Below are positions 1-64,000 of a stretch of 64,000 nucleotides of DNA, piece after piece. The first letter of the stretch is position 1. Each line of letters starts with the position of its first letter. Location of the stretch: assembly GCA_016235255.1 (NCBI GenBank), contig JACRLM010000087.1:542-64541 (forward strand), written 5' to 3'. The translations under genes and the position numbers were made by a program. The DNA comes from Nitrospinota bacterium. Lineage in GTDB: Bacteria; Nitrospinota_A; UBA7883; JACRLM01. Below the pieces are notes generated by a model. That model was not told the DNA's origin. It saw nothing but the letters and a program-made list of their open reading frames with translations, and did no database searches.

Positions 1-382
1 GGCCGGGCGGGTGGATTCAAAATATTTTTCAGGGTCGCTAAATTGCCGCATTGCATGGGGAGAGCCTCCTTCAAGGTTGGCCCGCCGCGCCCGCTCAGGC
101 TCGATCAAGCTGGGATCGTATGACAGGGACCTGGATTTGATACGCATACATCCTGCGTTGGACAGCGATATGGTCCCCGGTTATTTCATTGAAATGGTGG
201 TCTATCACGAACTTCTGCATAAAAAACTGGGCTCAGGCATCGGGCCGGGGGGAAGGAGGACGCCCCATCACCCTGAATTCCGCAGGATGGAAAAACTTTT
301 CGGGGAATATGACGCTGCGATGGAATGGGAGAAAAACAACATCTCCAAATTGCTTCGCGCCAGGCAAAGGATGGTGAAATGA
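1..382 (+). CDS. YgjP/DUF45-like zinc metallohydrolase, C-terminal part (5' end lies outside window)
   Basis: Frame is open to the window start; HEXXH-type motif VVYHELLHKK followed by EFRRMEKLFGEYD resembles the DUF45 WLM-like C-terminus; stop TGA at 380-382. Confidence 0.5.
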   Translation, partial: AGRVDSKYFSGSLNCRIAWGEPPSRLARRARSGSIKLGSYDRDLDLIRIHPALDSDMVPGYFIEMVVYHELLHKKLGSGIGPGGRRTPHHPEFRRMEKLFGEYDAAMEWEKNNISKLLRARQRMVK

Positions 383-1056
383 TGAAGGAGGGGAAGCGCG
401 CCGGATTTGACATCGGCAAGGCCGTCGCAATTTTGCGGCGTGAGGTGAAAAGGTGGAAAACACCGATAGTCACCGAGTATTCGCAAAGCAGCCCCCATCC
501 GGCTTTCCATGTGCTTATAAGCTGCCTTTTGTCGCTTCGGACGAAAGACGAGCAGACGGCGGCGGCCTCGCGCGGGTTGTTCGCCGTGGCGGACACGCCG
601 GAGAAAATGCGGACGCTGCCGGTGGAGAAAATCGAGAAACTCATCTATCCAGTGGGATTTTACAGGGTGAAGGCGCGGACGATCATTGAAGTGTGCGGCG
701 CGATTATGGAAAGATTCGGCGGCGAGGTTCCTTCGGAAATAGACGAACTGCTCACGTTGAAAGGAGTTGGGCGCAAGACGGCCAACTTGGTGGCGACGCT
801 CGGTTTTAACAAGCCAGGCATATGCGTGGACACGCATGTGCATAGGATTTGCAACATATGGGGCTATGTGAAGACCAAAACGCCGGACAAGACGGAATTT
901 GCGTTGCGCGAAAAATTGCCGGAACGATACTGGATTGAGTTTAACGACCTGCTGGTGACGTTCGGCCAGAACCTTTGCAAACCTGTGTCGCCGATATGCT
1001 CGCAATGCAAGCTGGACACGATGTGCCCGAAGATAGGAGTTGGGAAGAGGAGATGA
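379..1056 (+). CDS. nth: Endonuclease III (HhH-GPD base-excision glycosylase with 4Fe-4S cluster loop)
   Basis: HhH motif LLTLKGVGRKTANLV; C-terminal CX6CX2CX5C (CKPVSPICSQCKLDTMC); ATG at 379 overlaps the upstream stop (ATGA). Confidence 0.85.
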   Translation: MMKEGKRAGFDIGKAVAILRREVKRWKTPIVTEYSQSSPHPAFHVLISCLLSLRTKDEQTAAASRGLFAVADTPEKMRTLPVEKIEKLIYPVGFYRVKARTIIEVCGAIMERFGGEVPSEIDELLTLKGVGRKTANLVATLGFNKPGICVDTHVHRICNIWGYVKTKTPDKTEFALREKLPERYWIEFNDLLVTFGQNLCKPVSPICSQCKLDTMCPKIGVGKRR

Positions 1057-1087
1057 GTATTGATTCAGGCTTGGATAACGTTTGACG

Positions 1088-1327
1088 CTATTTTTTTCGC
1101 CGGACCGTCAGTTTCTTGAATTCGTTTTTGGGCATGTCGATATCGCGAAGTATTTTGGAAAACAGTCCATGCCCTATGGTTTCGCCCCCATGAACCGGTA
1201 TCACAGTGGCTCTTCCATTGGAATGTGCCAGAAAGACGTGGCTTCCTTTCTGCCTGATGATTTGATAGCCAAGACCGCAAAGAATCTTTATGACATCCGC
1301 GCCCTTGAGCGCCGGCATATCACTCAT
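1088..1327 (-). CDS. hicA: HicA family mRNA interferase toxin
   Basis: 79 aa; KGADVIKILCGLGYQIIRQKGSHVFLAH is typical of the HicA/YcfA dsRBD fold; 4-nt overlap with the upstream hicB. Confidence 0.7.
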   Translation of the reverse strand: MSDMPALKGADVIKILCGLGYQIIRQKGSHVFLAHSNGRATVIPVHGGETIGHGLFSKILRDIDMPKNEFKKLTVRRKK

Positions 1328-1536
1328 ACCGCGATTCTTTGAACGCCTATAAGGTTAGTCTGGGGGAACTTTGTCTTGTTAGCATCAAGGTAAAGCGAAA
1401 CCGCTTCTTTTGTCCTTTTTAGCAGGACATCCATTGATTTGGCTTGGGTGTGGCAACCGGGCAGCGATGGAACGTCGGCCACAAAATATCCATCCTCGTC
1501 CTGCTCGATGACAATCGTAAATTCCCGCTTTCTCAT
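1324..1536 (-). CDS. hicB: HicB family antitoxin (UPF0150 fold)
   Basis: MRKREFTIVIEQDEDGYFVADVPSLPGCHTQAKSMDVLLKRTKEAVSLYL; GGAG RBS 6 nt before this ATG; the 162-aa annotated ORF is an N-terminal over-extension. Confidence 0.65.
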   Translation of the reverse strand: MRKREFTIVIEQDEDGYFVADVPSLPGCHTQAKSMDVLLKRTKEAVSLYLDANKTKFPQTNLIGVQRIAV

Positions 1537-1643
1537 GATTTGCTCCGATAATGATCGGTATTTTATCATCGGGAGGAGAATTAGAAAGCGGTTTTTAACA
1601 AAAAAAGCCCCCGCTCCATGGCGGGGGCCGATGAATCGAAGAG

Positions 1644-2120
1644 TTAAACAAACAGCGATATGTTGGCGTCCGAAGCGTAATCCAGGTACATCGCGGCGCC
1701 GCCGACTTCCACACCGTCCACCAAATCTTCCTTTTTTATCCCCATCACGTCCATGGTCATCTGGCAGGCGATCATTTTGACCCCTGCCTTCATGCAAGTG
1801 TCTATGAACCACGGAATTGATTTTACGTTCGCCTTGCCCATCCAGCTGTTCATCATGGCGGTGGCCATCATGGTCATGCCGGGAAGGACGCCGATGATGT
1901 TTGGCACCGGCATCGGCGCGGCGGGATTGGCCAAGGGGGCCACTTTAAGGTTCTGGTATTTGTTCTTGTTGACAATGTCCAGGCCATAGAAAGTGAAGAA
2001 GATGCACGCCTCCATGTCCAGCGCCACGGCGGTGCTGGCGAGAATCAGCGGCGGATACGCCATGTCCAGCGTCCCTTTGGATGCGATAATCGCAATCCTC
2101 TTGGGCTTTTGATCAGCCAT
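1644..2120 (-). CDS. DsrE/DsrF-like sulfur-relay family protein
   Basis: 158 aa, peroxiredoxin-like DsrE fold pattern (IIASKGTLDMAYPPLILASTA); adjacent to tusA. Confidence 0.65.
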   Translation of the reverse strand: MADQKPKRIAIIASKGTLDMAYPPLILASTAVALDMEACIFFTFYGLDIVNKNKYQNLKVAPLANPAAPMPVPNIIGVLPGMTMMATAMMNSWMGKANVKSIPWFIDTCMKAGVKMIACQMTMDVMGIKKEDLVDGVEVGGAAMYLDYASDANISLFV

Positions 2121-2143
2121 TGTAAAGCTCCCCCCTTTTTAAA

Positions 2144-2371
2144 TTAAGCTCTCTTGATGAAAAACTGGTAAACACCGCCGGTCTCGGATGATCCGACTAT
2201 GGGATTGCCAGTCCTTTTGGACCAGGCGGCCATGTCGTTCACCGATCCGGGGTCGGTGGCCAAAACTTCCAGAACCTGGCCAGACGATAAGCTGTTGATG
2301 GCCATTTTGGTGTGCAAAATAGGTTCCGGGCAGGAAAGCCCTTTGCAATCAATGCATTTGTCCGCGTTCAT
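2144..2371 (-). CDS. tusA: TusA-like sulfurtransferase
   Basis: 75 aa with the canonical CPxP motif (DCKGLSCPEP). Confidence 0.75.
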   Translation of the reverse strand: MNADKCIDCKGLSCPEPILHTKMAINSLSSGQVLEVLATDPGSVNDMAAWSKRTGNPIVGSSETGGVYQFFIKRA

Positions 2372-2578
2372 GCTGTTTTCCTTCTCTTGGCTTTATAATT
2401 TTTCCGGGCATAGCGCCCTACGTTTTTATTATCCGGCCGCCTCAGATCCCAGTAAAGCTAAAACTACCGGCTAACAATGGGATGGAACTATATACCTCAC
2501 CCTTCAATGAGATAACCTTTTCCCGAAATGGATTCACACTTTATTGAATAAAGAGACGGAGGGAAAGTGTGACGGGTA

Positions 2579-3034
2579 TCAGACTCCGGCGACGGGGGCT
2601 GACATCGGATTGGTAAGAATCTTGTGCTTGGTTCCGTAGCCAGATTCGTTGTTTACCACCTGCCGGGCAAGCATGCTTTTTTTATTGATGATGATCGGCC
2701 CCTGGAGGTTGGCGGTCATGTCATACGGGTCTTCCGGGATAGTGACTATCGCCTTTATCTCCAGTTCGTCCGGCCCGGCGGCTGACAGGCTTGCCACATC
2801 GTACTCGGAAAGGTTGACCGAGTAGCCGGGAACGAAAATATATGGATCTATTATTATGAAACCGAGTTCCGGCGAGTCCACCGCCTGCAGAAGGCGAAGC
2901 GGCGAGGAGTCCCCAAGGAAATCCAGTTCCACATACCTTTTCTGGTCGGGAAAGCCGATGATCCCGTCCGTGAAGGTTATGATGGAGGCTGGGTTTATCT
3001 CCACATCCCCCATGCGGGCCGATTTTATTTTCAT
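2579..3034 (-). CDS. fliW: Flagellar assembly factor FliW
   Basis: 151 aa, DUF180/FliW pattern (ITFTDGIIGFPDQKRYVELDF...IIIDPY); directly downstream of csrA and flgKL. Confidence 0.8.
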   Translation of the reverse strand: MKIKSARMGDVEINPASIITFTDGIIGFPDQKRYVELDFLGDSSPLRLLQAVDSPELGFIIIDPYIFVPGYSVNLSEYDVASLSAAGPDELEIKAIVTIPEDPYDMTANLQGPIIINKKSMLARQVVNNESGYGTKHKILTNPMSAPVAGV

Positions 3035-3288
3035 TATTTTGTTTCCCCTTCACCAGCCGGCCTGGAAGGGAACATCCCAGCGAGTTTTTTCAGGTCCACC
3101 GCCTTTAGGAAAGCGGCCCGCTGGTTTTCCTCCTGTATCTTTGCGTAAACCTCTTCGCGGTGTATCGTCATGTCCGCCGGCGCTTCGATGCCAAGCCGGA
3201 CCTGCCTTCCTTTTATGTCTATCACCGATATCTTGATGTTGTCCCCGATAGTGACGGACTCTCCCAGCTTTCTGGTCAACACCAGCAT
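3034..3288 (-). CDS. csrA: Carbon storage regulator CsrA
   Basis: [47 protein letters not shown] is a textbook CsrA sequence; GGAGGG RBS. Confidence 0.9.
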
Positions 3289-3348
3289 TTGAAACCCTCC
3301 ATGGTTTACCGTCCTTTCCGGACACCGGCGATGAGCGGCCGGGCCGCG

Positions 3349-4878
3349 TCATCTCAGGAAGTCCAGCAAACTGGGCTGTACGATGGACGAAGACGATTTA
3401 AGCGTCGCCTGATAGGCCGTCTGCAGCATCGCCAGTTCGCTGGCGGCCTGCAGGAAATCGGCGTCTTCCACCTGTGATTTAAGCTTCGTGTTATCGTATT
3501 TCGATTGGTCCACCGCTTCCCTGGTGGATACCACCTGGTTCGCCCTGGCTCCAACCGTGCCCCTGACGGAGTTTGTATTTTCCATCGTGGAGTCCAAAAG
3601 ACCCACTGCGCCCAGTATAGCCGACGTATCATTGGCTTTCAACGCCGCCGAGAACATTTGCAGCACAGGTATGATGTTCCTGCCCCCGCCGACGCCGAGC
3701 ATGTCCGCGGTCTTGCCCGACCCTGTGTCTGTGGCGTAGGCCACGGTGAGCGGATTGGTGGAAGTTATTGAAAGCCTGTTGCCGGAGGCGGATATGGACG
3801 CGGTCAGGTTGATGCCCGCGCCGGCCGCGTTGATGGCGTTCAGGACGTCCTGGACGGTTGTGGCCCCGGCGAAAGACATAGTTGCCGAAGCGCCGCCGTT
3901 GAATAGTTTTATGTCGTCAAGCGGCAGGCCGGTCCCTCCGTACAGGCTTGAAAGCAGGGTTGTCCCGGTCACATTCGGATTCAAGTCGGTGCCGGTGAAC
4001 ACGCTTGTGTTGCGCGATCCTTCAATGCCCAGCGCCCGGGCCGTCCCGGCGCCGCCGTCGGTGATGCTCAAGGCCTGGATGGGATTGGCGTTGTTGTCCG
4101 TGAGGACCAGCGCCGAGCCGTCCGCCGACAGCGAGGCTGTGACGTTCAAACCTGTGGCGTTGATGGCGGCGAGCAGGCCGTTCACATCGGTTATGGGGCC
4201 TGCCGTGGTGTCCACCACCGCCGAGGCTCCGAGCCTGTTTGTTATGGTGAAAGTTCCGCCCGGGACGCCGGTCCCGCCGTTGAGGCTGGCCAGCGTTGTG
4301 GCCCCGGCCACGTTTGACATCGCGGGGCTCATGTCCGCGGTCAGGAATTCGGACGCCTTGACTGATATAGGAATCGTGGTTCCGACATTTATTTCCGCCC
4401 GCAGATCCTTTTGAGATCCCACATAGTTGCCGTTGGCGTCTATGGCCTGCTGGTCGGAGCGCTGTCCGGAGAATATGTACCTGTCGCCGACCCTCGTGTT
4501 TCCGTACTGGATCATCTGCTGGATCATGGCGTCGATGGTGGTGGCCGCGTTGATCCGGGTCTGGGCGTTGGCCACGCCGCCGGACTGCTGGAGCGCCAGT
4601 TCCTTCGCGCTTTTAAGCTGGTCGTGGGCGGAGCCTGTGATGGAATCCGCCGTGTTCAGGTAGGAGTCGGCGTTGTCCATCACGCGCAGATACTGGTCTG
4701 TCTTGCCTATGTTGGTGCGGAACTGGAGGACCTCCATCATCCCGATGGGATCGTCGCTGGGCCTGTTGATCCTTTTGCCCGAGGAAAGCTGCTCCTGAGC
4801 GGCCATCATTCCCGCGTTGTTGCGGAAGGCGTTGAACAGGGTGCTGTTGTACATCATCCTGTTTGTTATCCTGAACAT
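3349..4878 (-). CDS. flgL: Flagellar hook-associated protein 3 FlgL
   Basis: Flagellin-like N-terminus (MFRITNRMMYNSTL...GKRINRPSDDP) and C-terminus; follows flgK. Confidence 0.85.
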   Translation of the reverse strand: MFRITNRMMYNSTLFNAFRNNAGMMAAQEQLSSGKRINRPSDDPIGMMEVLQFRTNIGKTDQYLRVMDNADSYLNTADSITGSAHDQLKSAKELALQQSGGVANAQTRINAATTIDAMIQQMIQYGNTRVGDRYIFSGQRSDQQAIDANGNYVGSQKDLRAEINVGTTIPISVKASEFLTADMSPAMSNVAGATTLASLNGGTGVPGGTFTITNRLGASAVVDTTAGPITDVNGLLAAINATGLNVTASLSADGSALVLTDNNANPIQALSITDGGAGTARALGIEGSRNTSVFTGTDLNPNVTGTTLLSSLYGGTGLPLDDIKLFNGGASATMSFAGATTVQDVLNAINAAGAGINLTASISASGNRLSITSTNPLTVAYATDTGSGKTADMLGVGGGRNIIPVLQMFSAALKANDTSAILGAVGLLDSTMENTNSVRGTVGARANQVVSTREAVDQSKYDNTKLKSQVEDADFLQAASELAMLQTAYQATLKSSSSIVQPSLLDFLR

Positions 4879-4913
4879 CTTATTCCTCCCTTATCGTCCG
4901 GCGCGCCGCATTA

Positions 4914-6608
4914 TCAGGCGCCCAGTCCAAGCAACGTCTGCAACAGTTCGTCACTCACGCTCACCAGCCTTGCGGCGGCCTGGTATGCGTGCTGAAACTT
5001 GACCAGGTTCATCATCTCCTCGTCCAAGGCCACGCCCCCCACCTGTTCGCGCCTCCTCTCTATCTCCGTGTTTATCCCCTCCTGCTGGGTGTATGAGGCG
5101 GAGGCGACCTTCGCCGAAACGCCCACAAGGCCCACCATGGAATTGTAGTAGTTGGCGAAAGTTGCGGTGCCGCTGGTGGCCAGCGAAGAGCGGTTCATGC
5201 TCATGGAATTTTGCGACTGGGCCAGCAAAAGCGCGTTGTCGCCGTCCCCCTGGCTTGTGGTCAGGCCGGCGGCGATCTTGTTTGTGTCCGATATTATGTT
5301 CTGGTGGACGGCCATGGCAAGCGATGCGTTGGCCGCGGGATTCACCGTGAATTTGTCGTTGGCGGCGGCGGCCCCGTTGAGCGCCACATTCATCCCCTGC
5401 CCAAGCAGCCATGCGCTCGTCTGCGGCCCGCCGGCGTACGCTTCGGTGGCCACCACGGTGTTCGTGGTCATGTCCCGGACGTTGTATGAGTTGGCGGCGG
5501 TGAATTCTATCTGGAACTTATGGACGTTAAGCTTGTCTGGCGCCACGATGGAGGCGGCCACGGTGGCCGCGCCGGTGTTGGCGCTGTTGGCGGTGGCCAC
5601 GATGTTAAGCCCGGAGAAGAAGTCCTGGCCGGTGGTCCCGTCCAGGCCGTACCCGGCGGAGTGGACGTTGTTCAAGTCCCGGATCATTGTGGCGGCAAGC
5701 TGGTCGAGCTTGTCCATATATCCCTTGAACTCGGTGTCGCGCATGCCGATCCACGCGCCCATGTTCCCGTTGGAAAACTCGCTGGTGGTGTTGTACTGGA
5801 CCCCGGAGGTGTCCCGCCACATGATGTCGGCAGCCTGGGGATCGTCGGGCCTGGTCCGCGATGAGAGCTGGAAAGCGGTCTGGCCGATCACAAGCGAGCG
5901 GCCGTTTGTCAGCATCACCGAAATCTGGTTTGTGCTCGCGTCTTCCACGGAGTTCACCTGGACATACTGGGACAGGTCGCGCACGAGAGCGTCGCGCTTG
6001 TCCCGAAAGTCGTTGGCGTTCACGCCGTTGGACTCCGATTCGTGGATGACCTGGTTGTATGTGGCTATTTCTCCGGTGATGCGGTTGATTTCGTCCAGCG
6101 ACGAGGTGATTTTTGTGTTCAGGTCGGTCCTCAGGTTTTTCATGTCCTGGTTGAGCTTGTTGAAAACGCCCGACAGGTTCCTTCCCTGCGCCACCACGTC
6201 CGTGCGTTCGGTAAGCCCGCGCGGATTGAAGGCCAGGTCCTGCCAGCTTTTGAAGAAGCTGTCCAGCCGCCCGTTGAGCCCGTAAGTGCCGGACTCGTTG
6301 AATATCACTTCCATCCGCGAAAGGAAGTCCTGCTTCGAGTCCCAAAAACCGGCGTCCGACCGGCTCAAAGTCCTTTGCGATTCCAAAAACTGGTCGAACC
6401 GCCTGATTATGGCGGTGGCCCGCACGCCGGTGCCGATCATTCCAGGCGAACCGCCGGGCTTTATCGGGAACGCCGCTTCCAGCGTCACTTCCTGCTTCGT
6501 ATAATTGGGGTTGTTCACGTTGGAGATGTTCTGCCCCGTCACCTCCAGCGAAAGCTGGTGGGTGATGAGGGCCATCTTGGCCGTGTTCATCGTTCCATAT
6601 ATAGACAT
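4914..6608 (-). CDS. flgK: Flagellar hook-associated protein 1 FlgK
   Basis: MSIYGTMNTAKMALITHQLSLEVTGQNISNVNNPNYTKQEV and a C-terminal rod/hook-type domain. Confidence 0.9.
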   Translation of the reverse strand: MSIYGTMNTAKMALITHQLSLEVTGQNISNVNNPNYTKQEVTLEAAFPIKPGGSPGMIGTGVRATAIIRRFDQFLESQRTLSRSDAGFWDSKQDFLSRMEVIFNESGTYGLNGRLDSFFKSWQDLAFNPRGLTERTDVVAQGRNLSGVFNKLNQDMKNLRTDLNTKITSSLDEINRITGEIATYNQVIHESESNGVNANDFRDKRDALVRDLSQYVQVNSVEDASTNQISVMLTNGRSLVIGQTAFQLSSRTRPDDPQAADIMWRDTSGVQYNTTSEFSNGNMGAWIGMRDTEFKGYMDKLDQLAATMIRDLNNVHSAGYGLDGTTGQDFFSGLNIVATANSANTGAATVAASIVAPDKLNVHKFQIEFTAANSYNVRDMTTNTVVATEAYAGGPQTSAWLLGQGMNVALNGAAAANDKFTVNPAANASLAMAVHQNIISDTNKIAAGLTTSQGDGDNALLLAQSQNSMSMNRSSLATSGTATFANYYNSMVGLVGVSAKVASASYTQQEGINTEIERRREQVGGVALDEEMMNLVKFQHAYQAAARLVSVSDELLQTLLGLGA

Positions 6609-6619
6609 GGCCGGCTCCT

Positions 6620-7126
6620 TTACAGGGTCCTGCTGACCACTTTACCGGGTTTCAAGGCGACCCGGACAGTGGAGCCCTTGTGATACGTGGATTCCGGCGC
6701 CAGCAATTCCTGCAGATTGGCCGCCGCGGCATAGTTGAGCTTCATCAGTTTTTCAATGAAACCACGGTTGAACTCGTTCTTCTCCGTCACGGAGTCCACC
6801 TTCTCTTTCAACCTGGTCTTCAATTCGACAATTTTTTCTTTCAGTCCCGCCCCGGCCACTTCCGCAAGCTTGCTCAAGGTTATTTGTTCGGGGGAAAGGC
6901 CCAGCCTTTTTGCAATCGCCTGGACCATTTTAATACGAGAGTCCTCGATCATTTTCAGACGCGACACAACCTCCATTTTCTTCTGTATGGCCGTGTCCAG
7001 CTTGTCCAGGGAATGGGCCTTAAGCGCCTCCAACTCGTCATGAAGAGCCGATTCCATCTCTGTGTACAGCTTTATGTTGCGCCGCACCAGATTGTCCAGG
7101 CTGTCCGTCAGTTCTTTCAGTTCCAT
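6620..7126 (-). CDS. flgN: Flagellar export chaperone FlgN-like protein
   Basis: 168 aa helical, leucine-heptad-rich protein immediately upstream of flgK (conserved position of flgN). Confidence 0.5.
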   Translation of the reverse strand: MELKELTDSLDNLVRRNIKLYTEMESALHDELEALKAHSLDKLDTAIQKKMEVVSRLKMIEDSRIKMVQAIAKRLGLSPEQITLSKLAEVAGAGLKEKIVELKTRLKEKVDSVTEKNEFNRGFIEKLMKLNYAAAANLQELLAPESTYHKGSTVRVALKPGKVVSRTL

Positions 7127-7233
7127 TTCTTTGTTCCGGAGTTGTTAGCTCTCTCCGCCTCCCATGTATTATCGGATTTTGCCGTGTGTCCCATTACAAC
7201 TATATATGTCTACATATTTCAATATGTTGCACA

Positions 7234-7665
7234 TCACTCCGCGACCTTCCCTGTCTGCTTATACGCCTTGCCGGCCTGGGTCTTTACCGCTCCCGAGGTT
7301 GCATCAGCGCTTTTACCAAGTTTTGCCGCCATCTGTTCCGCCAACGCTGTGGACATCGGTCCGTTTTGCGAAAAAGCCATTTTCCTGGACAATTCCTCGT
7401 CCATCAGTCCGGTGAAAATTTCTTCTCCATGCCCTCCGTCTATCAGGCTGCTTTTACCTATTGTCGAACGCATGGACTTCAACATTTGCCCCAGAAATAT
7501 AGACTCGAATTCCTTTGCCAAAACACCAAGCTTTTCCTTGTCGTTCATTGACTTTGAGCCGGATATGTTTCGCAACTGCTGCCCGCCGACTCCAGATTCC
7601 GGCTCCCGCATGAGCCGCCAATCCGCCGATCCAGAAAGTCCGGCCACTTTGCCGTCCATGTTCAT
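7234..7665 (-). CDS. flgJ: Rod-binding protein FlgJ (single domain, no muramidase domain)
   Basis: Rod_binding motif EFESIFLGQMLKSMR; 143 aa; located between flgI and flgN. Confidence 0.6.
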   Translation of the reverse strand: MNMDGKVAGLSGSADWRLMREPESGVGGQQLRNISGSKSMNDKEKLGVLAKEFESIFLGQMLKSMRSTIGKSSLIDGGHGEEIFTGLMDEELSRKMAFSQNGPMSTALAEQMAAKLGKSADATSGAVKTQAGKAYKQTGKVAE

Positions 7666-7725
7666 GGTTCCTTTCTTGCCAATAGGTAATGCAGAATAGG
7701 CGCCAAAAAACCAACACTAGCCATT

Positions 7726-8907
7726 TCAGATGATCTCCAACTGCGCCTTCAGAGCGCCGGATGACTTAAGTGTTTGAAATATAGCGATTAAATCGCGTGG
7801 AGCCACGCCAAGGGAGTTTAGCGCCTTCACCATGTCGCCAATGCTCACTCCCGGTTCCATCACCATCACGCGGTCAGATTTGCCTCCGATCTCTTCCACT
7901 GTGAGCAAAGTTTTCGGTACACTGACAGACTCTCCCGCCGGCAATGCCCTCCCCTGTCCTGCGGCGGACTTGTCTTCCACCCGGATGGAAAGGTTGCCAT
8001 GAGATATGGCGACTTTTGAAAGCCGGACGTTCTCGCCGACTACGATAGTTCCGGTCCGCTCGTCGAGGACCACTTTGGACTGGGTGTCTGTCTCTATGTC
8101 CAGCCCTTCAAGCTTGGCCACAAGCTCCACTTTTTTATCGGCGAAATCCTGCGGAATGGCCACGTCGATCGAACTGGAGTCCAGCGCCTTGGCCGAGTCC
8201 GGCCCGATGGCGGTGTTGATGGCGGTTACCGCCCTTTGCGTGGTGGTGAAATCGGGATAGTGCATGTTGAGGGTAAGCTTTGTGAGTTTGGAGAAATCGA
8301 ATCCCACCTCTTTTTCCACCATGCCGCCGCCGGTGATTTTCGCGACGGTGGGATGGCTTTTAGCGTCGTTGACCCTGCGGATCTTGTCGCCATAACCGCC
8401 TCCGACGGAAACGGCGCCTTGTGCCACGGCATAAACCTCGCCGTTGGCCGCTTTAAGCGGCGTTAAAAGCAGCGTCCCCCCCTGCAGGCTCTTTGCGTCG
8501 CCGAGGGAAGATACTGTCACGTCTATTTTGGCTCCCTGTCTTGAGAAGGGAGGCAGGTCCGCGGTCACCATCACTGCGGCCACGTTCTCCACCCGCACGT
8601 CGCGCAGCATCCTCACGTCGGACACGCCAACGCGGCTGTCGGTGAGCTGGCGGACGTCCACGGTGGTGCCGAGGCGTTCGAGCATGGAGAGTAAAGTCTG
8701 TATGGTGAAAGGGCTCTTGTACGACTTGTCGCCGGAATTGCGCAGGCCGACCACAAGCCCATAGCCGATCAGCTGGTTCGGGCGCACCCCCTCTATGGAG
8801 GCGATGTCCTTGAGCCTGGCGGCGGATGCTGTCTGCGGGGACGCCAGGAGCCCCATCGCGGCCATGAGCGCCGCCACAACCATGGTGAACCTTGCCGCTG
8901 ATTTCAT
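7726..8907 (-). CDS. flgI: Flagellar P-ring protein FlgI
   Basis: Signal peptide followed by RLKDIASIEGVRPNQLIGYGLVVGL, a canonical FlgI sequence. Confidence 0.9.
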   Translation of the reverse strand: MKSAARFTMVVAALMAAMGLLASPQTASAARLKDIASIEGVRPNQLIGYGLVVGLRNSGDKSYKSPFTIQTLLSMLERLGTTVDVRQLTDSRVGVSDVRMLRDVRVENVAAVMVTADLPPFSRQGAKIDVTVSSLGDAKSLQGGTLLLTPLKAANGEVYAVAQGAVSVGGGYGDKIRRVNDAKSHPTVAKITGGGMVEKEVGFDFSKLTKLTLNMHYPDFTTTQRAVTAINTAIGPDSAKALDSSSIDVAIPQDFADKKVELVAKLEGLDIETDTQSKVVLDERTGTIVVGENVRLSKVAISHGNLSIRVEDKSAAGQGRALPAGESVSVPKTLLTVEEIGGKSDRVMVMEPGVSIGDMVKALNSLGVAPRDLIAIFQTLKSSGALKAQLEII

Positions 8908-8926
8908 GATTTTCTCCTTTAAGCCT

Positions 8927-9610
8927 TTAGAAGGGCCATACCTTGTTCAACATCTTGCCGATAAATCCAGGCCCCTTGCCTCCGTCCATCCCGCCGGCCC
9001 CCGTGTATGATATGTCCGCGTTGGCCATCTGCGAGGAAAGGATGGTGTTGTTGTACTTTATGTCGTCCGGGCGCACCATGCCGCGCACCATGATGTATTG
9101 CTCTTCGTTATTGATGGTCATGCGCCGCTGCCCTTCCACCACCATGTTGCCGTTGCCCAAAACCTCCGTGACCACGCAAGATACCGTGGCGGAGAACTGG
9201 TCGGACCTGGAGGTCCCCCCGGTTCCCCTGAACTTCTTGCCGCCGCCAAGCTTTATGGAAGTCGGCGTCACGGCCCCGGTGTCCAGGGTGATGGAGTTGT
9301 TCAGGTCTGTCTGGTCGGTGGTGTCGGACTTGTTGAGGGCAGTGGTCTTTTCGATCACGTGCACCGTGACTATGTCGCCGATCCTGCTGGCCTTGTTGTC
9401 CGAGAAAAGGATGTTCTTCTTGTTGGCGCCCGGCCATAGCGAGCCGTTTTTGTATGACTGCTTTTCCGGTTCGATGTCCACCGCGGGCCGCGCCGGCGGC
9501 GCGGACGCGCATGATGTGATAGTCCCCGTGGCCATCACACCCAGCGCAATGAGCGCAAGTGCCTTCCTTAAGTTGCCAAGCATCGCCCTGTCTCCCATTT
9601 TAGAATTCAA
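8927..9610 (-). CDS. flgH: Flagellar L-ring lipoprotein FlgH
   Basis: Lipobox (TITSC) and FlgH core (DIVTVHVIEKTTALNKSD...). Confidence 0.85.
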   Translation of the reverse strand: MNSKMGDRAMLGNLRKALALIALGVMATGTITSCASAPPARPAVDIEPEKQSYKNGSLWPGANKKNILFSDNKASRIGDIVTVHVIEKTTALNKSDTTDQTDLNNSITLDTGAVTPTSIKLGGGKKFRGTGGTSRSDQFSATVSCVVTEVLGNGNMVVEGQRRMTINNEEQYIMVRGMVRPDDIKYNNTILSSQMANADISYTGAGGMDGGKGPGFIGKMLNKVWPF

Positions 9611-10340
9611 CCGTCACCTCTCCGGGGCCGCTCACTTTAGCGTTCAGGCTTTTGCCGGAGTCCATGTTCACCACCTTGATCCAGTCACCCTTGTCCCCGT
9701 CCTGCTTTGCCTTGCCGGGGGTGGAGACCCTTATCGTTGCGTTGCCGGCCACTATGGTCACAGTCTCGCCGGCCGATATCATTTTCTTTTGCGATACATG
9801 GTCCAGCCGCAGTGGCGCGCCGGCCTTTAAGTTCCTTGCCGACTGCTTACCCACGATTTTCGCCGGGTCCGTCACAATTTTTTCAAACTCCGCCCCGATG
9901 GAAACCTTCTCGATGCGAAGGTCTTCCTCCTCGATGATGGCCCCGTGCTTCAGGTCCCGGGCCGCCACCACTGCGTTCATCGTCATGTCCACCCTGGCCG
10001 CCGCCGCGATCCGCATCACCGCCCTTCCATTTTTCAGGAAAGCGATGTTGGCGTGGATCTTTTCCCCTTTCCTGTTTTGGGATGGGATGGAAATGTCGTA
10101 TGCGTCGAAGTCCTCGGGAGCCCGGACGTTTTCCGGAACAGTCACTTCCACATCCCCCACTTCGCGTCCGGCCCCGGAAAGTTTCGCCATCACTTTTTCC
10201 TTCACGGCTTCTTTGAGCCATGCGGCAAAATTTTCCCGGTCCACCGCCGGTTTTTCCAGCGCTTCGGGCATCTTGGCGGCCAGTAACACCGCCAAAGCCG
10301 CTAAGACCACGGTTTTTACAACCAACCGGCCGCTGTTCAT
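9600..10340 (-). CDS. flgA: Flagellar basal-body P-ring formation protein FlgA
   Basis: Signal peptide; C-terminal SAF-like region (ISAGETVTIV...IRVSTPGKAKQDGDKGDWIKV); position between flgG and flgH. Confidence 0.75.
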   Translation of the reverse strand: MNSGRLVVKTVVLAALAVLLAAKMPEALEKPAVDRENFAAWLKEAVKEKVMAKLSGAGREVGDVEVTVPENVRAPEDFDAYDISIPSQNRKGEKIHANIAFLKNGRAVMRIAAAARVDMTMNAVVAARDLKHGAIIEEEDLRIEKVSIGAEFEKIVTDPAKIVGKQSARNLKAGAPLRLDHVSQKKMISAGETVTIVAGNATIRVSTPGKAKQDGDKGDWIKVVNMDSGKSLNAKVSGPGEVTVEF

Positions 10341-10372
10341 GGGATATGACCTTTCATATTAACCAGTTAGCC

Positions 10373-11161
10373 TTATCGCTTCAGGTTATTCGCTGTCTGC
10401 AGCATCTCGTCCGAGGCGGTGACGGTCTTGGAATTGACCTCGTAACCGCGTTGGGACATAATCATCTGGGTCAGTTCCTCCACCACAGACACGTTGGACA
10501 CTTCCACGTACCCCTGAAGGATCGTTCCAAACTCGTTCTGGCCCGCAAGCCCGGTTATGGGCGTTCCGGAACCTTCCGTCTCGGTGAACAAACTTTTCCC
10601 GTCCGAAGATAGCCCGGCGGGATTGACGAAGTTAGCAAGCTCGATCTGCCCTGCCTGTGTTGGGGTGGTGGAGCTTGGCTGGCTGGCGTTTATCACTCCC
10701 TGTTGGTCAATGGAGACCAGCGTGGTGTCCTGCGGGAGGGTCACTGGCGGATACAGAGGGTAGCCGTCGGAGTTGACGATCTGCCCTGTGGCGTCCACCT
10801 GGAAGTTGCCGGCCCGGGTGTAGCCTATCGTGCCGTCCGGTTTTTGTATCTGGAAGAATCCTTTGCCTTCAATTGCCAGATCCAATTCGTTCGCCGTGTT
10901 TTTCATGTCGCCCTGCGCGAATAGTTTTGTGACGGCCGATGGCTTCACGCCAAGACCCACCTGTATGCCGGTGGGCACCTGGTTGCCGGTGGAGGTCACA
11001 GTTCCCGGTGCGCGAAGGGTCTGGTAAAGCAGGTCCTGGAAGTCCGCCCGGCTTTTCTTGAAGCCGAGGGTGTTGACGTTGGCCAGGTTGTTGGCGATAA
11101 CGTCAATGCTCATCTGCTGGGCCACCATCCCGGTGGCGCCTGTGTGCAATGATCTGATCAT
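10373..11161 (-). CDS. flgG: Flagellar basal-body rod protein FlgG
   Basis: MIRSLHTGATGMVAQQMSIDVIANNLANVNTLGFKK; GGGAGAAGG RBS before this ATG; the annotated ORF is over-extended by 16 codons. Confidence 0.9.
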   Translation of the reverse strand: MIRSLHTGATGMVAQQMSIDVIANNLANVNTLGFKKSRADFQDLLYQTLRAPGTVTSTGNQVPTGIQVGLGVKPSAVTKLFAQGDMKNTANELDLAIEGKGFFQIQKPDGTIGYTRAGNFQVDATGQIVNSDGYPLYPPVTLPQDTTLVSIDQQGVINASQPSSTTPTQAGQIELANFVNPAGLSSDGKSLFTETEGSGTPITGLAGQNEFGTILQGYVEVSNVSVVEELTQMIMSQRGYEVNSKTVTASDEMLQTANNLKR

Positions 11162-11304
11162 GGTCTGGCCTTCTCCCTTTTTGTGTTTTTCGTTTCTCTT
11201 GTGAACCATTGCGACACGGAGGCTTTTGGCGGCGGGAACACGGCGGTCATGGCCTTTCCCTTCCCTTCATGTCCAAAATGGCGTTGTGGCGTTCTCATTT
11301 CACG

Positions 11305-12102
11305 TTACCTTCCAACCTGCATCAGAAGCGTGCTTGTCATGTTGTCGCTTTCGGTGACAGCTTTCTGGTAAGTCTCCGCCAGCCGCTGGTTTTTGATAAG
11401 CTCGGTCATCTGGCCGATCATGTTCACGTTGGACTGTTCCATGCTCCCCTGCATCACTTTCGCCTCGCCGGCCGGGACCGCCGCCGAAGGGTCGGAAGCT
11501 TTGTAAAGTCCGCTCCCTTCCTTGGAGATCGAAACAGATTTCGGGAACGAGACCACTTTAAGTTTGCCCGCAAGCTTGCCGTAGGAGCCTTGTTCCATCG
11601 GCGTCCCGGATGTGTCTGCTTGGCCGGACTCGTTGCCAACCCATACGGAGCCGTCCTCGTCAATTGTCACAGTGCCGTCACGGACGGATATGGCCCGGTT
11701 CTGGTCGTCCAGGACTATGTGCCCGTCGCTGGTGACAAGCTCCCCGTTCTGGCCGATTTTAAAAGCTCCGTTGCGTGTGTACATTTCTCCCTGCGAAGTC
11801 ATCACGGAGAAGAAACCCTCACCGTCAATTGCCACGTCCAGCGGGTTTTCAGTTGTTTTGACGACCCCCTGGGTGAAGTCGGTGTATTGATCCGCCACCA
11901 TCACATAATCGGATTGGCTCGTTTGCGAGACAGCGGCGCCTTGCGGGGCGGCGTCCTTCGCGTTGGCCAGATAGCTTTCAAAAACAAGCTGATCCGACTT
12001 GAAACCGGGCGTGTTTATGTTCGCCAGGTTGTTGGCGATGGTGTCCAGCCTCTTCTGGGCGGCGATATGACCGCTGGCGGAAACATACATGTCCTTGTGC
12101 AT
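11305..12102 (-). CDS. flgF: Flagellar basal-body rod protein FlgF
   Basis: Rod N-terminal motif SGHIAAQKRLDTIANNLANINTPGFK; start assigned at MHKDMYV (alternative start at 12120). Confidence 0.8.
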   Translation of the reverse strand: MHKDMYVSASGHIAAQKRLDTIANNLANINTPGFKSDQLVFESYLANAKDAAPQGAAVSQTSQSDYVMVADQYTDFTQGVVKTTENPLDVAIDGEGFFSVMTSQGEMYTRNGAFKIGQNGELVTSDGHIVLDDQNRAISVRDGTVTIDEDGSVWVGNESGQADTSGTPMEQGSYGKLAGKLKVVSFPKSVSISKEGSGLYKASDPSAAVPAGEAKVMQGSMEQSNVNMIGQMTELIKNQRLAETYQKAVTESDNMTSTLLMQVGR

Positions 12103-12143
12103 ACGCAAACCTTTCGTCAAATAAACCGACTACACGCATGTTA

Positions 12144-12159
12144 AGCAAGGACGATGCCA
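12144..12159 (-). promoter_or_regulatory. Candidate sigma54 (RpoN) -24/-12 promoter for the flgF-flgG-flgA-flgH-flgI-flgJ operon
   Basis: Minus-strand sequence TGGCATcgtccTTGCT matches TGGCAC-N5-TTGCW with correct GG/GC spacing; lies 25-60 nt upstream of the flgF start. Confidence 0.5.
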
Positions 12160-12265
12160 ATGTGTTTTTGTTCAAAAAGTTGACGGCGTGAACTCGGCAA
12201 TGCCAAAGAGAGCAAGCAAGGCGCCATGTGATAAAATAATCAAAAATAGCCGGAGAGCTTCATCT

Positions 12266-12481
12266 ATGGCCGCAACCAGTGAAATCATCTTTCTTGTCGA
12301 AGACGCGCCGGAGGGGGGATACACGGCACGCGCCCTTGGCGAATCAATTTTCACCGAGGCGGACAATCTTGACGCTCTCCATGAAAATGTCCGCGACGCC
12401 GTAATTTGCCACTTTGACGAGGGGAAGGCCCCGCGCGTCATCCGGCTCCATTTTGTCAGGGAAGAAGTAATCACCATATGA
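12266..12481 (+). CDS. hicB: HicB-like antitoxin (UPF0150 fold)
   Basis: IIFLVEDAPEGGYTARALGESIFTEADNLDALHENVRDAVICHF; 4-nt overlap with the downstream hicA; start assigned at internal MAATSE with GGAGAG upstream. Confidence 0.5.
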   Translation: MAATSEIIFLVEDAPEGGYTARALGESIFTEADNLDALHENVRDAVICHFDEGKAPRVIRLHFVREEVITI

Positions 12482-12720
12482 AACTGCCGCGCTCTGTAAA
12501 CGCGGCTCAAATCGTAACGGCCCTGCGCCGGATCGGATATGGAGTGACAAGGCAGACAGGCTCTCACATCCGGCTAACATTAAGTGAGCCTCCGGAACAT
12601 CATGTGACCGTTCCCAATCACGATCCAATCCAGGCAGGAACGTTGTCTTCAATTATCGGGGACGTTGCCAAGAGGTTCAATATAACCAGGGAGGAAGCGG
12701 TAAGAAGGCTGTTTAAATAA
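12478..12720 (+). CDS. hicA: HicA-like toxin
   Basis: 80 aa; AAQIVTALRRIGYGVTRQTGSHIRLT is a HicA/YcfA-like dsRBD motif. Confidence 0.6.
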   Translation: MKLPRSVNAAQIVTALRRIGYGVTRQTGSHIRLTLSEPPEHHVTVPNHDPIQAGTLSSIIGDVAKRFNITREEAVRRLFK

Positions 12721-12726
12721 TCATTT

Positions 12727-13008
12727 TTGACCATGGACAACATGATAGAAATCTGCGACAGGTGCGGGGGGCGCATAGGGCCGGGGGATATCCGGTATCT
12801 TGTCCGCCTATCTGTGAACGTGGACGACGGCGGCGTGATATCCGGCCCGATCGGCGAGGACGAGATAGACGCGATAATCAGGGAACTTTCCAAGGCCGAT
12901 CCGGAGGAGCTTGAAAGAGATGTGCACGAAGAACGGTCATACATCATTTGCCCCCGCTGCCGCCGGGAGTTCATGAAAGACCCGCTGGGGAAAAAGGGAT
13001 TTGAGTGA
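12727..13008 (+). CDS. Small zinc-ribbon protein (CxxC...CxxC), hypothetical
   Basis: CDRCGG at the N-terminus and CPRCRREF at the C-terminus; acidic middle region; 4 nt upstream of the Gfo/Idh/MocA gene. Confidence 0.4.
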   Translation: MTMDNMIEICDRCGGRIGPGDIRYLVRLSVNVDDGGVISGPIGEDEIDAIIRELSKADPEELERDVHEERSYIICPRCRREFMKDPLGKKGFE

Positions 13009-13011
13009 CGC

Positions 13012-14073
13012 ATGACCCGGCATCATAAAAAGAAAACATATCGCGTTGCCATTATCGGTTGTGGGCGCATAGCAAGTCTCCTTGAGGAAGACCCTCTGCG
13101 TGAAAAACCGTGCACCCACGCCGGGGCGTTCCACGCCCATCCGAAAACAAAAATCGTGGCGGGATGCGACATAAAGCCTGAAAGGCTGAAAGCATTCGGT
13201 GAAAAATGGGAGGTGACGGCCCTTTACGGCGATTACCGCAAGATGCTGAAACGCGAACGGCCGGACATCGTGAGCGTTGCGGCGTGGACGGAGTTCCACT
13301 CCGAAATGGTGGTGGAAGCGGTGAAGGCCGGGGTGAAAGGGATTTATTGCGAGAAACCGGTGGCGGCGAACCTTTCGCAGGCCCGGCGGATGATCAAGGC
13401 GTGCGAGGAAAAGGGCGTCTCCATGGTGGTGGGGCATGAACGCAGGTGGGACAAGCGTCACCAGGTTGTGCGCGACGCAATACAATCGGGAGAGTATGGA
13501 GCGTTGAGATCCATCACCGGTTACACGCTATCCGGGGCATGGCCGAAACTTTCACGCAAGTTGTACGGCGGCGGCCCGATGTTCCACGACGGCACGCACC
13601 TCGTGGACCTGTTCCGGTTTTTCGGGGGTGATGTGAAAAGCGTCACGGCCGTGGAAGACAGGCCAAACGGGAAGGATAGCGTGGAGAACACTGTCGTGGG
13701 CATCATCAATTTTAAAAGCGGAGCTCGGGGGCTTGTGATCGGCGGAGGTGAACGAAAATATTTTCATTTCGAACTGGACGTGCAAATGGAACGGGCCAGG
13801 ATGATAGTCGCCAACCACACTCTGGAAATGCACGTGGCAAAGCCGAGCAACAGCTTCACGGGATTCACGGAACTGGAAAAAACGAAATTCCCCGATTGCT
13901 CCGGCAGGATCAATCCATTCGTCGGCGGGGTGGAGGACCTTATCACGCAGATGGAAACAGGGGCCAAATCGCTATCCGGCGGGCGGGACGGGCTCAAGGC
14001 GCTGGAAATAATACTGGCTCTATACCGCTCCGCCGGCAGTGGCGGGGCGCTTGTGAAACTTCCCCTTCGCTGA
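13012..14073 (+). CDS. Gfo/Idh/MocA family NAD(P)-dependent oxidoreductase
   Basis: Rossmann N-terminus YRVAIIGCGRIA and a Gfo/Idh/MocA-like C-terminal domain; EKP motif (YCEKPVA). Confidence 0.8.
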   Translation: MTRHHKKKTYRVAIIGCGRIASLLEEDPLREKPCTHAGAFHAHPKTKIVAGCDIKPERLKAFGEKWEVTALYGDYRKMLKRERPDIVSVAAWTEFHSEMVVEAVKAGVKGIYCEKPVAANLSQARRMIKACEEKGVSMVVGHERRWDKRHQVVRDAIQSGEYGALRSITGYTLSGAWPKLSRKLYGGGPMFHDGTHLVDLFRFFGGDVKSVTAVEDRPNGKDSVENTVVGIINFKSGARGLVIGGGERKYFHFELDVQMERARMIVANHTLEMHVAKPSNSFTGFTELEKTKFPDCSGRINPFVGGVEDLITQMETGAKSLSGGRDGLKALEIILALYRSAGSGGALVKLPLR

Positions 14074-14091
14074 CCGGACGGAGTTTCGCGA

Positions 14092-15525
14092 ATGCCCGAA
14101 TACCTTTCCCGCAACATCGAAGCGCTGAAGAAACGTTTTCCCCTCGCCGCCATGGCCGCTTCACAGGCGGCAGGCGCGGTGGATCTGTTCGCGGCAAAAA
14201 CCGGAGCTGTCACCGGGCGCATCGGCGGAATACTTCTGTCTAGCGCTTATGACCCGGTCCGGGAAGGCGCCATGTTCGCCGGGGCGCATGATATCGGTCC
14301 GGGGGGGCATGTGGCCCTGTACGGCCTTGGGCTTGGATATCACATAAAGCCATTGCTGGAGGCCGTCGGCCCGCAGGGGAGGATCGTGGCGGCGGAGGCG
14401 AATGGAAGCATTCTCAAGGCGGCGCTGGAGGTGATTGGCGATCCGGCGGTGATCTCGGACGAGCGCATCACATTTGTGGCCGCCACGTCGGAAAACGAGT
14501 TCCTGGCCGAATGGGCGCGGGCATTTGAGAAACTCGATCCGGCGCGCACAAGGGTGGCGATACACACCCCATCGTTCCAGTCCATCCCGCAATCGTTCAC
14601 CAGGGTGAAGAACGCCGTGGAGATGATCCGGATGGAGCGGCGGTTCCCTTTGATAATGGGGAAGAAGGAAAAGGAAAATTTCAGGCGCAACCTTGGCAGG
14701 CTTGCCGGATCGCCCGGCGTGTCCGCGCTGGCGGGAATGTGCGAGGGGGGCGCGGTGATCGTTGTGGGAGCCGGGCCGTCGCTGGACCGGGATATCACGC
14801 AGGCCGCCTGCTGTAAAGGCCGGGCGGCGGTCTTCGCGGCGGACACCGCGTTGCCATCGTTGCTTGCGGCGGGAATCACGCCGGACCTTTTGTTCACCGC
14901 CGATCCGCAGGACGAGAGCATGCGGCACTTTATCGCCGCGGGCAGATATGACTTGCCGCTGGTTCTGACACCCACCGCCAACGCGGACCTTGTGGAAAAA
15001 TGGCGGGGGCCGCTGTTTTTTGGATTCCAGAATCCAGACAAGTATCCAAAGCCCGCGGACGGCTGGGCCAGGCGGATGGGGGTGTTTTCATCCGGAGGTT
15101 CGGTCTCTTCGTTCGCGCTGGAGACGGCGTTGGCCGCAGGGGTGTCTGTGGCGGCCTTGGCTGGGATGGACTTCGGCTATCCCTGGGGACGCGCTTACGC
15201 CAACGGCAGCGCGCCCGCTCTGCTTGGGGCAAATGAAGCCGCTTTGCGGGGAAAAGTGGAGGTGAAAGATTATTGCGGAAGGCCGCTTTTAACATCGTTG
15301 AACATGTACTCGTACATCCGGGCCTTTGAAAACATCACCGTTGCGCCGGGCCGCACGGTGGTCACGTTCTCCAATGTCGGGGCGCGGCTTGGCGGGATTG
15401 AGGCGGTGGCGGCGCTTCCGGCCGGAATTTATACGCGCCGCGGTTTTATTGTTCCAACCCCTGGCGCCAATGGCTTTGACGGACAAATCAAGGCCGCGTT
15501 GGAGCAATGGCTTGATAACGCGTAG
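14092..15525 (+). CDS. Motility-associated factor (Maf)/DUF115 family protein, putative flagellin glycosyl-transfer protein
   Basis: DUF115/MptE-like core VIVVGAGPSLDRDI...ADTALPSLLAAGITPDLLFTADPQD; location in the flagellar locus. Confidence 0.6.
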   Translation: MPEYLSRNIEALKKRFPLAAMAASQAAGAVDLFAAKTGAVTGRIGGILLSSAYDPVREGAMFAGAHDIGPGGHVALYGLGLGYHIKPLLEAVGPQGRIVAAEANGSILKAALEVIGDPAVISDERITFVAATSENEFLAEWARAFEKLDPARTRVAIHTPSFQSIPQSFTRVKNAVEMIRMERRFPLIMGKKEKENFRRNLGRLAGSPGVSALAGMCEGGAVIVVGAGPSLDRDITQAACCKGRAAVFAADTALPSLLAAGITPDLLFTADPQDESMRHFIAAGRYDLPLVLTPTANADLVEKWRGPLFFGFQNPDKYPKPADGWARRMGVFSSGGSVSSFALETALAAGVSVAALAGMDFGYPWGRAYANGSAPALLGANEAALRGKVEVKDYCGRPLLTSLNMYSYIRAFENITVAPGRTVVTFSNVGARLGGIEAVAALPAGIYTRRGFIVPTPGANGFDGQIKAALEQWLDNA

Positions 15526-15568
15526 CCAAAGGTTTTGCGCCAAAGCTCCTTTACGATATACTTTGCCC

Positions 15569-16498
15569 ATGAGGATTATTGCGCTACTGACCGCCGCGCT
15601 GGCGGCCATGTTCACTCCGGCGTTCGCGGAAAAGGGGGGGGTGATCTCCGTCCCGGCTGAGGCGAGCGTGGACGTGCCCGACGGCAACTATGCCCAGGCG
15701 CGGATGCGGTGTCTGGACGCGGCGATGAGATCGGCCGCCCGGATAGCGGTGGAGGCGGTGGTCCCCCCGGAGGAAGCGGCCAGGCACAAGGACGCCATAG
15801 AGAAGAAAGTGATAAGCCGAGGGCAGGATTTTGTGATGAGCTTCAAGATACTCGAAGAGAGCACGGACAATGCCGCGCGCAAAATATCGGTCCGCATCCA
15901 GGCGGCTGTCAGCTCCAAGGGGATATTGCGCGTCCTGGGCATCGGCGTAGCTTCGGCCGCGAAAAAGCCGGAAGCGCCGTCGCTGCTTGTGATCGTGGAG
16001 GAGAAGAACGCGGCGTATGTTGTTGGGGGCAATTTCCTGGCATTAAACTCCGAGGCGGAGGAAGTGTTGGCGGCGAACCTGCGGCGCAAGGGATTCACGG
16101 TGTTTTCCAGGAAAAATGTGCGCGAAGCGGGAATGGACAACGTGACCCTGGCCGCCATGCGAGGCGAGCCTGAAAGCGTGAAGGCGATTTCCGGACATTT
16201 CCACACAGGAACGTTTGTGTTCGGATCCACCGAGACCGCCGTCAAGCCTGCGGCCAATGGAGAGATCGCCAGCGTTTCGGCCAGGCTGTCGGTGAGCGGG
16301 GCCTTGAATGGAAAGGAGCCGTTCACGATAGCGAAAAGCGGCGCGGGAGTTTATGATGACGCCAATGAGGGGATCAGGGCGATGATCGGCTCGATCATGG
16401 AAACGGCGGCAAAGGATATCGAGGCCGCATTAGCGCCGCAACCGTCGGTGAAAGCAGCCCCCGCTCCCGCCGATGCCGCTCCCAAGGTGGCGCCATGA
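15569..16498 (+). CDS. Secreted periplasmic protein, FlgT/LPP20-like N-terminal domain (putative flagellar outer-ring accessory protein)
   Basis: Signal peptide MRIIALLTAALAAMFTPAFA; DGNYAQARMRCLDAAMRSAARIAVEAVV resembles the FlgT_N/LPP20 pattern; proline/alanine-rich C-terminal tail; the annotated ORF (from 15326) is over-extended. Confidence 0.4.
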   Translation: MRIIALLTAALAAMFTPAFAEKGGVISVPAEASVDVPDGNYAQARMRCLDAAMRSAARIAVEAVVPPEEAARHKDAIEKKVISRGQDFVMSFKILEESTDNAARKISVRIQAAVSSKGILRVLGIGVASAAKKPEAPSLLVIVEEKNAAYVVGGNFLALNSEAEEVLAANLRRKGFTVFSRKNVREAGMDNVTLAAMRGEPESVKAISGHFHTGTFVFGSTETAVKPAANGEIASVSARLSVSGALNGKEPFTIAKSGAGVYDDANEGIRAMIGSIMETAAKDIEAALAPQPSVKAAPAPADAAPKVAP

Positions 16499-17589
16499 GG
16501 GAATTTTGGGCCAGGCCTGTGGTCCGCGCCATTGCGGTGGCGCTGGGGGTTTTGGTCTTCGCCATCTTTATATACGCCGCGCGCGCCGCGCTTTTTCCTT
16601 TCATAGTGGCCTTCGCCATCGCCTATGTGCTCGACCCGCTGGTGGACAGGATGGAAAAAGCGGGCATGAGCAGGATTTTTGCGATTGTGGCCATCCTGAT
16701 CGCTTTGCTCGCATCAGTCACCACCGTGGCGGCGCTTGTGGCCCCGATGATCGGGGCGCAGGTGGAGGCCATGGCCGCCAATGTGCCGCGCTATGTGGAG
16801 ACAGTGAAAGGGCTCATCGTCCCATGGCTCGAATCGTTGACGGACGTGGACAAGGCAAGGATGGACCAGGCTGTACGGGAAGGGATGATGGCGTTGGGCG
16901 ACCTGCCGGTAAAGGCGGTAAAGGCCGTGTCGTCCGCCGTGTGGGCCGGGCTGTCAAACGTGATGGACGTGGCGCTGGCGCTGTTCAACCTTGTGATCAT
17001 CCCGGTGGCGGCGTTTTACCTGCTCAAGGACTTTAACGACATAACAGAAAAGCTGGGCCAGCGCGTTCCCCCCGCCCGCAGGGAGGCTTTGTTCGGCTTT
17101 ATGGGGAAGATAGACATGGCCCTTTCCGGCTTCGTCAAAGGGCAGCTTACCGTGGCCTCCATAATGGCGGTGGTCTATTCAACCGGCCTTTTTCTCATCG
17201 GCGCGCCGATGGGCATCGCCATCGGCCTTGCCGCGGGCGCGGCGAACATAGTCCCATACCTCCCCATCGCGGTGGGATTCATCCCGGCGCTTGCGCTTAC
17301 CTATCTGCAATACCCCGGATTTGAGCGGGTGCTGATGGTGGTGGCTCTTTTCGCGGCGGGGCTGGCGCTCGAAGGGATGGTGATAACGCCAAGGACACTG
17401 GAAAAATCGGTGGGGCTGCATCCTGTGGCGGTGATGGCCTCTCTCTTTATCGGCGCGGCCTTTTTCGGCTTCATCGGAATATTGCTGGCGGTTCCGGCGG
17501 CGGCGGTGATCAAGGTGGCGCTTATGGAGCTGGACGATGCGTACCTGAAATCCGAATTCTTCACGGGGAACGGCGGGGAAGGGAAGTAA
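16495..17589 (+). CDS. AI-2E family transporter (UPF0118/PerM)
   Basis: Eight predicted TM helices; characteristic AIAYVLDPLVDRMEK and C-terminal motifs. Confidence 0.8.
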   Translation: MREFWARPVVRAIAVALGVLVFAIFIYAARAALFPFIVAFAIAYVLDPLVDRMEKAGMSRIFAIVAILIALLASVTTVAALVAPMIGAQVEAMAANVPRYVETVKGLIVPWLESLTDVDKARMDQAVREGMMALGDLPVKAVKAVSSAVWAGLSNVMDVALALFNLVIIPVAAFYLLKDFNDITEKLGQRVPPARREALFGFMGKIDMALSGFVKGQLTVASIMAVVYSTGLFLIGAPMGIAIGLAAGAANIVPYLPIAVGFIPALALTYLQYPGFERVLMVVALFAAGLALEGMVITPRTLEKSVGLHPVAVMASLFIGAAFFGFIGILLAVPAAAVIKVALMELDDAYLKSEFFTGNGGEGK

Positions 17590-17612
17590 ACCACCGGCAG
17601 GGGCGCGAGGGA

Positions 17613-18224
17613 TCAGCGGCCTGCGGCCTTGTGGAATGTCACCTCGTTATCCCGCGCGTTTATCTCGAACACAAAGCGTGAAAGAAAGTTCATCCCGATA
17701 ATGGCGCTGACATGCCCACGCCCCGGGAAATCCATCACCGCAGCCTCCAGCCGCATGGCATGGGCCCCGCCCACATTAACATCGTCGAGAAATACAACCG
17801 GCGCCTCCACGATTCCTTTAGAGGTCCGCAGCCGGGTCTTGCCCGCTTTCCGGATATCGGCCCCTAGGGCGGCCGCCAGCTTGCTTGTGATGATTATGGT
17901 CTCCGATCCGGTGTCCAGTATGGCGTTCCGTTTCACAAGGCCGTTGAACATGGCCTCCACCGCCATGCTCCCCGGGGGATTGAAATGGACCGAAACGGGA
18001 TTTGGCATCGGCGCGGCGAAGGGCTCGGTCCAGTCCTTATCTTCGCGGACGGTCACAAGTTTCATCGGCGAGGCGGTGTTCCTGCGATCTTTGGGAACGT
18101 CCTCGAGCCTGCCGGATATCCGCACCGAACCATCCACATCGGTCCAACGGTATGCAAGCCCCTCATGCCGCAAGTCCGCCGAAAGGACCAGCGCGGCGAG
18201 CAGGATGACCGTCTGCGGAATCAA
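17613..18224 (-). CDS. Retropepsin-like (clan AA) aspartic protease, TIGR02281-type
   Basis: N-terminal signal/TM; catalytic motif AILDTGSETIIIT. Confidence 0.65.
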   Translation of the reverse strand: MIPQTVILLAALVLSADLRHEGLAYRWTDVDGSVRISGRLEDVPKDRRNTASPMKLVTVREDKDWTEPFAAPMPNPVSVHFNPPGSMAVEAMFNGLVKRNAILDTGSETIIITSKLAAALGADIRKAGKTRLRTSKGIVEAPVVFLDDVNVGGAHAMRLEAAVMDFPGRGHVSAIIGMNFLSRFVFEINARDNEVTFHKAAGR

Positions 18225-19033
18225 TCCGCCACCACGAACGATTCGGTAAAACCCTGGCCTTTAAGGGACGCCAGCGCCGCCTTTGCCTTGTCCATATCGT
18301 CAAAAGGCCCGGCCTGCACCCTCAAAAGTTTCAGCCCCGACGGCGGCGTGTATGGCACAAGCCGCGTCCCGCCTGCTTTCGCCCTGGCCACCCTGTCCTT
18401 CACAAGCTCCGCGTTAGAAGCAACCGAGAAGGCGCCCACCTGGACATAGAACGTGCCGTGCTTGAAATCGGGCACGGGGCCGGAGGGGATTGGGGCGCCC
18501 CCATCGGCGGGACGCCCTTCGGCCAGGGCCACAAGTTTCACCTTCGCGGTGCCCGGCCCCGCCACTCCCAGCTTTTGCGCGGCGCCATATGAAAGGTCTA
18601 TGATCCGTGTCGGCACGAACGGGCCGCGGTCGTTTATCCGCACGGCGAGTTTCTGGCCGTTGTCCAGCCGTGTCACCTCCACCATCGTTCCCATGGGCAG
18701 GGTCTTGTGCGCGGCGGAAATCCCGTACATGTCGTATCGCTCGCCGTTGGCGGTGGCTTTGCCGTGGAAATCCTTACCATACCACGATGCGATCCCGGTC
18801 TCCTCGAAACCATATGAGTCCGCCAGCGGGTAATATGTCACTCCGGCGATGGTGTATGGCCGGACGTTCTTAAGCTGCCCGGCGGCGGGAGGGCGGGTTG
18901 GCTGGGTCACCCCCACCGGTTTTTTGATGGCTTCCCGCGTGGCGCAGGAGGAGCCGATGAAGACGAAGCAGAGCGCCATCACCCAAAGGGGGGCGAAGGT
19001 ATTTTTGTTTATTGAACTTCTTTTACGTATCAT
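18221..19033 (-). CDS. rlpA: Septal ring lytic transglycosylase RlpA (DPBB domain + C-terminal SPOR domain)
   Basis: Lipobox FIGSSC; DPBB core GIASWYGKDFHGKATANGERYDMYGISAAHKTLPMGTMVEVT; SPOR-like C-terminus (FYVQVGAF...); start assigned at MIRKRSS. Confidence 0.8.
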   Translation of the reverse strand: MIRKRSSINKNTFAPLWVMALCFVFIGSSCATREAIKKPVGVTQPTRPPAAGQLKNVRPYTIAGVTYYPLADSYGFEETGIASWYGKDFHGKATANGERYDMYGISAAHKTLPMGTMVEVTRLDNGQKLAVRINDRGPFVPTRIIDLSYGAAQKLGVAGPGTAKVKLVALAEGRPADGGAPIPSGPVPDFKHGTFYVQVGAFSVASNAELVKDRVARAKAGGTRLVPYTPPSGLKLLRVQAGPFDDMDKAKAALASLKGQGFTESFVVAD

Positions 19034-19120
19034 GTCGGATATGATTTTCTCAAAACTTTGGCGATGACACAAAAAAAAATATGGAGCCCGCTCCCGGAGG
19101 CGGGGCGCGACTGCCACAGG

Positions 19121-19321
19121 ATGCTAATCAAGGTAGATCCAGGGGACATAGCATACCTTGTGGAGGTGTTCGAAAGCCACGAATCTTTGGGAATCCCGCG
19201 GACGATAGACCAGGCGGAAGGAATCGTGGAAATCCTGGCCTCCCCCGATTACGTGGAGGAGGCCCGGGCGCTTCTGGAGGCTTTAAAAGAAGAGATGCGG
19301 GTGGACGTTATCCGCATGTGA
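19121..19321 (+). CDS. DUF4911 domain protein
   Basis: MLIKVDPGDIAYLVEVFESHESLGIPRTIDQAEGIVEILASPDYVEEARALLEALKEEM matches the DUF4911 pattern; the annotated ORF from 19058 is probably over-extended. Confidence 0.5.
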   Translation: MLIKVDPGDIAYLVEVFESHESLGIPRTIDQAEGIVEILASPDYVEEARALLEALKEEMRVDVIRM

Positions 19322-19331
19322 GCGTCGCCGT

Positions 19332-19505
19332 TCACCCAAGCCAGGCGTCTTCCTCGTCGGTCTCCGCTTCGATCCATTTGACCAGCCCTTTGCCGTTGCA
19401 CAGGTAGCACGGCTTCAAATCACGCTCCGTGTCATCCTGTGCGGCGGATTCTTTGTCATACCCCTCCCCTTCGCAGGCGGGGCATGTTTCAAGCTGTGTC
19501 TTCAT
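19332..19505 (-). CDS. Small (57 aa) CxxC..CxxC zinc-ribbon protein, hypothetical (not in the ORF track)
   Basis: ATG 3 nt after the pgi stop; translates to MKTQLETCPACEGEGYDKESAAQDDTERDLKPCYLCNGKGLVKWIEAETDEEDAWLG; no clear RBS. Confidence 0.3.
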   Translation of the reverse strand: MKTQLETCPACEGEGYDKESAAQDDTERDLKPCYLCNGKGLVKWIEAETDEEDAWLG

Positions 19506-19507
19506 GG

Positions 19508-20905
19508 TCACACGGTCTTTCGTTCACCCGATCCCCTGGACTCAAATTCGCGGCGGCGTTCCTCGTGCCCCTTGCGCCCCATCATCGCGTATGCGTAGTT
19601 CTTGCCGAACTCCACGCCGGGCTGGTCGAAAGCGTTTATGCGGTACAACCCGCCGGCGAAAGCGGTGGCCACTTCCAGCATGTACAGCAACTGGCCAAGG
19701 GAATCCGGGCTTGTGTCCGGCAGTTTTATTGTGATGTTGGGCCTTCCGTTGGCCGTCAGCGCATACTCCGTCCCCCGTTTTTCCACGTTCAAAAGTTCAT
19801 TGAGCGAACTGCCGCCAAGATACGAAAGGTCGTCCACATCCGGATATTCGGCCGGGATCGCCACCGTATTTTCAAACCTGCCCACCTCAAGGAAACACAC
19901 CACCTTGTCAAAAGGCCCTTCCACATACAATTGCACCTGCGAGTGCTGGTCCGTGGCTCCCAGCGCCTTTATCGGTGTCTGCCCCACGTGGACCGGGCGG
20001 CCGTCCACGTCCGTTTTCTTGCCCAGCGATTCGGCCCACAACTGGCGGAACCAGTCCGCCACGTAGTAAAGCTTGCTCGAATACGGCATCATCACGGTCA
20101 TCTTCTTGGCCTTCGATGTGTCCAGCAGATAATGGACCGCCGCGAAAAGATACGCCGGGTTTTTCATTATGGAGGCCTCCCGGCAACGCAGGTCCATCCG
20201 CGCGGCGCCTTTGAGCAGCTTTACGATATCAATCCCTGCGCAGGCCGCCGGCAACAGCGAAACAGGGGTGAGCACAGTGAACCTGCCCCCCACGCCGTCC
20301 GGCACCAGAAAACTCTTCAGCTTGTTATCATCGGCGATTTTGCGGAGAATTCCGGACTTCGCGTCCGTGGTGATGACAATGTGCTTGCGCCAGTCTTTCT
20401 TGCCGAACTTTTTTTTCAGCAAGTTCAGGGCGATCATGAACTGCGACATCGTCTCGGCGGTGGAGCCGCTTTTTGAAATGACATTGAACACCGTCTCGCC
20501 AAGTTTCAACGTGGACAGAAGATCGGAGAACTGGTCGGGATCAATGTTGTCCACCACGAATATTTTCATGCCGCCGCGCTTCTTGGCCGAAATGGAATTG
20601 TGAAACGAATGGCGCAGGGCGGAGACAAGGGCGGTCGTACCCAAAGCGGACCCGCCAATGCCCAGCACCACCATCGTGTCAAAATCCTTGCGGAGCCTGG
20701 CGGCGGCCTTCACGATCTCCTTCGCTCCTGCGGTCTTTCCGGGAAGGTCGTAAAACGGCAACTTACCGTCCCTTCGTTTGATGGCCAATTCCGCGTGTAC
20801 CCGGCCTCCCGCCGTCTCCAGCGCCCGGATGTTCTCAACAGAAATCCCGTTTTCACCGCCTATTGCGGCGGTCAATGCATTGGTGTAATCAAGAACAATG
20901 TCCAT
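19508..20905 (-). CDS. pgi: Glucose-6-phosphate isomerase
   Basis: SIS domains with GIGGSALG and GKKTDVDGRPVHVGQTPIKALGATDQHSQVQLYVEGP motifs; start at MDIVL with AGGGGAG RBS; the annotated ORF is over-extended by 56 codons. Confidence 0.85.
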   Translation of the reverse strand: MDIVLDYTNALTAAIGGENGISVENIRALETAGGRVHAELAIKRRDGKLPFYDLPGKTAGAKEIVKAAARLRKDFDTMVVLGIGGSALGTTALVSALRHSFHNSISAKKRGGMKIFVVDNIDPDQFSDLLSTLKLGETVFNVISKSGSTAETMSQFMIALNLLKKKFGKKDWRKHIVITTDAKSGILRKIADDNKLKSFLVPDGVGGRFTVLTPVSLLPAACAGIDIVKLLKGAARMDLRCREASIMKNPAYLFAAVHYLLDTSKAKKMTVMMPYSSKLYYVADWFRQLWAESLGKKTDVDGRPVHVGQTPIKALGATDQHSQVQLYVEGPFDKVVCFLEVGRFENTVAIPAEYPDVDDLSYLGGSSLNELLNVEKRGTEYALTANGRPNITIKLPDTSPDSLGQLLYMLEVATAFAGGLYRINAFDQPGVEFGKNYAYAMMGRKGHEERRREFESRGSGERKTV

Positions 20906-21101
20906 AATGAACACTCCCCTTTCCGGTTCAATCATGAGGGGGGAGGATGAATTCGTTCTTTTCTTTTGGGAAAAAGAAAAGAACCAAAAGAAAACCGTGT
21001 GCGCCGTCTTGTGGGGGATTGCATCCCCCCAAGCGGCGCAAATGAGTTTCTTTTTGCTTCTTTTTCTTTCCAAAGAAAAAGAAGAACTCCTCTCCCACCC
21101 T

Positions 21102-22379
21102 CTACGTTAAACCGGAGCGCAGTTTATTTTTGTACCGTTCCCTTCCGGATATCCACACACGGTGGACGACCCGGCCCTCGTTGATTATATCCCTGAAAAC
21201 CGATCTTCCGCGCATATGATTTATGGAGACCGCCACCGCGTCGAAGGGGGCGCCGGCGCGCAAAGTTCCATGGCCATACGGCAGGCCCAGCGCAGCGGCT
21301 CCGCCGGAGGTGGCGATACGGAAGATTGCTGCGTCATCGAGCGAAGGGAAAAGCGCTGAGAGGCTCCTGGCTTCGGCCGCCATGTCCAGGTCGGTGTTGG
21401 AGGCCAGGCTGTCCGTTCCCAGTCCAACGGTAATCCCTTTTCCCAGCAATTCAAGCAGGGGATGTTCCATGGTGCGTTCGAACCATTTGTTGGAATCAGG
21501 GCAAATGACAACCTTCGCTCCAGCCTTGGCGGCGCGGGAGATGTCCCCCCGTTCCGGGTAATTGAAATGGATCAGCAACGCCGATTTTAGCGCCCCATAC
21601 TTTTCGATGGCGGCGCATGGCGACGATTTGGGATGGGAGCCGGGGGCGAACGTTCCAAATCGTTTAAGCATGGACATGAACGGCCCCGTCCCGCTTTTCG
21701 CGAAAAGGTTTTCGTCGGCGGTCTCCGAAAGGTGGATGGCCAACGGTTTTTTCCTCATGGCGGCGTATTCGGCGGCGCCCCGGATAAGCGGGCCGGAGGT
21801 GGAGTATATGGCGTGGGGTGAAACGCCATGGGTCACAAGCTCCGATCCGGGGGTGCGTTCCACGCTGTCCACAAGCTCCCGAAGCAGCACGCCCGCCTTG
21901 TCCGGCTGGTATCCCAGTGTTTCGTGGAAGATGACGGCGCGGATTCCCGCACGTTGGGCAAACGGCGTCACCGCCCCGGAGGAGGCCACATCACCGACGC
22001 AGGTTGTCCCGGTGGCGATAAGCCTTTCGATCCCCTTTTTGATTCCCGCCCCGACGGTCCGTTGTGAAGCCTGCGACCGCTTTTTCACCAAAGCCTTTAT
22101 CCATCCGGTGAAGCCGGCTTCCGGGCTTAGTTTGCCCTTCAGGAAAGAAAGCTCCAGATGGCAGTGGGCGTTGATGAAACCGGGGTGGAGGACCTGGCCG
22201 GCGAGCGCGATCTTCTTGTCCACCCGGCGCCGGGACGCCGACTCCGCCGGGAGAATCTCGATTACTTTCCCCTCGTGCACGATGAGCGAAGCGTTTTCCA
22301 GAATGGTGTTTTCGTCTATCACCACGGTCTTCGCCGTGAACTTGACGACGGGGTCCAGGTGGTGGAAGAGGCTTATCAT
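21102..22379 (-). CDS. Amidohydrolase-family metallo-deaminase (putative MTA/SAH or aminofutalosine deaminase)
   Basis: HxH motif FINAHCHLELS; 425 aa; amidohydrolase fold; adjacent to mtnP. Confidence 0.7.
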   Translation of the reverse strand: MISLFHHLDPVVKFTAKTVVIDENTILENASLIVHEGKVIEILPAESASRRRVDKKIALAGQVLHPGFINAHCHLELSFLKGKLSPEAGFTGWIKALVKKRSQASQRTVGAGIKKGIERLIATGTTCVGDVASSGAVTPFAQRAGIRAVIFHETLGYQPDKAGVLLRELVDSVERTPGSELVTHGVSPHAIYSTSGPLIRGAAEYAAMRKKPLAIHLSETADENLFAKSGTGPFMSMLKRFGTFAPGSHPKSSPCAAIEKYGALKSALLIHFNYPERGDISRAAKAGAKVVICPDSNKWFERTMEHPLLELLGKGITVGLGTDSLASNTDLDMAAEARSLSALFPSLDDAAIFRIATSGGAAALGLPYGHGTLRAGAPFDAVAVSINHMRGRSVFRDIINEGRVVHRVWISGRERYKNKLRSGLT

Positions 22380-22389
22380 CCAGCGGCCG

Positions 22390-23259
22390 TCAGCTTTTTA
22401 TCCATTCGCGCCAGTTTTCCGGGAGGTCCCCCCGTTTTTTATAGCGCAACATGGCGTCCTTGCAGCCGCACTCCCTGGGCATGCCCGCCGCCGCCGTCAG
22501 CGCGGAAATGGCCATGGCGGGCAAGGCGCGCATCGCCGTCTGGACAGTCTGTTTTTCCTCCGGCGTCTGCATACCCTCGAAAAGCTCCCCTTTGACGTAG
22601 TCGCGGCGGCATATGCCTTCAGCGTAGTTTGTCAGGTAGCACACCGACGCGTAGCACATCTCAAGCTCCCTTGCCAGGAACAGCTCCGGGACCAGCGTCA
22701 TGCCCACAAGGTCGGCCCCGTATGAATGGAAGAGGCGGATTTCCGCCGCCGTCTCAAGCCTGGGCCCTTCTGTGCAGATATAAACCGCCTCGTGATAATT
22801 CTTTGCGCCGGATAATTGAAGCGAATAAAGAAGCGCGTGACGCAGGTCCGGGCAGAATGGATCGCTCATGCGGATGAAACCCGCGCCGCCGCCGGTGAAA
22901 AAAGTGGAGGGGCGAGATTTCGTCTGGTCTATCACGTCATGAGGCACGGCGAAGGCGCCCACTTCGAACGAAGGATTGATTATCCCCGGGCCAGACCATG
23001 ATATTATCCGCTCCACCCCCAGCTCCTTGAGCGCCCAGATGTTGGCCCGGTAGTTGACGAAAGGAGCGGCCACATTGTATCCCCCCTCGCCGTGGCGGGA
23101 CATGAAGCAGAACTCCATGCCGTTCACGCGAATTTTGAAGACCGGCGAATGGGCGCCAAAGGGTGTGGCGACGGGAGCCACGGGAACGGGAGCGCTCAGC
23201 AGGCCATTTCCGATAAGGTCATAGGCGCCGCTGCCGCCGATGACGGCCAGTGTTGTCAT
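22390..23259 (-). CDS. mtnP: S-methyl-5'-thioadenosine phosphorylase / purine nucleoside phosphorylase family
   Basis: MTTLAVIGGSGAY...FVNYRANIWALKELGVERIIS...GMTLVPE, typical MTAP. Confidence 0.8.
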   Translation of the reverse strand: MTTLAVIGGSGAYDLIGNGLLSAPVPVAPVATPFGAHSPVFKIRVNGMEFCFMSRHGEGGYNVAAPFVNYRANIWALKELGVERIISWSGPGIINPSFEVGAFAVPHDVIDQTKSRPSTFFTGGGAGFIRMSDPFCPDLRHALLYSLQLSGAKNYHEAVYICTEGPRLETAAEIRLFHSYGADLVGMTLVPELFLARELEMCYASVCYLTNYAEGICRRDYVKGELFEGMQTPEEKQTVQTAMRALPAMAISALTAAAGMPRECGCKDAMLRYKKRGDLPENWREWIKS

Positions 23260-23263
23260 CCGG

Positions 23264-24085
23264 TCACCAGTCCTTTCCCTGTCTTGGAGTTTCCTTCATC
23301 ATCCTGTTGCGGATTTTGTTGCGAAGGTTTTTTTCGTCAGCCGCCACTGCGGATAGCACCTGGCTGGCCTGCTCCCCGGTCATGCCTTCCGCGCCATCTT
23401 TGCCATCCTTTTCATCGCCGTTTCCCTGGTCTTTTTTGCCTTTGTCTTTTTCTTCCGGGTGTCCGGAATCGCCGCTTTTCCCGTCCTGCTGGTCCTTGGC
23501 CTGTTCCTGTGGCCGCTGTTGCTGACCGCTCTGGTTGTCCTTTTTTTCGCTGTCGTCTTTCGCGCTATTATCCTTGTCGTCCTGGTCCTTTGGCGATTGG
23601 TTCATGTTCGCCTTTTTTCTCGCTTCGTCCAGCTTTGCCAAGGCCAGTTCCAGCCCCTTTTTCACATTTCCGTCCGCCGGATCGGCCAGGATGGCGGACT
23701 TGAATCCCGCCACCGATTTTTCCAGAAGGCCCACCGCCATGTCCGCCCGCCCGGTCTGCAAGGCATGATCGCCCGCCTTGTAAAACGCGGCCCCCTGGCC
23801 GGCGACGGCGCTTTTTTTGAGGGCGGGATCCTTTGATTCGGCCGCCCGCTCGAAGGACTTGGCGGATTCGCCGTAATTCCCAAGCTTGTAGAACGCCTCC
23901 CCCAAGTTGAAATCTATCTCCCTGGACCGAGGGTCAAGGGTTCCGGCAAGCTTGTAGCTTTCCAGCGCCTCTTTATATTCCCCCTTCGCGTAAAGATCGT
24001 TCCCTTTGCGGTTGGCGAAATAGGCCGGATCGCCGAATCCGTACGAAAGAACCGCGGCGGCGATGGCCAAGGCCGGCCTTTTCAT
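23264..24085 (-). CDS. Secreted TPR-repeat protein with K/D/E/Q-rich low-complexity tail (BatC-like)
   Basis: Signal peptide; TPR repeats (YAKGEYKEALESYK, FYKLGNYGESAKSFERA); ~90-aa KD-rich region; C-terminal ...RQGKDW. Confidence 0.55.
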   Translation of the reverse strand: MKRPALAIAAAVLSYGFGDPAYFANRKGNDLYAKGEYKEALESYKLAGTLDPRSREIDFNLGEAFYKLGNYGESAKSFERAAESKDPALKKSAVAGQGAAFYKAGDHALQTGRADMAVGLLEKSVAGFKSAILADPADGNVKKGLELALAKLDEARKKANMNQSPKDQDDKDNSAKDDSEKKDNQSGQQQRPQEQAKDQQDGKSGDSGHPEEKDKGKKDQGNGDEKDGKDGAEGMTGEQASQVLSAVAADEKNLRNKIRNRMMKETPRQGKDW

Positions 24086-25014
24086 GGACTGAATGTCTTT
24101 CCGCCAAGCATTTTCATCACCAATCCTTCGCGCAGGCCGTAGTCCGATACAATGATATGGTCCGCCCCCGCCGCCTGCATCGTGGCCAGCAGGATGGCGA
24201 ATCCCGGGACGATAAGGTCCTCCCGTCCGTTTTTCAGAGATGGAATCCGGGAGCGCTCCTCAAGGGTCATGGAACATATCTTGTTTCTGAGCGATTCTAC
24301 GGCGTCCGCCGTCAATTTGTATCCGTTTATGCGGACAGGATCGTATTCCACCATGTTCATGTCCATTGCGGCGATGGAGGTTATGGTCCCGGCTGTTCCC
24401 ACCAGCGTCACATCACGCACCGGAAGGTTGTTGAACACCATGTCCACGGTGGTCTCCACTTCGTCCACAAGGCGGCAGTATTCAGCGTCTTCCACCGGAT
24501 GTTTTGTGATGTATGTCTCCGCCAGGCGCACGACTCCAAGGTTGGTCCCGTATGATGCGGCGGCCCGGCCCTCCTCCGCCAGGATGTATTCCGTGCTTCC
24601 GCCCCCCACGTCGAAAAGGATGAACCTCCCGTCCTCTTTTCCGACAGCCAGCGCGGCTCCGGTGAGCGCCAGATGCGCCTCCTCCTCCCAAGGGATCACC
24701 GTGAGGGACACCCCGGCGGTCTTTTGCAAAAGCGCGTCAAGCTCCGCCGTGTTGGATGCGTCCCGGGCAGCCGACGTGGCCGCTATGGTCAATTCAAAAG
24801 GGCGGAACCGCTCCGCTTCGCGCAACAGTCCGGCCACCCCGTCCACGGTCCTTTTAATCGCTTTGGGATCGAGTTTACCCGTGACGTGCAGCCTCTCGCC
24901 AAGCCGCGTGATCACCTGCCCGGAATAAACCTGCGAAAAGCCGTTTCCGGCGCGCTCGGCCACCAGCATGCGCACGGTGTTCGTGCCCAGGTCCACTGCG
25001 GCGGCGCGGGTCAT
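24082..25014 (-). CDS. Ppx/GppA family phosphatase (exopolyphosphatase / pppGpp phosphohydrolase)
   Basis: Actin-like ATPase motifs AAVDLGTNTVRMLVAE and FDVGGGSTE; 310 aa. Confidence 0.8.
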   Translation of the reverse strand: MTRAAAVDLGTNTVRMLVAERAGNGFSQVYSGQVITRLGERLHVTGKLDPKAIKRTVDGVAGLLREAERFRPFELTIAATSAARDASNTAELDALLQKTAGVSLTVIPWEEEAHLALTGAALAVGKEDGRFILFDVGGGSTEYILAEEGRAAASYGTNLGVVRLAETYITKHPVEDAEYCRLVDEVETTVDMVFNNLPVRDVTLVGTAGTITSIAAMDMNMVEYDPVRINGYKLTADAVESLRNKICSMTLEERSRIPSLKNGREDLIVPGFAILLATMQAAGADHIIVSDYGLREGLVMKMLGGKTFSP

Positions 25015-26066
25015 TTTCTTTCCGTTTCAAACAATATGGCGTCCTGCTCCAGGAGCCCTAAAAACTTTTCCACCGCGTCGGGATCGAAATGGGAGCCGCT
25101 TCCGAGGCGGAGCTGTTCAATTGCGTCGGCCATCCGCATTTTGGGCCTGTATGGGCGGGTGGACAACATGGCGTCAAAGGCGTCGGCCACCGTTATGATC
25201 CGCGCCCCCAGGGGGATGGCGGAGCCGGATATGCCCACAGGGTATCCGCCGCCGGAGAACTTTTCATGATGGTGCAGCGCTATGCGCACGATGTCCTGGA
25301 AGTCCTCCACGTTCGAGAGGATGGCCGCGGTCATCGTTGGGTGCGACTGCATGGCGGCCCGTTCCTCGTCCGTATAAATGCCGGGTTTTAGCAACACACG
25401 GTCCGGTATGCCTATTTTGCCGATGTCATGGAGCATCCCGGCCAGATATATGTTTTCAGCCTCCGCGTCACCCAATCCCATCTCGCGCGCCACAGCCTTT
25501 GCGTTGTCCGCCACGCGCCAGGAATGACCCTCGGTGTATTTGTCCTTTGCCTCCACGGCGGAGACGAGCGCCATGACGGTCTCGTAAAAGAATTTTCTGA
25601 GCCGCTGGTTTTTCTCCTCCAGCTGCGCCGTGCGTTCCCGGACTTTCTCCTCCAGGTTTTTCGTGTACTCGATCTTTTCGCGCAAAAGCCTGGTGCGTTC
25701 CACGGCGTTGGCGGCGCTCAGGGTGAGCCTGTCGAATTCCATGGGCTTGAACTGGAAATCGAACGCGCCGTGCCGGAGGGCCTGGATGGCCACGTCCACG
25801 TCGGCGAACGCCGTGAGCAGTATTATTGAAAGGTTGGGGTCGATGGCCCTTATGTGGGGTATCATGTCCACCCCGCTCATCACCGGCATCTTCACGTCGG
25901 TGACCACGGCGTCAAAAACGGACTCCTTCACTTTTTCAACGGCGTCTGCCCCGTCCACTGCGGTGACGCATTCGTAGCCCATCTTTCCGAAACGGCGCTC
26001 GAGCACCTTGCGGACGCTCTCCTCGTCGTCAACGAGGAGAAGTTTACCAAAACCTGTTTTTTCCAT
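25011..26066 (-). CDS. Response regulator with HD-GYP c-di-GMP phosphodiesterase output domain
   Basis: REC domain (LLVDDEESVR...DAVVTDVKMP) plus HD (GMLHDIGKIGIPD) and HHEKFSGGGYP motifs. Confidence 0.85.
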   Translation of the reverse strand: MEKTGFGKLLLVDDEESVRKVLERRFGKMGYECVTAVDGADAVEKVKESVFDAVVTDVKMPVMSGVDMIPHIRAIDPNLSIILLTAFADVDVAIQALRHGAFDFQFKPMEFDRLTLSAANAVERTRLLREKIEYTKNLEEKVRERTAQLEEKNQRLRKFFYETVMALVSAVEAKDKYTEGHSWRVADNAKAVAREMGLGDAEAENIYLAGMLHDIGKIGIPDRVLLKPGIYTDEERAAMQSHPTMTAAILSNVEDFQDIVRIALHHHEKFSGGGYPVGISGSAIPLGARIITVADAFDAMLSTRPYRPKMRMADAIEQLRLGSGSHFDPDAVEKFLGLLEQDAILFETERK

Positions 26067-26180
26067 GGATGAATTATAGCAAAACGCCTATCCCGGCGCT
26101 CAATTTGTGGGAAAGCCCCTAAATTAAGATAAAATCCCCTTGTTGATTATATCCGAAAATCCTTTTACGGAGATTTTTCC

Positions 26181-26939
26181 ATGGCGTCCCTTCACGAGAT
26201 AATCGCTTTCACCGATTCCTACCTGGACACTGGCTCCATAAAGGACTATTGCCCGCAGGGGCTGCAGGCGGAGGGGAGAGGGGAAGTGGGGAAGATCGTT
26301 TCAGGCGTGTCGGCCTGCGCCGCTCTTTTTGGCGAGGCGGTGAAACGAAAGGCGGACGCCGTGCTGGTCCACCACGGCATGTTCTGGGATTCGGAACCGA
26401 GGGTTTTGAAAGGAAGCCTTAAGGAACGGGTGAAACTGCTGCTGGAAAACGATCTTTCGCTCATCGCATACCACCTGCCGCTGGACAGGCACCCAGTGTC
26501 CGGCAATAATATCCAGTTGGTCAAAAGGCTGGGGCTTGTGGACGCGGAGCCTTTCGGCGACTATCACGGCAAGAGCATCGGCTACGCCGCGAAAACGGCC
26601 GCGCCGGTGAAAATAGCGGCGTTCATGGAGACAGTTAAGGAGAAGATCAATCCCGCGGCCCGGTTCCACGCCTTCGGCCCGGGTGAAATAAAATCAGTGG
26701 CCATATGCTCCGGCGCGGCCCCGGAGCTTGTGCGTGAGGCGATAGAGCGCAGGGCGGACATGTTCATCACCGGCGAGGAGCCGGAATGGATATACCATCT
26801 GGCCCGGGAGGAGAAGATACATTATGTTGCCGCCGGGCATCACGCCACCGAACGGTTCGGCGTGATGGCGTTAGGCGAGGTGATATCGGAGAAGTTCGGC
26901 GTGCCGGTGGAGTTCGTGGACATTCCCAATCCGATCTAA
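26181..26939 (+). CDS. Nif3-like dinuclear metal centre protein (GTP cyclohydrolase 1 type 2 homologue)
   Basis: 252 aa with the conserved NIF3 N- and C-terminal His motifs (AVLVHHGMFW..., AAGHHATERFG). Confidence 0.85.
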   Translation: MASLHEIIAFTDSYLDTGSIKDYCPQGLQAEGRGEVGKIVSGVSACAALFGEAVKRKADAVLVHHGMFWDSEPRVLKGSLKERVKLLLENDLSLIAYHLPLDRHPVSGNNIQLVKRLGLVDAEPFGDYHGKSIGYAAKTAAPVKIAAFMETVKEKINPAARFHAFGPGEIKSVAICSGAAPELVREAIERRADMFITGEEPEWIYHLAREEKIHYVAAGHHATERFGVMALGEVISEKFGVPVEFVDIPNPI

Positions 26940-27889
26940 CCAAATGACGGGGTGGCGATCGTCCCGTTGATTTTCACTATTGTGGCGCCGTCCGGCCCTT
27001 TCGGGAAGAATGACAGCAACGGCGAAAGCTTCTCCCCAAGCTGGCCTGTCAGGCGGATGTGCGCCTTCAAGGCAAGCCGGGAAAACCGGGGATCGGGCGC
27101 GGGGATGATTTCACCCTCCACCGAAAAGTCGAACATCGGCCCCTTGAACTCGCACCGGTTGAAAACGGCCTTGCCGGACTTGAGGACTATGTCCACAATA
27201 CCGGAATCTATCGGTGTTTCGCCCAATGGGCCGACAAGCACCTTTGACAACATCAGCGACCCGGACGAAAGGGTCGCCTTGAAGCTTCCGTCACCTTTAA
27301 TAAGCCCGGCGGCGGGGAGCGATATCTCACCGTATCCGTCCACTCGGCCGCGCACCTTGCCCCACCCCTCCTCTTTCCATATGGACATAAGCGCCGGATT
27401 CACGCCATCGAGCTCAAGGGTGAGTTTTGAGCCATCCTTGCCGAATCCGGAGCCGGCAAAATAAATCCAGCCGTCCAGAGTGGACGCCGAAATGGAGATG
27501 CCTTTTTTCAACATCAGCGCCGAGAGTATGGATGGCCGGGCGGTGACGCTTCTGGCGGAGAGTATCTCCACGTTACGCCCCGGATCGGGGAGCGATATTG
27601 CCGCATCGTAAAGTTTGACGCCGGGGGGGAAAGATAACGACGCGTCTTTCGCTTTTATAATCACCGGAGCTCCGGTGGAAACTTTTTCGACGACGGACAT
27701 CAGGATGTCCGACGGGAACCGGACATAGAAAAACACCGCGAACGCCGCGATAAAGAAAAATATGTAGCCCGAATAGCGCGAAAGCTCCGGCATGTCCGAA
27801 AGCCGAGATTTCACCTTTTCCAGCGCCGGGCGCAGCCATGCCGGGACTTTAATTTGCGGGGCTTTCAATTTTGACATCACCGCTTTCAT
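26936..27889 (-). CDS. gspN: Type II secretion system protein GspN
   Basis: N-terminal TM anchor; 317 aa; last gene of the gsp cluster after gspM; GspN-like composition. Confidence 0.6.
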   Translation of the reverse strand: MKAVMSKLKAPQIKVPAWLRPALEKVKSRLSDMPELSRYSGYIFFFIAAFAVFFYVRFPSDILMSVVEKVSTGAPVIIKAKDASLSFPPGVKLYDAAISLPDPGRNVEILSARSVTARPSILSALMLKKGISISASTLDGWIYFAGSGFGKDGSKLTLELDGVNPALMSIWKEEGWGKVRGRVDGYGEISLPAAGLIKGDGSFKATLSSGSLMLSKVLVGPLGETPIDSGIVDIVLKSGKAVFNRCEFKGPMFDFSVEGEIIPAPDPRFSRLALKAHIRLTGQLGEKLSPLLSFFPKGPDGATIVKINGTIATPSFG

Positions 27890-28431
27890 TGCGCAGCCTC
27901 ATATCCCGCGATTGTTATGGAGACGTCCAGAAGCGACGGATCCTTGAATTGGGGTTTTATGGAGACCCGTTTCACCCGGAGAGACGCATCGGAATTGCGC
28001 ACTCCTTCGGCGAACCGCACCAGCCGCGCCAGCGTGATCTTCTGCATGTTCACGTCCAGAAGCGTTTCTTTGATGTTCCCGGCGGTCTGCGGCTGCTGGG
28101 GTGTTATCCCGGTGATGTTTTCCCGCGCCCCGGTCATCTGCGCCAGCCCCTCTATTTCCCCCACCAGCGAAAGTCCCTGCGGGCGGCGGCGCACGTCCGC
28201 CTCCAGTTTATTAAGACCGGCGCGCAACGACTCCATCCTTCCGGAAAGCGCCGAAGCTTCGGCCAGCTCTTCGGCCTTGGTCTCTATCTTATTTTTCATG
28301 GTGGCCCGCCGCGCCGCAAGTGGCTCATAAACGCCCACCCATAGGATGGTGAGGGCGATGAACGCCGCCGCCGCCATCACCATGTTGCGCTCCCTGGGCT
28401 CCATGTTCCGGATGTTATTCATCGAAATCAT
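27886..28431 (-). CDS. gspM: Type II secretion system protein GspM
   Basis: 181 aa bitopic protein with TM helix and coiled-coil; between gspL and gspN. Confidence 0.65.
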   Translation of the reverse strand: MISMNNIRNMEPRERNMVMAAAAFIALTILWVGVYEPLAARRATMKNKIETKAEELAEASALSGRMESLRAGLNKLEADVRRRPQGLSLVGEIEGLAQMTGARENITGITPQQPQTAGNIKETLLDVNMQKITLARLVRFAEGVRNSDASLRVKRVSIKPQFKDPSLLDVSITIAGYEAAQ

Positions 28432-28435
28432 ATTT

Positions 28436-29941
28436 TCAGTTGGCCTCCAGCGAAATCTTGAAGTCCACCGATTGGCCTGTGGCAGAGGCCTTCACCCCTT
28501 CCACCGCCGCTTTTTTCACCCATCCAAGTTTCTCCAGCCGCTTTTTGTATAGCTCCACCTTGTCGAAAGACTCGGTCCTGCCGGTGATAGAAACTTTGCC
28601 CCACTCGTATGTCAGTTCGTCCGTGTCCAGCCGGGTGTTCTCCGGGACGGAGGATGTTATTTCCCCAAGCCTGTCGAGGAACGGATCTTTTTCCGCAAGC
28701 GCCGGGCCAAGGGCGCCCGCCCTGTTCTCCATGTCCTTCAGGCTGCTTTTCATCTGCTGGATTTCGGATACGATGTTGGTCACCTCCGGCATCGCGCGCT
28801 TGAACTCCGCCCGCAGCGCGGTCTTCAATCCATCGTACTTGCGTCCAAGCCTGATCTCCCCGGATATGTACGATATGGCCCCGGCCGCCAATAGAATCGC
28901 CAGCAATACACCGGTGACGGCGATTTGCCTCCTGTCGCCTGTGAACCGTTTCTTTTTTGCGAACTGGCCTGTGCGAAGGTTCATGACCGTCTTTTCCCGG
29001 CTGTCCATGGACTCGCAAACCGCCACCGCCGCCCCAAGCGCCGCCGCGAAAACCGGGGCCTTTTCTTGCGGCGTCATCGGGATGGATGAATCCACTCTCT
29101 CCACCACAAAGCCAAGCTCCTCCTCCAGCGCCCACCCGACGGCCTGCGCGTTTCCGATCTCTCCGCAAATGATCACATTTTTTACGGGGGTGAAACTTTC
29201 GTCGTCACGGGCGGCGGCGATTTGCGCCATTTTTATTTCTCTTGAAACGTCATTTGCGAATTTTTTTAGCGGCTTGTCCCAATTGGCCTTCAAGCTCTCA
29301 AGTTTCCCGCCCGTCCCGGTTTTCAGCGCCTTGTCGTGGCTCAAAATGGTTTCCACATCAACAGGCGCGGTGTGGAACAAGGCGGCGGCGCCGTTTTTCA
29401 ATATCACTATGCTTGCGTTCTTATTGTCAAATTCCAGCGCAAGAGCCCACGTGGCGGCGGGATTGGCAACGGATTGCGAGATGGCGGCCTGGGATGGAAT
29501 TATCCAGTCCGGGTCCGCTCCGGAAATTTTCAGCGTCTCGATGAACGCGGCCATGTCGCTTTTAAGGGCAAGCGCGCCTAAAACGCGGGTGATCCCGGAG
29601 TTCACCTCGACAGGCGACCACGCGCACACAAAATCGTCCGCATCGAAAGGTGAAAGCGACTCCAGCTCGAACGGCAGCGCGTCGCTTATCTGGCGCGCTT
29701 TTACGAAGGGCATGCGCACAGAGCGGCTGGTGATCTTGTCCGCCGGGAAAACCGCCGCCACATGGTCTTCCGCAGGATCGAAATCAAGGCTCCGCAGGGC
29801 GCCAGAAAGCGTTGCCTCGATTTTGCCGGGCGTATCCAGGCCGAACTTGACGACATTCCGCACCTCGTGGCCCCGGAAACGCTTTTCCACCACGGCAACC
29901 TTGATGTTTGCCGTCCCGATGTCTATCCCGAATATTCGCAT
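28436..29941 (-). CDS. gspL: Type II secretion system protein GspL (PilM-like cytoplasmic actin-fold domain + TM + periplasmic domain)
   Basis: MRIFGIDIGTANIKVAVVE actin-like N-terminus, central TM helix, periplasmic C-terminus; position after gspK. Confidence 0.75.
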   Translation of the reverse strand: MRIFGIDIGTANIKVAVVEKRFRGHEVRNVVKFGLDTPGKIEATLSGALRSLDFDPAEDHVAAVFPADKITSRSVRMPFVKARQISDALPFELESLSPFDADDFVCAWSPVEVNSGITRVLGALALKSDMAAFIETLKISGADPDWIIPSQAAISQSVANPAATWALALEFDNKNASIVILKNGAAALFHTAPVDVETILSHDKALKTGTGGKLESLKANWDKPLKKFANDVSREIKMAQIAAARDDESFTPVKNVIICGEIGNAQAVGWALEEELGFVVERVDSSIPMTPQEKAPVFAAALGAAVAVCESMDSREKTVMNLRTGQFAKKKRFTGDRRQIAVTGVLLAILLAAGAISYISGEIRLGRKYDGLKTALRAEFKRAMPEVTNIVSEIQQMKSSLKDMENRAGALGPALAEKDPFLDRLGEITSSVPENTRLDTDELTYEWGKVSITGRTESFDKVELYKKRLEKLGWVKKAAVEGVKASATGQSVDFKISLEAN

Positions 29942-29942
29942 T

Positions 29943-30875
29943 TTAAAACACCTTGTAGTAAAGCACGTCCACCGAGCTTGAGCTGCGCCGGTAAACCGCG
30001 CGGATCATCCGGGACGTTTCGCCGAATGTGGCGGCCGACTCGGCGGAGTAATAGTCGCTTTTCACTCCGATAAGGAGCGATATTTTCGGATACAGGTCCG
30101 AAACGCCCGGCACGCGCTTGATATCTTCCTTCACGGTGAAAGGGCTGGCCGTCCGCTCCCGGATTATCCCCTTGGCCACATCATCGCTGATGTCTTCGTC
30201 CAGGGCCATTAGCACCTTCTCCTCCGCCGTGTTTGCGTTGACGGCCCCCTCCGACCACACCGTGACGTACGGGCGAAGCTTGCGTATTGTTTCCGGGGCG
30301 AATCCTTTTACCAGCGCAAGCTCGTCCACGGAGTCGAGCCTGGCGTTCTTGGCCTTGTACGGTTTTTTAAGCGAAAGGTAATAGCCGTCCTCGGCCCCGT
30401 TGGAGCGCGGCTCCGGGTTGGAGTCCATCCAGTCCACAAGGCTATCGGCCAGTCCTTCGTCCAGCTCCAGTATCTTGAGAAGCCGCTGGAATACAGGGAT
30501 CCATCTGTCTTCCGGATAGCCCCTGTCGGATGTGAGCCTGTTCAAGTCCAGCTTGCCGGACTCGTCCCGTATGGACACGAAAGCATATTCGTCGTCCAGC
30601 GGTATGGGAATGGAGCTTTGAGCCCACTCGTCCGTGAGCGCGTCCCGGGGCAATCCCTTTTTCGCGTCCTCCATCAGGATAAGTTTGGCCGCCGCCTGGC
30701 CGGAGCGGGCGGCGTACAGCGCGCGCGTGTCGTCCCGGAAACCGGCCGCCAGCGCCGATTGTATCCACGCCTTGTTGAACATGTCGAAAATGGCGATGGT
30801 CAATAGCGCCACCACGGTGATGGTGAGGATCAGGGCCATCCCCCCCCTGTTGGACAAAGGACGCGCGATTCTCAT
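29943..30875 (-). CDS. gspK: Type II secretion minor pseudopilin GspK
   Basis: MALILTITVVALLTIAIF hydrophobic N-terminus without the conserved Glu5; GspK-like domain; 310 aa. Confidence 0.75.
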   Translation of the reverse strand: MRIARPLSNRGGMALILTITVVALLTIAIFDMFNKAWIQSALAAGFRDDTRALYAARSGQAAAKLILMEDAKKGLPRDALTDEWAQSSIPIPLDDEYAFVSIRDESGKLDLNRLTSDRGYPEDRWIPVFQRLLKILELDEGLADSLVDWMDSNPEPRSNGAEDGYYLSLKKPYKAKNARLDSVDELALVKGFAPETIRKLRPYVTVWSEGAVNANTAEEKVLMALDEDISDDVAKGIIRERTASPFTVKEDIKRVPGVSDLYPKISLLIGVKSDYYSAESAATFGETSRMIRAVYRRSSSSVDVLYYKVF

Positions 30876-31507
30876 GATTTCCCCCCCACGGGCATGAGCG
30901 CCTGTTTTTTCACGGAGCGGCCCGTTTCATCGGCCAGCTCAAATTCGAGGCTCACCGCCTGGGGAAGCGCGCCCCCCTTGTTTTTCGAATCGTATGTGTC
31001 CGCCCACTCGCCGTTGGCGTAATAGCGCAGGCGGAAAGATTTGATTTTGTCCGTCACCTCCATCGCTCCGGCCATTTCTTTGGACGACTCCAGGTCGATT
31101 ACGTACGGATTTTCGGAGCGGACGAGGGTGAGTATTTTCGTTTCCGGATCGGAGACGGTGTACCAGACGATCTGCGCCTGGTCGCTCCCCGTGTCCGGCC
31201 CTGCCATACGGCCGCCAAAGCCCGTGAATTTCAGCTGGCTTAACTCCTCGCCGCCGATTTTCTCCCCCTTGCCGGAAAAGATTCCCTGGGTGTTGTTCGT
31301 GTACATTGCGGCGGACGAAAGGTCCTCGGACATCTTGCGGATGATAAAGCGCGCCGTGTGATAAAGCTCCGCCTGCTCCTCCACCCCCCGCCCCGCGCCC
31401 AGCACGGCGGAGAAGGAGCCGAACACCATTGTGCCGATGATGGCCATGATCGCCACCGCGATAAGCGTCTCGATCAGCGTGAAGCCCGTTTTGTGTCCCG
31501 TTTTCAT
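30872..31507 (-). CDS. gspJ: Type II secretion minor pseudopilin GspJ
   Basis: Prepilin leader + GFTLIETLIAVAIMAI. Confidence 0.8.
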   Translation of the reverse strand: MKTGHKTGFTLIETLIAVAIMAIIGTMVFGSFSAVLGAGRGVEEQAELYHTARFIIRKMSEDLSSAAMYTNNTQGIFSGKGEKIGGEELSQLKFTGFGGRMAGPDTGSDQAQIVWYTVSDPETKILTLVRSENPYVIDLESSKEMAGAMEVTDKIKSFRLRYYANGEWADTYDSKNKGGALPQAVSLEFELADETGRSVKKQALMPVGGKS

Positions 31508-31893
31508 TTCTGCATGTACGCCTTGAGCCTGAAAATCCGGCGCTCTTTCCCGTCATTTGCGCCAAACACATAAACGCCCGTCTCCCACACGCCGCCAAAG
31601 GGGGTCTCCTTCACCTCCACGCGCCAGGCGTAGGCCGGATAGTCCTCCCGCGTCTTTTTCTCCGAGACCCCAGCCTCCGGCAATTGGCCCATGTAAAGTT
31701 TCTCCATCTCCTCGCGCCCCAGCGTCACCGCGTCGGTGAGCGAGACCGCCTCCGCATTCATCAAAAGCGCCTTGTTGTTCGCCGAAAGCAGCGTCACCAG
31801 CGCGATGGAAAGTATCGCCATGGCCACCACCACCTCCAGCAGGGTGAACCCCGCCGTGTCAAACAGGCCTGGCCGTGAATATCTTGAGCGCAT
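31504..31893 (-). CDS. gspI: Type II secretion minor pseudopilin GspI
   Basis: GFTLLEVVVAMAILSIAL prepilin N-terminus; 129 aa. Confidence 0.8.
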   Translation of the reverse strand: MRSRYSRPGLFDTAGFTLLEVVVAMAILSIALVTLLSANNKALLMNAEAVSLTDAVTLGREEMEKLYMGQLPEAGVSEKKTREDYPAYAWRVEVKETPFGGVWETGVYVFGANDGKERRIFRLKAYMQK

Positions 31894-32380
31894 GGTAACC
31901 TTCCAATATTTTCACCCGCCCCGTGAGCGGCGCCACGGTGAGCGTCATCTCTCGCCCCGCCTCGTCGGTCAGGTATATGGCCGCCTCCTCGGTGAACCCT
32001 CCGGGATAAAAGTGGATCGCCGCTTCGCCTTTCACCGCCTTGCCCTCCCCGGCGGTCTGCACGCCGGCGATATGCAGTTGGCCGGAAAGCTTCGTCTTTT
32101 TGGCAAAGGGCAGCCGCGTCTCCTCGAAAACGTTCTCCTTGTTCAAAAGCCACACGTTAAACTCGTTTTTCTCCATGTCCATCGTCAGCCGGTACACCAT
32201 GCCGGTGGCCGCCGCCCTGTCGTACATGTACGATATGGTACCGGCGATCTTCCGCGCCCCGTACTTCAGCCGCGATGCGCCCACGTCCGGCAGACGCGGC
32301 ACGAGCAGCCCCGCCATGACGGCGATGATCACCATCACCACCATAATCTCGATGAGCGTGAACCCGCCGCGCCGCCGCAT
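31859..32380 (-). CDS. gspH: Type II secretion minor pseudopilin GspH
   Basis: MRRRGGFTLIEIMVVMVIIAV prepilin N-terminus; 173 aa. Confidence 0.8.
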   Translation of the reverse strand: MRRRGGFTLIEIMVVMVIIAVMAGLLVPRLPDVGASRLKYGARKIAGTISYMYDRAAATGMVYRLTMDMEKNEFNVWLLNKENVFEETRLPFAKKTKLSGQLHIAGVQTAGEGKAVKGEAAIHFYPGGFTEEAAIYLTDEAGREMTLTVAPLTGRVKILEGYHALKIFTARPV

Positions 32381-32385
32381 GGCCG

Positions 32386-32823
32386 TCAGTCTATCTCCCA
32401 GCTGTTGATGTCGGCGTTGTTCCCTTCGCCGCCGATCTCGCCGTCGGAACCTTTGGACACAAGGTCATACTCGCCGCGGGTTCCCGGTGAGATGTACATA
32501 TACTCGTTCCCCCACGGATCTTTCGGCGTCTTGGCAAGATATCCTTCCGGCCGCCAGTTTTTGGGGATCTGGCCGGAGGTGGGCTTGCTCACCAGGGCCG
32601 TAAGGCCCATTTCCGTCGTGGGGAAAACTCCATTGTCTATCTTGTACATGTTTAGCGCGGTCTCTATCGCCTTGATGTCCGTCTTTGTCTTCGTGATGCG
32701 CGCCTCTTCCGGCCGCCCCATGATCCGGGGGACGATCACCGTGGCCAGTATGCCAAGGATCACCACCACAACGAGTATCTCTATAAGCGTGAAGCCGGCG
32801 CGGCTCCTTTGTGCCAATGTCAT
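32386..32823 (-). CDS. gspG: Type II secretion major pseudopilin GspG
   Basis: [57 protein letters not shown] is a canonical GspG sequence. Confidence 0.9.
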
Positions 32824-32842
32824 TTTGCCTCTTCTCCTTTAT

Positions 32843-34060
32843 CTATTTGACCACCTGGCTTAACTCGAATATGGGGAGCAGTATGGCCATGACTATAAAG
32901 CCGACCACCGCCCCCATCACCAATATGAGCACAGGCTCCACCAGCGACGTTATCGCCGACAGGGCCGTTTCCACCTCGAATTCGTACGCGTCGGATATTT
33001 TTTCCAGCATGTCCGGCAGCGACCCGGTGCGCTCCCCGGCGTCTATCATCTGCGTCACCAGCGGAGGGAAAAGCCCGGAGCGGCGCAATGGCGCGGCGAT
33101 GGGCTGGCCCTCGGTGATGTTCACGATCGCCCCTTCGATGGCCTTTTCGATAAGGGTGTTCCCCACCACACCGCCGGTCACCTTCAAAGATTCAATCAGC
33201 GGCACCCCCCCTTTAAGCAGCGTGGACAGCGCCCTGGCGAACCTGCCGATGGCGGCTGCCCGCGCCAATTCTCCGAACACGGGCAATTTTAAAATCGCCG
33301 TATCAAAACGTTCCTTGCCCTCTTTGGTCTTAAGGTGGCGCTTGATCCATATTCCAAGCCCGATCAGGATCCCTATCAGCGCCCACCACCATTTTGAAAG
33401 GATGTCCGATACGAACAGCAATATGACGGTGGGCATGGGCAGCCCCTGGCGCATGTCCTCGAACATGGACTGCACCTTGGGGGTGACGTACGCCAGCAGG
33501 TACAGCAGCACACCGCTTCCGATCAGTGTCATCACCGCCGGGTATATCATCGCCGCCGTGACCTTGGAACGTTGCCGGAGCCGTTCCTCGCCGAAGGTGG
33601 CAAGGCGGTTGAGCGTCACGTCCAGCGACCCGGATGCCTCTCCGGCCCGCACAAGGTTCACATACAGCGGATCAAACTGGTCCGGATATTCCGCCATCGC
33701 CCCGGCCAATGGTGAACCTTGCATCACCTTTTCGCGGATGCCGGTGACGATTTTCTTGAACCGCACGTTCAAAGTCTGCTCGATGAGCGCGTCCAAAGAC
33801 TCCACCAGCGTCAGCCCTCCGGTGGAAAGGGTGGCCAGATGCCGGGTGAACACGATGACGTCCTTTGTGGATATGCGGTCGGTAAGGCTTTTAAGCGGAT
33901 TGGCCAGAAGCTCCCGCCGCCCGGTGTCCTCCGCCAGGGTGGTTATCAAAAGGCCCTTCTGTTTGAGCTTCGTACGGGCGGAGCGGGGGCTGTCCGCGTC
34001 TATGATCCCGGCGGCTTTGGCCCCGGCCGTGTCGTAACCTTTATATTCGAATACCGGCAT
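32843..34060 (-). CDS. gspF: Type II secretion inner-membrane platform protein GspF
   Basis: 405 aa; two GspF/PilC repeats and three TM segments. Confidence 0.85.
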   Translation of the reverse strand: MPVFEYKGYDTAGAKAAGIIDADSPRSARTKLKQKGLLITTLAEDTGRRELLANPLKSLTDRISTKDVIVFTRHLATLSTGGLTLVESLDALIEQTLNVRFKKIVTGIREKVMQGSPLAGAMAEYPDQFDPLYVNLVRAGEASGSLDVTLNRLATFGEERLRQRSKVTAAMIYPAVMTLIGSGVLLYLLAYVTPKVQSMFEDMRQGLPMPTVILLFVSDILSKWWWALIGILIGLGIWIKRHLKTKEGKERFDTAILKLPVFGELARAAAIGRFARALSTLLKGGVPLIESLKVTGGVVGNTLIEKAIEGAIVNITEGQPIAAPLRRSGLFPPLVTQMIDAGERTGSLPDMLEKISDAYEFEVETALSAITSLVEPVLILVMGAVVGFIVMAILLPIFELSQVVK

Positions 34061-34074
34061 CGTCTATACCTTCA

Positions 34075-35682
34075 TCAATCCCAGTCCGATGTGACCCGCA
34101 CAACTTCTTCAAGCGATGTGGCCCCGGACATCACGCTCTCCGCCGCCTGTTCCCGCATGCTCTTAAAGCCCTTGGCGGCGGCGGCGCGGCGTATCATGGA
34201 AGCGTCCGCCCGCTGCGTTATCAGCGAGCGGATCTCATCGTCTATCAGCAGCACCTCGAAAATGCCAAGCCGCCCTTTGTATCCGGAGTTCGCGCATTCG
34301 GCGCATCCGGCCGGATGGTAAAAGACCGTGTCCGGGGCGAATCTTCCCCGGTCCACCCCGAGTTTTGCGAAATGTTCATCGCTAGGTTTATATTGTTTTC
34401 TGCACGCGGGACATAGCGAGCGCACCAGTCTTTGCGCCAGCGAGGCTGTGAGGGACGAGGAGATCAGGAAAGGCTCTATCCCCATGTCCACAAGCCGTGT
34501 GACGGCCCCGGCGGCGTCGTTCGTATGTATGGTGGAGAAGACAAGGTGGCCTGTGAGCGCCGCCTGCACCGCTATCTGCGCCGTCTCCCTGTCGCGTATT
34601 TCGCCCACCATTATCACGTCAGGATCCTGCCTTAGTATGGAGCGGAGCCCGGAGGCGAATGTGAGCCCCACCTTGGCGTTCACCTGCATTTGCCCGATCC
34701 CGCCCAGCTGGTATTCCACCGGGTCTTCCACGGTGATGATGTTCTTGTCCGGCGAGTTGATGGACGATAGCGCCGAATACAGCGTGGTGGTCTTGCCCGA
34801 TCCCGTGGGACCTGAGACCAGGATGATCCCGTGGGGGGAGCGGATGAGTTTTTCTATCACGTCCCGTACGTCCGCTGGCATCCCAAGCTGGCCGAAGCCG
34901 ACGAGCATGGTGGACTTGTCCAGAAGGCGCATCACCACCCGCTCCCCGTGGGAGGTGGGGATAACGCTCACGCGCACGTCTATCTCCTTGCCCGCGATGA
35001 CGATCTTGAGCCTGCCGTCCTGCGGCAGCCGCTTTTCCGCGATGTCGAGCCCGGCCATGATCTTTATGCGCGACACGATGAGAGACTGGAATTTCTTCGG
35101 CGGCTTGACCACGTTTCGCAGCGTACCATCTATGCGAAACCGCACCGCAAGGTCGCGCTCGTATGGCTCTATATGTATGTCCGACGCTTTTTCCTTTGCC
35201 GACTGCACAAGGATGGAATTTACCAGCCGTATCACCGGCGCCTCGGCGGACGTTTCCAGCAGGTCCTCCGGCAGGTCGTGGACTATGGCCGAAAGGTCCG
35301 CCTCGCCGGCGATGTCGCTCATGATCTCGTTGGCTGATCCGGCGGACATGTCATAGGCCTTGTTGATGGCGTCCATCAGCCCGTCCAAGTCCGTGGCCAC
35401 GGCCTCCACCGGCACGCCGTAGATAAGCCGCAAGTCCGCCATTGGGCGCGGATCGTCCGGCCTGCCGGTTGCCACCACAAGACGCCCTTCCTCAAGCTTT
35501 AACGGCAGCAGTATGTTGTCCCTTGCGAACTGGAACGGCGTTCTGGCCACAAGCTCCGGGTCCAGCGATTTAACGTCCACCGCTTCAATCCAGCCGAGGC
35601 CAAGCTCGTCGGCGATGGCCCTGTTTGGCGAAACGGAGCCGCTTTCACCCGGGGCCAGCGCTGTGTCCGGTCCGGAGTTCAT
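34075..35682 (-). CDS. gspE: Type II secretion ATPase GspE
   Basis: N1E domain; Walker A GPTGSGKTTTLY; Asp/His boxes; tetracysteine motif CPACRKQ...CAEC. Confidence 0.9.
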   Translation of the reverse strand: MNSGPDTALAPGESGSVSPNRAIADELGLGWIEAVDVKSLDPELVARTPFQFARDNILLPLKLEEGRLVVATGRPDDPRPMADLRLIYGVPVEAVATDLDGLMDAINKAYDMSAGSANEIMSDIAGEADLSAIVHDLPEDLLETSAEAPVIRLVNSILVQSAKEKASDIHIEPYERDLAVRFRIDGTLRNVVKPPKKFQSLIVSRIKIMAGLDIAEKRLPQDGRLKIVIAGKEIDVRVSVIPTSHGERVVMRLLDKSTMLVGFGQLGMPADVRDVIEKLIRSPHGIILVSGPTGSGKTTTLYSALSSINSPDKNIITVEDPVEYQLGGIGQMQVNAKVGLTFASGLRSILRQDPDVIMVGEIRDRETAQIAVQAALTGHLVFSTIHTNDAAGAVTRLVDMGIEPFLISSSLTASLAQRLVRSLCPACRKQYKPSDEHFAKLGVDRGRFAPDTVFYHPAGCAECANSGYKGRLGIFEVLLIDDEIRSLITQRADASMIRRAAAAKGFKSMREQAAESVMSGATSLEEVVRVTSDWD

Positions 35683-38243
35683 AAAGGGGCCCCGGCGTTA
35701 CCCGGTTCAACAAGTTCCACCTCTCCATCTGGCTCAGGAGCGGGGGGCGGCGATGGAGCCTGGCTTTCTCCGGAAGGAGCGTCCACCGGTTTTTCCGGTT
35801 GGACCGGCGCGGCTGGCTCAGCATCCAGCGGGGATGGCTGCTCCGGCGCGGCTACTTCGCCCGCCGCCGATTCAGCCGGCTTTTCAGCGGGCGCAACGGG
35901 CACAGGCTGCTCCACCTTTTCCTTCACCCCGGATTTTTTCTCCTCCAGCTTTTTTTCCACTGGCGCGGCTTTTTCCGCGGCTGGTTCCTTGACCTCTTTT
36001 ACGGCGCTTCCAAAATCACCTTCAAGCTGGGTGTTCACGGAAATCTTGCCCCGCTTGGAGTTGGTCACCGCGTCAGCGTCCTCCGCCTTGGTGATAATGT
36101 GCGGCGTGAGGAAGACGATCAGGTTCGTCTTGGTCTTTTGCTTCTTCGCCGATTTGAACAGCCAGCCGAACAGCGGCACGTCGCCGAAGAAGGGTATCTT
36201 CGTCTCCTGGTCGGTAAGGTCGTCACTCATCAGCCCGCCGATGACAATGTTCTGCGAATCATGAACGACAACCGTGGTCTTCACCGAACGGGTGAACGTC
36301 ATGATGTCCTTGGCCACCTGGTCGGCGGTGGGGAGCACCGATGAAATCTCCTGGTACACGGCCATGCGCACCTCGCCGGAGTCGGATATCTGCGGCTTTA
36401 TCTTCAAAGTGATACCCACGTTCTTGCGCTCGAAGGTGGACACCACGTTGCCCCCCGTGGTCTGCGACTGGCTTGTCTGGAACGGCACGTTCTTGGCCAC
36501 GATGATTTCGGCCTCTTCGTTGTCGGTGGTCATGATGTTCGGCGTGGACAGCACGTTCACCCCGCTTTCCGACTGCATGGCGTGAAGCAGCGCCCCGATG
36601 TTGAGGAACTCCGCCCCGCCAAAGGATATCAGGCCGTCCACAACGCCCACCGTCAGCCCCTGCGGGGCGTTGAGGGGGTTTTGCGCCACGGTGTTGATGT
36701 TGCCGTAGTTCGTGCCGCCGATCCCCTGCACGCCGGTGTTGGTGAAGTTGGAAGTGGTGCGCCACTCTATGCCTAACTCCCGCGTCTTGTCGCTGGAGAC
36801 TTCCATGATAAGCGTCTCCACGAACACCTGCTTGCGGCGGATGTCCAGCTTGTCTATCACCTGGTTGAGGGTCTCGTAATCGTCCACGGAGGCTGTGATC
36901 ACAAGGGAGTTTGTGATCTTGTCCGGCGTGATGGTCACCTTGTCCTGCAGCTTGAGCGCCTGCGAGGGGGCGCCCTGCCTGCCTGCCTGGGCCGTGGCGG
37001 GCTGGGCCAGGGTCATGTTGTTTAGCACTTTGGCCACGTTCTCCGCGTCCGCGTTCTTCAGGTAGCGCACGTTCACGCCGCCTCGCCCGGTCTCCGGTTT
37101 CACGTCCAGCCGGTCAACAAGCGATTGTATCTGCTCCATCATCGGCTTTGCGGCGATCACGATGAGCGCGTTGATCCGCTCGTCCGCCATCACCATCACC
37201 TCCGCCTGGCTCCATCCTCCGGTGGCCGTCTGGGCTCCTGCCGCGGCCTGACCAGCCGCCGGAGCGGCCGTCCCTCCGCTTTTTACGTTGCGCGTCTTGA
37301 ATATCTTTTCCACCTTGTCGGCCAGGTCTTTCGCCCCGGCGTACTTTAGCTGGATGACGGCGGTGATCTCCTCATGGGTCTGCGAGTCCAGTTGGTCGAG
37401 GATGGCGGCCAGTTTTTCCACGTTGGAGGCGTTGTCCACGATTATCACCGTGTTGGTGGCGCCAAATGCCGTGATGAAGCTATAGCTGGGGACAAGGGGG
37501 CGCAACACGTTCACTATGTCGTCGGCCTTCACATATTTCAGCGGGAACAGCCTTGTGATCATCCTGTCGCCCATCATGGCGGATGGCTTGAAGGAGCCGC
37601 GCTGGCGGGCGTCCATGGCCGGCACCACCTTTATCACCCGCCCTGCTTCCACCAGGGAATAGCCGTGGACCTCCAGCGTGGACTCCAGCACCCGTATAGC
37701 CTCCGCCGCAGTGACGGGCTGGGGCGATACGATGGTCACTTTGCCTTTCACTTTTTCGTCTATTACGAAGTTGCGTCCGGTGATCTCCGCGATGAACTTC
37801 ACGACAAGCTTGATGTCCATATCGCTAAAATCAATATTCACCTTTTCGCCCGATTTCAAAGGTTCGGCCCGGGTGGACATGTCCACCTTGTTGGCGATCC
37901 CCCCGGCTGGTGATGGAGGTGGAGGGGGGACAGGCGCATCCGGCCGCGCCATGTCCGGCTTTGGCATATCAGGCCGGGCCATATCTGGCCGGGGCTTTGC
38001 CTGCATCACCGGCGTTGCGGGGGGCTGTTGCTGGGAAAACGGGGGAGGAGGAGGCGCGGCGGGGGCCTGTGGGGGCTGTGGCGCCTCCGGGGCGGGCTGC
38101 TGGGCCGCCTGCGCCCCATCGTCCACCACCTCCTGCTGCTGTGCGGCGGCCATGCGCGATCCGGCCGCGATGGCCAGGATGGCGGCGGTCAAAAGCAGCG
38201 CCGCGATGGTCTTTCTTTTTTTGATTCGGGTCTGTCCGGTCAT
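35679..38243 (-). CDS. gspD: Type II secretion secretin GspD with proline-rich N-terminal repeats and long C-terminal low-complexity extension
   Basis: N0/N1-N3 domains (FSDMDIKLVVKFIAEITGRNFVID...) and secretin C-domain (VVVHDSQNIVIGGLMSD...); 854 aa. Confidence 0.9.
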   Translation of the reverse strand: MTGQTRIKKRKTIAALLLTAAILAIAAGSRMAAAQQQEVVDDGAQAAQQPAPEAPQPPQAPAAPPPPPFSQQQPPATPVMQAKPRPDMARPDMPKPDMARPDAPVPPPPPSPAGGIANKVDMSTRAEPLKSGEKVNIDFSDMDIKLVVKFIAEITGRNFVIDEKVKGKVTIVSPQPVTAAEAIRVLESTLEVHGYSLVEAGRVIKVVPAMDARQRGSFKPSAMMGDRMITRLFPLKYVKADDIVNVLRPLVPSYSFITAFGATNTVIIVDNASNVEKLAAILDQLDSQTHEEITAVIQLKYAGAKDLADKVEKIFKTRNVKSGGTAAPAAGQAAAGAQTATGGWSQAEVMVMADERINALIVIAAKPMMEQIQSLVDRLDVKPETGRGGVNVRYLKNADAENVAKVLNNMTLAQPATAQAGRQGAPSQALKLQDKVTITPDKITNSLVITASVDDYETLNQVIDKLDIRRKQVFVETLIMEVSSDKTRELGIEWRTTSNFTNTGVQGIGGTNYGNINTVAQNPLNAPQGLTVGVVDGLISFGGAEFLNIGALLHAMQSESGVNVLSTPNIMTTDNEEAEIIVAKNVPFQTSQSQTTGGNVVSTFERKNVGITLKIKPQISDSGEVRMAVYQEISSVLPTADQVAKDIMTFTRSVKTTVVVHDSQNIVIGGLMSDDLTDQETKIPFFGDVPLFGWLFKSAKKQKTKTNLIVFLTPHIITKAEDADAVTNSKRGKISVNTQLEGDFGSAVKEVKEPAAEKAAPVEKKLEEKKSGVKEKVEQPVPVAPAEKPAESAAGEVAAPEQPSPLDAEPAAPVQPEKPVDAPSGESQAPSPPPAPEPDGEVELVEPGNAGAPL

Positions 38244-39157
38244 TGCACGCTGAACCTCATGGATGATTTTTGACTGTTCCGCACAAGATCTACGTTGAAA
38301 TCCGTCTCATTGCGGAGGGCCTGGAAAAGCTCCAGCCCCTTTTCCGCGGAGTTTAACTCTATGCCGTTTATCCTTTTGACCACGTCCTGGTTCTGCAACC
38401 CGATCTTGTCGAACAGCGAACCTTTGCGTATCGCAAAAATCTTGAATCCGTCGGTGGCCCCTTCCTTGGTCATGTTGGGCACCGCGCGCACGTCGGTCAA
38501 AAGCTGGTTCATGGAGGCCAGTTGCGATTCCAGGTACCGTTTGGATACGGAGTAATCGGTGTCTGACAACTGGCTCACGTCCTGGCCTGGCGTTCCCTTG
38601 GCCGCCATTGCGGCGCCCCTGCCCCCCATTCCGGCCCCCTCGCCGAATTCAACCTCCAAAGACTCCATCCGCCCCTGCCGGTTCAAGATCAGTTTGTTCC
38701 TGAAAATGGCGGATATCATGGCTCCGGAAACCTGGTCCCCCATCTTGAAAAGTTTTTGTTCCTTGCTATCCTGCAACTCTATGGCGGCCAGCCGGTATTT
38801 CCCTTCCGGATCAATCACTGTGCCCACCAGTTTTAAAGGAAGGGAAGTTTTCGGCGCACGCAAGTCCGAGCCCCCCCCCAGCATAGAGCCCATCGCCGGG
38901 CCGCTGTCCACCGTTTCCTCCGGCCGCTGGGCCGAGTTGAATATATTCTTTTGAATAATAAAGCCATAGTCCGTTTCCGCCGCCGGGGGAACAGGACGGA
39001 AAGGCTGGGGCGCAGGTTTGGCCAAAGCTGGTTTGGGAGCGGACGCAAAGCTTGCCGCTATGATCGCCGAAGCCGCCCCGGCGGTCACCCACGCAATCCA
39101 ACCTATTGTAAACAGGTGGATTGCCGTCCATCCTCGTTTCGGTATCCGTATCTTCAT
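38240..39157 (-). CDS. gspC: Type II secretion protein GspC (TM anchor, HR domain, C-terminal PDZ domain)
   Basis: N-terminal TM; PDZ-like C-terminus (FKIFAIRKGSLFDKIGLQNQDVVKRINGIELNS); immediately upstream of gspD. Confidence 0.75.
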   Translation of the reverse strand: MKIRIPKRGWTAIHLFTIGWIAWVTAGAASAIIAASFASAPKPALAKPAPQPFRPVPPAAETDYGFIIQKNIFNSAQRPEETVDSGPAMGSMLGGGSDLRAPKTSLPLKLVGTVIDPEGKYRLAAIELQDSKEQKLFKMGDQVSGAMISAIFRNKLILNRQGRMESLEVEFGEGAGMGGRGAAMAAKGTPGQDVSQLSDTDYSVSKRYLESQLASMNQLLTDVRAVPNMTKEGATDGFKIFAIRKGSLFDKIGLQNQDVVKRINGIELNSAEKGLELFQALRNETDFNVDLVRNSQKSSMRFSVQ

Positions 39158-39269
39158 CCGTTCACTTTATCGTTTGGCCACACGACACCATTGGGAGTGG
39201 TACGGACAGGGGAGCGTGATTTTAGTAAATACTGGATAAAAAGTGGCTAAATGGTGGAAAATTATCTTT

Positions 39270-39953
39270 TTATTTGCCCCGCCACACGCTTATATCGTCA
39301 CCTATCGTATTCTCTATGGCCACGAGCGTCTTGTTCACCTCCAGCACCATGGTCGGCTTTTTCTGGCTCACTTTCACCATGGCTCCGGGGGCGATGCCAA
39401 GCGACAACAACTTGAACATCCTCCCTTCGTGGGGGGTGTTGATATGGGCGATGCGGGCCTCTTCGCCGGCCTTCAGGGAGCTTAACGGCATCACCATGCT
39501 GTCCACTGTCCTGCGCTCTTCCTCGCAGCATTTCCCTTTTGGGATGGGGGAGCCGTGGGGGCATGTGCGCGGATGGCCAAGCAGGATGCATATGGACTCC
39601 ACAAGCTCCGGCGCCAGCACATGCTCGAACTCGCATGCGGCGTTCTCCGTCTCGTTCGGGGCCACGTTTAGCACGTCCGCCACCAATCTTTCGGCGAGGC
39701 GGTGGCGCCGGATAATGTCCCGCGCCACTTCACGTCCTTTGTCCGTAAGCTCGATATTGGTCCCGTCGAAAAGCACCACGCCGCTTGCCGAAAAATCAGT
39801 GAGCGATTTTTCAAACTCCCCGGTCTGGTCGTGGGTCCTCAATGATTCAAGGGTGAGGTCGTGGCACTCGTCCAGATGCCACAGCATCTCCAGGAACTCG
39901 TCTTTCCGGAAACGGTCTTCATCTCCGCCCATATCGGCCTTTCTGTGTTCCAA
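39270..39953 (-). CDS. DtxR/IdeR family metal-dependent transcriptional repressor with C-terminal SH3-like (FeoA-type) domain
   Basis: Winged-HTH (TDKGREVARDIIRRHRLAERLV); metal-site residues (C,E,H); FeoA/SH3-like C-terminus; 3 nt downstream of feoB. Confidence 0.75.
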   Translation of the reverse strand: MEHRKADMGGDEDRFRKDEFLEMLWHLDECHDLTLESLRTHDQTGEFEKSLTDFSASGVVLFDGTNIELTDKGREVARDIIRRHRLAERLVADVLNVAPNETENAACEFEHVLAPELVESICILLGHPRTCPHGSPIPKGKCCEEERRTVDSMVMPLSSLKAGEEARIAHINTPHEGRMFKLLSLGIAPGAMVKVSQKKPTMVLEVNKTLVAIENTIGDDISVWRGK

Positions 39954-39956
39954 GCG

Positions 39957-41912
39957 TTAAAAAATGCCCAGCAGGGCGTTTAGCGCCGTCCCGGCTGCGA
40001 TGGCTATCACCATTATGGCGCCGTTGATATAAACCGCCGTTTTCAGCCCAAGCTCCTTTATCATCATCATGGTGTTGGAAACGCAGGGGATGAAAAGGGT
40101 CATCACCACAAGCCCCACGATTATCTGGCGGATGTCCAGCGCCCCGGAGTCCACCATATTCTTAAAGTATACCGCCCCCAGTTCACGCCGCGCCAGCACG
40201 AGAATGAACACTTCCGTCACCTTGTCCGGCAGCGACAAAAGCCCGGTGACGATGGGTTGCGAAAGCTGCTTTACAATCCGCAGAAGCCCAGTTTTGTCCA
40301 TGCCGTAAATGAGTATGGCCCCGCCCATGAAAAGCGGCAGCGCCTCCACGAGGAACGAGCGCACCCGGAAGTATGTTTTCCGGCCTATGTTCTTAAGATC
40401 GGGAGCCTTGAAGGCGGGAAGCTCCAGAATAAAGTCCGAGACGCGGTCGGTCTTCAAAAGCCGGTTTAGCAATATCCCGCAAACGATCTGGGTCAAAGTA
40501 ACGGTCCCGATGACAAGCACGATTGCCGAAAAAGGAGTGGTGGCGAGGATCGCCAGCATCACGCCAAGCTGCACGGCGCAAGGGACGCCCAAAGCGATGA
40601 GAAACGCCGCGATCACCCTTTCCTTTCGCGATTCAAGCATCCGGCTTGTCATGGTGGCCATGGTGTTGCATCCGAACCCCAGCGACATGGAAAGCACCGC
40701 CTTGCCGGTGAGCCCCATATAGGAGAACATCCTGTTGGCAAGGACGCTAAGGTTGGGAAGGTATCCCACTTCTTCCAGAAAGCCGACTATCAGAAAGAAC
40801 ACCACAAGGATCGGCACCACGGTTTCAACGGCGTTCATCAGGCCCATAGTGACAATCCCGTATGGCCCCACCATGAAATCGCGCAACACTTGATTGGATA
40901 TGGATGTCTCTATCAAAACGGTCAATGGGGCAAAGAGCGTCATGTGCAAAAGGTTGGCGATCCAAGTGGCCACGATGGCCACCCCCTGGAATGTGACCCA
41001 CATGACGCCCAATAGTATCGGCCATCCGAAGACCGGATGGCGCGACGCCCAACCGGCGTAATGGGCAAACCCGGGGGCCGACACAAGCCGCTGCGCCGTG
41101 ACGTTTTCGGCCACCCTGTCCGCCCATGCGGAGCAGGCGTTGAACACCGCCTGTTTCAAGTCCATCGTTGGAGTCTTGCGGCGCAAAGTTTGAGAAGCGT
41201 TCTTTATGACTTCCGCCGCGCGCTGGCCGAATTCGGCTAAAGCGAGTTTATGCTCTCTTTCGCCCCCCAGAAGGAACACCAGCGCCTCACCCCGGGAGAC
41301 GCCGCGCCCGCTGCCCGCCAATTCCCTTATTACCGTGTCCACCGCTTCGTCCACCGCCGGATGGGGCAGCTGCACCACCCCTTCCTGCGGCACGGCCTTT
41401 TTGATCGCCTGCTCGATTTCGTTTAGTCCGATCGCCTTGGCGGCGTCAATTTCTATCACCGGCGACTTGATGCTCCGCGAAAGCTCTTCGGAGTCCACAG
41501 CCATCCCCCCCTTCCAGGCGGCGTCCGTCTTGTTCAGGGCGAACACCGTGGGTATGGACAGTTCGGCGATCTGCGAGAAAAGCGTGAGCGACCGTTTCAG
41601 CCGCGTGGAATCGGCCGTGAAAATTATCACGTCCGGCTTGCCTGTTATCAGCGCGTCGCGCGAAATGCGCTCCTCCCCGGAGAGCACATGCAGGGAGTTG
41701 ACCCCCGGCGTGTCCCATATTTCGTATATCTCGCCGCCGATACGGCATTCGTCCCGGATGAGCTGAACTGTGCTGTGGGGATAATTGGACACCTCCGAAT
41801 AGGAGGGGGCGAACATATTGAAGATAGCGCTTTTGCCGGCGTTGGAAAGGCCTGCGATCACTATTTTCTTTTTAGCGTGAGGCTTTGGCCCGGGCTGTAC
41901 CGCGTCGTTCAA
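39957..41912 (-). CDS. feoB: Ferrous iron transporter FeoB
   Basis: G-domain (KKIVIAGLSNAGKSAIFN, DTPG) followed by a polytopic permease domain; 651 aa. Confidence 0.9.
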   Translation of the reverse strand: MNDAVQPGPKPHAKKKIVIAGLSNAGKSAIFNMFAPSYSEVSNYPHSTVQLIRDECRIGGEIYEIWDTPGVNSLHVLSGEERISRDALITGKPDVIIFTADSTRLKRSLTLFSQIAELSIPTVFALNKTDAAWKGGMAVDSEELSRSIKSPVIEIDAAKAIGLNEIEQAIKKAVPQEGVVQLPHPAVDEAVDTVIRELAGSGRGVSRGEALVFLLGGEREHKLALAEFGQRAAEVIKNASQTLRRKTPTMDLKQAVFNACSAWADRVAENVTAQRLVSAPGFAHYAGWASRHPVFGWPILLGVMWVTFQGVAIVATWIANLLHMTLFAPLTVLIETSISNQVLRDFMVGPYGIVTMGLMNAVETVVPILVVFFLIVGFLEEVGYLPNLSVLANRMFSYMGLTGKAVLSMSLGFGCNTMATMTSRMLESRKERVIAAFLIALGVPCAVQLGVMLAILATTPFSAIVLVIGTVTLTQIVCGILLNRLLKTDRVSDFILELPAFKAPDLKNIGRKTYFRVRSFLVEALPLFMGGAILIYGMDKTGLLRIVKQLSQPIVTGLLSLPDKVTEVFILVLARRELGAVYFKNMVDSGALDIRQIIVGLVVMTLFIPCVSNTMMMIKELGLKTAVYINGAIMVIAIAAGTALNALLGIF

Positions 41913-43042
41913 GGGTTTCGCAACCTTTGCAGGAACCCGGCTATATTATCCGCCGCGCGCCCCGCCGCCCCTTTTCCACCGAGCAAAAGCCGGATTTTGC
42001 CCAGTTCGCCGCGCATATGGTCACGCTTGGCCTGGGAGGTAAGGTATGGCAGGGCGGCCGCGGCCACATTCTGCGGTGTGGCGCTCCACTGGATCAGTTC
42101 CGGAGCGATTTCGCGCCCCGCCACAAGATTAGGCAGGCCGGCCCATTTAACATGGGCCAACGATTTTGCCAGCATGTATGAAAACGTGTCCGATTTGTAA
42201 ACGATCGCCATCGGCGTTCCCGCTATGGCGGCCTGGAGTGTGGATGTGCCGGACTTGCAAAGCAGGAAGTCGCACGCGTTCATCACTTCCCATGTCCGCC
42301 CTTTGACGATCAAAGGATCGTCCCCGGCGGCCTGGGCCAGGCGGCGCATCATGCCCAAATCAACGGAATCGGCGCAGGCGGCCACGATCTTCACAGGCTT
42401 TGTGGCCCGTATGATTTTCACCGCGTCGAGCATCAGCGGGAACATCCTGTTCACTTCGCCGTTCCTTGAGCCGGGCAAAAGCCCAAGAAGAATCTGCCCC
42501 GCGTGCGCCCCGAACTCGGCCCTCAACGCTTCCCTGTCCAATCCTTCCATTTGCAGCTCGTCAAGGATGGGGTGGCCTGAAAACCTTGCTGGCACTCCCC
42601 ACCCCTTGTAAAATTCCTCCTCGAACGGGAACACCACGAACATCATGTCCACCCAGCGTTTGACCGCGTGTATCCTGTAACTGCGCCAGGCCCAGAACTG
42701 GGGCGCCACATAATAAAAGACCGGTATCCCGGCCGCGTCCGCCGCCTTGGCCAGCCGCATGTTAAAATCCGGATAGTCGATGATTATCAGCGCCTCGTAT
42801 TCTCCGGAGGATATCTTCTGCTTCATCTCGCGCAGGACCTTGAGGAAAAACCCGATGCATCCCAGCATGGACGAAACGCCCACCGACGACATCTGGGCGA
42901 TGTCGTAAAAAGTGGCGCCCCCCGCCTCGCGCATCCGCTGGCCGCCGATGCCTTCCACGGCAAGGTTGTCCATGCGATCGCGCAGCTGTGAAATCAGCCG
43001 CCCGGCGTATATGTCGCCCGACTCCTCCCCGGCCACCAGCAT
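41909..43042 (-). CDS. lpxB: Lipid-A-disaccharide synthase LpxB
   Basis: MLVAGEESGDIYAG...IIIDYPDFNMRLAK...PQFWAWR, canonical LpxB; start chosen at MLVAGE by homology (alternative upstream ATG at 43105 overlaps the GT2 gene). Confidence 0.8.
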   Translation of the reverse strand: MLVAGEESGDIYAGRLISQLRDRMDNLAVEGIGGQRMREAGGATFYDIAQMSSVGVSSMLGCIGFFLKVLREMKQKISSGEYEALIIIDYPDFNMRLAKAADAAGIPVFYYVAPQFWAWRSYRIHAVKRWVDMMFVVFPFEEEFYKGWGVPARFSGHPILDELQMEGLDREALRAEFGAHAGQILLGLLPGSRNGEVNRMFPLMLDAVKIIRATKPVKIVAACADSVDLGMMRRLAQAAGDDPLIVKGRTWEVMNACDFLLCKSGTSTLQAAIAGTPMAIVYKSDTFSYMLAKSLAHVKWAGLPNLVAGREIAPELIQWSATPQNVAAAALPYLTSQAKRDHMRGELGKIRLLLGGKGAAGRAADNIAGFLQRLRNP

Positions 43043-43077
43043 GATCTTGCGTTGACGGGGTTTGAGAATGCCGCGCC

Positions 43078-43788
43078 CTATTGTGCTGTGAAGCGTATCT
43101 GCCATACTCTGAATATCGCTTCCAAAAATATTTTCCAGGACATCTTGGACTTGCCGCCCACCCTGTCTGTGAATACTATCGGTATCTCTTTTATTTTAAG
43201 CCCCTTTTTATGGACGCGATAGGTAAGCTCTATCTGGAACGAGTAGCCTTCCGACCGCACGGCGTCAAGGTCTATGGCCTCCAGCGTCCGCCTGCGGAAA
43301 CACTTAAAGCCCCCCGTGACGTCATGAATTGGTATGTTGAGGATTGTGCGCGAGTACACGCTGCCGCCGATGGAAATCATCTTGCGCAACAACGGCCAAT
43401 TCTCCACCCCGCCACCTTCCACATACCGGGAGCCGAGCACCAGGTCCGCTCTCTTTATCTCCTCCAGGAATTTTGGAAGGTACGCCGGATTGTGCGAAAA
43501 ATCGGCGTCCATTTCGAACACAACGTCAAAATCCCGCGCCAGGGCATACTTGAAACCAGCTATATATGCGCTCCCCAGCCCCATTTTCCCGGGGCGGCGA
43601 AGGATGTCCATTTTCTCAGGATCGAGTTCCTTCATTTTCTCGACGATGACGGCCGTGCCATCGGGCGAGTTGTCGTCCACGACGAGGATACGGGCGGAAG
43701 GAACGTGCGAATGGATGGCTCCCGCGAGCTTCTCCACGTTCTCCGCCTCGTTATAGGTCGGGATGATAATCAGGACTTTTTGATCCAT
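43078..43788 (-). CDS. GT2 family glycosyltransferase, polyprenyl-phosphate sugar synthase type (Dpm1/ArnC-like)
   Basis: IIIPTYNEAENV, VVDDNSPDGT and DADFSHNP motifs. Confidence 0.8.
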   Translation of the reverse strand: MDQKVLIIIPTYNEAENVEKLAGAIHSHVPSARILVVDDNSPDGTAVIVEKMKELDPEKMDILRRPGKMGLGSAYIAGFKYALARDFDVVFEMDADFSHNPAYLPKFLEEIKRADLVLGSRYVEGGGVENWPLLRKMISIGGSVYSRTILNIPIHDVTGGFKCFRRRTLEAIDLDAVRSEGYSFQIELTYRVHKKGLKIKEIPIVFTDRVGGKSKMSWKIFLEAIFRVWQIRFTAQ

Positions 43789-43916
43789 GCAAAAACCGCC
43801 TCAAATTCCAGCCGCCACCCCAAGCGGGTGGCCTGATATTGAAAACAGCTATTGTATTGCAAGGGGGCAGGGGGGTAAATAGCGGGATTTGACCGCGGTG
43901 GTTTCTTTGAAGCAGA

Positions 43917-44336
43917 TTACGATTCGAGCCCATCAAGCAAAATCAAGACGCGCCTCTTGATTTCATCGCGGGTTCCACGGAATGCGGCCATGATTTCTTC
44001 TTCGGTCCCCTTGGCTTTCGCAGGATCCTCCAATGGCCAATGATCCTTGCGCGCGCCATGGGGCAGCGCCGGGCATCGCTCGTCAGCCTCGCCGCACACG
44101 GTGACCACCAAGTCCGCGTTTTGGATCATTTCATTTTTGAGGATTTTGGACTCCTGGCCGGAAATGTCCACCCCCGCCTCTTTCATCACCACGACAGCCC
44201 GTGGATTTTTGCCGTGCGCCTCGATTCCGGCGGACTGGACGCTGACGCCGCCACTTAATGTGCGCGCCCATCCCTCCGCCATCTGGCTGCGGCAGGAGTT
44301 ACCGGTGCACAAAAACAGGATGTTGATTTTGCCCAT
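43917..44336 (-). CDS. arsC: Arsenate reductase, LMW-PTPase family (thioredoxin-coupled ArsC)
   Basis: [14 protein letters not shown]-loop; 139 aa. Confidence 0.8.
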
Positions 44337-44385
44337 ATAAAAATACCGGCCTGATCATACGGCCAGGCCGGCCTGAAAACAACCT

Positions 44386-45594
44386 TCAGTACTTTATTAC
44401 TGTCCGGAACGCAACACGCGCCGGATCGTCGCTTGTGCCGTCAATGTCGCGCTTTGCATACTCGAGCGTGAACGCAAGATTGCTCAAGTGATAGCGGGCC
44501 GCGATGGCATACTGCGAGTCCTTGGTGGCGGTGGCTCCGGTCTTCTTCGTGGTGTCATAGGCCTGGTATGCGCCATATACCTCCAGGGCCTTGGGGAGCA
44601 CGAAGTAACCGACTCGTCCGTACCACCCCTTGATCTCGTAGCCGGGAAGGAGTGTGTCCTTGTCCCCGGTCTTCAAGGCGGCGTATTCGCCGTCTATCCA
44701 AAGCCCGAGGTCGGCCATGTTGAACTCGAAACCGGCGGAGTACATCATGCGGTCGATGTCCACCACGGTCTTGGTGTTCGAGTTGCTAACGGTGACGGCG
44801 CTGCCGTCGTCGCCCACCGCGCCGCTGTACGCGTTGAGGTTGACCACGGCGTTGTCATGCTTGTTAATGCCGTAGCCGGCGTTGATGCGCAGCCCGTCGA
44901 TCGGCTTTGCGATGATGGCGGCGGTGTAGGCCGCGTCACCGAAACCGTTGGACCATATCGCCTTGCCGCCCGACAAAGAGCCGCCCACGTCACCGTTGTT
45001 GCCGTAGCCGTTGGTGGCGGAAATCTTCACCGTGGCCATGTCGGCGATGTTCTTGACGGCGAATTCGACGCCGCGGTCGCGGGTGTTGTTCGAACCGGCC
45101 AGAAAGTTTGTGATCTGGGTCTTGCCCGCGACGAACTCCTCGAGGTTAGGGATGGCCGAGCCGCTGATCACGCCCACTTCGTAGGAGCCGTAGGGGCGGA
45201 ACTGGCCGATGTTGATCTCGAAATCCTTGCCAATGGGCCGGATGGTGGCCCACCCTTCCACGAGGAAGGCGGAGCTGGAAGCGCCGGTGCCGGAGCCGAT
45301 GGATCCGGAACCGTCGAAGAACACGTTATAGCCCAAGACGCCGTCGGCCATGTTCCCCTTGGCTCCAAGACGGGCCTGCTTTAACTGGAACCCGAAGGAC
45401 TTGTCCTTCCCCTTGTCTCCATTGGCGTCCACGGCGTGGTTGTAGGCGTTCTCGTCGAGAATGCCCCACATGGTCGAATAGCCGTACACCTCGTTGTTGT
45501 CGTTCACCTTGAACGCGGAAGCGTCCTTGGGCGAAATGGCGCAGAAGGCCGCCACGGCGGCGCCGTACGCCACCATCTTCTTCAGTCTGTTCAT
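44386..45594 (-). CDS. Phosphate-selective porin O/P family outer-membrane protein
   Basis: Signal peptide; beta-barrel ending in aromatic residue (…RTVIKY); OprO/OprP-like repeats; adjacent to pstS; start uncertain (45594-45633). Confidence 0.65.
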   Translation of the reverse strand: MNRLKKMVAYGAAVAAFCAISPKDASAFKVNDNNEVYGYSTMWGILDENAYNHAVDANGDKGKDKSFGFQLKQARLGAKGNMADGVLGYNVFFDGSGSIGSGTGASSSAFLVEGWATIRPIGKDFEINIGQFRPYGSYEVGVISGSAIPNLEEFVAGKTQITNFLAGSNNTRDRGVEFAVKNIADMATVKISATNGYGNNGDVGGSLSGGKAIWSNGFGDAAYTAAIIAKPIDGLRINAGYGINKHDNAVVNLNAYSGAVGDDGSAVTVSNSNTKTVVDIDRMMYSAGFEFNMADLGLWIDGEYAALKTGDKDTLLPGYEIKGWYGRVGYFVLPKALEVYGAYQAYDTTKKTGATATKDSQYAIAARYHLSNLAFTLEYAKRDIDGTSDDPARVAFRTVIKY

Positions 45595-45658
45595 GATCAT
45601 TTGCCTCATTAAGTTAAGAACGGTAAAAAACATGGCCGCCGATGGCGCGGCCCCCTCC

Positions 45659-46651
45659 TCACTCGATTTTCTTCAGCTCTTCGGCCACAACGGTCGCCGG
45701 TATCGGGAAGTATCCGTCCTTTACCACGACCTCCTGCCCTTCTTTGGCAAGGACAAGCTTGAGGAACTCCTTTGTGATCGGATCGAGCGGCTTGCCCGGC
45801 GCCTTGTTGATATAGACATAAAGGAAGCGCGAAAGAGGATATGTGCCCGCGTATGCGTTCTCCGCCGTGGCTTCATACACCTTTGCGCCCTCTTTTTCCG
45901 ACAGTGGAACGGCGCGTACCCCGGCGGTGGAGTACCCGATGCCGCTGTAGCCCATGGCGCCCTTGTCGCCGGTCACCCCCTGCACCACAGAGGCCGAGCC
46001 TGGCTGTTCCTTCACGGTGTCCTTATAGTCGCCGTTTTTCAGCACGTGCTCTTTGAAGAAGCCGTACGTGCCAGAAGCCGAATTACGGCCATACAGGCTG
46101 ATGGGCTTGCCCGCCCATTCGCCGGAAAGTCCCAGCTTGTCCCACGCCGTCATATCGTCCTTGGCCCCGCGCCTGCGGCTCTTGGAGAACACCGCGTCCA
46201 CCTGCTCCAGGCTCATGGACTTTATGGGATTGTCCTTGTTGACGAACACCGCCAGCGCGTCCACCGCCACGCGTATCTGCGTGGGCTTGTAGCCGAACTT
46301 TTTCTCGAACTGGTCGATCTCGGTCTCTTTCATCCCGCGCGACATGGGCCCAAGTTGCGCAGTGCCGCTGATAAGGGCCGGAGGGGCCGTGGAAGATCCC
46401 TTGCCTTCGATCTGCACCTTGGTGTTCGGATAAAGCTTGTTGAACCCCTCGGCCCATAGGGTCATCAGGTTATTGAGAGTGTCCGACCCTATGCTCGACA
46501 CGCTCCCGCTGACCCCGCTCACCTTTTTATAACCGGATATTTTTGGATCCACCTTCACCGTTCCGGCGGACGCCAGGCCCGCTGAAAGGTTGAAGGCCGC
46601 CACGGCCATCGCCATGATCAACGCTGTCAACAGATTCCGCGCACGATTCAT
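45659..46651 (-). CDS. pstS: Phosphate ABC transporter substrate-binding protein PstS
   Basis: Signal peptide; [22 protein letters not shown]...[23 protein letters not shown] is a canonical PstS sequence. Confidence 0.85.
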
Positions 46652-46774
46652 TTTATTTCTCCATTTGGTTCCGTTTAAAACACAGGCCGGACGCGCGCCG
46701 CCCGCTCACGAAAAAACGATAGCAGAATTGGCGGCGGGACGATGTTAGGATTGCGTTAGAAAAACCGCCGCGAT

Positions 46775-46792
46775 CTTAACGCAAACTTAACG
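46775..46792 (+). promoter_or_regulatory. Pho-box-like element: two 7-bp direct repeats CTTAACG separated by 4 bp
   Basis: CTTAACGcaaaCTTAACG has the PhoB-box geometry (7-4-7, 11-bp periodicity); lies upstream of the orphan HK and ~125 bp upstream of pstS; a degenerate copy on the opposite strand sits at 46744-46760. Confidence 0.4.
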
Positions 46793-46848
46793 TTCGCCGT
46801 TTTGTGTCGCGGTTAAACTTGATGGATGAACAAGGAGACGGTTTTATA

Positions 46849-47598
46849 ATGACTGTTACCGCTGAAAAGATTTGCGATTCATGCAAGCAATCGCTGGACA
46901 AGGCCGACAGGGCCATCTCAGCAATAAGCCACGACATCAAGTCACCGATGGTGGCGATCGCCGGATTCACCGAAGCTCTCCTCAAGGAGACACCGGGGAC
47001 CGGCAATGAGGAAAGATGGTCCGACTTCCTGCAAAGGATCAACAAGGCGGCCAAAGCCTCGCTTGCGCTGGTGGAGGACATCCTTTCGCTGGCGAAGATG
47101 GAAGCGGGAAAAGAGCCGGTGGAGCCTGAATGGGTGCATGACCTTGATAATGAGCTTAAGGACATCGTTTCAACTTTCCGCATGGAGGCCGAAGCCAAGG
47201 GTGTCAGCCTTGACTTGGAAATCAAGCCGCTTCCCGCTGTCCGGTGGGACATGCGCAGGCTGCGGTATCACGCAATCAACAACGTGCTTTCCAACGCGCT
47301 CAAGTTCACCCCGGCCGGAGGCGCTGTAACACTGAAAGCGGAAAAGCTGGACGGCGAAATCATTCTGGCCGTGGAGGACAGCGGACCGGGCATTCCGCCA
47401 GATGAACACGAACGGATCTTCAACAGGTTCGAGCAGGCCGGGATGCGGTCGCACCGTGTGTTCAAGGGGGCGGGACTGGGGCTGGCGAACGCCAGGCTTT
47501 TTGTGGAGCGCCACGGCGGCCGCATAAGCGTTGAGGACGCAAAGCCACATGGAGCCAGGTTTGTTATAACCCTGCCTGTGGCCTCAAACGCCATCTGA
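46849..47598 (+). CDS. Soluble sensor histidine kinase (HisKA + HATPase_c only)
   Basis: H-box AISHDIKSPM; N, G1 and G2 boxes (NALKFT, DSGPGI, GLGLA); start at MTVTAEK with AAGGAG upstream (the track ORF starts at GTG 46804). Confidence 0.75.
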   Translation: MTVTAEKICDSCKQSLDKADRAISAISHDIKSPMVAIAGFTEALLKETPGTGNEERWSDFLQRINKAAKASLALVEDILSLAKMEAGKEPVEPEWVHDLDNELKDIVSTFRMEAEAKGVSLDLEIKPLPAVRWDMRRLRYHAINNVLSNALKFTPAGGAVTLKAEKLDGEIILAVEDSGPGIPPDEHERIFNRFEQAGMRSHRVFKGAGLGLANARLFVERHGGRISVEDAKPHGARFVITLPVASNAI

Positions 47599-47629
47599 AA
47601 ACAAATAAAAATCCCCGGCCTTCCGGGGA
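47598..47629 (-). terminator. Rho-independent terminator downstream of hsp20
   Basis: Minus-strand stem ccccgg-aagg-ccgggg followed by UUUUUAUUUGUUU. Confidence 0.55.
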
Positions 47630-47670
47630 GGGGGGGGATGAAGGCCGGGGCGAAATGACAGAGGCCGTTT

Positions 47671-48108
47671 TTATTCCACCGATATCTTAATCGGCTGGGC
47701 CTTCTGGGTCTTGGGCACGGTCACCTCCAGCAGGCCGTTACTGTACGAGGCGGATATTTTCTCCGTGTCCGCGCCGACGAACCGGAGCGACCTTGCGAAC
47801 GCGCCATAGCTCCGTTCCAGCCGGTAGATTTTTTCGCTCTTTTCCTCCGTCTCGCGCTTCTTCTCGCCGGATATGGTGAGAATGTTGTTGTCGCACTCTA
47901 TCTTGATGTCATTCTTGTCCATGCCGGGGACTTCCAGCCGCACCTTGTAATCGGCCTCGGTCTCCGTGACGTCCATTGCGGGGGAATAAGGCTTGTCCCC
48001 GGGCCCGAAAAGGGACGCGGGCCATAACTCTCCGAAAAGGGACAATGCTCCGAATGGATCCAGATCGGCCATCGGACGCTCTTTTAAGTCTCTCCTTGCC
48101 AGCAACAT
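47671..48108 (-). CDS. Hsp20/alpha-crystallin family small heat-shock protein
   Basis: ACD domain (DVTETEADYKVRLEVPGMDKNDIKIE...GLLEVTVPK); start at ATG preceded by AAAGGAGG. Confidence 0.85.
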   Translation of the reverse strand: MLLARRDLKERPMADLDPFGALSLFGELWPASLFGPGDKPYSPAMDVTETEADYKVRLEVPGMDKNDIKIECDNNILTISGEKKRETEEKSEKIYRLERSYGAFARSLRFVGADTEKISASYSNGLLEVTVPKTQKAQPIKISVE

Positions 48109-48278
48109 GGTAAACACCTCCTTTAGCGATGATTAACAGTCTTCCTGATTTTTTAATAAAATCCGTATATCAAAAAGTCAAGCGGATCGCGGTTCCACTT
48201 TCACCATGGCGGGCCGTCGTCCCGCCTGCTGGTGGTGATATAAAACCGGTTGTCTTGCGTGTCAAGTTATGGAGGGAA

Positions 48279-48305
48279 TAAAAAAAGGGGGCCGTGAAGG
48301 CCCCC
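48279..48305 (-). terminator. Rho-independent terminator of the 48327-49151 gene
   Basis: Minus strand: gggggcc-uucac-ggccccc followed by UUUUUUUAU. Confidence 0.7.
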
Positions 48306-48326
48306 GGGAAAATAGTTGAAAAGGAT

Positions 48327-49151
48327 TCAGACGTCCGTTTTTTGCGCCTGTCCTGGTTCCTCTGCCTGCTCCCCTTGTTCGGACTGTTTGTTTTCGCCGG
48401 CTTCGCTTTTGAAAAAGTCTTTGACGAATGCGCCCCAATCGCCACCTTCGGCGGCGGCCTTCCTGGCCTTGTCCGAGCCTTTGCCGAGCATGAAATCGAA
48501 GAAAGAATTAAGCTTCTGGTCCACCAGGTCTTTTGTCTGGCTTATGTTCGCGCCGATTTCCTTGGGCAGATCGCCGAGTATCTTCATCGCCTCGGTGAAC
48601 CCCTGGTTTATCGCCCCGCCCACAAGCTCTTTATATCCTTTCACCTGGTCTTCATAGGACATGTTCTGATGCTGCTTGGCGTACATCGGGAAAAACTGGA
48701 GGGCGAAATCGGTTATACGCTGCGCGGTGGCCTCCGGGCTGAACGGGTTTGCGTCCAGCGCCGCCGCCTGCGCGTCCACCACCTGTTGCGCTTGGCTCAT
48801 CCGCATGTCCACCTGGACGCTCACCTCGGTGGTCTGCTTGTAATAAGCGGAGACTTTGGAGCCGCCGCTTTCCGCCTGGACGGAGCCTTCGAACGTCTGC
48901 TTGACGTTTGCCCGCACGGAAAGCTCCGTGATGGACTGGGCGAACTGGTCCTTCGCCATCTTGTTCCCGGCGAAGAAGTTGTTCAGCCGCTCGATAAGCT
49001 TGCCGATGAAATTGTCCAGCGATACGCTGTCCCCTTTTTGAGGGGTTGTGTTTTTGCCGTCGGCCTGGCCTGCCTTGGCCTCTTTGTTGTCGAAAGGATT
49101 GATTCTTTTGTCCGCCTGGGCGGTCACGCCGCCTGTTTCTATACCCGCCAT
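48327..49151 (-). CDS. Hypothetical Q/E/A-rich protein (no signal peptide)
   Basis: 274-aa ORF with its own terminator; predicted helical; acidic C-terminal tail; no recognisable catalytic motif. Confidence 0.5.
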   Translation of the reverse strand: MAGIETGGVTAQADKRINPFDNKEAKAGQADGKNTTPQKGDSVSLDNFIGKLIERLNNFFAGNKMAKDQFAQSITELSVRANVKQTFEGSVQAESGGSKVSAYYKQTTEVSVQVDMRMSQAQQVVDAQAAALDANPFSPEATAQRITDFALQFFPMYAKQHQNMSYEDQVKGYKELVGGAINQGFTEAMKILGDLPKEIGANISQTKDLVDQKLNSFFDFMLGKGSDKARKAAAEGGDWGAFVKDFFKSEAGENKQSEQGEQAEEPGQAQKTDV

Positions 49152-49284
49152 AATGCACCTATGGATGAAGTTGCCCCTTGGATATATTATCGGCCACCAA
49201 TGTCAGGACTTTAGCATAATAACGCCCCGTCTTGTGGAAAGACGGGACGTTCGAAAGAAGGGGGGGTACGCCTCCTTGCGATCA

Positions 49285-49797
49285 CTATTGCTCGGAAGGG
49301 CCGCCTGCAGGCCGGTTCGCGCCGGGACCGGATTGGTCATCGCTCATTCCCCCCGGGCCGCGCCGTCCTTCCGATAGCAGGCCCATCTTCATCCGGTCGT
49401 TCATCTTGTGCTTCTGCTCCGGTGTGAGGATACCCATTATTTTTACCTGCAGCTCAAGCCGCGCCTTGTGCATCTGGCCATGGATCGCGGAGATTTCGTC
49501 AATGATCTTGTCCAGCGCCTTTGGATTTGGCTTGTCCTTTTGAAGCTCCTCTTCGAAGTCAATTTCCTTCACCTCCAGCCTTCCCTTGATTTCCGCGTGC
49601 TTGCGCCGCATCACGTTGCGCATGTCGCGGATCGCCGTGGTCTGCTCGTTTGTAAGGTTCAACTCCTGGATAAAGTCCATGCCGCCGGGCCCCTTCCGGG
49701 CGCCCGGGCCGCCCCCCATTCCTCCACCCATCCCCTGGGCAACCGCCACCGCCGGAATCAATATCAACATCGCCATAGCAACGATCAGCTTACGCAT
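49285..49797 (-). CDS. Spy/CpxP/ZraP family periplasmic chaperone (LTxxQ motifs)
   Basis: Signal peptide; two LTxxQ motifs (LNLTNEQ, ILTPEQ); Gly-rich termini; downstream of the sigma/anti-sigma pair. Confidence 0.7.
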   Translation of the reverse strand: MRKLIVAMAMLILIPAVAVAQGMGGGMGGGPGARKGPGGMDFIQELNLTNEQTTAIRDMRNVMRRKHAEIKGRLEVKEIDFEEELQKDKPNPKALDKIIDEISAIHGQMHKARLELQVKIMGILTPEQKHKMNDRMKMGLLSEGRRGPGGMSDDQSGPGANRPAGGPSEQ

Positions 49798-50215
49798 TGG
49801 TCACACCTCCGTTTATTCCGTAAATATCTTCCAACTGAGTCTCGATGAATTCATCCAGACTCGCACCCGGGTCTTCACCAAAATCAGGGGCCGAAGCCAA
49901 GACGCTCGCTTCCCCGTTGAACACCTCGGCCATGATTTCATTGACCGCCGCCGCCGTGGCAGGATCCACCGGCCCTGGCGCCGGAACCGAAGTCAGCCTC
50001 AAGGCGATTACAAGCGCGGCCATAGCCGCCGCCGCCGGCCAAGCCAACCTTGCCAACCTCGGGCGGAACAGCGGCCGCAGAAACTCCACTAGCCGCCAGC
50101 CGATTCCCGGATTTTGCCGGGGGGTCTTTTCAATCCGCTCCAGCACCTGCGCCCAAAGCCTGTCTGGCGCCTCGTGCCTTGCCGCTTTCTTGAATAGTCC
50201 GTCAATGTCCTTCAT
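49790..50215 (-). CDS. Anti-sigma factor (single-pass membrane, RseA/ChrR-like role)
   Basis: Overlaps the end of the ECF sigma gene; cytoplasmic N-terminal helices, one TM (LAWPAAAAMAALVIALRL), periplasmic tail; start assigned at MKDIDGLF. Confidence 0.55.
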   Translation of the reverse strand: MKDIDGLFKKAARHEAPDRLWAQVLERIEKTPRQNPGIGWRLVEFLRPLFRPRLARLAWPAAAAMAALVIALRLTSVPAPGPVDPATAAAVNEIMAEVFNGEASVLASAPDFGEDPGASLDEFIETQLEDIYGINGGVTNA

Positions 50216-50765
50216 TTTCCCTCTCCATCTCCCCGGCGATTTGCGCAAGGTCGTTCCTTCCCCGCGCAATGCGCGACCGCACCGTGCCAACCGGCGCCCC
50301 GGTGGCCTCGGCTATCTCCTCGTAACTCAGGCCCTCGATCTCCCGCAATATCACCGCGATCCTTCGTTCCGGCGAAAGCCTTGAAAGAATCGTCATCAGC
50401 GTTTTCTCCGCGTCATCTTTTTCCGTTTGCGCCGCCGGATTGTCCTTTATAAAAATCTCCGGGCCGGCAATCCGCGCGGCCTCGTCCTTAAGCTCCATGG
50501 CCAGGTTCTTTTTACGCGCTCCGTTCAAGACGCGGTTGACCGTGATCCTGTATATCCACGTAGAAAACGAAGACCCGCCCCGGAACGCCGGAAGGTTCTT
50601 CCAGGCCGATACGAACACGTCCTGGGCTATGTCCTCCGCCTCGTCCGTATCTCCGGACATCCGCACCGCCACGTTCCACACGAAACCCTTGTGTTTGTCG
50701 AAGAGGATCCGGAACGCTTCCGTGTCCCCCTCCCTGGCCTTTTCGATTGTCTGCGTTTCGTCCAT
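50202..50765 (-). CDS. ECF (group IV) RNA polymerase sigma factor
   Basis: Sigma-2 region (DIAQDVFVSAWKNLPAFRGGSSFSTWIYRITVN) and sigma-4 HTH (SYEEIAEATGAPVGTVRSRIARGR); start may be 50765 or 50825. Confidence 0.85.
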   Translation of the reverse strand: MDETQTIEKAREGDTEAFRILFDKHKGFVWNVAVRMSGDTDEAEDIAQDVFVSAWKNLPAFRGGSSFSTWIYRITVNRVLNGARKKNLAMELKDEAARIAGPEIFIKDNPAAQTEKDDAEKTLMTILSRLSPERRIAVILREIEGLSYEEIAEATGAPVGTVRSRIARGRNDLAQIAGEMERENEGH

Positions 50766-50905
50766 ATTCCGAGTAATTAGCGGCGCGCCAAAGCCCGCCT
50801 CAGCGGTCAATCCATGCGGCATCATGCGCCAATCCGCCTTTTTACCGCCCGATGCGGCCCATGATCCCGAATGATCATATTACCCTTTTGCTTTTCTTTA
50901 TGCCC

Positions 50906-50935
50906 TTTAGACAGCTCCGGCTTTATAAAAGTTCC
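50906..50935 (-). promoter_or_regulatory. SigmaE-type ECF promoter (GGAACTT-N17-TCTAA) upstream of the ECF sigma operon
   Basis: Minus strand GGAACTTttataaagccggagctgTCTAAA, 70-130 nt upstream of the sigma start; typical autoregulatory architecture. Confidence 0.55.
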
Positions 50936-50996
50936 CGTAATTGAGCCGTGTTAATATGGATCCAAGCGGAAATTAATCCCGGAACGATGGCCAAAT

Positions 50997-51680
50997 ATGC
51001 CCAACAGGTTGTTTAGATTCTTCTTTCCAGAGGAAGTGGACTTTTTCACCCCCATGGCCCGGATAATCGATTGCATGGCCGAGGGGGCGGAAGCATATAT
51101 AGAAACCGCCGGGAAATCCTCCCTATGCGGCCCTGAAAAAATTGCCCTGCTCGACCATCTGAAAAAGCTTGAAAAGGAGGGGGACAACATACTGCGAACC
51201 GTGGCCACAGGCTTGAAACGCACATTCACCCCGCCATATCCGGCCATCGATATCCACAGGATGTTCGAAAGCCTGGACAACGCCATTGATCTGCTGGATG
51301 AATCGGCCAAAATCATCATCCACGCCAATTACCGTGATTACTTCCCGCCATTCGTGGCAAAGCAGTTGACGGCGTTCCTCAACGGGGCCCGGGAGGCCGG
51401 CAAGCTGCCCGAACTGATGCGCGATCCGAGGAAAAATTCATCCGCCATCACAGCCGTGTTGGAAGCCATGGGCCGGTGGGAGGCGGAAGGGGACAAGATT
51501 TATTGGGAAAACAAAAAGGCGCTCTCCGAGGTGATCAACAGCGCCGCGCAGAGCAATAACCTTGCGGGATTCCGGCGGGGGAGGATGGACGAGATGGCCC
51601 TCGATCTGCTAGAGCAGCTTGTGGACACGCTCCTCGATATAATCAAGAACGCCGAGGACATGTTGATCGAACATGCATGA
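50997..51680 (+). CDS. DUF47 (PhoU-like) phosphate transport regulator
   Basis: 227 aa PhoU-like helical protein overlapping the PiT transporter start by 8 nt (conserved DUF47-PiT pair). Confidence 0.75.
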   Translation: MPNRLFRFFFPEEVDFFTPMARIIDCMAEGAEAYIETAGKSSLCGPEKIALLDHLKKLEKEGDNILRTVATGLKRTFTPPYPAIDIHRMFESLDNAIDLLDESAKIIIHANYRDYFPPFVAKQLTAFLNGAREAGKLPELMRDPRKNSSAITAVLEAMGRWEAEGDKIYWENKKALSEVINSAAQSNNLAGFRRGRMDEMALDLLEQLVDTLLDIIKNAEDMLIEHA

Positions 51681-52686
51681 TCCGGCTTTCGCCCTTCTCA
51701 CCGCCGTGGTGGTCCTTGCCCTTATATTCGATTTTATCAACGGATTCCATGACACGGCCAGCACCATCGCCACCTCCATCGCCACAAGGGCGCTCAATGC
51801 CAAGGGGGCGCTCATCCTTTCGGCGGCATTCAATTTCGCCGGGGCGTTCTGGTCCCACAAGGTGGCGGGCACCATCGCCACAGGGGTCGCCGCCCCTTCG
51901 TTCATGGACCTGAAGGTGATAATCAGCGCGCTGGCCGCGGCAATCGTATGGAACCTTGTCACGTGGTACTTTGCGGCGCCTTCAAGCTCCTCCCATGCGC
52001 TGATCGCCGCTCTTTTCGGCGCGGCGGCGATGAAGGGATTTGTGTCCGGAGCCGGGCTTGCCCAGCTTAACTGGCCGATGCTTTTGAACATAGCGGCGGC
52101 CCTTTTCACCTCGCCGTTGCTCGGTTTCATCGTTGCGTTCACCATGTTCAAGCTGATGACGGCCCTGGCGCGGCTTGCGGGAGCATGGCCCAACAGGGTC
52201 AACAGGGGGCTGGCCCGGTGGCAGGTGGTTTCGGCGGCTCTCATCAGCTTCTCCCACGGAGGCAACGACGCGCAGAAGGCGATGGGGATGATATCGCTGG
52301 CGCTGTTCGAGTCCGGCTACGCTTCGGACATTGCAGTCCCTCTCTGGGTGACCGCGTCCTGCGCTTGCGCCATAAGCCTAGGGGTGATGGCGGGAGGCTG
52401 GAGGATCATAAACACCGTGGCCAATAAGATCACCACGCTCCAGCCAGCCCATGGATTCTGCGCGGAGATATCGTCGGCGGGAGTCGTCCTTGCGGCGTCT
52501 TATATCGGGATGCCTGTGTCCACCACGCATGTGGCCGTCTCCGCTGTGGTGGGGGTGGGCGCCTCCAAAGCGTCCGGCAGAATGCACAGGGGGGTGCTGC
52601 TTAGCGTGGCATACGCATGGATCACAACCATACCCGCCAGCGCGGCGATCGCCGGGGGGCTGTATTTCGCTTTGGTCAGTATCTGA
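51673..52686 (+). CDS. pitA: Inorganic phosphate transporter, PiT (PHO4) family
   Basis: FINGFHDTASTIATSI and GGNDAQKAMG signature motifs. Confidence 0.9.
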   Translation: MHDPAFALLTAVVVLALIFDFINGFHDTASTIATSIATRALNAKGALILSAAFNFAGAFWSHKVAGTIATGVAAPSFMDLKVIISALAAAIVWNLVTWYFAAPSSSSHALIAALFGAAAMKGFVSGAGLAQLNWPMLLNIAAALFTSPLLGFIVAFTMFKLMTALARLAGAWPNRVNRGLARWQVVSAALISFSHGGNDAQKAMGMISLALFESGYASDIAVPLWVTASCACAISLGVMAGGWRIINTVANKITTLQPAHGFCAEISSAGVVLAASYIGMPVSTTHVAVSAVVGVGASKASGRMHRGVLLSVAYAWITTIPASAAIAGGLYFALVSI

Positions 52687-52789
52687 ATCGGAGCAAAAGA
52701 AAAAGGACGGTTTTTGAAGCGCGTCCTTTCAATCCGGAAAATATCAAGCGGTCACGGAGCCGTTCCCCCGCCTTGGGATGGAGCCGGCT

Positions 52790-53002
52790 TCACCCGAAGA
52801 AATCGCAAGGTGAATCTTCACACACCGAAGCGTCGGTCTTAGCGCCCTTCTTGCCCGCTCTCTTGCCCGACCCCCTTCTTTCGGCTCCATCCCAATACTC
52901 GCCGTCGCTTAAGATCACTCCGGTGCCCCGGGCGACATCAATGATGGAAACCTTGCGTCTGTCACCCGCCGTCGCGGGCGTTTCTTTCGGATAAAGCAAC
53001 AT
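52790..53002 (-). CDS. Hypothetical small protein (70 aa)
   Basis: ATG preceded by a GGAGGG RBS and a TAATAT -10-like box within an otherwise gene-free 423-bp gap; no family recognised. Confidence 0.25.
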   Translation of the reverse strand: MLLYPKETPATAGDRRKVSIIDVARGTGVILSDGEYWDGAERRGSGKRAGKKGAKTDASVCEDSPCDFFG

Positions 53003-53109
53003 TGCCGGGCCCTCCGTTGAACTTCTCCACCTATATTATGCGCCCTTTTGGTTTAAAACGCCAAATAGCCGGATATGGACTTATGATAAATGCTATATAT
53101 ATCAGATAG

Positions 53110-54000
53110 TTACCCGCCAGCCTTGGCCGGATGCGAAAATTGGTACACCCCCAGCGACCCTATCACCAAAAGACCCGCCGCAACGCTTCCCAAATTGGGG
53201 ATTTCGCCCATGAAAGCCACCCCGTAAACGAAGGCGAAAACCGGGATTAACAGCTTGAACGCCGCCGCGTCCGCCGCGCCGATCCGCCCCATACCGCCGT
53301 TGAACATAAGGGCGGGAGCGCCGGCGCATACTGTCCCGAAAAAGAGCGCCAGTCCAGTCTGCTCCATCGAGTGGAACTTCAACCTGCCTGTCAAAAGCAC
53401 TATCGCAAGCGACGTGATGAAGGCTATCCAGAAGGACCACCGGGTGATGACCGCGCCTCCCGCCTCCATCACCGGCCTTTCTATCACCACCGTCATGATT
53501 GCGATCAGCGCCGCCGAGATCGTCAGCAGGATCACCCCCACCGCCTCTCCGGCGAAAACGCCCCGCTCCAGGCTGATCCACACCACCCCGAGAAAACCGG
53601 CCGCCAAAGCCGCGGCCTGCGGCGCCGAAAACCTTTTGCGCCCCATAAACCATGTCATCACGGCCACCATCAGCGCGTTTGAAATCACGATTACGGCGGC
53701 CAACGAAGGTGATATCACCTTGGCGCCTTCCATTATCATGATGCAAGTGACTGCGGAGCCCGCGCCATTTATAATCACGGGCCACAGGTGTTTCTTACGC
53801 AGTTTTCCGCCGCGCCTGCCGAGTAATTCGAGCGTTATTGCCCCGAACAGCATCCCCTGTGTCACCATCATGTCCATCCCGGCGGCTGGGTCCACCGCCC
53901 GGGCCAATGGATAGCCCGCGGCGAAAAGGGCGGCGGCGGTGACCAGTGCCGCATGAGCGCTGTTTAATGCAAGTGGCTTGCGTTGCTCGGTTGGCTCCAT
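53110..54000 (-). CDS. DMT superfamily (EamA-like) transporter
   Basis: Ten predicted TM helices; duplicated EamA domains. Confidence 0.75.
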   Translation of the reverse strand: MEPTEQRKPLALNSAHAALVTAAALFAAGYPLARAVDPAAGMDMMVTQGMLFGAITLELLGRRGGKLRKKHLWPVIINGAGSAVTCIMIMEGAKVISPSLAAVIVISNALMVAVMTWFMGRKRFSAPQAAALAAGFLGVVWISLERGVFAGEAVGVILLTISAALIAIMTVVIERPVMEAGGAVITRWSFWIAFITSLAIVLLTGRLKFHSMEQTGLALFFGTVCAGAPALMFNGGMGRIGAADAAAFKLLIPVFAFVYGVAFMGEIPNLGSVAAGLLVIGSLGVYQFSHPAKAGG

Positions 54001-54003
54001 CTT

Positions 54004-54660
54004 TTATTTTGCCGAATGGGCTCCAACCGCGTTCGCCATTATATTTCTCAGCCCGAGTGTGGCCTGCGCAATGTCTTTAGCCGCGAAAATGGCGCTCACA
54101 ACGCCGATTCTCTTCGCCCCCGCCGCGGCGACTTGCGCGATGTTCTCCTGGTTTATCCCTCCCATCACGGTAAACGGTATTGAGAGTGACCGGGCCGCTT
54201 CCCTCACAGGGTCAAGCCCCACAGCTTCCATTCCCGGCTTTGTTGGGGTTGGAAACAGCGGGCCGATGTTCACATATGTGGCCCCTTGCTTCTGTACTTC
54301 CAACGCTTCGGCCACGGAATGGGACGAACCGCCGATTATGGCGTCCGGCCCCAATAGCTTCCGGGCGGCGGATATGGGCAGATCGTCCTGCCCCAGATGG
54401 ACCCCGTCGGCCTCAACCGCCGCCGCGATATCAGCCCGGTCATTTATTATCAGCAACATGCCGTGTTTTCGAGTCTCGCGGCGATATAGCATGGCAAGTT
54501 CGTAAAATTGCCTGACAGTGAGCTTTTTCTCCCGCAGTTGAACGATCTTCGCCCCGCCACGGGCAAGCGCGGCGATAACCTGTTCGTCGCTTATCTGCGG
54601 GCAAAGCTCCCGGCCGGTGACAGGATAGATGTCCACATTCAGAAAAGATGGCAAGCGCAA
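54004..54660 (-). CDS. thiE: Thiamine-phosphate synthase ThiE
   Basis: TIM-barrel TMP-TENI motifs (IVQLREKKL, LIINDRADIAAAVEADGVHLGQDD, GPLFPTPTK). Confidence 0.85.
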   Translation of the reverse strand: MRLPSFLNVDIYPVTGRELCPQISDEQVIAALARGGAKIVQLREKKLTVRQFYELAMLYRRETRKHGMLLIINDRADIAAAVEADGVHLGQDDLPISAARKLLGPDAIIGGSSHSVAEALEVQKQGATYVNIGPLFPTPTKPGMEAVGLDPVREAARSLSIPFTVMGGINQENIAQVAAAGAKRIGVVSAIFAAKDIAQATLGLRNIMANAVGAHSAK

Positions 54661-54663
54661 GGC

Positions 54664-54861
54664 CTATCCGCCCCCCATCATGCGTAACAGCTCCACCATG
54701 TCCCCTTCGGCCAGCCGTTTTCTGCTCAATTCCGCGCGGGGGATCACCTCTTCATTTACCTGGGCGGCAATGTGCCCTTCCACATTCAACCGGGCGATAA
54801 GGCTCGCCAGGGTGTCCCCTTCATCGGCGCTGGCCGGTTTGCCGTTTAGAATTATGTTCAC
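54664..54861 (-). CDS. thiS: Sulfur carrier protein ThiS
   Basis: 65 aa ending in GG; GTG start overlapping the thiH stop (GTGA). Confidence 0.7.
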   Translation of the reverse strand: MNIILNGKPASADEGDTLASLIARLNVEGHIAAQVNEEVIPRAELSRKRLAEGDMVELLRMMGGG

Positions 54862-56012
54862 GGCGCGCTCTCCACCGGGCGCAGGTTCGTGTCCCAATCT
54901 TTCCACACCTGCTCCAGCCCCAATGTGGCCAAGGCGCGCGTCACTTCCGCAGGGGACCGGCCATCCACCACGGGGAACTGCCCCTCGGCGGTATCTTCCG
55001 ATCCGATGGCCGAATAGCCGCCGGGGCTCGTTTTCGACCCTGCGCTCACCTGGTTTATGCCGACGCCGAACAAGGCGTCACGCAACGCGGGGCTTTCGCG
55101 GGTGGAAAGGGTGAGCGCGATGTCCGGATTGGCAAGGCGCATGGCGGTTATCAGCCGTATAAGCTGCGCGTCTGTCACCCTGTTCTCCGGAGAGAATCCA
55201 GGCGGGGTGTGATGGATGCGGGGAAAGCTGACCGACACCATGGTCTGCCAGAAATGTTTCTGCAGGTACTTTACATGCGCCGCCAGGCATATGGCGTCGC
55301 GCCGGAAATCGCCGAGCCCAAGCAGAAAACCGATGCCGACGGACCGTATTCCCGCCTGCGCCACCCGTTCCGCCGCCCCCATCCTCCATTCAAAATCCTT
55401 TTTCGGCCCGGCCAGATGGACTTTTCTGTAAATCTCTTCGTCATAGGTTTCCTGGTACACGGTGACGCCGTCGAGCCCCGCTTCGCCAAGCCGCCTGTAT
55501 TCGGCCACGGAGAGCGGGGCCACTTCGATCCCCACGAATACGAATCCCATGTTCTTGAGGAGTTTCACGCTCCCTTCAAGAAGCTTCATCGTCGTCTCTT
55601 TTTTATCTTCGCCGGAGACCAGCAGAATGCTGCGGTACCCTTCCGCCCGCAACCGTTCCCCCTCTTTTTCCACCTCGCAAAGCGACAGGGTCTTGCGTGT
55701 GTAATCGCGGGAACTGTTGAATCCGCAATAAAGGCATTTGTTCACGCAGGAACTGGACAGGTACATGGGAATGTAAAGATTGACCGTTTTGCCGAAACGC
55801 TGGGCGGTGAGAGCCCGGGCGGCGCCCTTTATATCATCGCAAAGCCCGTCAGCCGCGTCCGAAAGAAGCGCGAGAAAACCGTGATAACCTGCGGGGACGC
55901 GGGACAGCGCCGACCGCACCTCATCGGCCCCGGCATTGGCGATTATTTTTTGCGCACCATCGAGGGAGCCGCGCAATGACGACCATGTTTTATAAAATCC
56001 GCGATTGTCCAT
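54858..56012 (-). CDS. thiH: 2-iminoacetate synthase ThiH (radical SAM)
   Basis: CVNKCLYCGF radical-SAM cysteine motif; ThiH/BioB-like C-terminus. Confidence 0.85.
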   Translation of the reverse strand: MDNRGFYKTWSSLRGSLDGAQKIIANAGADEVRSALSRVPAGYHGFLALLSDAADGLCDDIKGAARALTAQRFGKTVNLYIPMYLSSSCVNKCLYCGFNSSRDYTRKTLSLCEVEKEGERLRAEGYRSILLVSGEDKKETTMKLLEGSVKLLKNMGFVFVGIEVAPLSVAEYRRLGEAGLDGVTVYQETYDEEIYRKVHLAGPKKDFEWRMGAAERVAQAGIRSVGIGFLLGLGDFRRDAICLAAHVKYLQKHFWQTMVSVSFPRIHHTPPGFSPENRVTDAQLIRLITAMRLANPDIALTLSTRESPALRDALFGVGINQVSAGSKTSPGGYSAIGSEDTAEGQFPVVDGRSPAEVTRALATLGLEQVWKDWDTNLRPVESAP

Positions 56013-56033
56013 TACCGAAACTCCGGCGGAATA

Positions 56034-56813
56034 TTACCAGGGAAGCCCAGAGACCGGGCTTGAGGCCTCGGCGGCGGCAAGGGGCTTGCCAAGCCCGGCA
56101 AGATACGCCTCGCGCCCGGCCTGCACCCCTTTTTTAAACGCGATGGCCATCCCCTCCGGGTTCTCCGCCACGGCTATGGCTGTGTTCACCAGCACGGCGT
56201 CCGCTCCCATTTCCAGCGCTTCGGCTGCGTGGGAAGGGGCGCCAAGCCCGGCGTCCACCACAACGGGGACGGTGGCCTGCTCGATTATTATAGCTATGCT
56301 TTCTTTCGTGCGGATCCCCTGATTGCTGCCGATGGGGGAGCCTAGCGGCATGACAGTGGCCGCCCCCATGTCCGCCAGCCTTTTGGCCAGTATGGGATCT
56401 GCGTTGATGTAAGGCAACACCGTAAAGCCTTCCTTGATGAGGATTTGCGCCGCCTTGAGGGTCTCCACCGGGTCGGGAAGAAGGTACCGGGGCTCTGGAG
56501 TCACCTCCAGTTTCACCCAGTCCGATATCCCGGCCCCCCGCGCAAGGCGCGCCAGCTTTACCGCTTCTTCGGCGGTCCGGGCCCCTGATGTGTTCGGCAG
56601 AATAAGGTAACGCGATGGGTCTATATGGGCCATGATATGGTCGTTCGGATTGGAAATGTCCACCCGGCGCAGGGCCACCGTCACTATCTGGGCCCCGGAT
56701 GCCTCCACGGCCTGTTTCATCTGATCCGGCGAACGGAACTTCCCCGTCCCCAGAAGCAGACGCGAGTCAAACTTCCTGCCAGCGATCACCAGTGAATCGT
56801 TTCCAGCAACCAT
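56034..56813 (-). CDS. thiG: Thiazole synthase ThiG
   Basis: [19 protein letters not shown]...[14 protein letters not shown] is a canonical ThiG sequence; start assigned at MVAGND (the track ORF begins at an upstream TTG). Confidence 0.85.
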
Positions 56814-56948
56814 TGCCCCACCATCCAAAATACACCTGTTTTTCAATATAACATAAAGCGCGGACGCCTCCTGTCTTGTGTTGCTTTTAGGGCCGGACAG
56901 GGCATACTATATCCACAAAAATCGGCAATCCGGCGGCAATATCAAGGC

Positions 56949-59168
56949 ATGAGCGAAATATCAAGTTTCGGGCAGTACCTGGTGGACAAGGGGCTTATCA
57001 CCCCCGAACAGCACCAGATCGCCGTCCGCATGCAGAATAAGAACAGGTTGATGGCGGAAATCGCCGTGGAACTCCATTTCCTCCGCCAGGAGGACGTGTA
57101 TGAGATAAGCGATTACATGGAGAAAAACCCCGGCGTCAAATTCGGCGAGGCGGCGGTCTCCCTCCGGTTCATCAACGTCAACCAGCTAAGGTACCTTCTG
57201 GACGTGCGGACCCGTCGCAAGGTGATGCTCGGCGACATCCTGGTGCAGCAGGATTTTATCACCGAGGAAGCGCTGCTGCGGGAGGTGATGGGGTTCAACC
57301 TCAAAAGGCGGATGCTCAAAAAGATACTTCTGGTGGAGCCGAGCCCGACTGTCACCAAGATCCTCGATCACATGCTAAAAAAGTTCGGGTACGAAGTGGC
57401 CAAGGCGAAAAACGGAGAAGAGGCCATGAGCCTTGCCAGGACCTTCGGGCCGGACATCATGATCACCACCGGGATATTGAGCGACATGGACGGCTATTCC
57501 CTGTGCTCCAGGCTTCTTTCCGAGGTGGCCACCGCCGGAATGCACATGATCATGCTCTCGTCCGACGACACCATGACCTCCATAGACAAGGCCTTCGATT
57601 CGGGCGTGAACCATTTCGTGAAAAAGCCGGTGAACGAGACGGAGCTTTTCAACGTCATATACCAGATCGAAAGGGAAGAGGCGAACAAGCGGTCGGAAAA
57701 GATCCTTGTGGTGGACGACAGCGCCGGAGCGCGCCGCCTGATAGTCAAGGAGCTTGTAAGCGCGGGCTTTAACGTGTTCCAGGCGGAGAACGGCATAGAG
57801 GCCATCGAAAAGGCTAGGCGCTTGAAGCCGGACATAATCACGATGGACATCGAGATGCCGCAGATGGACGGGCTGGCCGCCTGCAAGGCGTTAAAGGAGA
57901 GCCCGGAGACCGAGGACATCCCGGTGATACTGGTGTCGTCCCTGTCGTCGCCAATGATGATAGAAAAGGGATTCGACGCGGGCGCGGTGGAGTTTTTCAC
58001 CAAGCCGTTCCCTTCGGGAAGCCTGTCCAGCTATGTGCGGATGCTGTTTGAGACCAGGAAGATACCCCTTGGCGAGCACGTGCTTGTGGTGGACGACAGC
58101 GCGGTCATCCGCCACATTCTCAAGTACATATTCAGGAAGAACGGCTACAAGGTGACCGCCGCGGAGAACGGCGCGCAGGCCATGGACCAGGTGAGAAAGA
58201 CCCAGGTTGACCTTGTGGTGACCGACGCCCAGATGCCGGTGAAGGATGGATTGGAGCTGACCCGGGAGATAAAAGACGACCCGTCGCTAAAGCACATTCC
58301 GGTGATCATCGTCACAGCGTCGTCGTCCAGGGAGAGCATCGTAAGCGGCCTTGCGTCCGGCGCCAACGACTACATAATAAAGCCGTTCGACGAGGCGGAG
58401 CTGATCGCCCGCGCGGGGGTGCATATCCTCAACAAAAGGCTGTATGACGAGGTGGTGCGGGAGAAAGAAAACCTGCGCAGGACCAACGATCTGAAAAACA
58501 AATTCCTTGGAATGGCGGCCCACGACCTTCGGAGCCCCTTGGGGTCCATTTACGGCTTCGCCCAGTTCCTTCGGAACGATTTTGACAGCGTGGACCGCGA
58601 CCAGGTGATGAACATCCTGGACATAGTCAGCGAGGCGTCCGACCAGATGCTCCACCTGATAGACGACCTTTTGGACATCTCAGCCATTGAAAGCGGCAGG
58701 ATAGATCTGGACATCAGGACGCACGATCTTGGCAAGGTTGTGGCCGGCAAGGTTACGCTTTTCAAGAAAATAGCCGAACGCAAGGGGGTCGCCATGCGCT
58801 ACGACGCGCCCCACGGCTCCGCCGCCGCCAGGTTCGATGAAGGAAAGATCAACCAGGTGGTGGACAACCTTCTGAGCAACGCCATCAAATTCACGAACAA
58901 GGGGGGCGAGGTGGCCGTCACGGTGATAGACGGCGTGGACGGCGTCAAGTTCTCCGTGAAGGACAATGGCGTGGGAATACCCAAAGAAGAGCAGAACGCG
59001 CTTTTCAAAAGTTTCGCCAAATTGTCCGTCAAGCCGACGGGGGGGGAGAAAAGCACCGGGCTTGGGCTTGCCATCGTATCGAAAATAATAAAGGCCCACG
59101 ACGGGATAATAGGCGTGGAAAGCGAGCCGGGCAAGGGGAGCGAGTTCTTCTTTATATTGCAGAAGTGA
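56949..59168 (+). CDS. Hybrid sensor histidine kinase: N-terminal MshEN/T2SSE_N-like repeats + three REC domains + HisKA + HATPase_c
   Basis: N-terminal FGQYLVDKGLITPEQ... and LGDILVQQDFITEEALL repeats; three receiver domains each with the conserved Asp/Lys pattern (…TMDIEMPQMDG, …VTDAQMPVKDG); H-box AAHDLRSPL; G-boxes GLGLAIV. Confidence 0.8.
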   Translation: MSEISSFGQYLVDKGLITPEQHQIAVRMQNKNRLMAEIAVELHFLRQEDVYEISDYMEKNPGVKFGEAAVSLRFINVNQLRYLLDVRTRRKVMLGDILVQQDFITEEALLREVMGFNLKRRMLKKILLVEPSPTVTKILDHMLKKFGYEVAKAKNGEEAMSLARTFGPDIMITTGILSDMDGYSLCSRLLSEVATAGMHMIMLSSDDTMTSIDKAFDSGVNHFVKKPVNETELFNVIYQIEREEANKRSEKILVVDDSAGARRLIVKELVSAGFNVFQAENGIEAIEKARRLKPDIITMDIEMPQMDGLAACKALKESPETEDIPVILVSSLSSPMMIEKGFDAGAVEFFTKPFPSGSLSSYVRMLFETRKIPLGEHVLVVDDSAVIRHILKYIFRKNGYKVTAAENGAQAMDQVRKTQVDLVVTDAQMPVKDGLELTREIKDDPSLKHIPVIIVTASSSRESIVSGLASGANDYIIKPFDEAELIARAGVHILNKRLYDEVVREKENLRRTNDLKNKFLGMAAHDLRSPLGSIYGFAQFLRNDFDSVDRDQVMNILDIVSEASDQMLHLIDDLLDISAIESGRIDLDIRTHDLGKVVAGKVTLFKKIAERKGVAMRYDAPHGSAAARFDEGKINQVVDNLLSNAIKFTNKGGEVAVTVIDGVDGVKFSVKDNGVGIPKEEQNALFKSFAKLSVKPTGGEKSTGLGLAIVSKIIKAHDGIIGVESEPGKGSEFFFILQK

Positions 59169-59206
59169 AGCAGGACAATGCGCCATGGCCAAGCCCCGGC
59201 GTCAGG

Positions 59207-59467
59207 CTAATTATAAACGTCCTTTCTGTGGCCTATTTTTAATACATGGATCGTCGCCTGCTGATCCAGCATTTCGCATATAATCCTGTAATCGCCGACC
59301 CTGTAGCGCCACATTCCAGCTTTGTCGCCGATGAGCGCTTTGCCGAATTTTTTGGGCTCTGGCGCCACCCTGTCTTCAAGGTAATCAAGGATGGCCGATT
59401 GCCATTTAGTGTCCAGCTTCTTTAGCTGTTTTCCCGCGGTCGCTGAAAATCTAACGCTCCAGCCCAA
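59207..59467 (-). CDS. relE: RelE/ParE family toxin
   Basis: 86 aa; KIGHRKDVY C-terminus typical of RelE/YoeB-like toxins; overlaps the upstream antitoxin. Confidence 0.65.
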   Translation of the reverse strand: MGWSVRFSATAGKQLKKLDTKWQSAILDYLEDRVAPEPKKFGKALIGDKAGMWRYRVGDYRIICEMLDQQATIHVLKIGHRKDVYN

Positions 59468-59663
59468 GTTCTTTCCTTATTTCTTCAAGACTTTTCGTAG
59501 GCTCATTCCTCTCCAGAACGGCGATTCCGGCAAGGTAATCCTCGCGGTCGTCAAGAAACTCCCGGACGGCCCTTTTGACGTAATAGCTTCGTGAGCGCCC
59601 GGTTTTATCAGCCAGTTTCGCAAGCCGCTCTTCAGTTTCCGGATCAAGCCTTACAGACAACAT
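59451..59663 (-). CDS. relB: RelB/DinJ (ribbon-helix-helix) antitoxin
   Basis: MLSVRLDPETEERLAKLADKTGRSRSYYVKRAVREFL RHH motif. Confidence 0.65.
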   Translation of the reverse strand: MLSVRLDPETEERLAKLADKTGRSRSYYVKRAVREFLDDREDYLAGIAVLERNEPTKSLEEIRKELGLER

Positions 59664-59828
59664 AAATCAATCTCCAATGAGTCATACGATGTCATACACA
59701 ATATGGCATTGTGTGAACTTTCCAGTCAACCTCTTTAACAATGCCGTGCGCTGTATTGCGTCCGCTCCTCCCGCTCCTCTGCTATAATCTCGGTTTTTAC
59801 CGCAAAATATTTTCCGGAGTGACCGAAC

Positions 59829-62459
59829 GTGGAAGAGTTGGCAAGCCAGTACGAGCCTAAAAATGTGGAGGAGCGGTGGTACCGCGAATGGATAAACTCC
59901 GGCGTTTTCAAAGGGGATGACACCTCCTCAAAGCCCGCGTTCTCCATAGTAATACCCCCGCCAAACGTCACCGGCGCCCTGCACATCGGCCACGCCCTGA
60001 ACAATACGCTCCAGGATATCCTTTGCCGCTACAAGCGGATGGACGGCTATAACGTTCTTTGGATGCCGGGAACGGACCACGCCGGGATAGCCACCCAGAA
60101 CGTGGTGGAGAAAAAACTGGCCGCCGAAGGGATAAACCGGCAGGCCCTGGGGCGCGAAAAATTCATAGAAAAGGTGTGGGAGTGGAAGGAGCGGTCCGGC
60201 GGCACGATCATAGGCCAGCTTAAAAGGCTTGGCGCGTCGTGCGACTGGGACCGCGAACGGTTCACCATGGACGAGGGGCTTTCCAGGGCGGTGCGCGAGG
60301 TGTTCGTGTCACTGTACGAGGAGGGGCTCATTTATCGCGGGGAGTACATGATCAACTGGTGCCCCCGTTGCCACACCGCCCTGTCCGACCTGGAGGTGGA
60401 ATATCACGAGCGGGACGGGCATCTGTGGAGTGTTCTGTACCCGATCGAGGAAGGGGGCGAAGGGCTTGTCATCGCCACAACCCGGCCGGAGACGATGCTG
60501 GGGGACACAGCCGTGGCAGTCCACCCGGAGGATGAGAGATATAAGAAGTTCATCGGCAAACATCTGGTCTTGCCTTTGACCAGCCGGAAAATCCCTGTTA
60601 TCGCCGACGAATATGTGGACAGGGCCTTCGGGACCGGCGCCCTGAAAGTGACCCCCGCCCATGATCCCAACGATTTTACGATAGGAAACAGGCACGGCCT
60701 GCAAAGGCTAAAGGTGATCGCCGACGATGGGACGATGAGCGCCGGCGCCGGAGAGCCATTTGCCGGGCACGACAGGTTCAAGGCGCGCAAGATGGTGGTG
60801 GAGGCGCTGGCTGAAAAGGGGCTTCTGGTGAAAGAAGAGCATCACCGCCACGCGGTGGGGCATTGCTACCGGTGCCAGACGGTGATAGAGCCCAACCTTT
60901 CCAAACAGTGGTTCGTGAAGATAGCGCCGCTGGCGGAGCCGGCGATCAAGGCCGTGGAGGATGGCCGTATTCAGTTCGTGCCCAAACACTGGGAAAACCT
61001 TTATTTCGACTGGATGAGAAACATCCGGGACTGGTGCATAAGCCGCCAGATATGGTGGGGCCACCGCATCCCGGCATGGACCTGCGCCGATTGCGGCGAG
61101 GTGATGGTGCTGCGGGAGGATCCGGAGAAGTGCGCCCTTTGCGGCAGCGTGAACCTGAACCGGGAGACCGACGTGCTGGACACATGGTTCTCTTCGGCCC
61201 TATGGCCATTTTCCACCATGGGTTGGCCCGGAAAAACAAAAACGCTGGAGACTTTTTACCCGACCTCCACGCTGGTGACCTCTTTCGACATCATTTTCTT
61301 CTGGGTGGCCAGGATGATAATGATGGGGCTCAAGTTCGCCGGCGATGTCCCTTTCCGGCATGTATATATACACGCCCTCGTGCGGGACGCGGAGGGGCAG
61401 AAGATGAGCAAGTCGAAGGGGAACACCATTGACCCTCTGGACGTGATGGGCAAATACGGCTCCGACGCCATGCGCATGACGTTGACGGCGCTGGCCGCGC
61501 AGGGACGCGACATAAAGCTTTCCGAGGAGCGCATCGAGGGATACCGCAACTTCGCCAACAAACTGTGGAACGCCTCCCGTTTCGCCCTGATGAACCTTGC
61601 CGGGTTCGATTTTTCGAAAACGGGCGTGGACCGCGGCGATCTGGCCCTGGCGGACAGGTGGATACTCTCCCGGCTGCAGAACACGGTCAAAGAGGTGCGT
61701 CACGCGCTGGACGAATACAGGTTCAACGAGGCTGCGTCCGCCATTTACCAGTTCACGTGGCGGGAGTTTTGCGACTGGTACCTGGAATTGATAAAGCCGA
61801 GGTTGTATGGCCACGAAGAGGGGGGCGACGCCGCGCGCAACACCATGGTTTTCACGCTGGACAACATACTGCGCCTGCTCAATCCCATAATGCCTTTCAT
61901 CACCGAGGAATTGTGGCAGAAGATAAAGCCTTCCGGTGATTTGCTGGCCCGTGCGGCATTTCCGGCGGTGGATGATAAGTGGATAGCGCCCGCCATCGAG
62001 AAGGACATGGCGGTGGTGATGGAGACAACGGTGGTGATAAGGAACATCCGGCACGAACTCGGCATAAAACCATCCACGCGCCTTTCGGCGGTGGCGCTGG
62101 TGAAAGACCACGAGGAGGTCCTGGAGACGGTGGCCCGGCAGGCCCCGTTTATCGCGAAACTTTCCAACACGGACATAACGCCGTCGGCCGACCCCGCTTC
62201 GCGCCCGAAAAGTTCCGCAGTGGGCGTGGCGGGGGATGTGGAGGTGTTTGTGAACCTCGAAGGGCTCCCCGAGGCGGCGGAATGGAAGGCCAAGGCATTA
62301 AAGGAGCTGGCCAGGCTGGAAAAAGAGATAGGGATTTTCGAGAAAAAACTCTCCAACGAAAAGTATGTGGCCAACGCCCCCGCCGAAGTTGTGGAGAAAG
62401 ACAGGGAGAAACTGGAAGGCTACATCGCCCGGGCGGCGAAGCTGAGAGGATACCTGTGA
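59829..62459 (+). CDS. valS: Valine--tRNA ligase
   Basis: HIGH (PPPNVTGALHIGH) and KMSKS motifs; 876 aa with C-terminal coiled-coil. Confidence 0.95.
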   Translation: MEELASQYEPKNVEERWYREWINSGVFKGDDTSSKPAFSIVIPPPNVTGALHIGHALNNTLQDILCRYKRMDGYNVLWMPGTDHAGIATQNVVEKKLAAEGINRQALGREKFIEKVWEWKERSGGTIIGQLKRLGASCDWDRERFTMDEGLSRAVREVFVSLYEEGLIYRGEYMINWCPRCHTALSDLEVEYHERDGHLWSVLYPIEEGGEGLVIATTRPETMLGDTAVAVHPEDERYKKFIGKHLVLPLTSRKIPVIADEYVDRAFGTGALKVTPAHDPNDFTIGNRHGLQRLKVIADDGTMSAGAGEPFAGHDRFKARKMVVEALAEKGLLVKEEHHRHAVGHCYRCQTVIEPNLSKQWFVKIAPLAEPAIKAVEDGRIQFVPKHWENLYFDWMRNIRDWCISRQIWWGHRIPAWTCADCGEVMVLREDPEKCALCGSVNLNRETDVLDTWFSSALWPFSTMGWPGKTKTLETFYPTSTLVTSFDIIFFWVARMIMMGLKFAGDVPFRHVYIHALVRDAEGQKMSKSKGNTIDPLDVMGKYGSDAMRMTLTALAAQGRDIKLSEERIEGYRNFANKLWNASRFALMNLAGFDFSKTGVDRGDLALADRWILSRLQNTVKEVRHALDEYRFNEAASAIYQFTWREFCDWYLELIKPRLYGHEEGGDAARNTMVFTLDNILRLLNPIMPFITEELWQKIKPSGDLLARAAFPAVDDKWIAPAIEKDMAVVMETTVVIRNIRHELGIKPSTRLSAVALVKDHEEVLETVARQAPFIAKLSNTDITPSADPASRPKSSAVGVAGDVEVFVNLEGLPEAAEWKAKALKELARLEKEIGIFEKKLSNEKYVANAPAEVVEKDREKLEGYIARAAKLRGYL

Positions 62460-62537
62460 TTGAGTTTACCCGCCTCGGGGTGTTGGTCAAAAAGACCAGC
62501 GTTTTGTCCTTTTGCTCGTTGTAGAACTCACAAAAAC

Positions 62538-62566
62538 ATTGACAGCCGCATCCTTCCGGTGTAAAT
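62538..62566 (+). promoter_or_regulatory. Sigma70-type promoter (TTGACA-N17-TAAATA) driving the FGE-lipoprotein leader
   Basis: Perfect -35 TTGACA at 62538-62543, 17-bp spacer, TAAATA at 62561-62566; AAGGAG RBS at 62597-62602; ATG at 62608. Confidence 0.55.
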
Positions 62567-62607
62567 ACTGTCCTGTCAGTCATAACAGCGTTGCAAAGGA
62601 GACCGAA

Positions 62608-63656
62608 ATGGGCGGTAAGAAAGCGCGGTTGTTGCACTCACTCACTCACTCACTCACTCACTTTCTAACTTTCTAAACACGTTTCTGGCTTTAGCGCTCG
62701 GCGTGGCGCTGGCGTTGCCCATCTCCGCCTGCGAGGCGAAAGCCAAACCGTTCAAGGGCGAAACCTACCGCACGCTGGACGGCGGCACAGTCGTAAGAAT
62801 CTACTCCGCCGATGAGCTGGAAATAAAAAAGGAGCGCGCCCCCAACATCGTGGCGAAGTACACCCTCGAAGAGGGGGGTAAAAAGCTCCGCGTATCGTTC
62901 ACCGCCCTGGGCACGACCACAGCCGTCTATTACGAAATAACAAATGACGGAATAGTTGATGAGCATGGGGCCACACTGTACTCCACCGCCGCCCTCGATT
63001 CACGTTTGAAGGGGTTGCGGGCGGAAGCGTCGAAACTGCTCGTCCCTGTTAAAGGCGGTTGTTTCGACATGGGTGACACGTTCGGGAATGGCGGTTCGGA
63101 TGAGAAACCGGTTCACCGCGTCTGCCTGGACGATTTCAAGATGGACAAGTACGAGGTTACGCAGTCAGCGTACCAGTCGGCGATGGGGAATAACCCTTCA
63201 CACCATAAAGACTGTCCGGACTGCCCGGTGGAGCAGGTGACGTGGGACGAGGCGAAGGGGTATTGCGAAAACGTAGGTAAACGATTGCCGACGGAGGCGG
63301 AGTGAGAGTATTCAGCGCGGGAGGGCGGGAAGAATGTGAAATACGGGACAGGGAAGAACGAGCTAAGCATGAACGACGCGAATTACGATTACAAGGGGAC
63401 GAAACCTGTGGGGAGCTACGCGCCCAACGCGCTGGGTTTGCATGACATGGCTGGCAACGTGTGGGAATGGGTGGCGGACTGGTACGGCGCTTATTCTTCG
63501 GGAGAGCAAAAGAACCCGAAGGGGCCTTCGGATGGGACGCATCTTGTGTTGCGCGGCGGTTCGTGGGGCGCTTACCCGGACGACTTGCGCGCGTCCGTTC
63601 GCCGCGTCGTTCCGGCGTACCGTAGCGGCGCTAGCGGCTTTCGTTGCGTCCAGTAA
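62608..63656 (+). pseudogene. Formylglycine-generating-enzyme (FGE-sulfatase/SUMF1) domain lipoprotein gene, disrupted: frame-shifted at the (CACT)7 tract and carrying an in-frame TGA (Trp codon replaced)
   Basis: FGE motifs RLPTEAE*EY, HDMAGNVWEWVADWY, RGGSW; TGA at 63303-63305 aligns to the conserved Trp of AEWEY; the upstream ATG at 62608 is out of frame by +1 with the lipoprotein signal (…LALPISAC). Confidence 0.6.
62635..62662 (+). repeat. Perfect tetranucleotide microsatellite (CACT)7 inside the 5' coding leader of the FGE-domain lipoprotein gene
   Basis: Seven uninterrupted CACT units; they lie between the RBS-associated ATG (62608, frame 1) and the signal-peptide/lipobox coding frame (frame 0). 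Confidence 0.9.
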
Positions 63657-64000
63657 GAGTTACTCTTTTCCCTTTTAAACCCAGATTTTTCATTTGAATT
63701 GTAGGGGCGACCCGGTGGGTCGCCCCTACATCGGATCGCTTACCGAAACCACTGATTTTGTTTCCATTAAAACAATGTTCGAGCGTAAAATCGAATTCCA
63801 GTTTCTAAATGCGGAATCAGTCCTGATCTCATACAAAACCTGGCGCTAAAAAAGTGATCGCCTCATCACCAACTTCTACCCCTGTTCGGCAATCTAATCA
63901 ATTGCTTGCTCTAATGGCTTCCATTAGAAACCAGTCCTAATGGAAAATCTCGGTTAAACTCTTACGCTTTTTTCCGCTCCGGATTTTTCATCCTGATCCC

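Follow-up and report, generated by a model that had tools for sequence, protein, structure and literature searches.

Organization of the locus

The window, a stretch of 64,000 nucleotides from a Nitrospinae MAG that was analysed over its whole length, carries downstream of valS a lipoprotein gene whose reading frame is broken near its 5′ end. The features of the locus are listed here with their coordinates and strand.

62476..62506, + strand: terminator-like hairpin with a T-run, 3′ of valS; a 13-pair stem followed by TCCTTTTGCT
62533..62567, + strand: promoter-like region; TTGACA (62539-44), a 17-nt spacer and a weak TAAATA (62562-67)
62596..62610, + strand: ribosome-binding site and start codon; AAGGAG (62596-601), a 6-nt spacer and ATG 62608
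62619..63302, + strand: gene body, part 1; open frame, startless before GTG 62703, encoding the hydrophobic core FLALALGVALAL, the ISAC lipobox (62721-32), an N-terminal domain rich in beta structure, a linker helix and the first half of an FGE-sulfatase/C-type-lectin domain
62635..62662, + strand: perfect tetranucleotide tract (CACT)7; Tandem Repeats Finder, period 4, 7.0 copies, 100% matches
62660..62676, + strand: direct 8-nt duplication (ACTTTCTA twice) adjoining the tract; period 8, 2.1 copies; also in the ortholog L002
63303..63305, + strand: in-frame nonsense codon, TGA for the Trp codon of the LPTEAE-W-EY motif; TGG in the ortholog
63306..63656, + strand: gene body, part 2, in the same frame; remaining FGE-sulfatase domain, with TAA at 63654-56
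63525..63653, + strand: C-terminal 43 codons with variable-region-like divergence; nearly all changes relative to the ortholog at codon position 1 or 2
63700..63730, + strand: strong hairpin of 14 bp that lacks a T-run and follows the stop codon by 44 nt; z = -5.0

A base-by-base check placed the valS stop codon, TGA, at 62457-59, and the hairpin at 62476..62506 would separate the lipoprotein gene from valS transcription. The promoter-like region had been described in the initial annotation as a near-consensus sigma70 promoter. This holds for the -35 hexamer, a perfect TTGACA, but not for the -10 hexamer TAAATA, which matches TATAAT at three of six positions and lacks the final T; the TTGACA-17-TAAATA element was also absent from the list produced by a consensus promoter scan. 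Alignment with the ortholog showed that a 22-nt block around the -35 hexamer is identical there, despite a different upstream gene. The AAGGAG ribosome-binding site and ATG 62608, read as leading directly into the tract, were confirmed base by base, and the frame of this ATG translates to MGGKKARLLHSLTHSLTHFLTF, ending at the stop codon 62674-76.

The lipoprotein and FGE-type body of the gene lies in another frame and has no good start of its own, as the initial annotation had recognized. This frame opens at 62619, right after TAA 62616-18, and between 62619 and 62702 it contains no ATG, GTG or TTG, the first candidate being GTG 62703. The NCBI annotation consists of 62703-63305 alone (P0002, 200 aa), and exact look-ups of this 200-aa protein gave no record. 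It is extremely improbable that the protein is made at seven units, whether from another start codon or by a programmed frameshift on the repeat: nothing in favour was found. GTG 62703 is the annotated start of P0002; it has no Shine-Dalgarno sequence and would leave just MALALPISAC up to the lipobox Cys (a 9-residue leader). Furthermore, no X XXY YYZ slippery heptamer was seen in the sequence, and TGA 63303-05 would truncate the product anyway.

Downstream of the gene, the hairpin at 63700..63730 could be a terminator variant or the relic of a hairpin of the kind found at targets of diversity-generating retroelements (DGRs). It opens a stretch of 43% GC that reaches the window end and is free of ORFs in all six frames. 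Rfam and tRNA scans of the 64-kb window gave no matches.

The CACT tract and its alleles

Tandem Repeats Finder confirmed the seven perfect CACT repeats reported for this site, at 62635-62662. The tract begins 27 nt after ATG 62608 and is translated as (HSLT)n, which in the signal peptide follows the charged n-region and precedes the hydrophobic core. In 100 dinucleotide-preserving shuffles a 12-nt CACT pattern was expected 0.00 times, and apart from (CACT)7 no repeat of period at least 2 in the window exceeds 4 units. The search for other CACT/AGTG tracts that had been recommended for the genome was run in the window and in ~1.2 Mb of fetched loci, and it found only the same locus: all tetranucleotide tracts of at least 5 units in the fetched loci are (CACT)n itself. 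With no other such tract in the 64-kb window, nothing suggests that switch genes of this type are spread through the genome.

Frame arithmetic shows that 2, 5, 8 or 11 CACT units join ATG 62608 to the gene body, so the earlier calculation that 5 or 8 units would fuse the two was correct. The OFF products are 14-26 aa long and end at TAA 62666-68 or 62674-76, both OFF frames stopping within 15 nt. Both of these codons are supplied by the ACTTTCTA duplication, and dropping one of its copies would likewise restore the frame. The architecture of a translational SSR switch claimed for this gene, with a 5′ coding tract, early OFF stops and ON states at 2, 5, 8 or 11 units, is therefore borne out.

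Three assemblies show seven units, namely the window and the Logan assemblies of runs SRR12113393 and SRR12113395, the contigs of which are 100% identical to the window. Among the Logan contigs, L001 and L094 carry seven units; L095 starts within the tract. The initial annotation had named an assembly artefact as a possible objection. A tract miscounted in sequencing or assembly, in a gene that is really in frame, appears very improbable. Short-read assemblers can miscount repeats and the Logan contigs do break at the tract; however, the MAG contig and the Logan contigs of both runs agree on seven units with identical flanks, indicating that the number is not an assembly artefact, and at 28 nt the tract fits within a single k-mer (k=31), which lets the unit count be read directly.

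The contig breaks were analysed by simulating k=31 assembly of either pure seven-unit tracts or seven units plus longer tracts. Pure seven-unit tracts gave no contig break, whereas seven units mixed with at least eight gave breaks exactly at the observed start of L094 and end of L001; of the three contig ends that lie at the tract (k=31), two coincide with those simulated for a mixture with longer tracts. Each sample displays a single one of the two predicted breaks, and the start of L095 is offset by 1 nt beyond the predicted position. Instead of a longer allele of the locus, this offset could reflect another sequence that also contains (CACT)7TTC. It is suggestive, though not proof, that the contig ends reflect longer CACT alleles in mixture.

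The only close relative found is a metagenome ortholog, L002, with 93% nucleotide identity. It carries (CACT)5 at the same site, its flanks match the window exactly over 12 nt on the left side of the tract and 22 nt on the right, and one intact ORF of 352 aa (P0001) runs from the homologous ATG. The unit count that had been proposed for reads or related isolates gave five units in frame (the predicted ON state) in this metagenome ortholog versus seven in the window. The five units and the uninterrupted ORF indicate that ATG 62608 is the real start, that the tract is translated and that its length changed between the lineages. Two tract alleles only are known (7 versus 5 units), from lineages 7% apart, and one length change over 7% divergence does not show a high slippage rate; nor do the two alleles, even together with the indirect contig breaks, demonstrate high-frequency reversible switching at (CACT)n.

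A metagenome-wide scan with the left flank plus two units (GCGGTTGTTGCACTCACT) returned 11 loci, all of them tractless chance matches. Scanning the genome_contigs set, which comprises species representatives and does not include the window's MAG, with P0001 yielded 80 FGE-sulfatase loci, the best of which (L014, 59% identical) has no tract and no adjoining retroelement. In homologs further removed, the repeat is missing and the lipoprotein signal is of the ordinary short type. In viral contigs the right flank was unmatched and no relative exceeded 39% identity. When just the N-terminal 146 aa served as a protein query, P0002 was the single match, and hence no further alleles were revealed in that database.

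The encoded protein and its divergent C-terminus

The reconstructed protein matches Pfam FGE-sulfatase (PF03781) at E=1.2e-51, and Foldseek matched FGE structures at E about 1e-14 with a target-normalised TM-score of about 0.6; in the PDB, FGE ranks among the best matches both by sequence and by fold. The DGR variable protein TvpA (2y3c) is matched in sequence at E=2.9e-28 and in fold with a target-normalised TM-score of 0.62. Fold comparison was discarded as an arbiter between an FGE enzyme and a DGR variable protein because both match equally, and it was the cysteine check that decided. In HMMER alignments Cys336/Cys341 of FGE (human C336/C341, MCHRSYC, C-x4-C) correspond to G/V in P0001 and to A/L in the window, and the RGGSW...RAS segment holds no Cys. 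Since both catalytic, copper-binding cysteines are missing, the protein is not an FGE enzyme. The previous assignment to the SUMF1/FGE enzyme family consequently had to be given up; an Avd gene 3′ of the ortholog and a C-terminus that evolves like a DGR variable region also speak against it. The lipoprotein shares the FGE-sulfatase fold with SUMF1/FGE but adds an N-terminal beta-rich domain and a lipoprotein signal, and no sulfatase gene was noted beside it.

The in-frame product has the n-region KKAR, the core FLALALGVALAL and the lipobox ISAC, which was matched by the regular expression [LVI][ASTVI][GAS]C; the lipoboxes of homologs read VSGC, TAAC and LGGC. The Cys would be residue 35, 39, 43 or 47 for 2, 5, 8 or 11 units, respectively. 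At residue 39-43 it lies later than in typical lipoproteins, and the Pro at -4 presumably fails the PROSITE pattern. Judged from its sequence, the protein would be lipidated and surface-exposed.

The C-terminus differs from the remainder of the gene in its pattern of divergence. In the last 35 codons (from RGGSW) the differences from the ortholog are distributed over the three codon positions as 8/6/2, versus 19/22/53 in the rest of the gene (Fisher p=0.002). For the single pair available, window and L002, dN/dS is 4.1 (with low dS) in the last 43 codons versus 0.08 in the domain core. A partial ORF directly 3′ of the ortholog matches NCBIfam DivGenRetAVD (NF033474) at E=3.6e-7; 42 residues of this Avd fragment are on the contig, and they score 30 bits against a family cut-off of 80 bits. 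An 83%-identical truncated Avd fragment lies 3′ of another FGE-sulfatase gene (L108), where a template repeat was not found. The C-termini of FGE-sulfatase proteins constitute the largest class of DGR targets (PMC5758913). The Avd fragment directly 3′ of the ortholog and the C-terminal dN/dS of about 4 point to a DGR-target-type binding lipoprotein.

Around the window copy, the 64-kb window contains no second copy of 63525-63653 (template repeat) and no ORF with a YxDD reverse transcriptase motif in any frame; neither in the 62.6 kb that precede the gene nor in the 0.34 kb that follow it was an Avd, a template repeat or a reverse transcriptase detected. The L002 contig, Ga0373622_0267614 of JGI 3300036766, ends inside avd, at position 1769.

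State of the window copy and comparison with known switches

The Trp replaced by TGA 63303-05 is invariant in an alignment of 30 homologs. The same TGA is present in L094 and L095, so that the remainder of the gene is interrupted in these contigs and the window and intact in L002. Recoding of TGA as Trp was ruled out because valS ends in TGA. Every ON length in the window copy yields a product of just 225-237 aa that is without the last ~115 residues; half of the domain and the whole variable tip are gone, and slippage alone would therefore give a truncated product only. Seven units had been interpreted as the OFF state of an otherwise intact gene, and it is the TGG to TGA change at an invariant Trp, found in three assemblies, that overturns this interpretation. 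The dN/dS of 0.08 for the FGE core against the ortholog indicates that the inactivation is recent. All three assemblies probably derive from a single population, and the TGA may therefore be a variant carried by the majority and not a fixed one. Most likely, the window copy is a gene that recently became a pseudogene, or a relic that is locked off, rather than a switch about to flip.

The same evidence bears on whether this is an active, reversible phase-variable gene that is now OFF and would again yield a full-length functional lipoprotein once one unit is gained or two are lost. The architecture would suit such a gene, as would the ON ortholog, contig ends that fit a mixture with longer tracts and a domain core under strong purifying selection until recently. 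However, the TGA is found in all three assemblies and is a genuine stop in this genome, and any ON product is limited to 237 aa, lacking half of the domain and the variable tip; we regard an active switch in the window population as quite improbable.

It is possible, if doubtful, that the tract is an incidental coding repeat, (HSLT)n being tolerated in the signal peptide without selected switching, and that the frameshift and the nonsense codon are two hits in a gene lost after its retroelement. Such a loss would be consistent with the two independent lesions and with surroundings in which Avd, template repeat and reverse transcriptase are all absent. The tract is also the sole one of its kind in 64 kb, it occurs in a free-living environmental lineage (repeat switches are described mainly in host-adapted bacteria), and by our own estimate its purity over 7% divergence is unremarkable (about 0.25 by chance). 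Against an incidental origin, a perfect tetranucleotide tract of 20-28 nt is beyond chance and the same site is kept in both lineages. Moreover, the tract is placed exactly where a frameshift abolishes the whole protein, stops for both OFF frames follow directly after it, and the contig breaks suggest length heterogeneity.

On balance we think it probable that in this lipoprotein gene a slippage-prone (CACT)n, located where the signal peptide is encoded, determines the reading frame, and that the window copy has been inactivated. According to this model, an intact copy would be transcribed from its own promoter-like region and translated from ATG 62608 through (HSLT)n, productively only if n is 2, 5, 8 or 11; at any other n the ribosome would meet one of the two TAA codons just past the tract. 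The product would be exported and lipidated at the Cys of ISAC, and would display its C-terminal FGE-sulfatase/C-type-lectin-fold domain for ligand binding, not catalysis. In the sister lineage the domain tip would apparently have been diversified by a DGR. In the window population, where no retroelement parts lie nearby, seven units put the gene out of frame and the TGG to TGA change has been acquired as well. That slippage is fast and reversible, and that the tract was selected as a switch, we infer. Only tentatively do we suggest diversification at two levels, in which an SSR frame switch is combined with a tip rewritten by a DGR, longer tracts (possibly of eight units) coexist with the seven-unit tract in the sampled populations, and the locus represents an SSR contingency switch of a free-living environmental bacterium and the first such switch coupled to a DGR target.

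Repeat-based on/off switching is textbook in host-adapted pathogens and hardly documented in free-living environmental bacteria; the uncultured Nitrospinae locus combines the full switch architecture with in-frame and out-of-frame alleles. Because the window copy is most likely dead, the importance of this particular copy is limited. If the retroelement link is true, two programmed mutational mechanisms would act on one surface protein, one determining whether it is made and the other what it binds, and stacking them would be relevant to how cells escape phages or predators and to how they attach to particles, be it in the ocean or in the subsurface. For such genes the annotation 'FGE family enzyme' is misleading, and annotation pipelines mask them, since the ORF that is called begins at the first start codon further downstream and is truncated.

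A repeat-switched lipoprotein is a kind of system already known, whereas coupling to a DGR would be a first in the literature searched, where no paper placed a repeat-based frame switch on a DGR target. Treponema denticola TvpA and the Legionella lipoprotein LdtA share the FGE-sulfatase fold without FGE activity or the catalytic Cys and have a variable C-terminus (PMC5758913). Export as a lipoprotein, here predicted from sequence, is common to them and to the window gene; in contrast to DGR targets of the TvpA/LdtA type, a template repeat or reverse transcriptase was seen for neither the window copy nor L002.

In Neisseria opa genes, CTCTT repeats lie in the signal-peptide coding sequence and their number sets the frame of an outer-surface protein. 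The window gene likewise has its repeat within the signal-peptide coding region; opa is a pentanucleotide-controlled multigene family of a pathogen that encodes beta-barrels, whereas here a single tetranucleotide locus encodes a lipoprotein. The well-studied tracts of Haemophilus are reportedly longer than 5-7 units. Compared with the Haemophilus influenzae loci, the tract described here is short (5-7 units), is the single such locus seen in 64 kb and is accompanied by a second, irreversible lesion; H. influenzae is a host-adapted pathogen, whereas the gene described here comes from a free-living Nitrospinae MAG. The text of PMC2651432, which gives nine repeat-unit sequences for Haemophilus, does not contain CACT/AGTG. 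In the H. influenzae tetranucleotide loci the tract lies directly 3′ of the start codon, the tetrapeptide repeat is N-terminal only and a frameshift leads to an early stop (PMC2651432). The window gene resembles lic1A (CAAT), hgp (CCAA) and mod (AGTC) in the placement of the tract and in the early OFF stop, and its product is predicted to be surface-exposed, as the products of the H. influenzae loci are.

The CACT tract and its reading-frame logic

The initial annotation had placed a (CACT)7 tract after an ATG, with the body of a lipoprotein/FGE-sulfatase gene in another frame and without a good start of its own. Tandem Repeats Finder and frame translation confirmed this arrangement on the source contig (NCBI 'MAG: Nitrospinae bacterium', 65,981 nt), the elements of which are listed here.

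Features of the locus (window positions)
59829-62459: valS, ending in TGA
62476-62506: terminator-like hairpin and T-run, 3′ of valS
62539-62544: -35-like TTGACA, 17-nt spacer to TAAATA
62562-62567: -10-like TAAATA
62596-62601: AAGGAG (ribosome-binding site), 6-nt spacer to the ATG
62608: ATG start, nine codons (MGGKKARLL), then the tract
62635-62662: (CACT)7.0, 100% matches (Tandem Repeats Finder)

The tract is the sole repeat of period 2 or more exceeding four units in the whole window, and the expected count of a 12-nt CACT pattern in dinucleotide-preserving shuffles was 0.00. All tetranucleotide tracts of at least five units in ~1.2 Mb of retrieved loci belong to this same locus. Next in length among the window's tetranucleotide repeats comes (CCTG)4 (36974-36989), inside a long ORF region (35682-38306).

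Translation from ATG 62608 yields MGGKKARLLHSLTHSLTHFLTF and terminates at 62674-62676. The body frame is closed on its 5′ side by TAA 62616-62618 and is open starting at 62619. The first ATG, GTG or TTG in this frame, GTG 62703, lacks a Shine-Dalgarno sequence, with just MALALPISA ahead of the lipobox cysteine; this argues against expression from an alternative start, and we assign that explanation, or ribosomal frameshifting, almost no probability. When the gene was rebuilt in silico with 1-12 CACT units, the ATG was fused to the body at 2, 5, 8 and 11 units. The remaining unit numbers gave peptides of 14-26 aa terminating at TAA 62666-62668 or TAA 62674-62676, one stop for each out-of-frame phase. 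An 8-nt direct duplication adjoining the tract (ACTTTCTA twice, 62660-62676) contributes both of these stops, and its reduction to a single copy (-8 nt) would bring the frame back, equivalent to the loss of two CACT units. The in-frame product begins MGGKKARLL-(HSLT)n-HSLSNFLNTFLALALGVALALPISAC, comprising a charged n-region, a hydrophobic core and an ISAC lipobox.

The near-consensus promoter of the initial annotation holds for the -35 hexamer, which is consensus, but TAAATA matches TATAAT at 3/6 positions and lacks the final T; the TTGACA-17-TAAATA site was absent from the list returned by a promoter scan. A 22-nt block around the -35 element is identical in the closest ortholog despite different upstream genes, which argues that this block is functional. 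Just 5′ of valS lies a ParE-toxin/RHH-antitoxin pair (59207-59663, minus strand), and a hybrid histidine kinase/response regulator occupies 56949-59168 (both from Pfam marks on an identical contig, L001). Elsewhere, a 56-nt segment occurs in four diverged copies (63-71% identity, 367-879 nt apart, 31431-33163), which may, as a guess, mark the conserved ends of paralogous genes arranged in tandem.

An in-frame ortholog and a nonsense codon

A search of 5.8 billion proteins returned one close full-length relative, P0001 (352 aa, 83% amino acid identity), with the N-terminus MNIKKARLLHSLTHSLSNFLNTFLALALGVALALPISAC. Its gene, on metagenome contig L002 (JGI 3300036766; 93% DNA identity to the window), carries (CACT)5 at the equivalent position with identical flanks (12 bases left, 22 right), conserves the 8-nt duplication and has the homologous ATG in frame with the entire ORF. 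The predicted ON state thus exists. Because this (CACT)5 ORF is in frame from the homologous ATG, the comparison shows ATG 62608 to be, as judged from sequence, the genuine start, followed by a tract that would be translated and whose unit number has shifted from one lineage to the other. More distant homologs (≤67% identity) carry short lipoprotein signals of the ordinary type and lack the repeat, which marks the tract as recent in this lineage.

Context was compared using L002 1-500 and 1556-1769 against window 62300-62530 and 63657-64000. A ~1.15 kb promoter-plus-gene unit follows valS in the window and lies between a CCG-domain gene and avd in L002, with flank homology ending ~25 nt past the stop codon. 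This suggests that the cassette may have moved or its neighbourhood been rearranged.

The body frame of the window copy contains an in-frame TGA at 63303-63305 (LPTEAE-TGA-EYSAREGG) where the ortholog has TGG, and the Trp at this position is invariant in a 30-sequence family alignment. This genome uses TGA as a genuine stop: it is the terminating codon of valS. Logan assemblies of two sequencing runs (SRR12113393, SRR12113395) were retrieved via exact-protein look-ups. L001 (SRR12113393) matches window 56526-62664 without a difference. L094 (SRR12113395) and L095 (SRR12113393), one contig recovered from two samples, agree with the window at every base between the tract and the window end, and each has the TGA. 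Seven units and the TGA are the consensus across three assemblies, which probably sample one population; they are not an artefact, and misassembly is a very improbable account of the locus given this agreement.

The initial annotation's view of seven units as OFF stands insofar as the ATG is out of frame and would be in frame at five or eight units, but owing to the further in-frame TGA any in-frame tract length in the rebuilt gene gives just 225-237 aa, missing half the domain and the whole C-terminal tip. An active switch, which we consider unlikely, would require that the TGA is a variant short of fixation. The domain core has a dN/dS of 0.08 against the ortholog, a sign of strong constraint on the gene up to the recent past. 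Most simply, the window copy is read as a recent pseudogene or locked-off relic. The NCBI annotation, a 200-aa 'formylglycine-generating enzyme family protein' running from GTG 62703 to the TGA (62703-63305) under a name without a pseudogene flag, conceals the nonsense codon as well as the true start, which is frameshifted.

Protein identity and a possible retroelement link

The product matches Pfam FGE-sulfatase (E=1.2e-51), and in PDB sequence and fold searches formylglycine-generating enzymes and Treponema denticola TvpA match almost equally. The initial annotation had taken it for a SUMF1/FGE-family enzyme. In a HMMER alignment, the catalytic cysteines of human FGE (MCHRSYC) align to G and V in P0001 and to A and L in the window, and no cysteine occurs in the catalytic-motif segment of either; with both cysteines absent, this sequence evidence rules out an FGE enzyme. 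The largest class of diversity-generating retroelement (DGR) targets consists of FGE-sulfatase C-termini, as in TvpA, a protein devoid of FGE activity (PMC5758913).

Directly 3′ of the L002 ortholog, a partial ORF (42 aa to the contig end) matches NCBIfam 'diversity-generating retroelement protein Avd' (E=3.6e-7) and Pfam bAvd (E=0.028). On L108 (185-2503, Logan SRR22387951), another FGE-sulfatase gene, of 467 aa, precedes a truncated Avd-like ORF of 66 aa that is 83% identical to that of L002; neither template repeat nor reverse transcriptase was found on L108, which looks like a decayed DGR. Its opposite strand carries a MazE-type antitoxin gene and an unannotated neighbouring ORF.

Window-ortholog differences at codon positions 1/2/3 number 19/22/53 outside the C-terminus versus 8/6/2 in the last 35 codons (Fisher p=0.002). 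Nei-Gojobori estimates by segment gave dN/dS of 0.50 for the N-terminal domain and linker, 0.08 for the FGE/CLec core and 4.1 for the last 43 codons (dS 0.06, dN 0.26), a substitution pattern that reads as characteristic of DGR variable regions. The window contains no detectable template repeat, no YxDD-containing ORF in any frame, and no ORF 3′ of the gene in six frames (63657-64000); its copy of the gene thus has the look of a DGR-type target that has been orphaned. This 3′ stretch, from the gene stop to the window end, is 43% GC and starts with a 14-bp perfect hairpin (63700-63730, z = -5) lacking a T-run; both Logan contigs terminate at one shared point 26 nt past the window end.

Possible tract instability and comparison with known systems

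Direct evidence of instability amounts to two tract alleles, of 5 and 7 units, from lineages that differ by 7%. Indirect evidence comes from assembly breaks. The Logan contigs all break at the 28-nt tract, which should leave an assembly of their kind, presumably built with k=31, unbroken. De Bruijn graphs were simulated for pure and mixed tract-length populations. A pure 7-unit population gave no break; 7 units mixed with any longer allele broke at TTG(CACT)7 / TG(CACT)7T and at G(CACT)7TT / (CACT)7TTC, whereas mixtures with 6 or 5 units broke at other points, which are not seen in the Logan contigs. L094 opens with the 31-mer TG(CACT)7T and L001 closes with G(CACT)7TT, both exact matches to the longer-allele prediction. 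Just one of the two predicted breaks is present per sample, and L095 starts one base past the predicted point, as would be expected if a second sequence shared (CACT)7TTC. PCR stutter mainly deletes units. The breaks are no more than suggestive of longer alleles mixed with seven units.

We favour, with moderate confidence, a repeat-gated lipoprotein gene of DGR-target type: the CACT tract would gate its reading frame, and in this population the out-of-frame tract and nonsense mutation would have left a contingency gene recently dead or locked off. That the repeat is incidental, without any switching role under selection, is a lesser possibility. Of the original interpretation, the repeat-gated architecture survives, with an ON ortholog, but the enzyme identity and an otherwise intact gene do not. 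Two-tier diversification, by repeat switch and retroelement, in a free-living bacterium is a tentative proposal; our literature search found no paper describing a DGR target under a repeat-based frame switch.

The protein groups with DGR-type C-type-lectin-fold lipoproteins (TvpA, LdtA). Unlike in those systems, a template repeat or reverse transcriptase was seen for neither the window copy nor the ortholog, whose contig ends in avd. In Haemophilus tetranucleotide contingency loci the tract directly follows the start codon, the tetrapeptide repeat is N-terminal only and a frameshift leads to an early stop (PMC2651432). The window locus shares this architecture. Neisseria opa genes have their repeat within the signal-peptide coding sequence, as does this locus. 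The window locus differs from the Haemophilus and Neisseria loci in its CACT unit, its short tract, the lack of further such loci in the window and a second, irreversible lesion; it also differs in its host, a free-living Nitrospinae MAG, N-terminal repeat enrichment having been reported chiefly in pathogens (PMC3315296).
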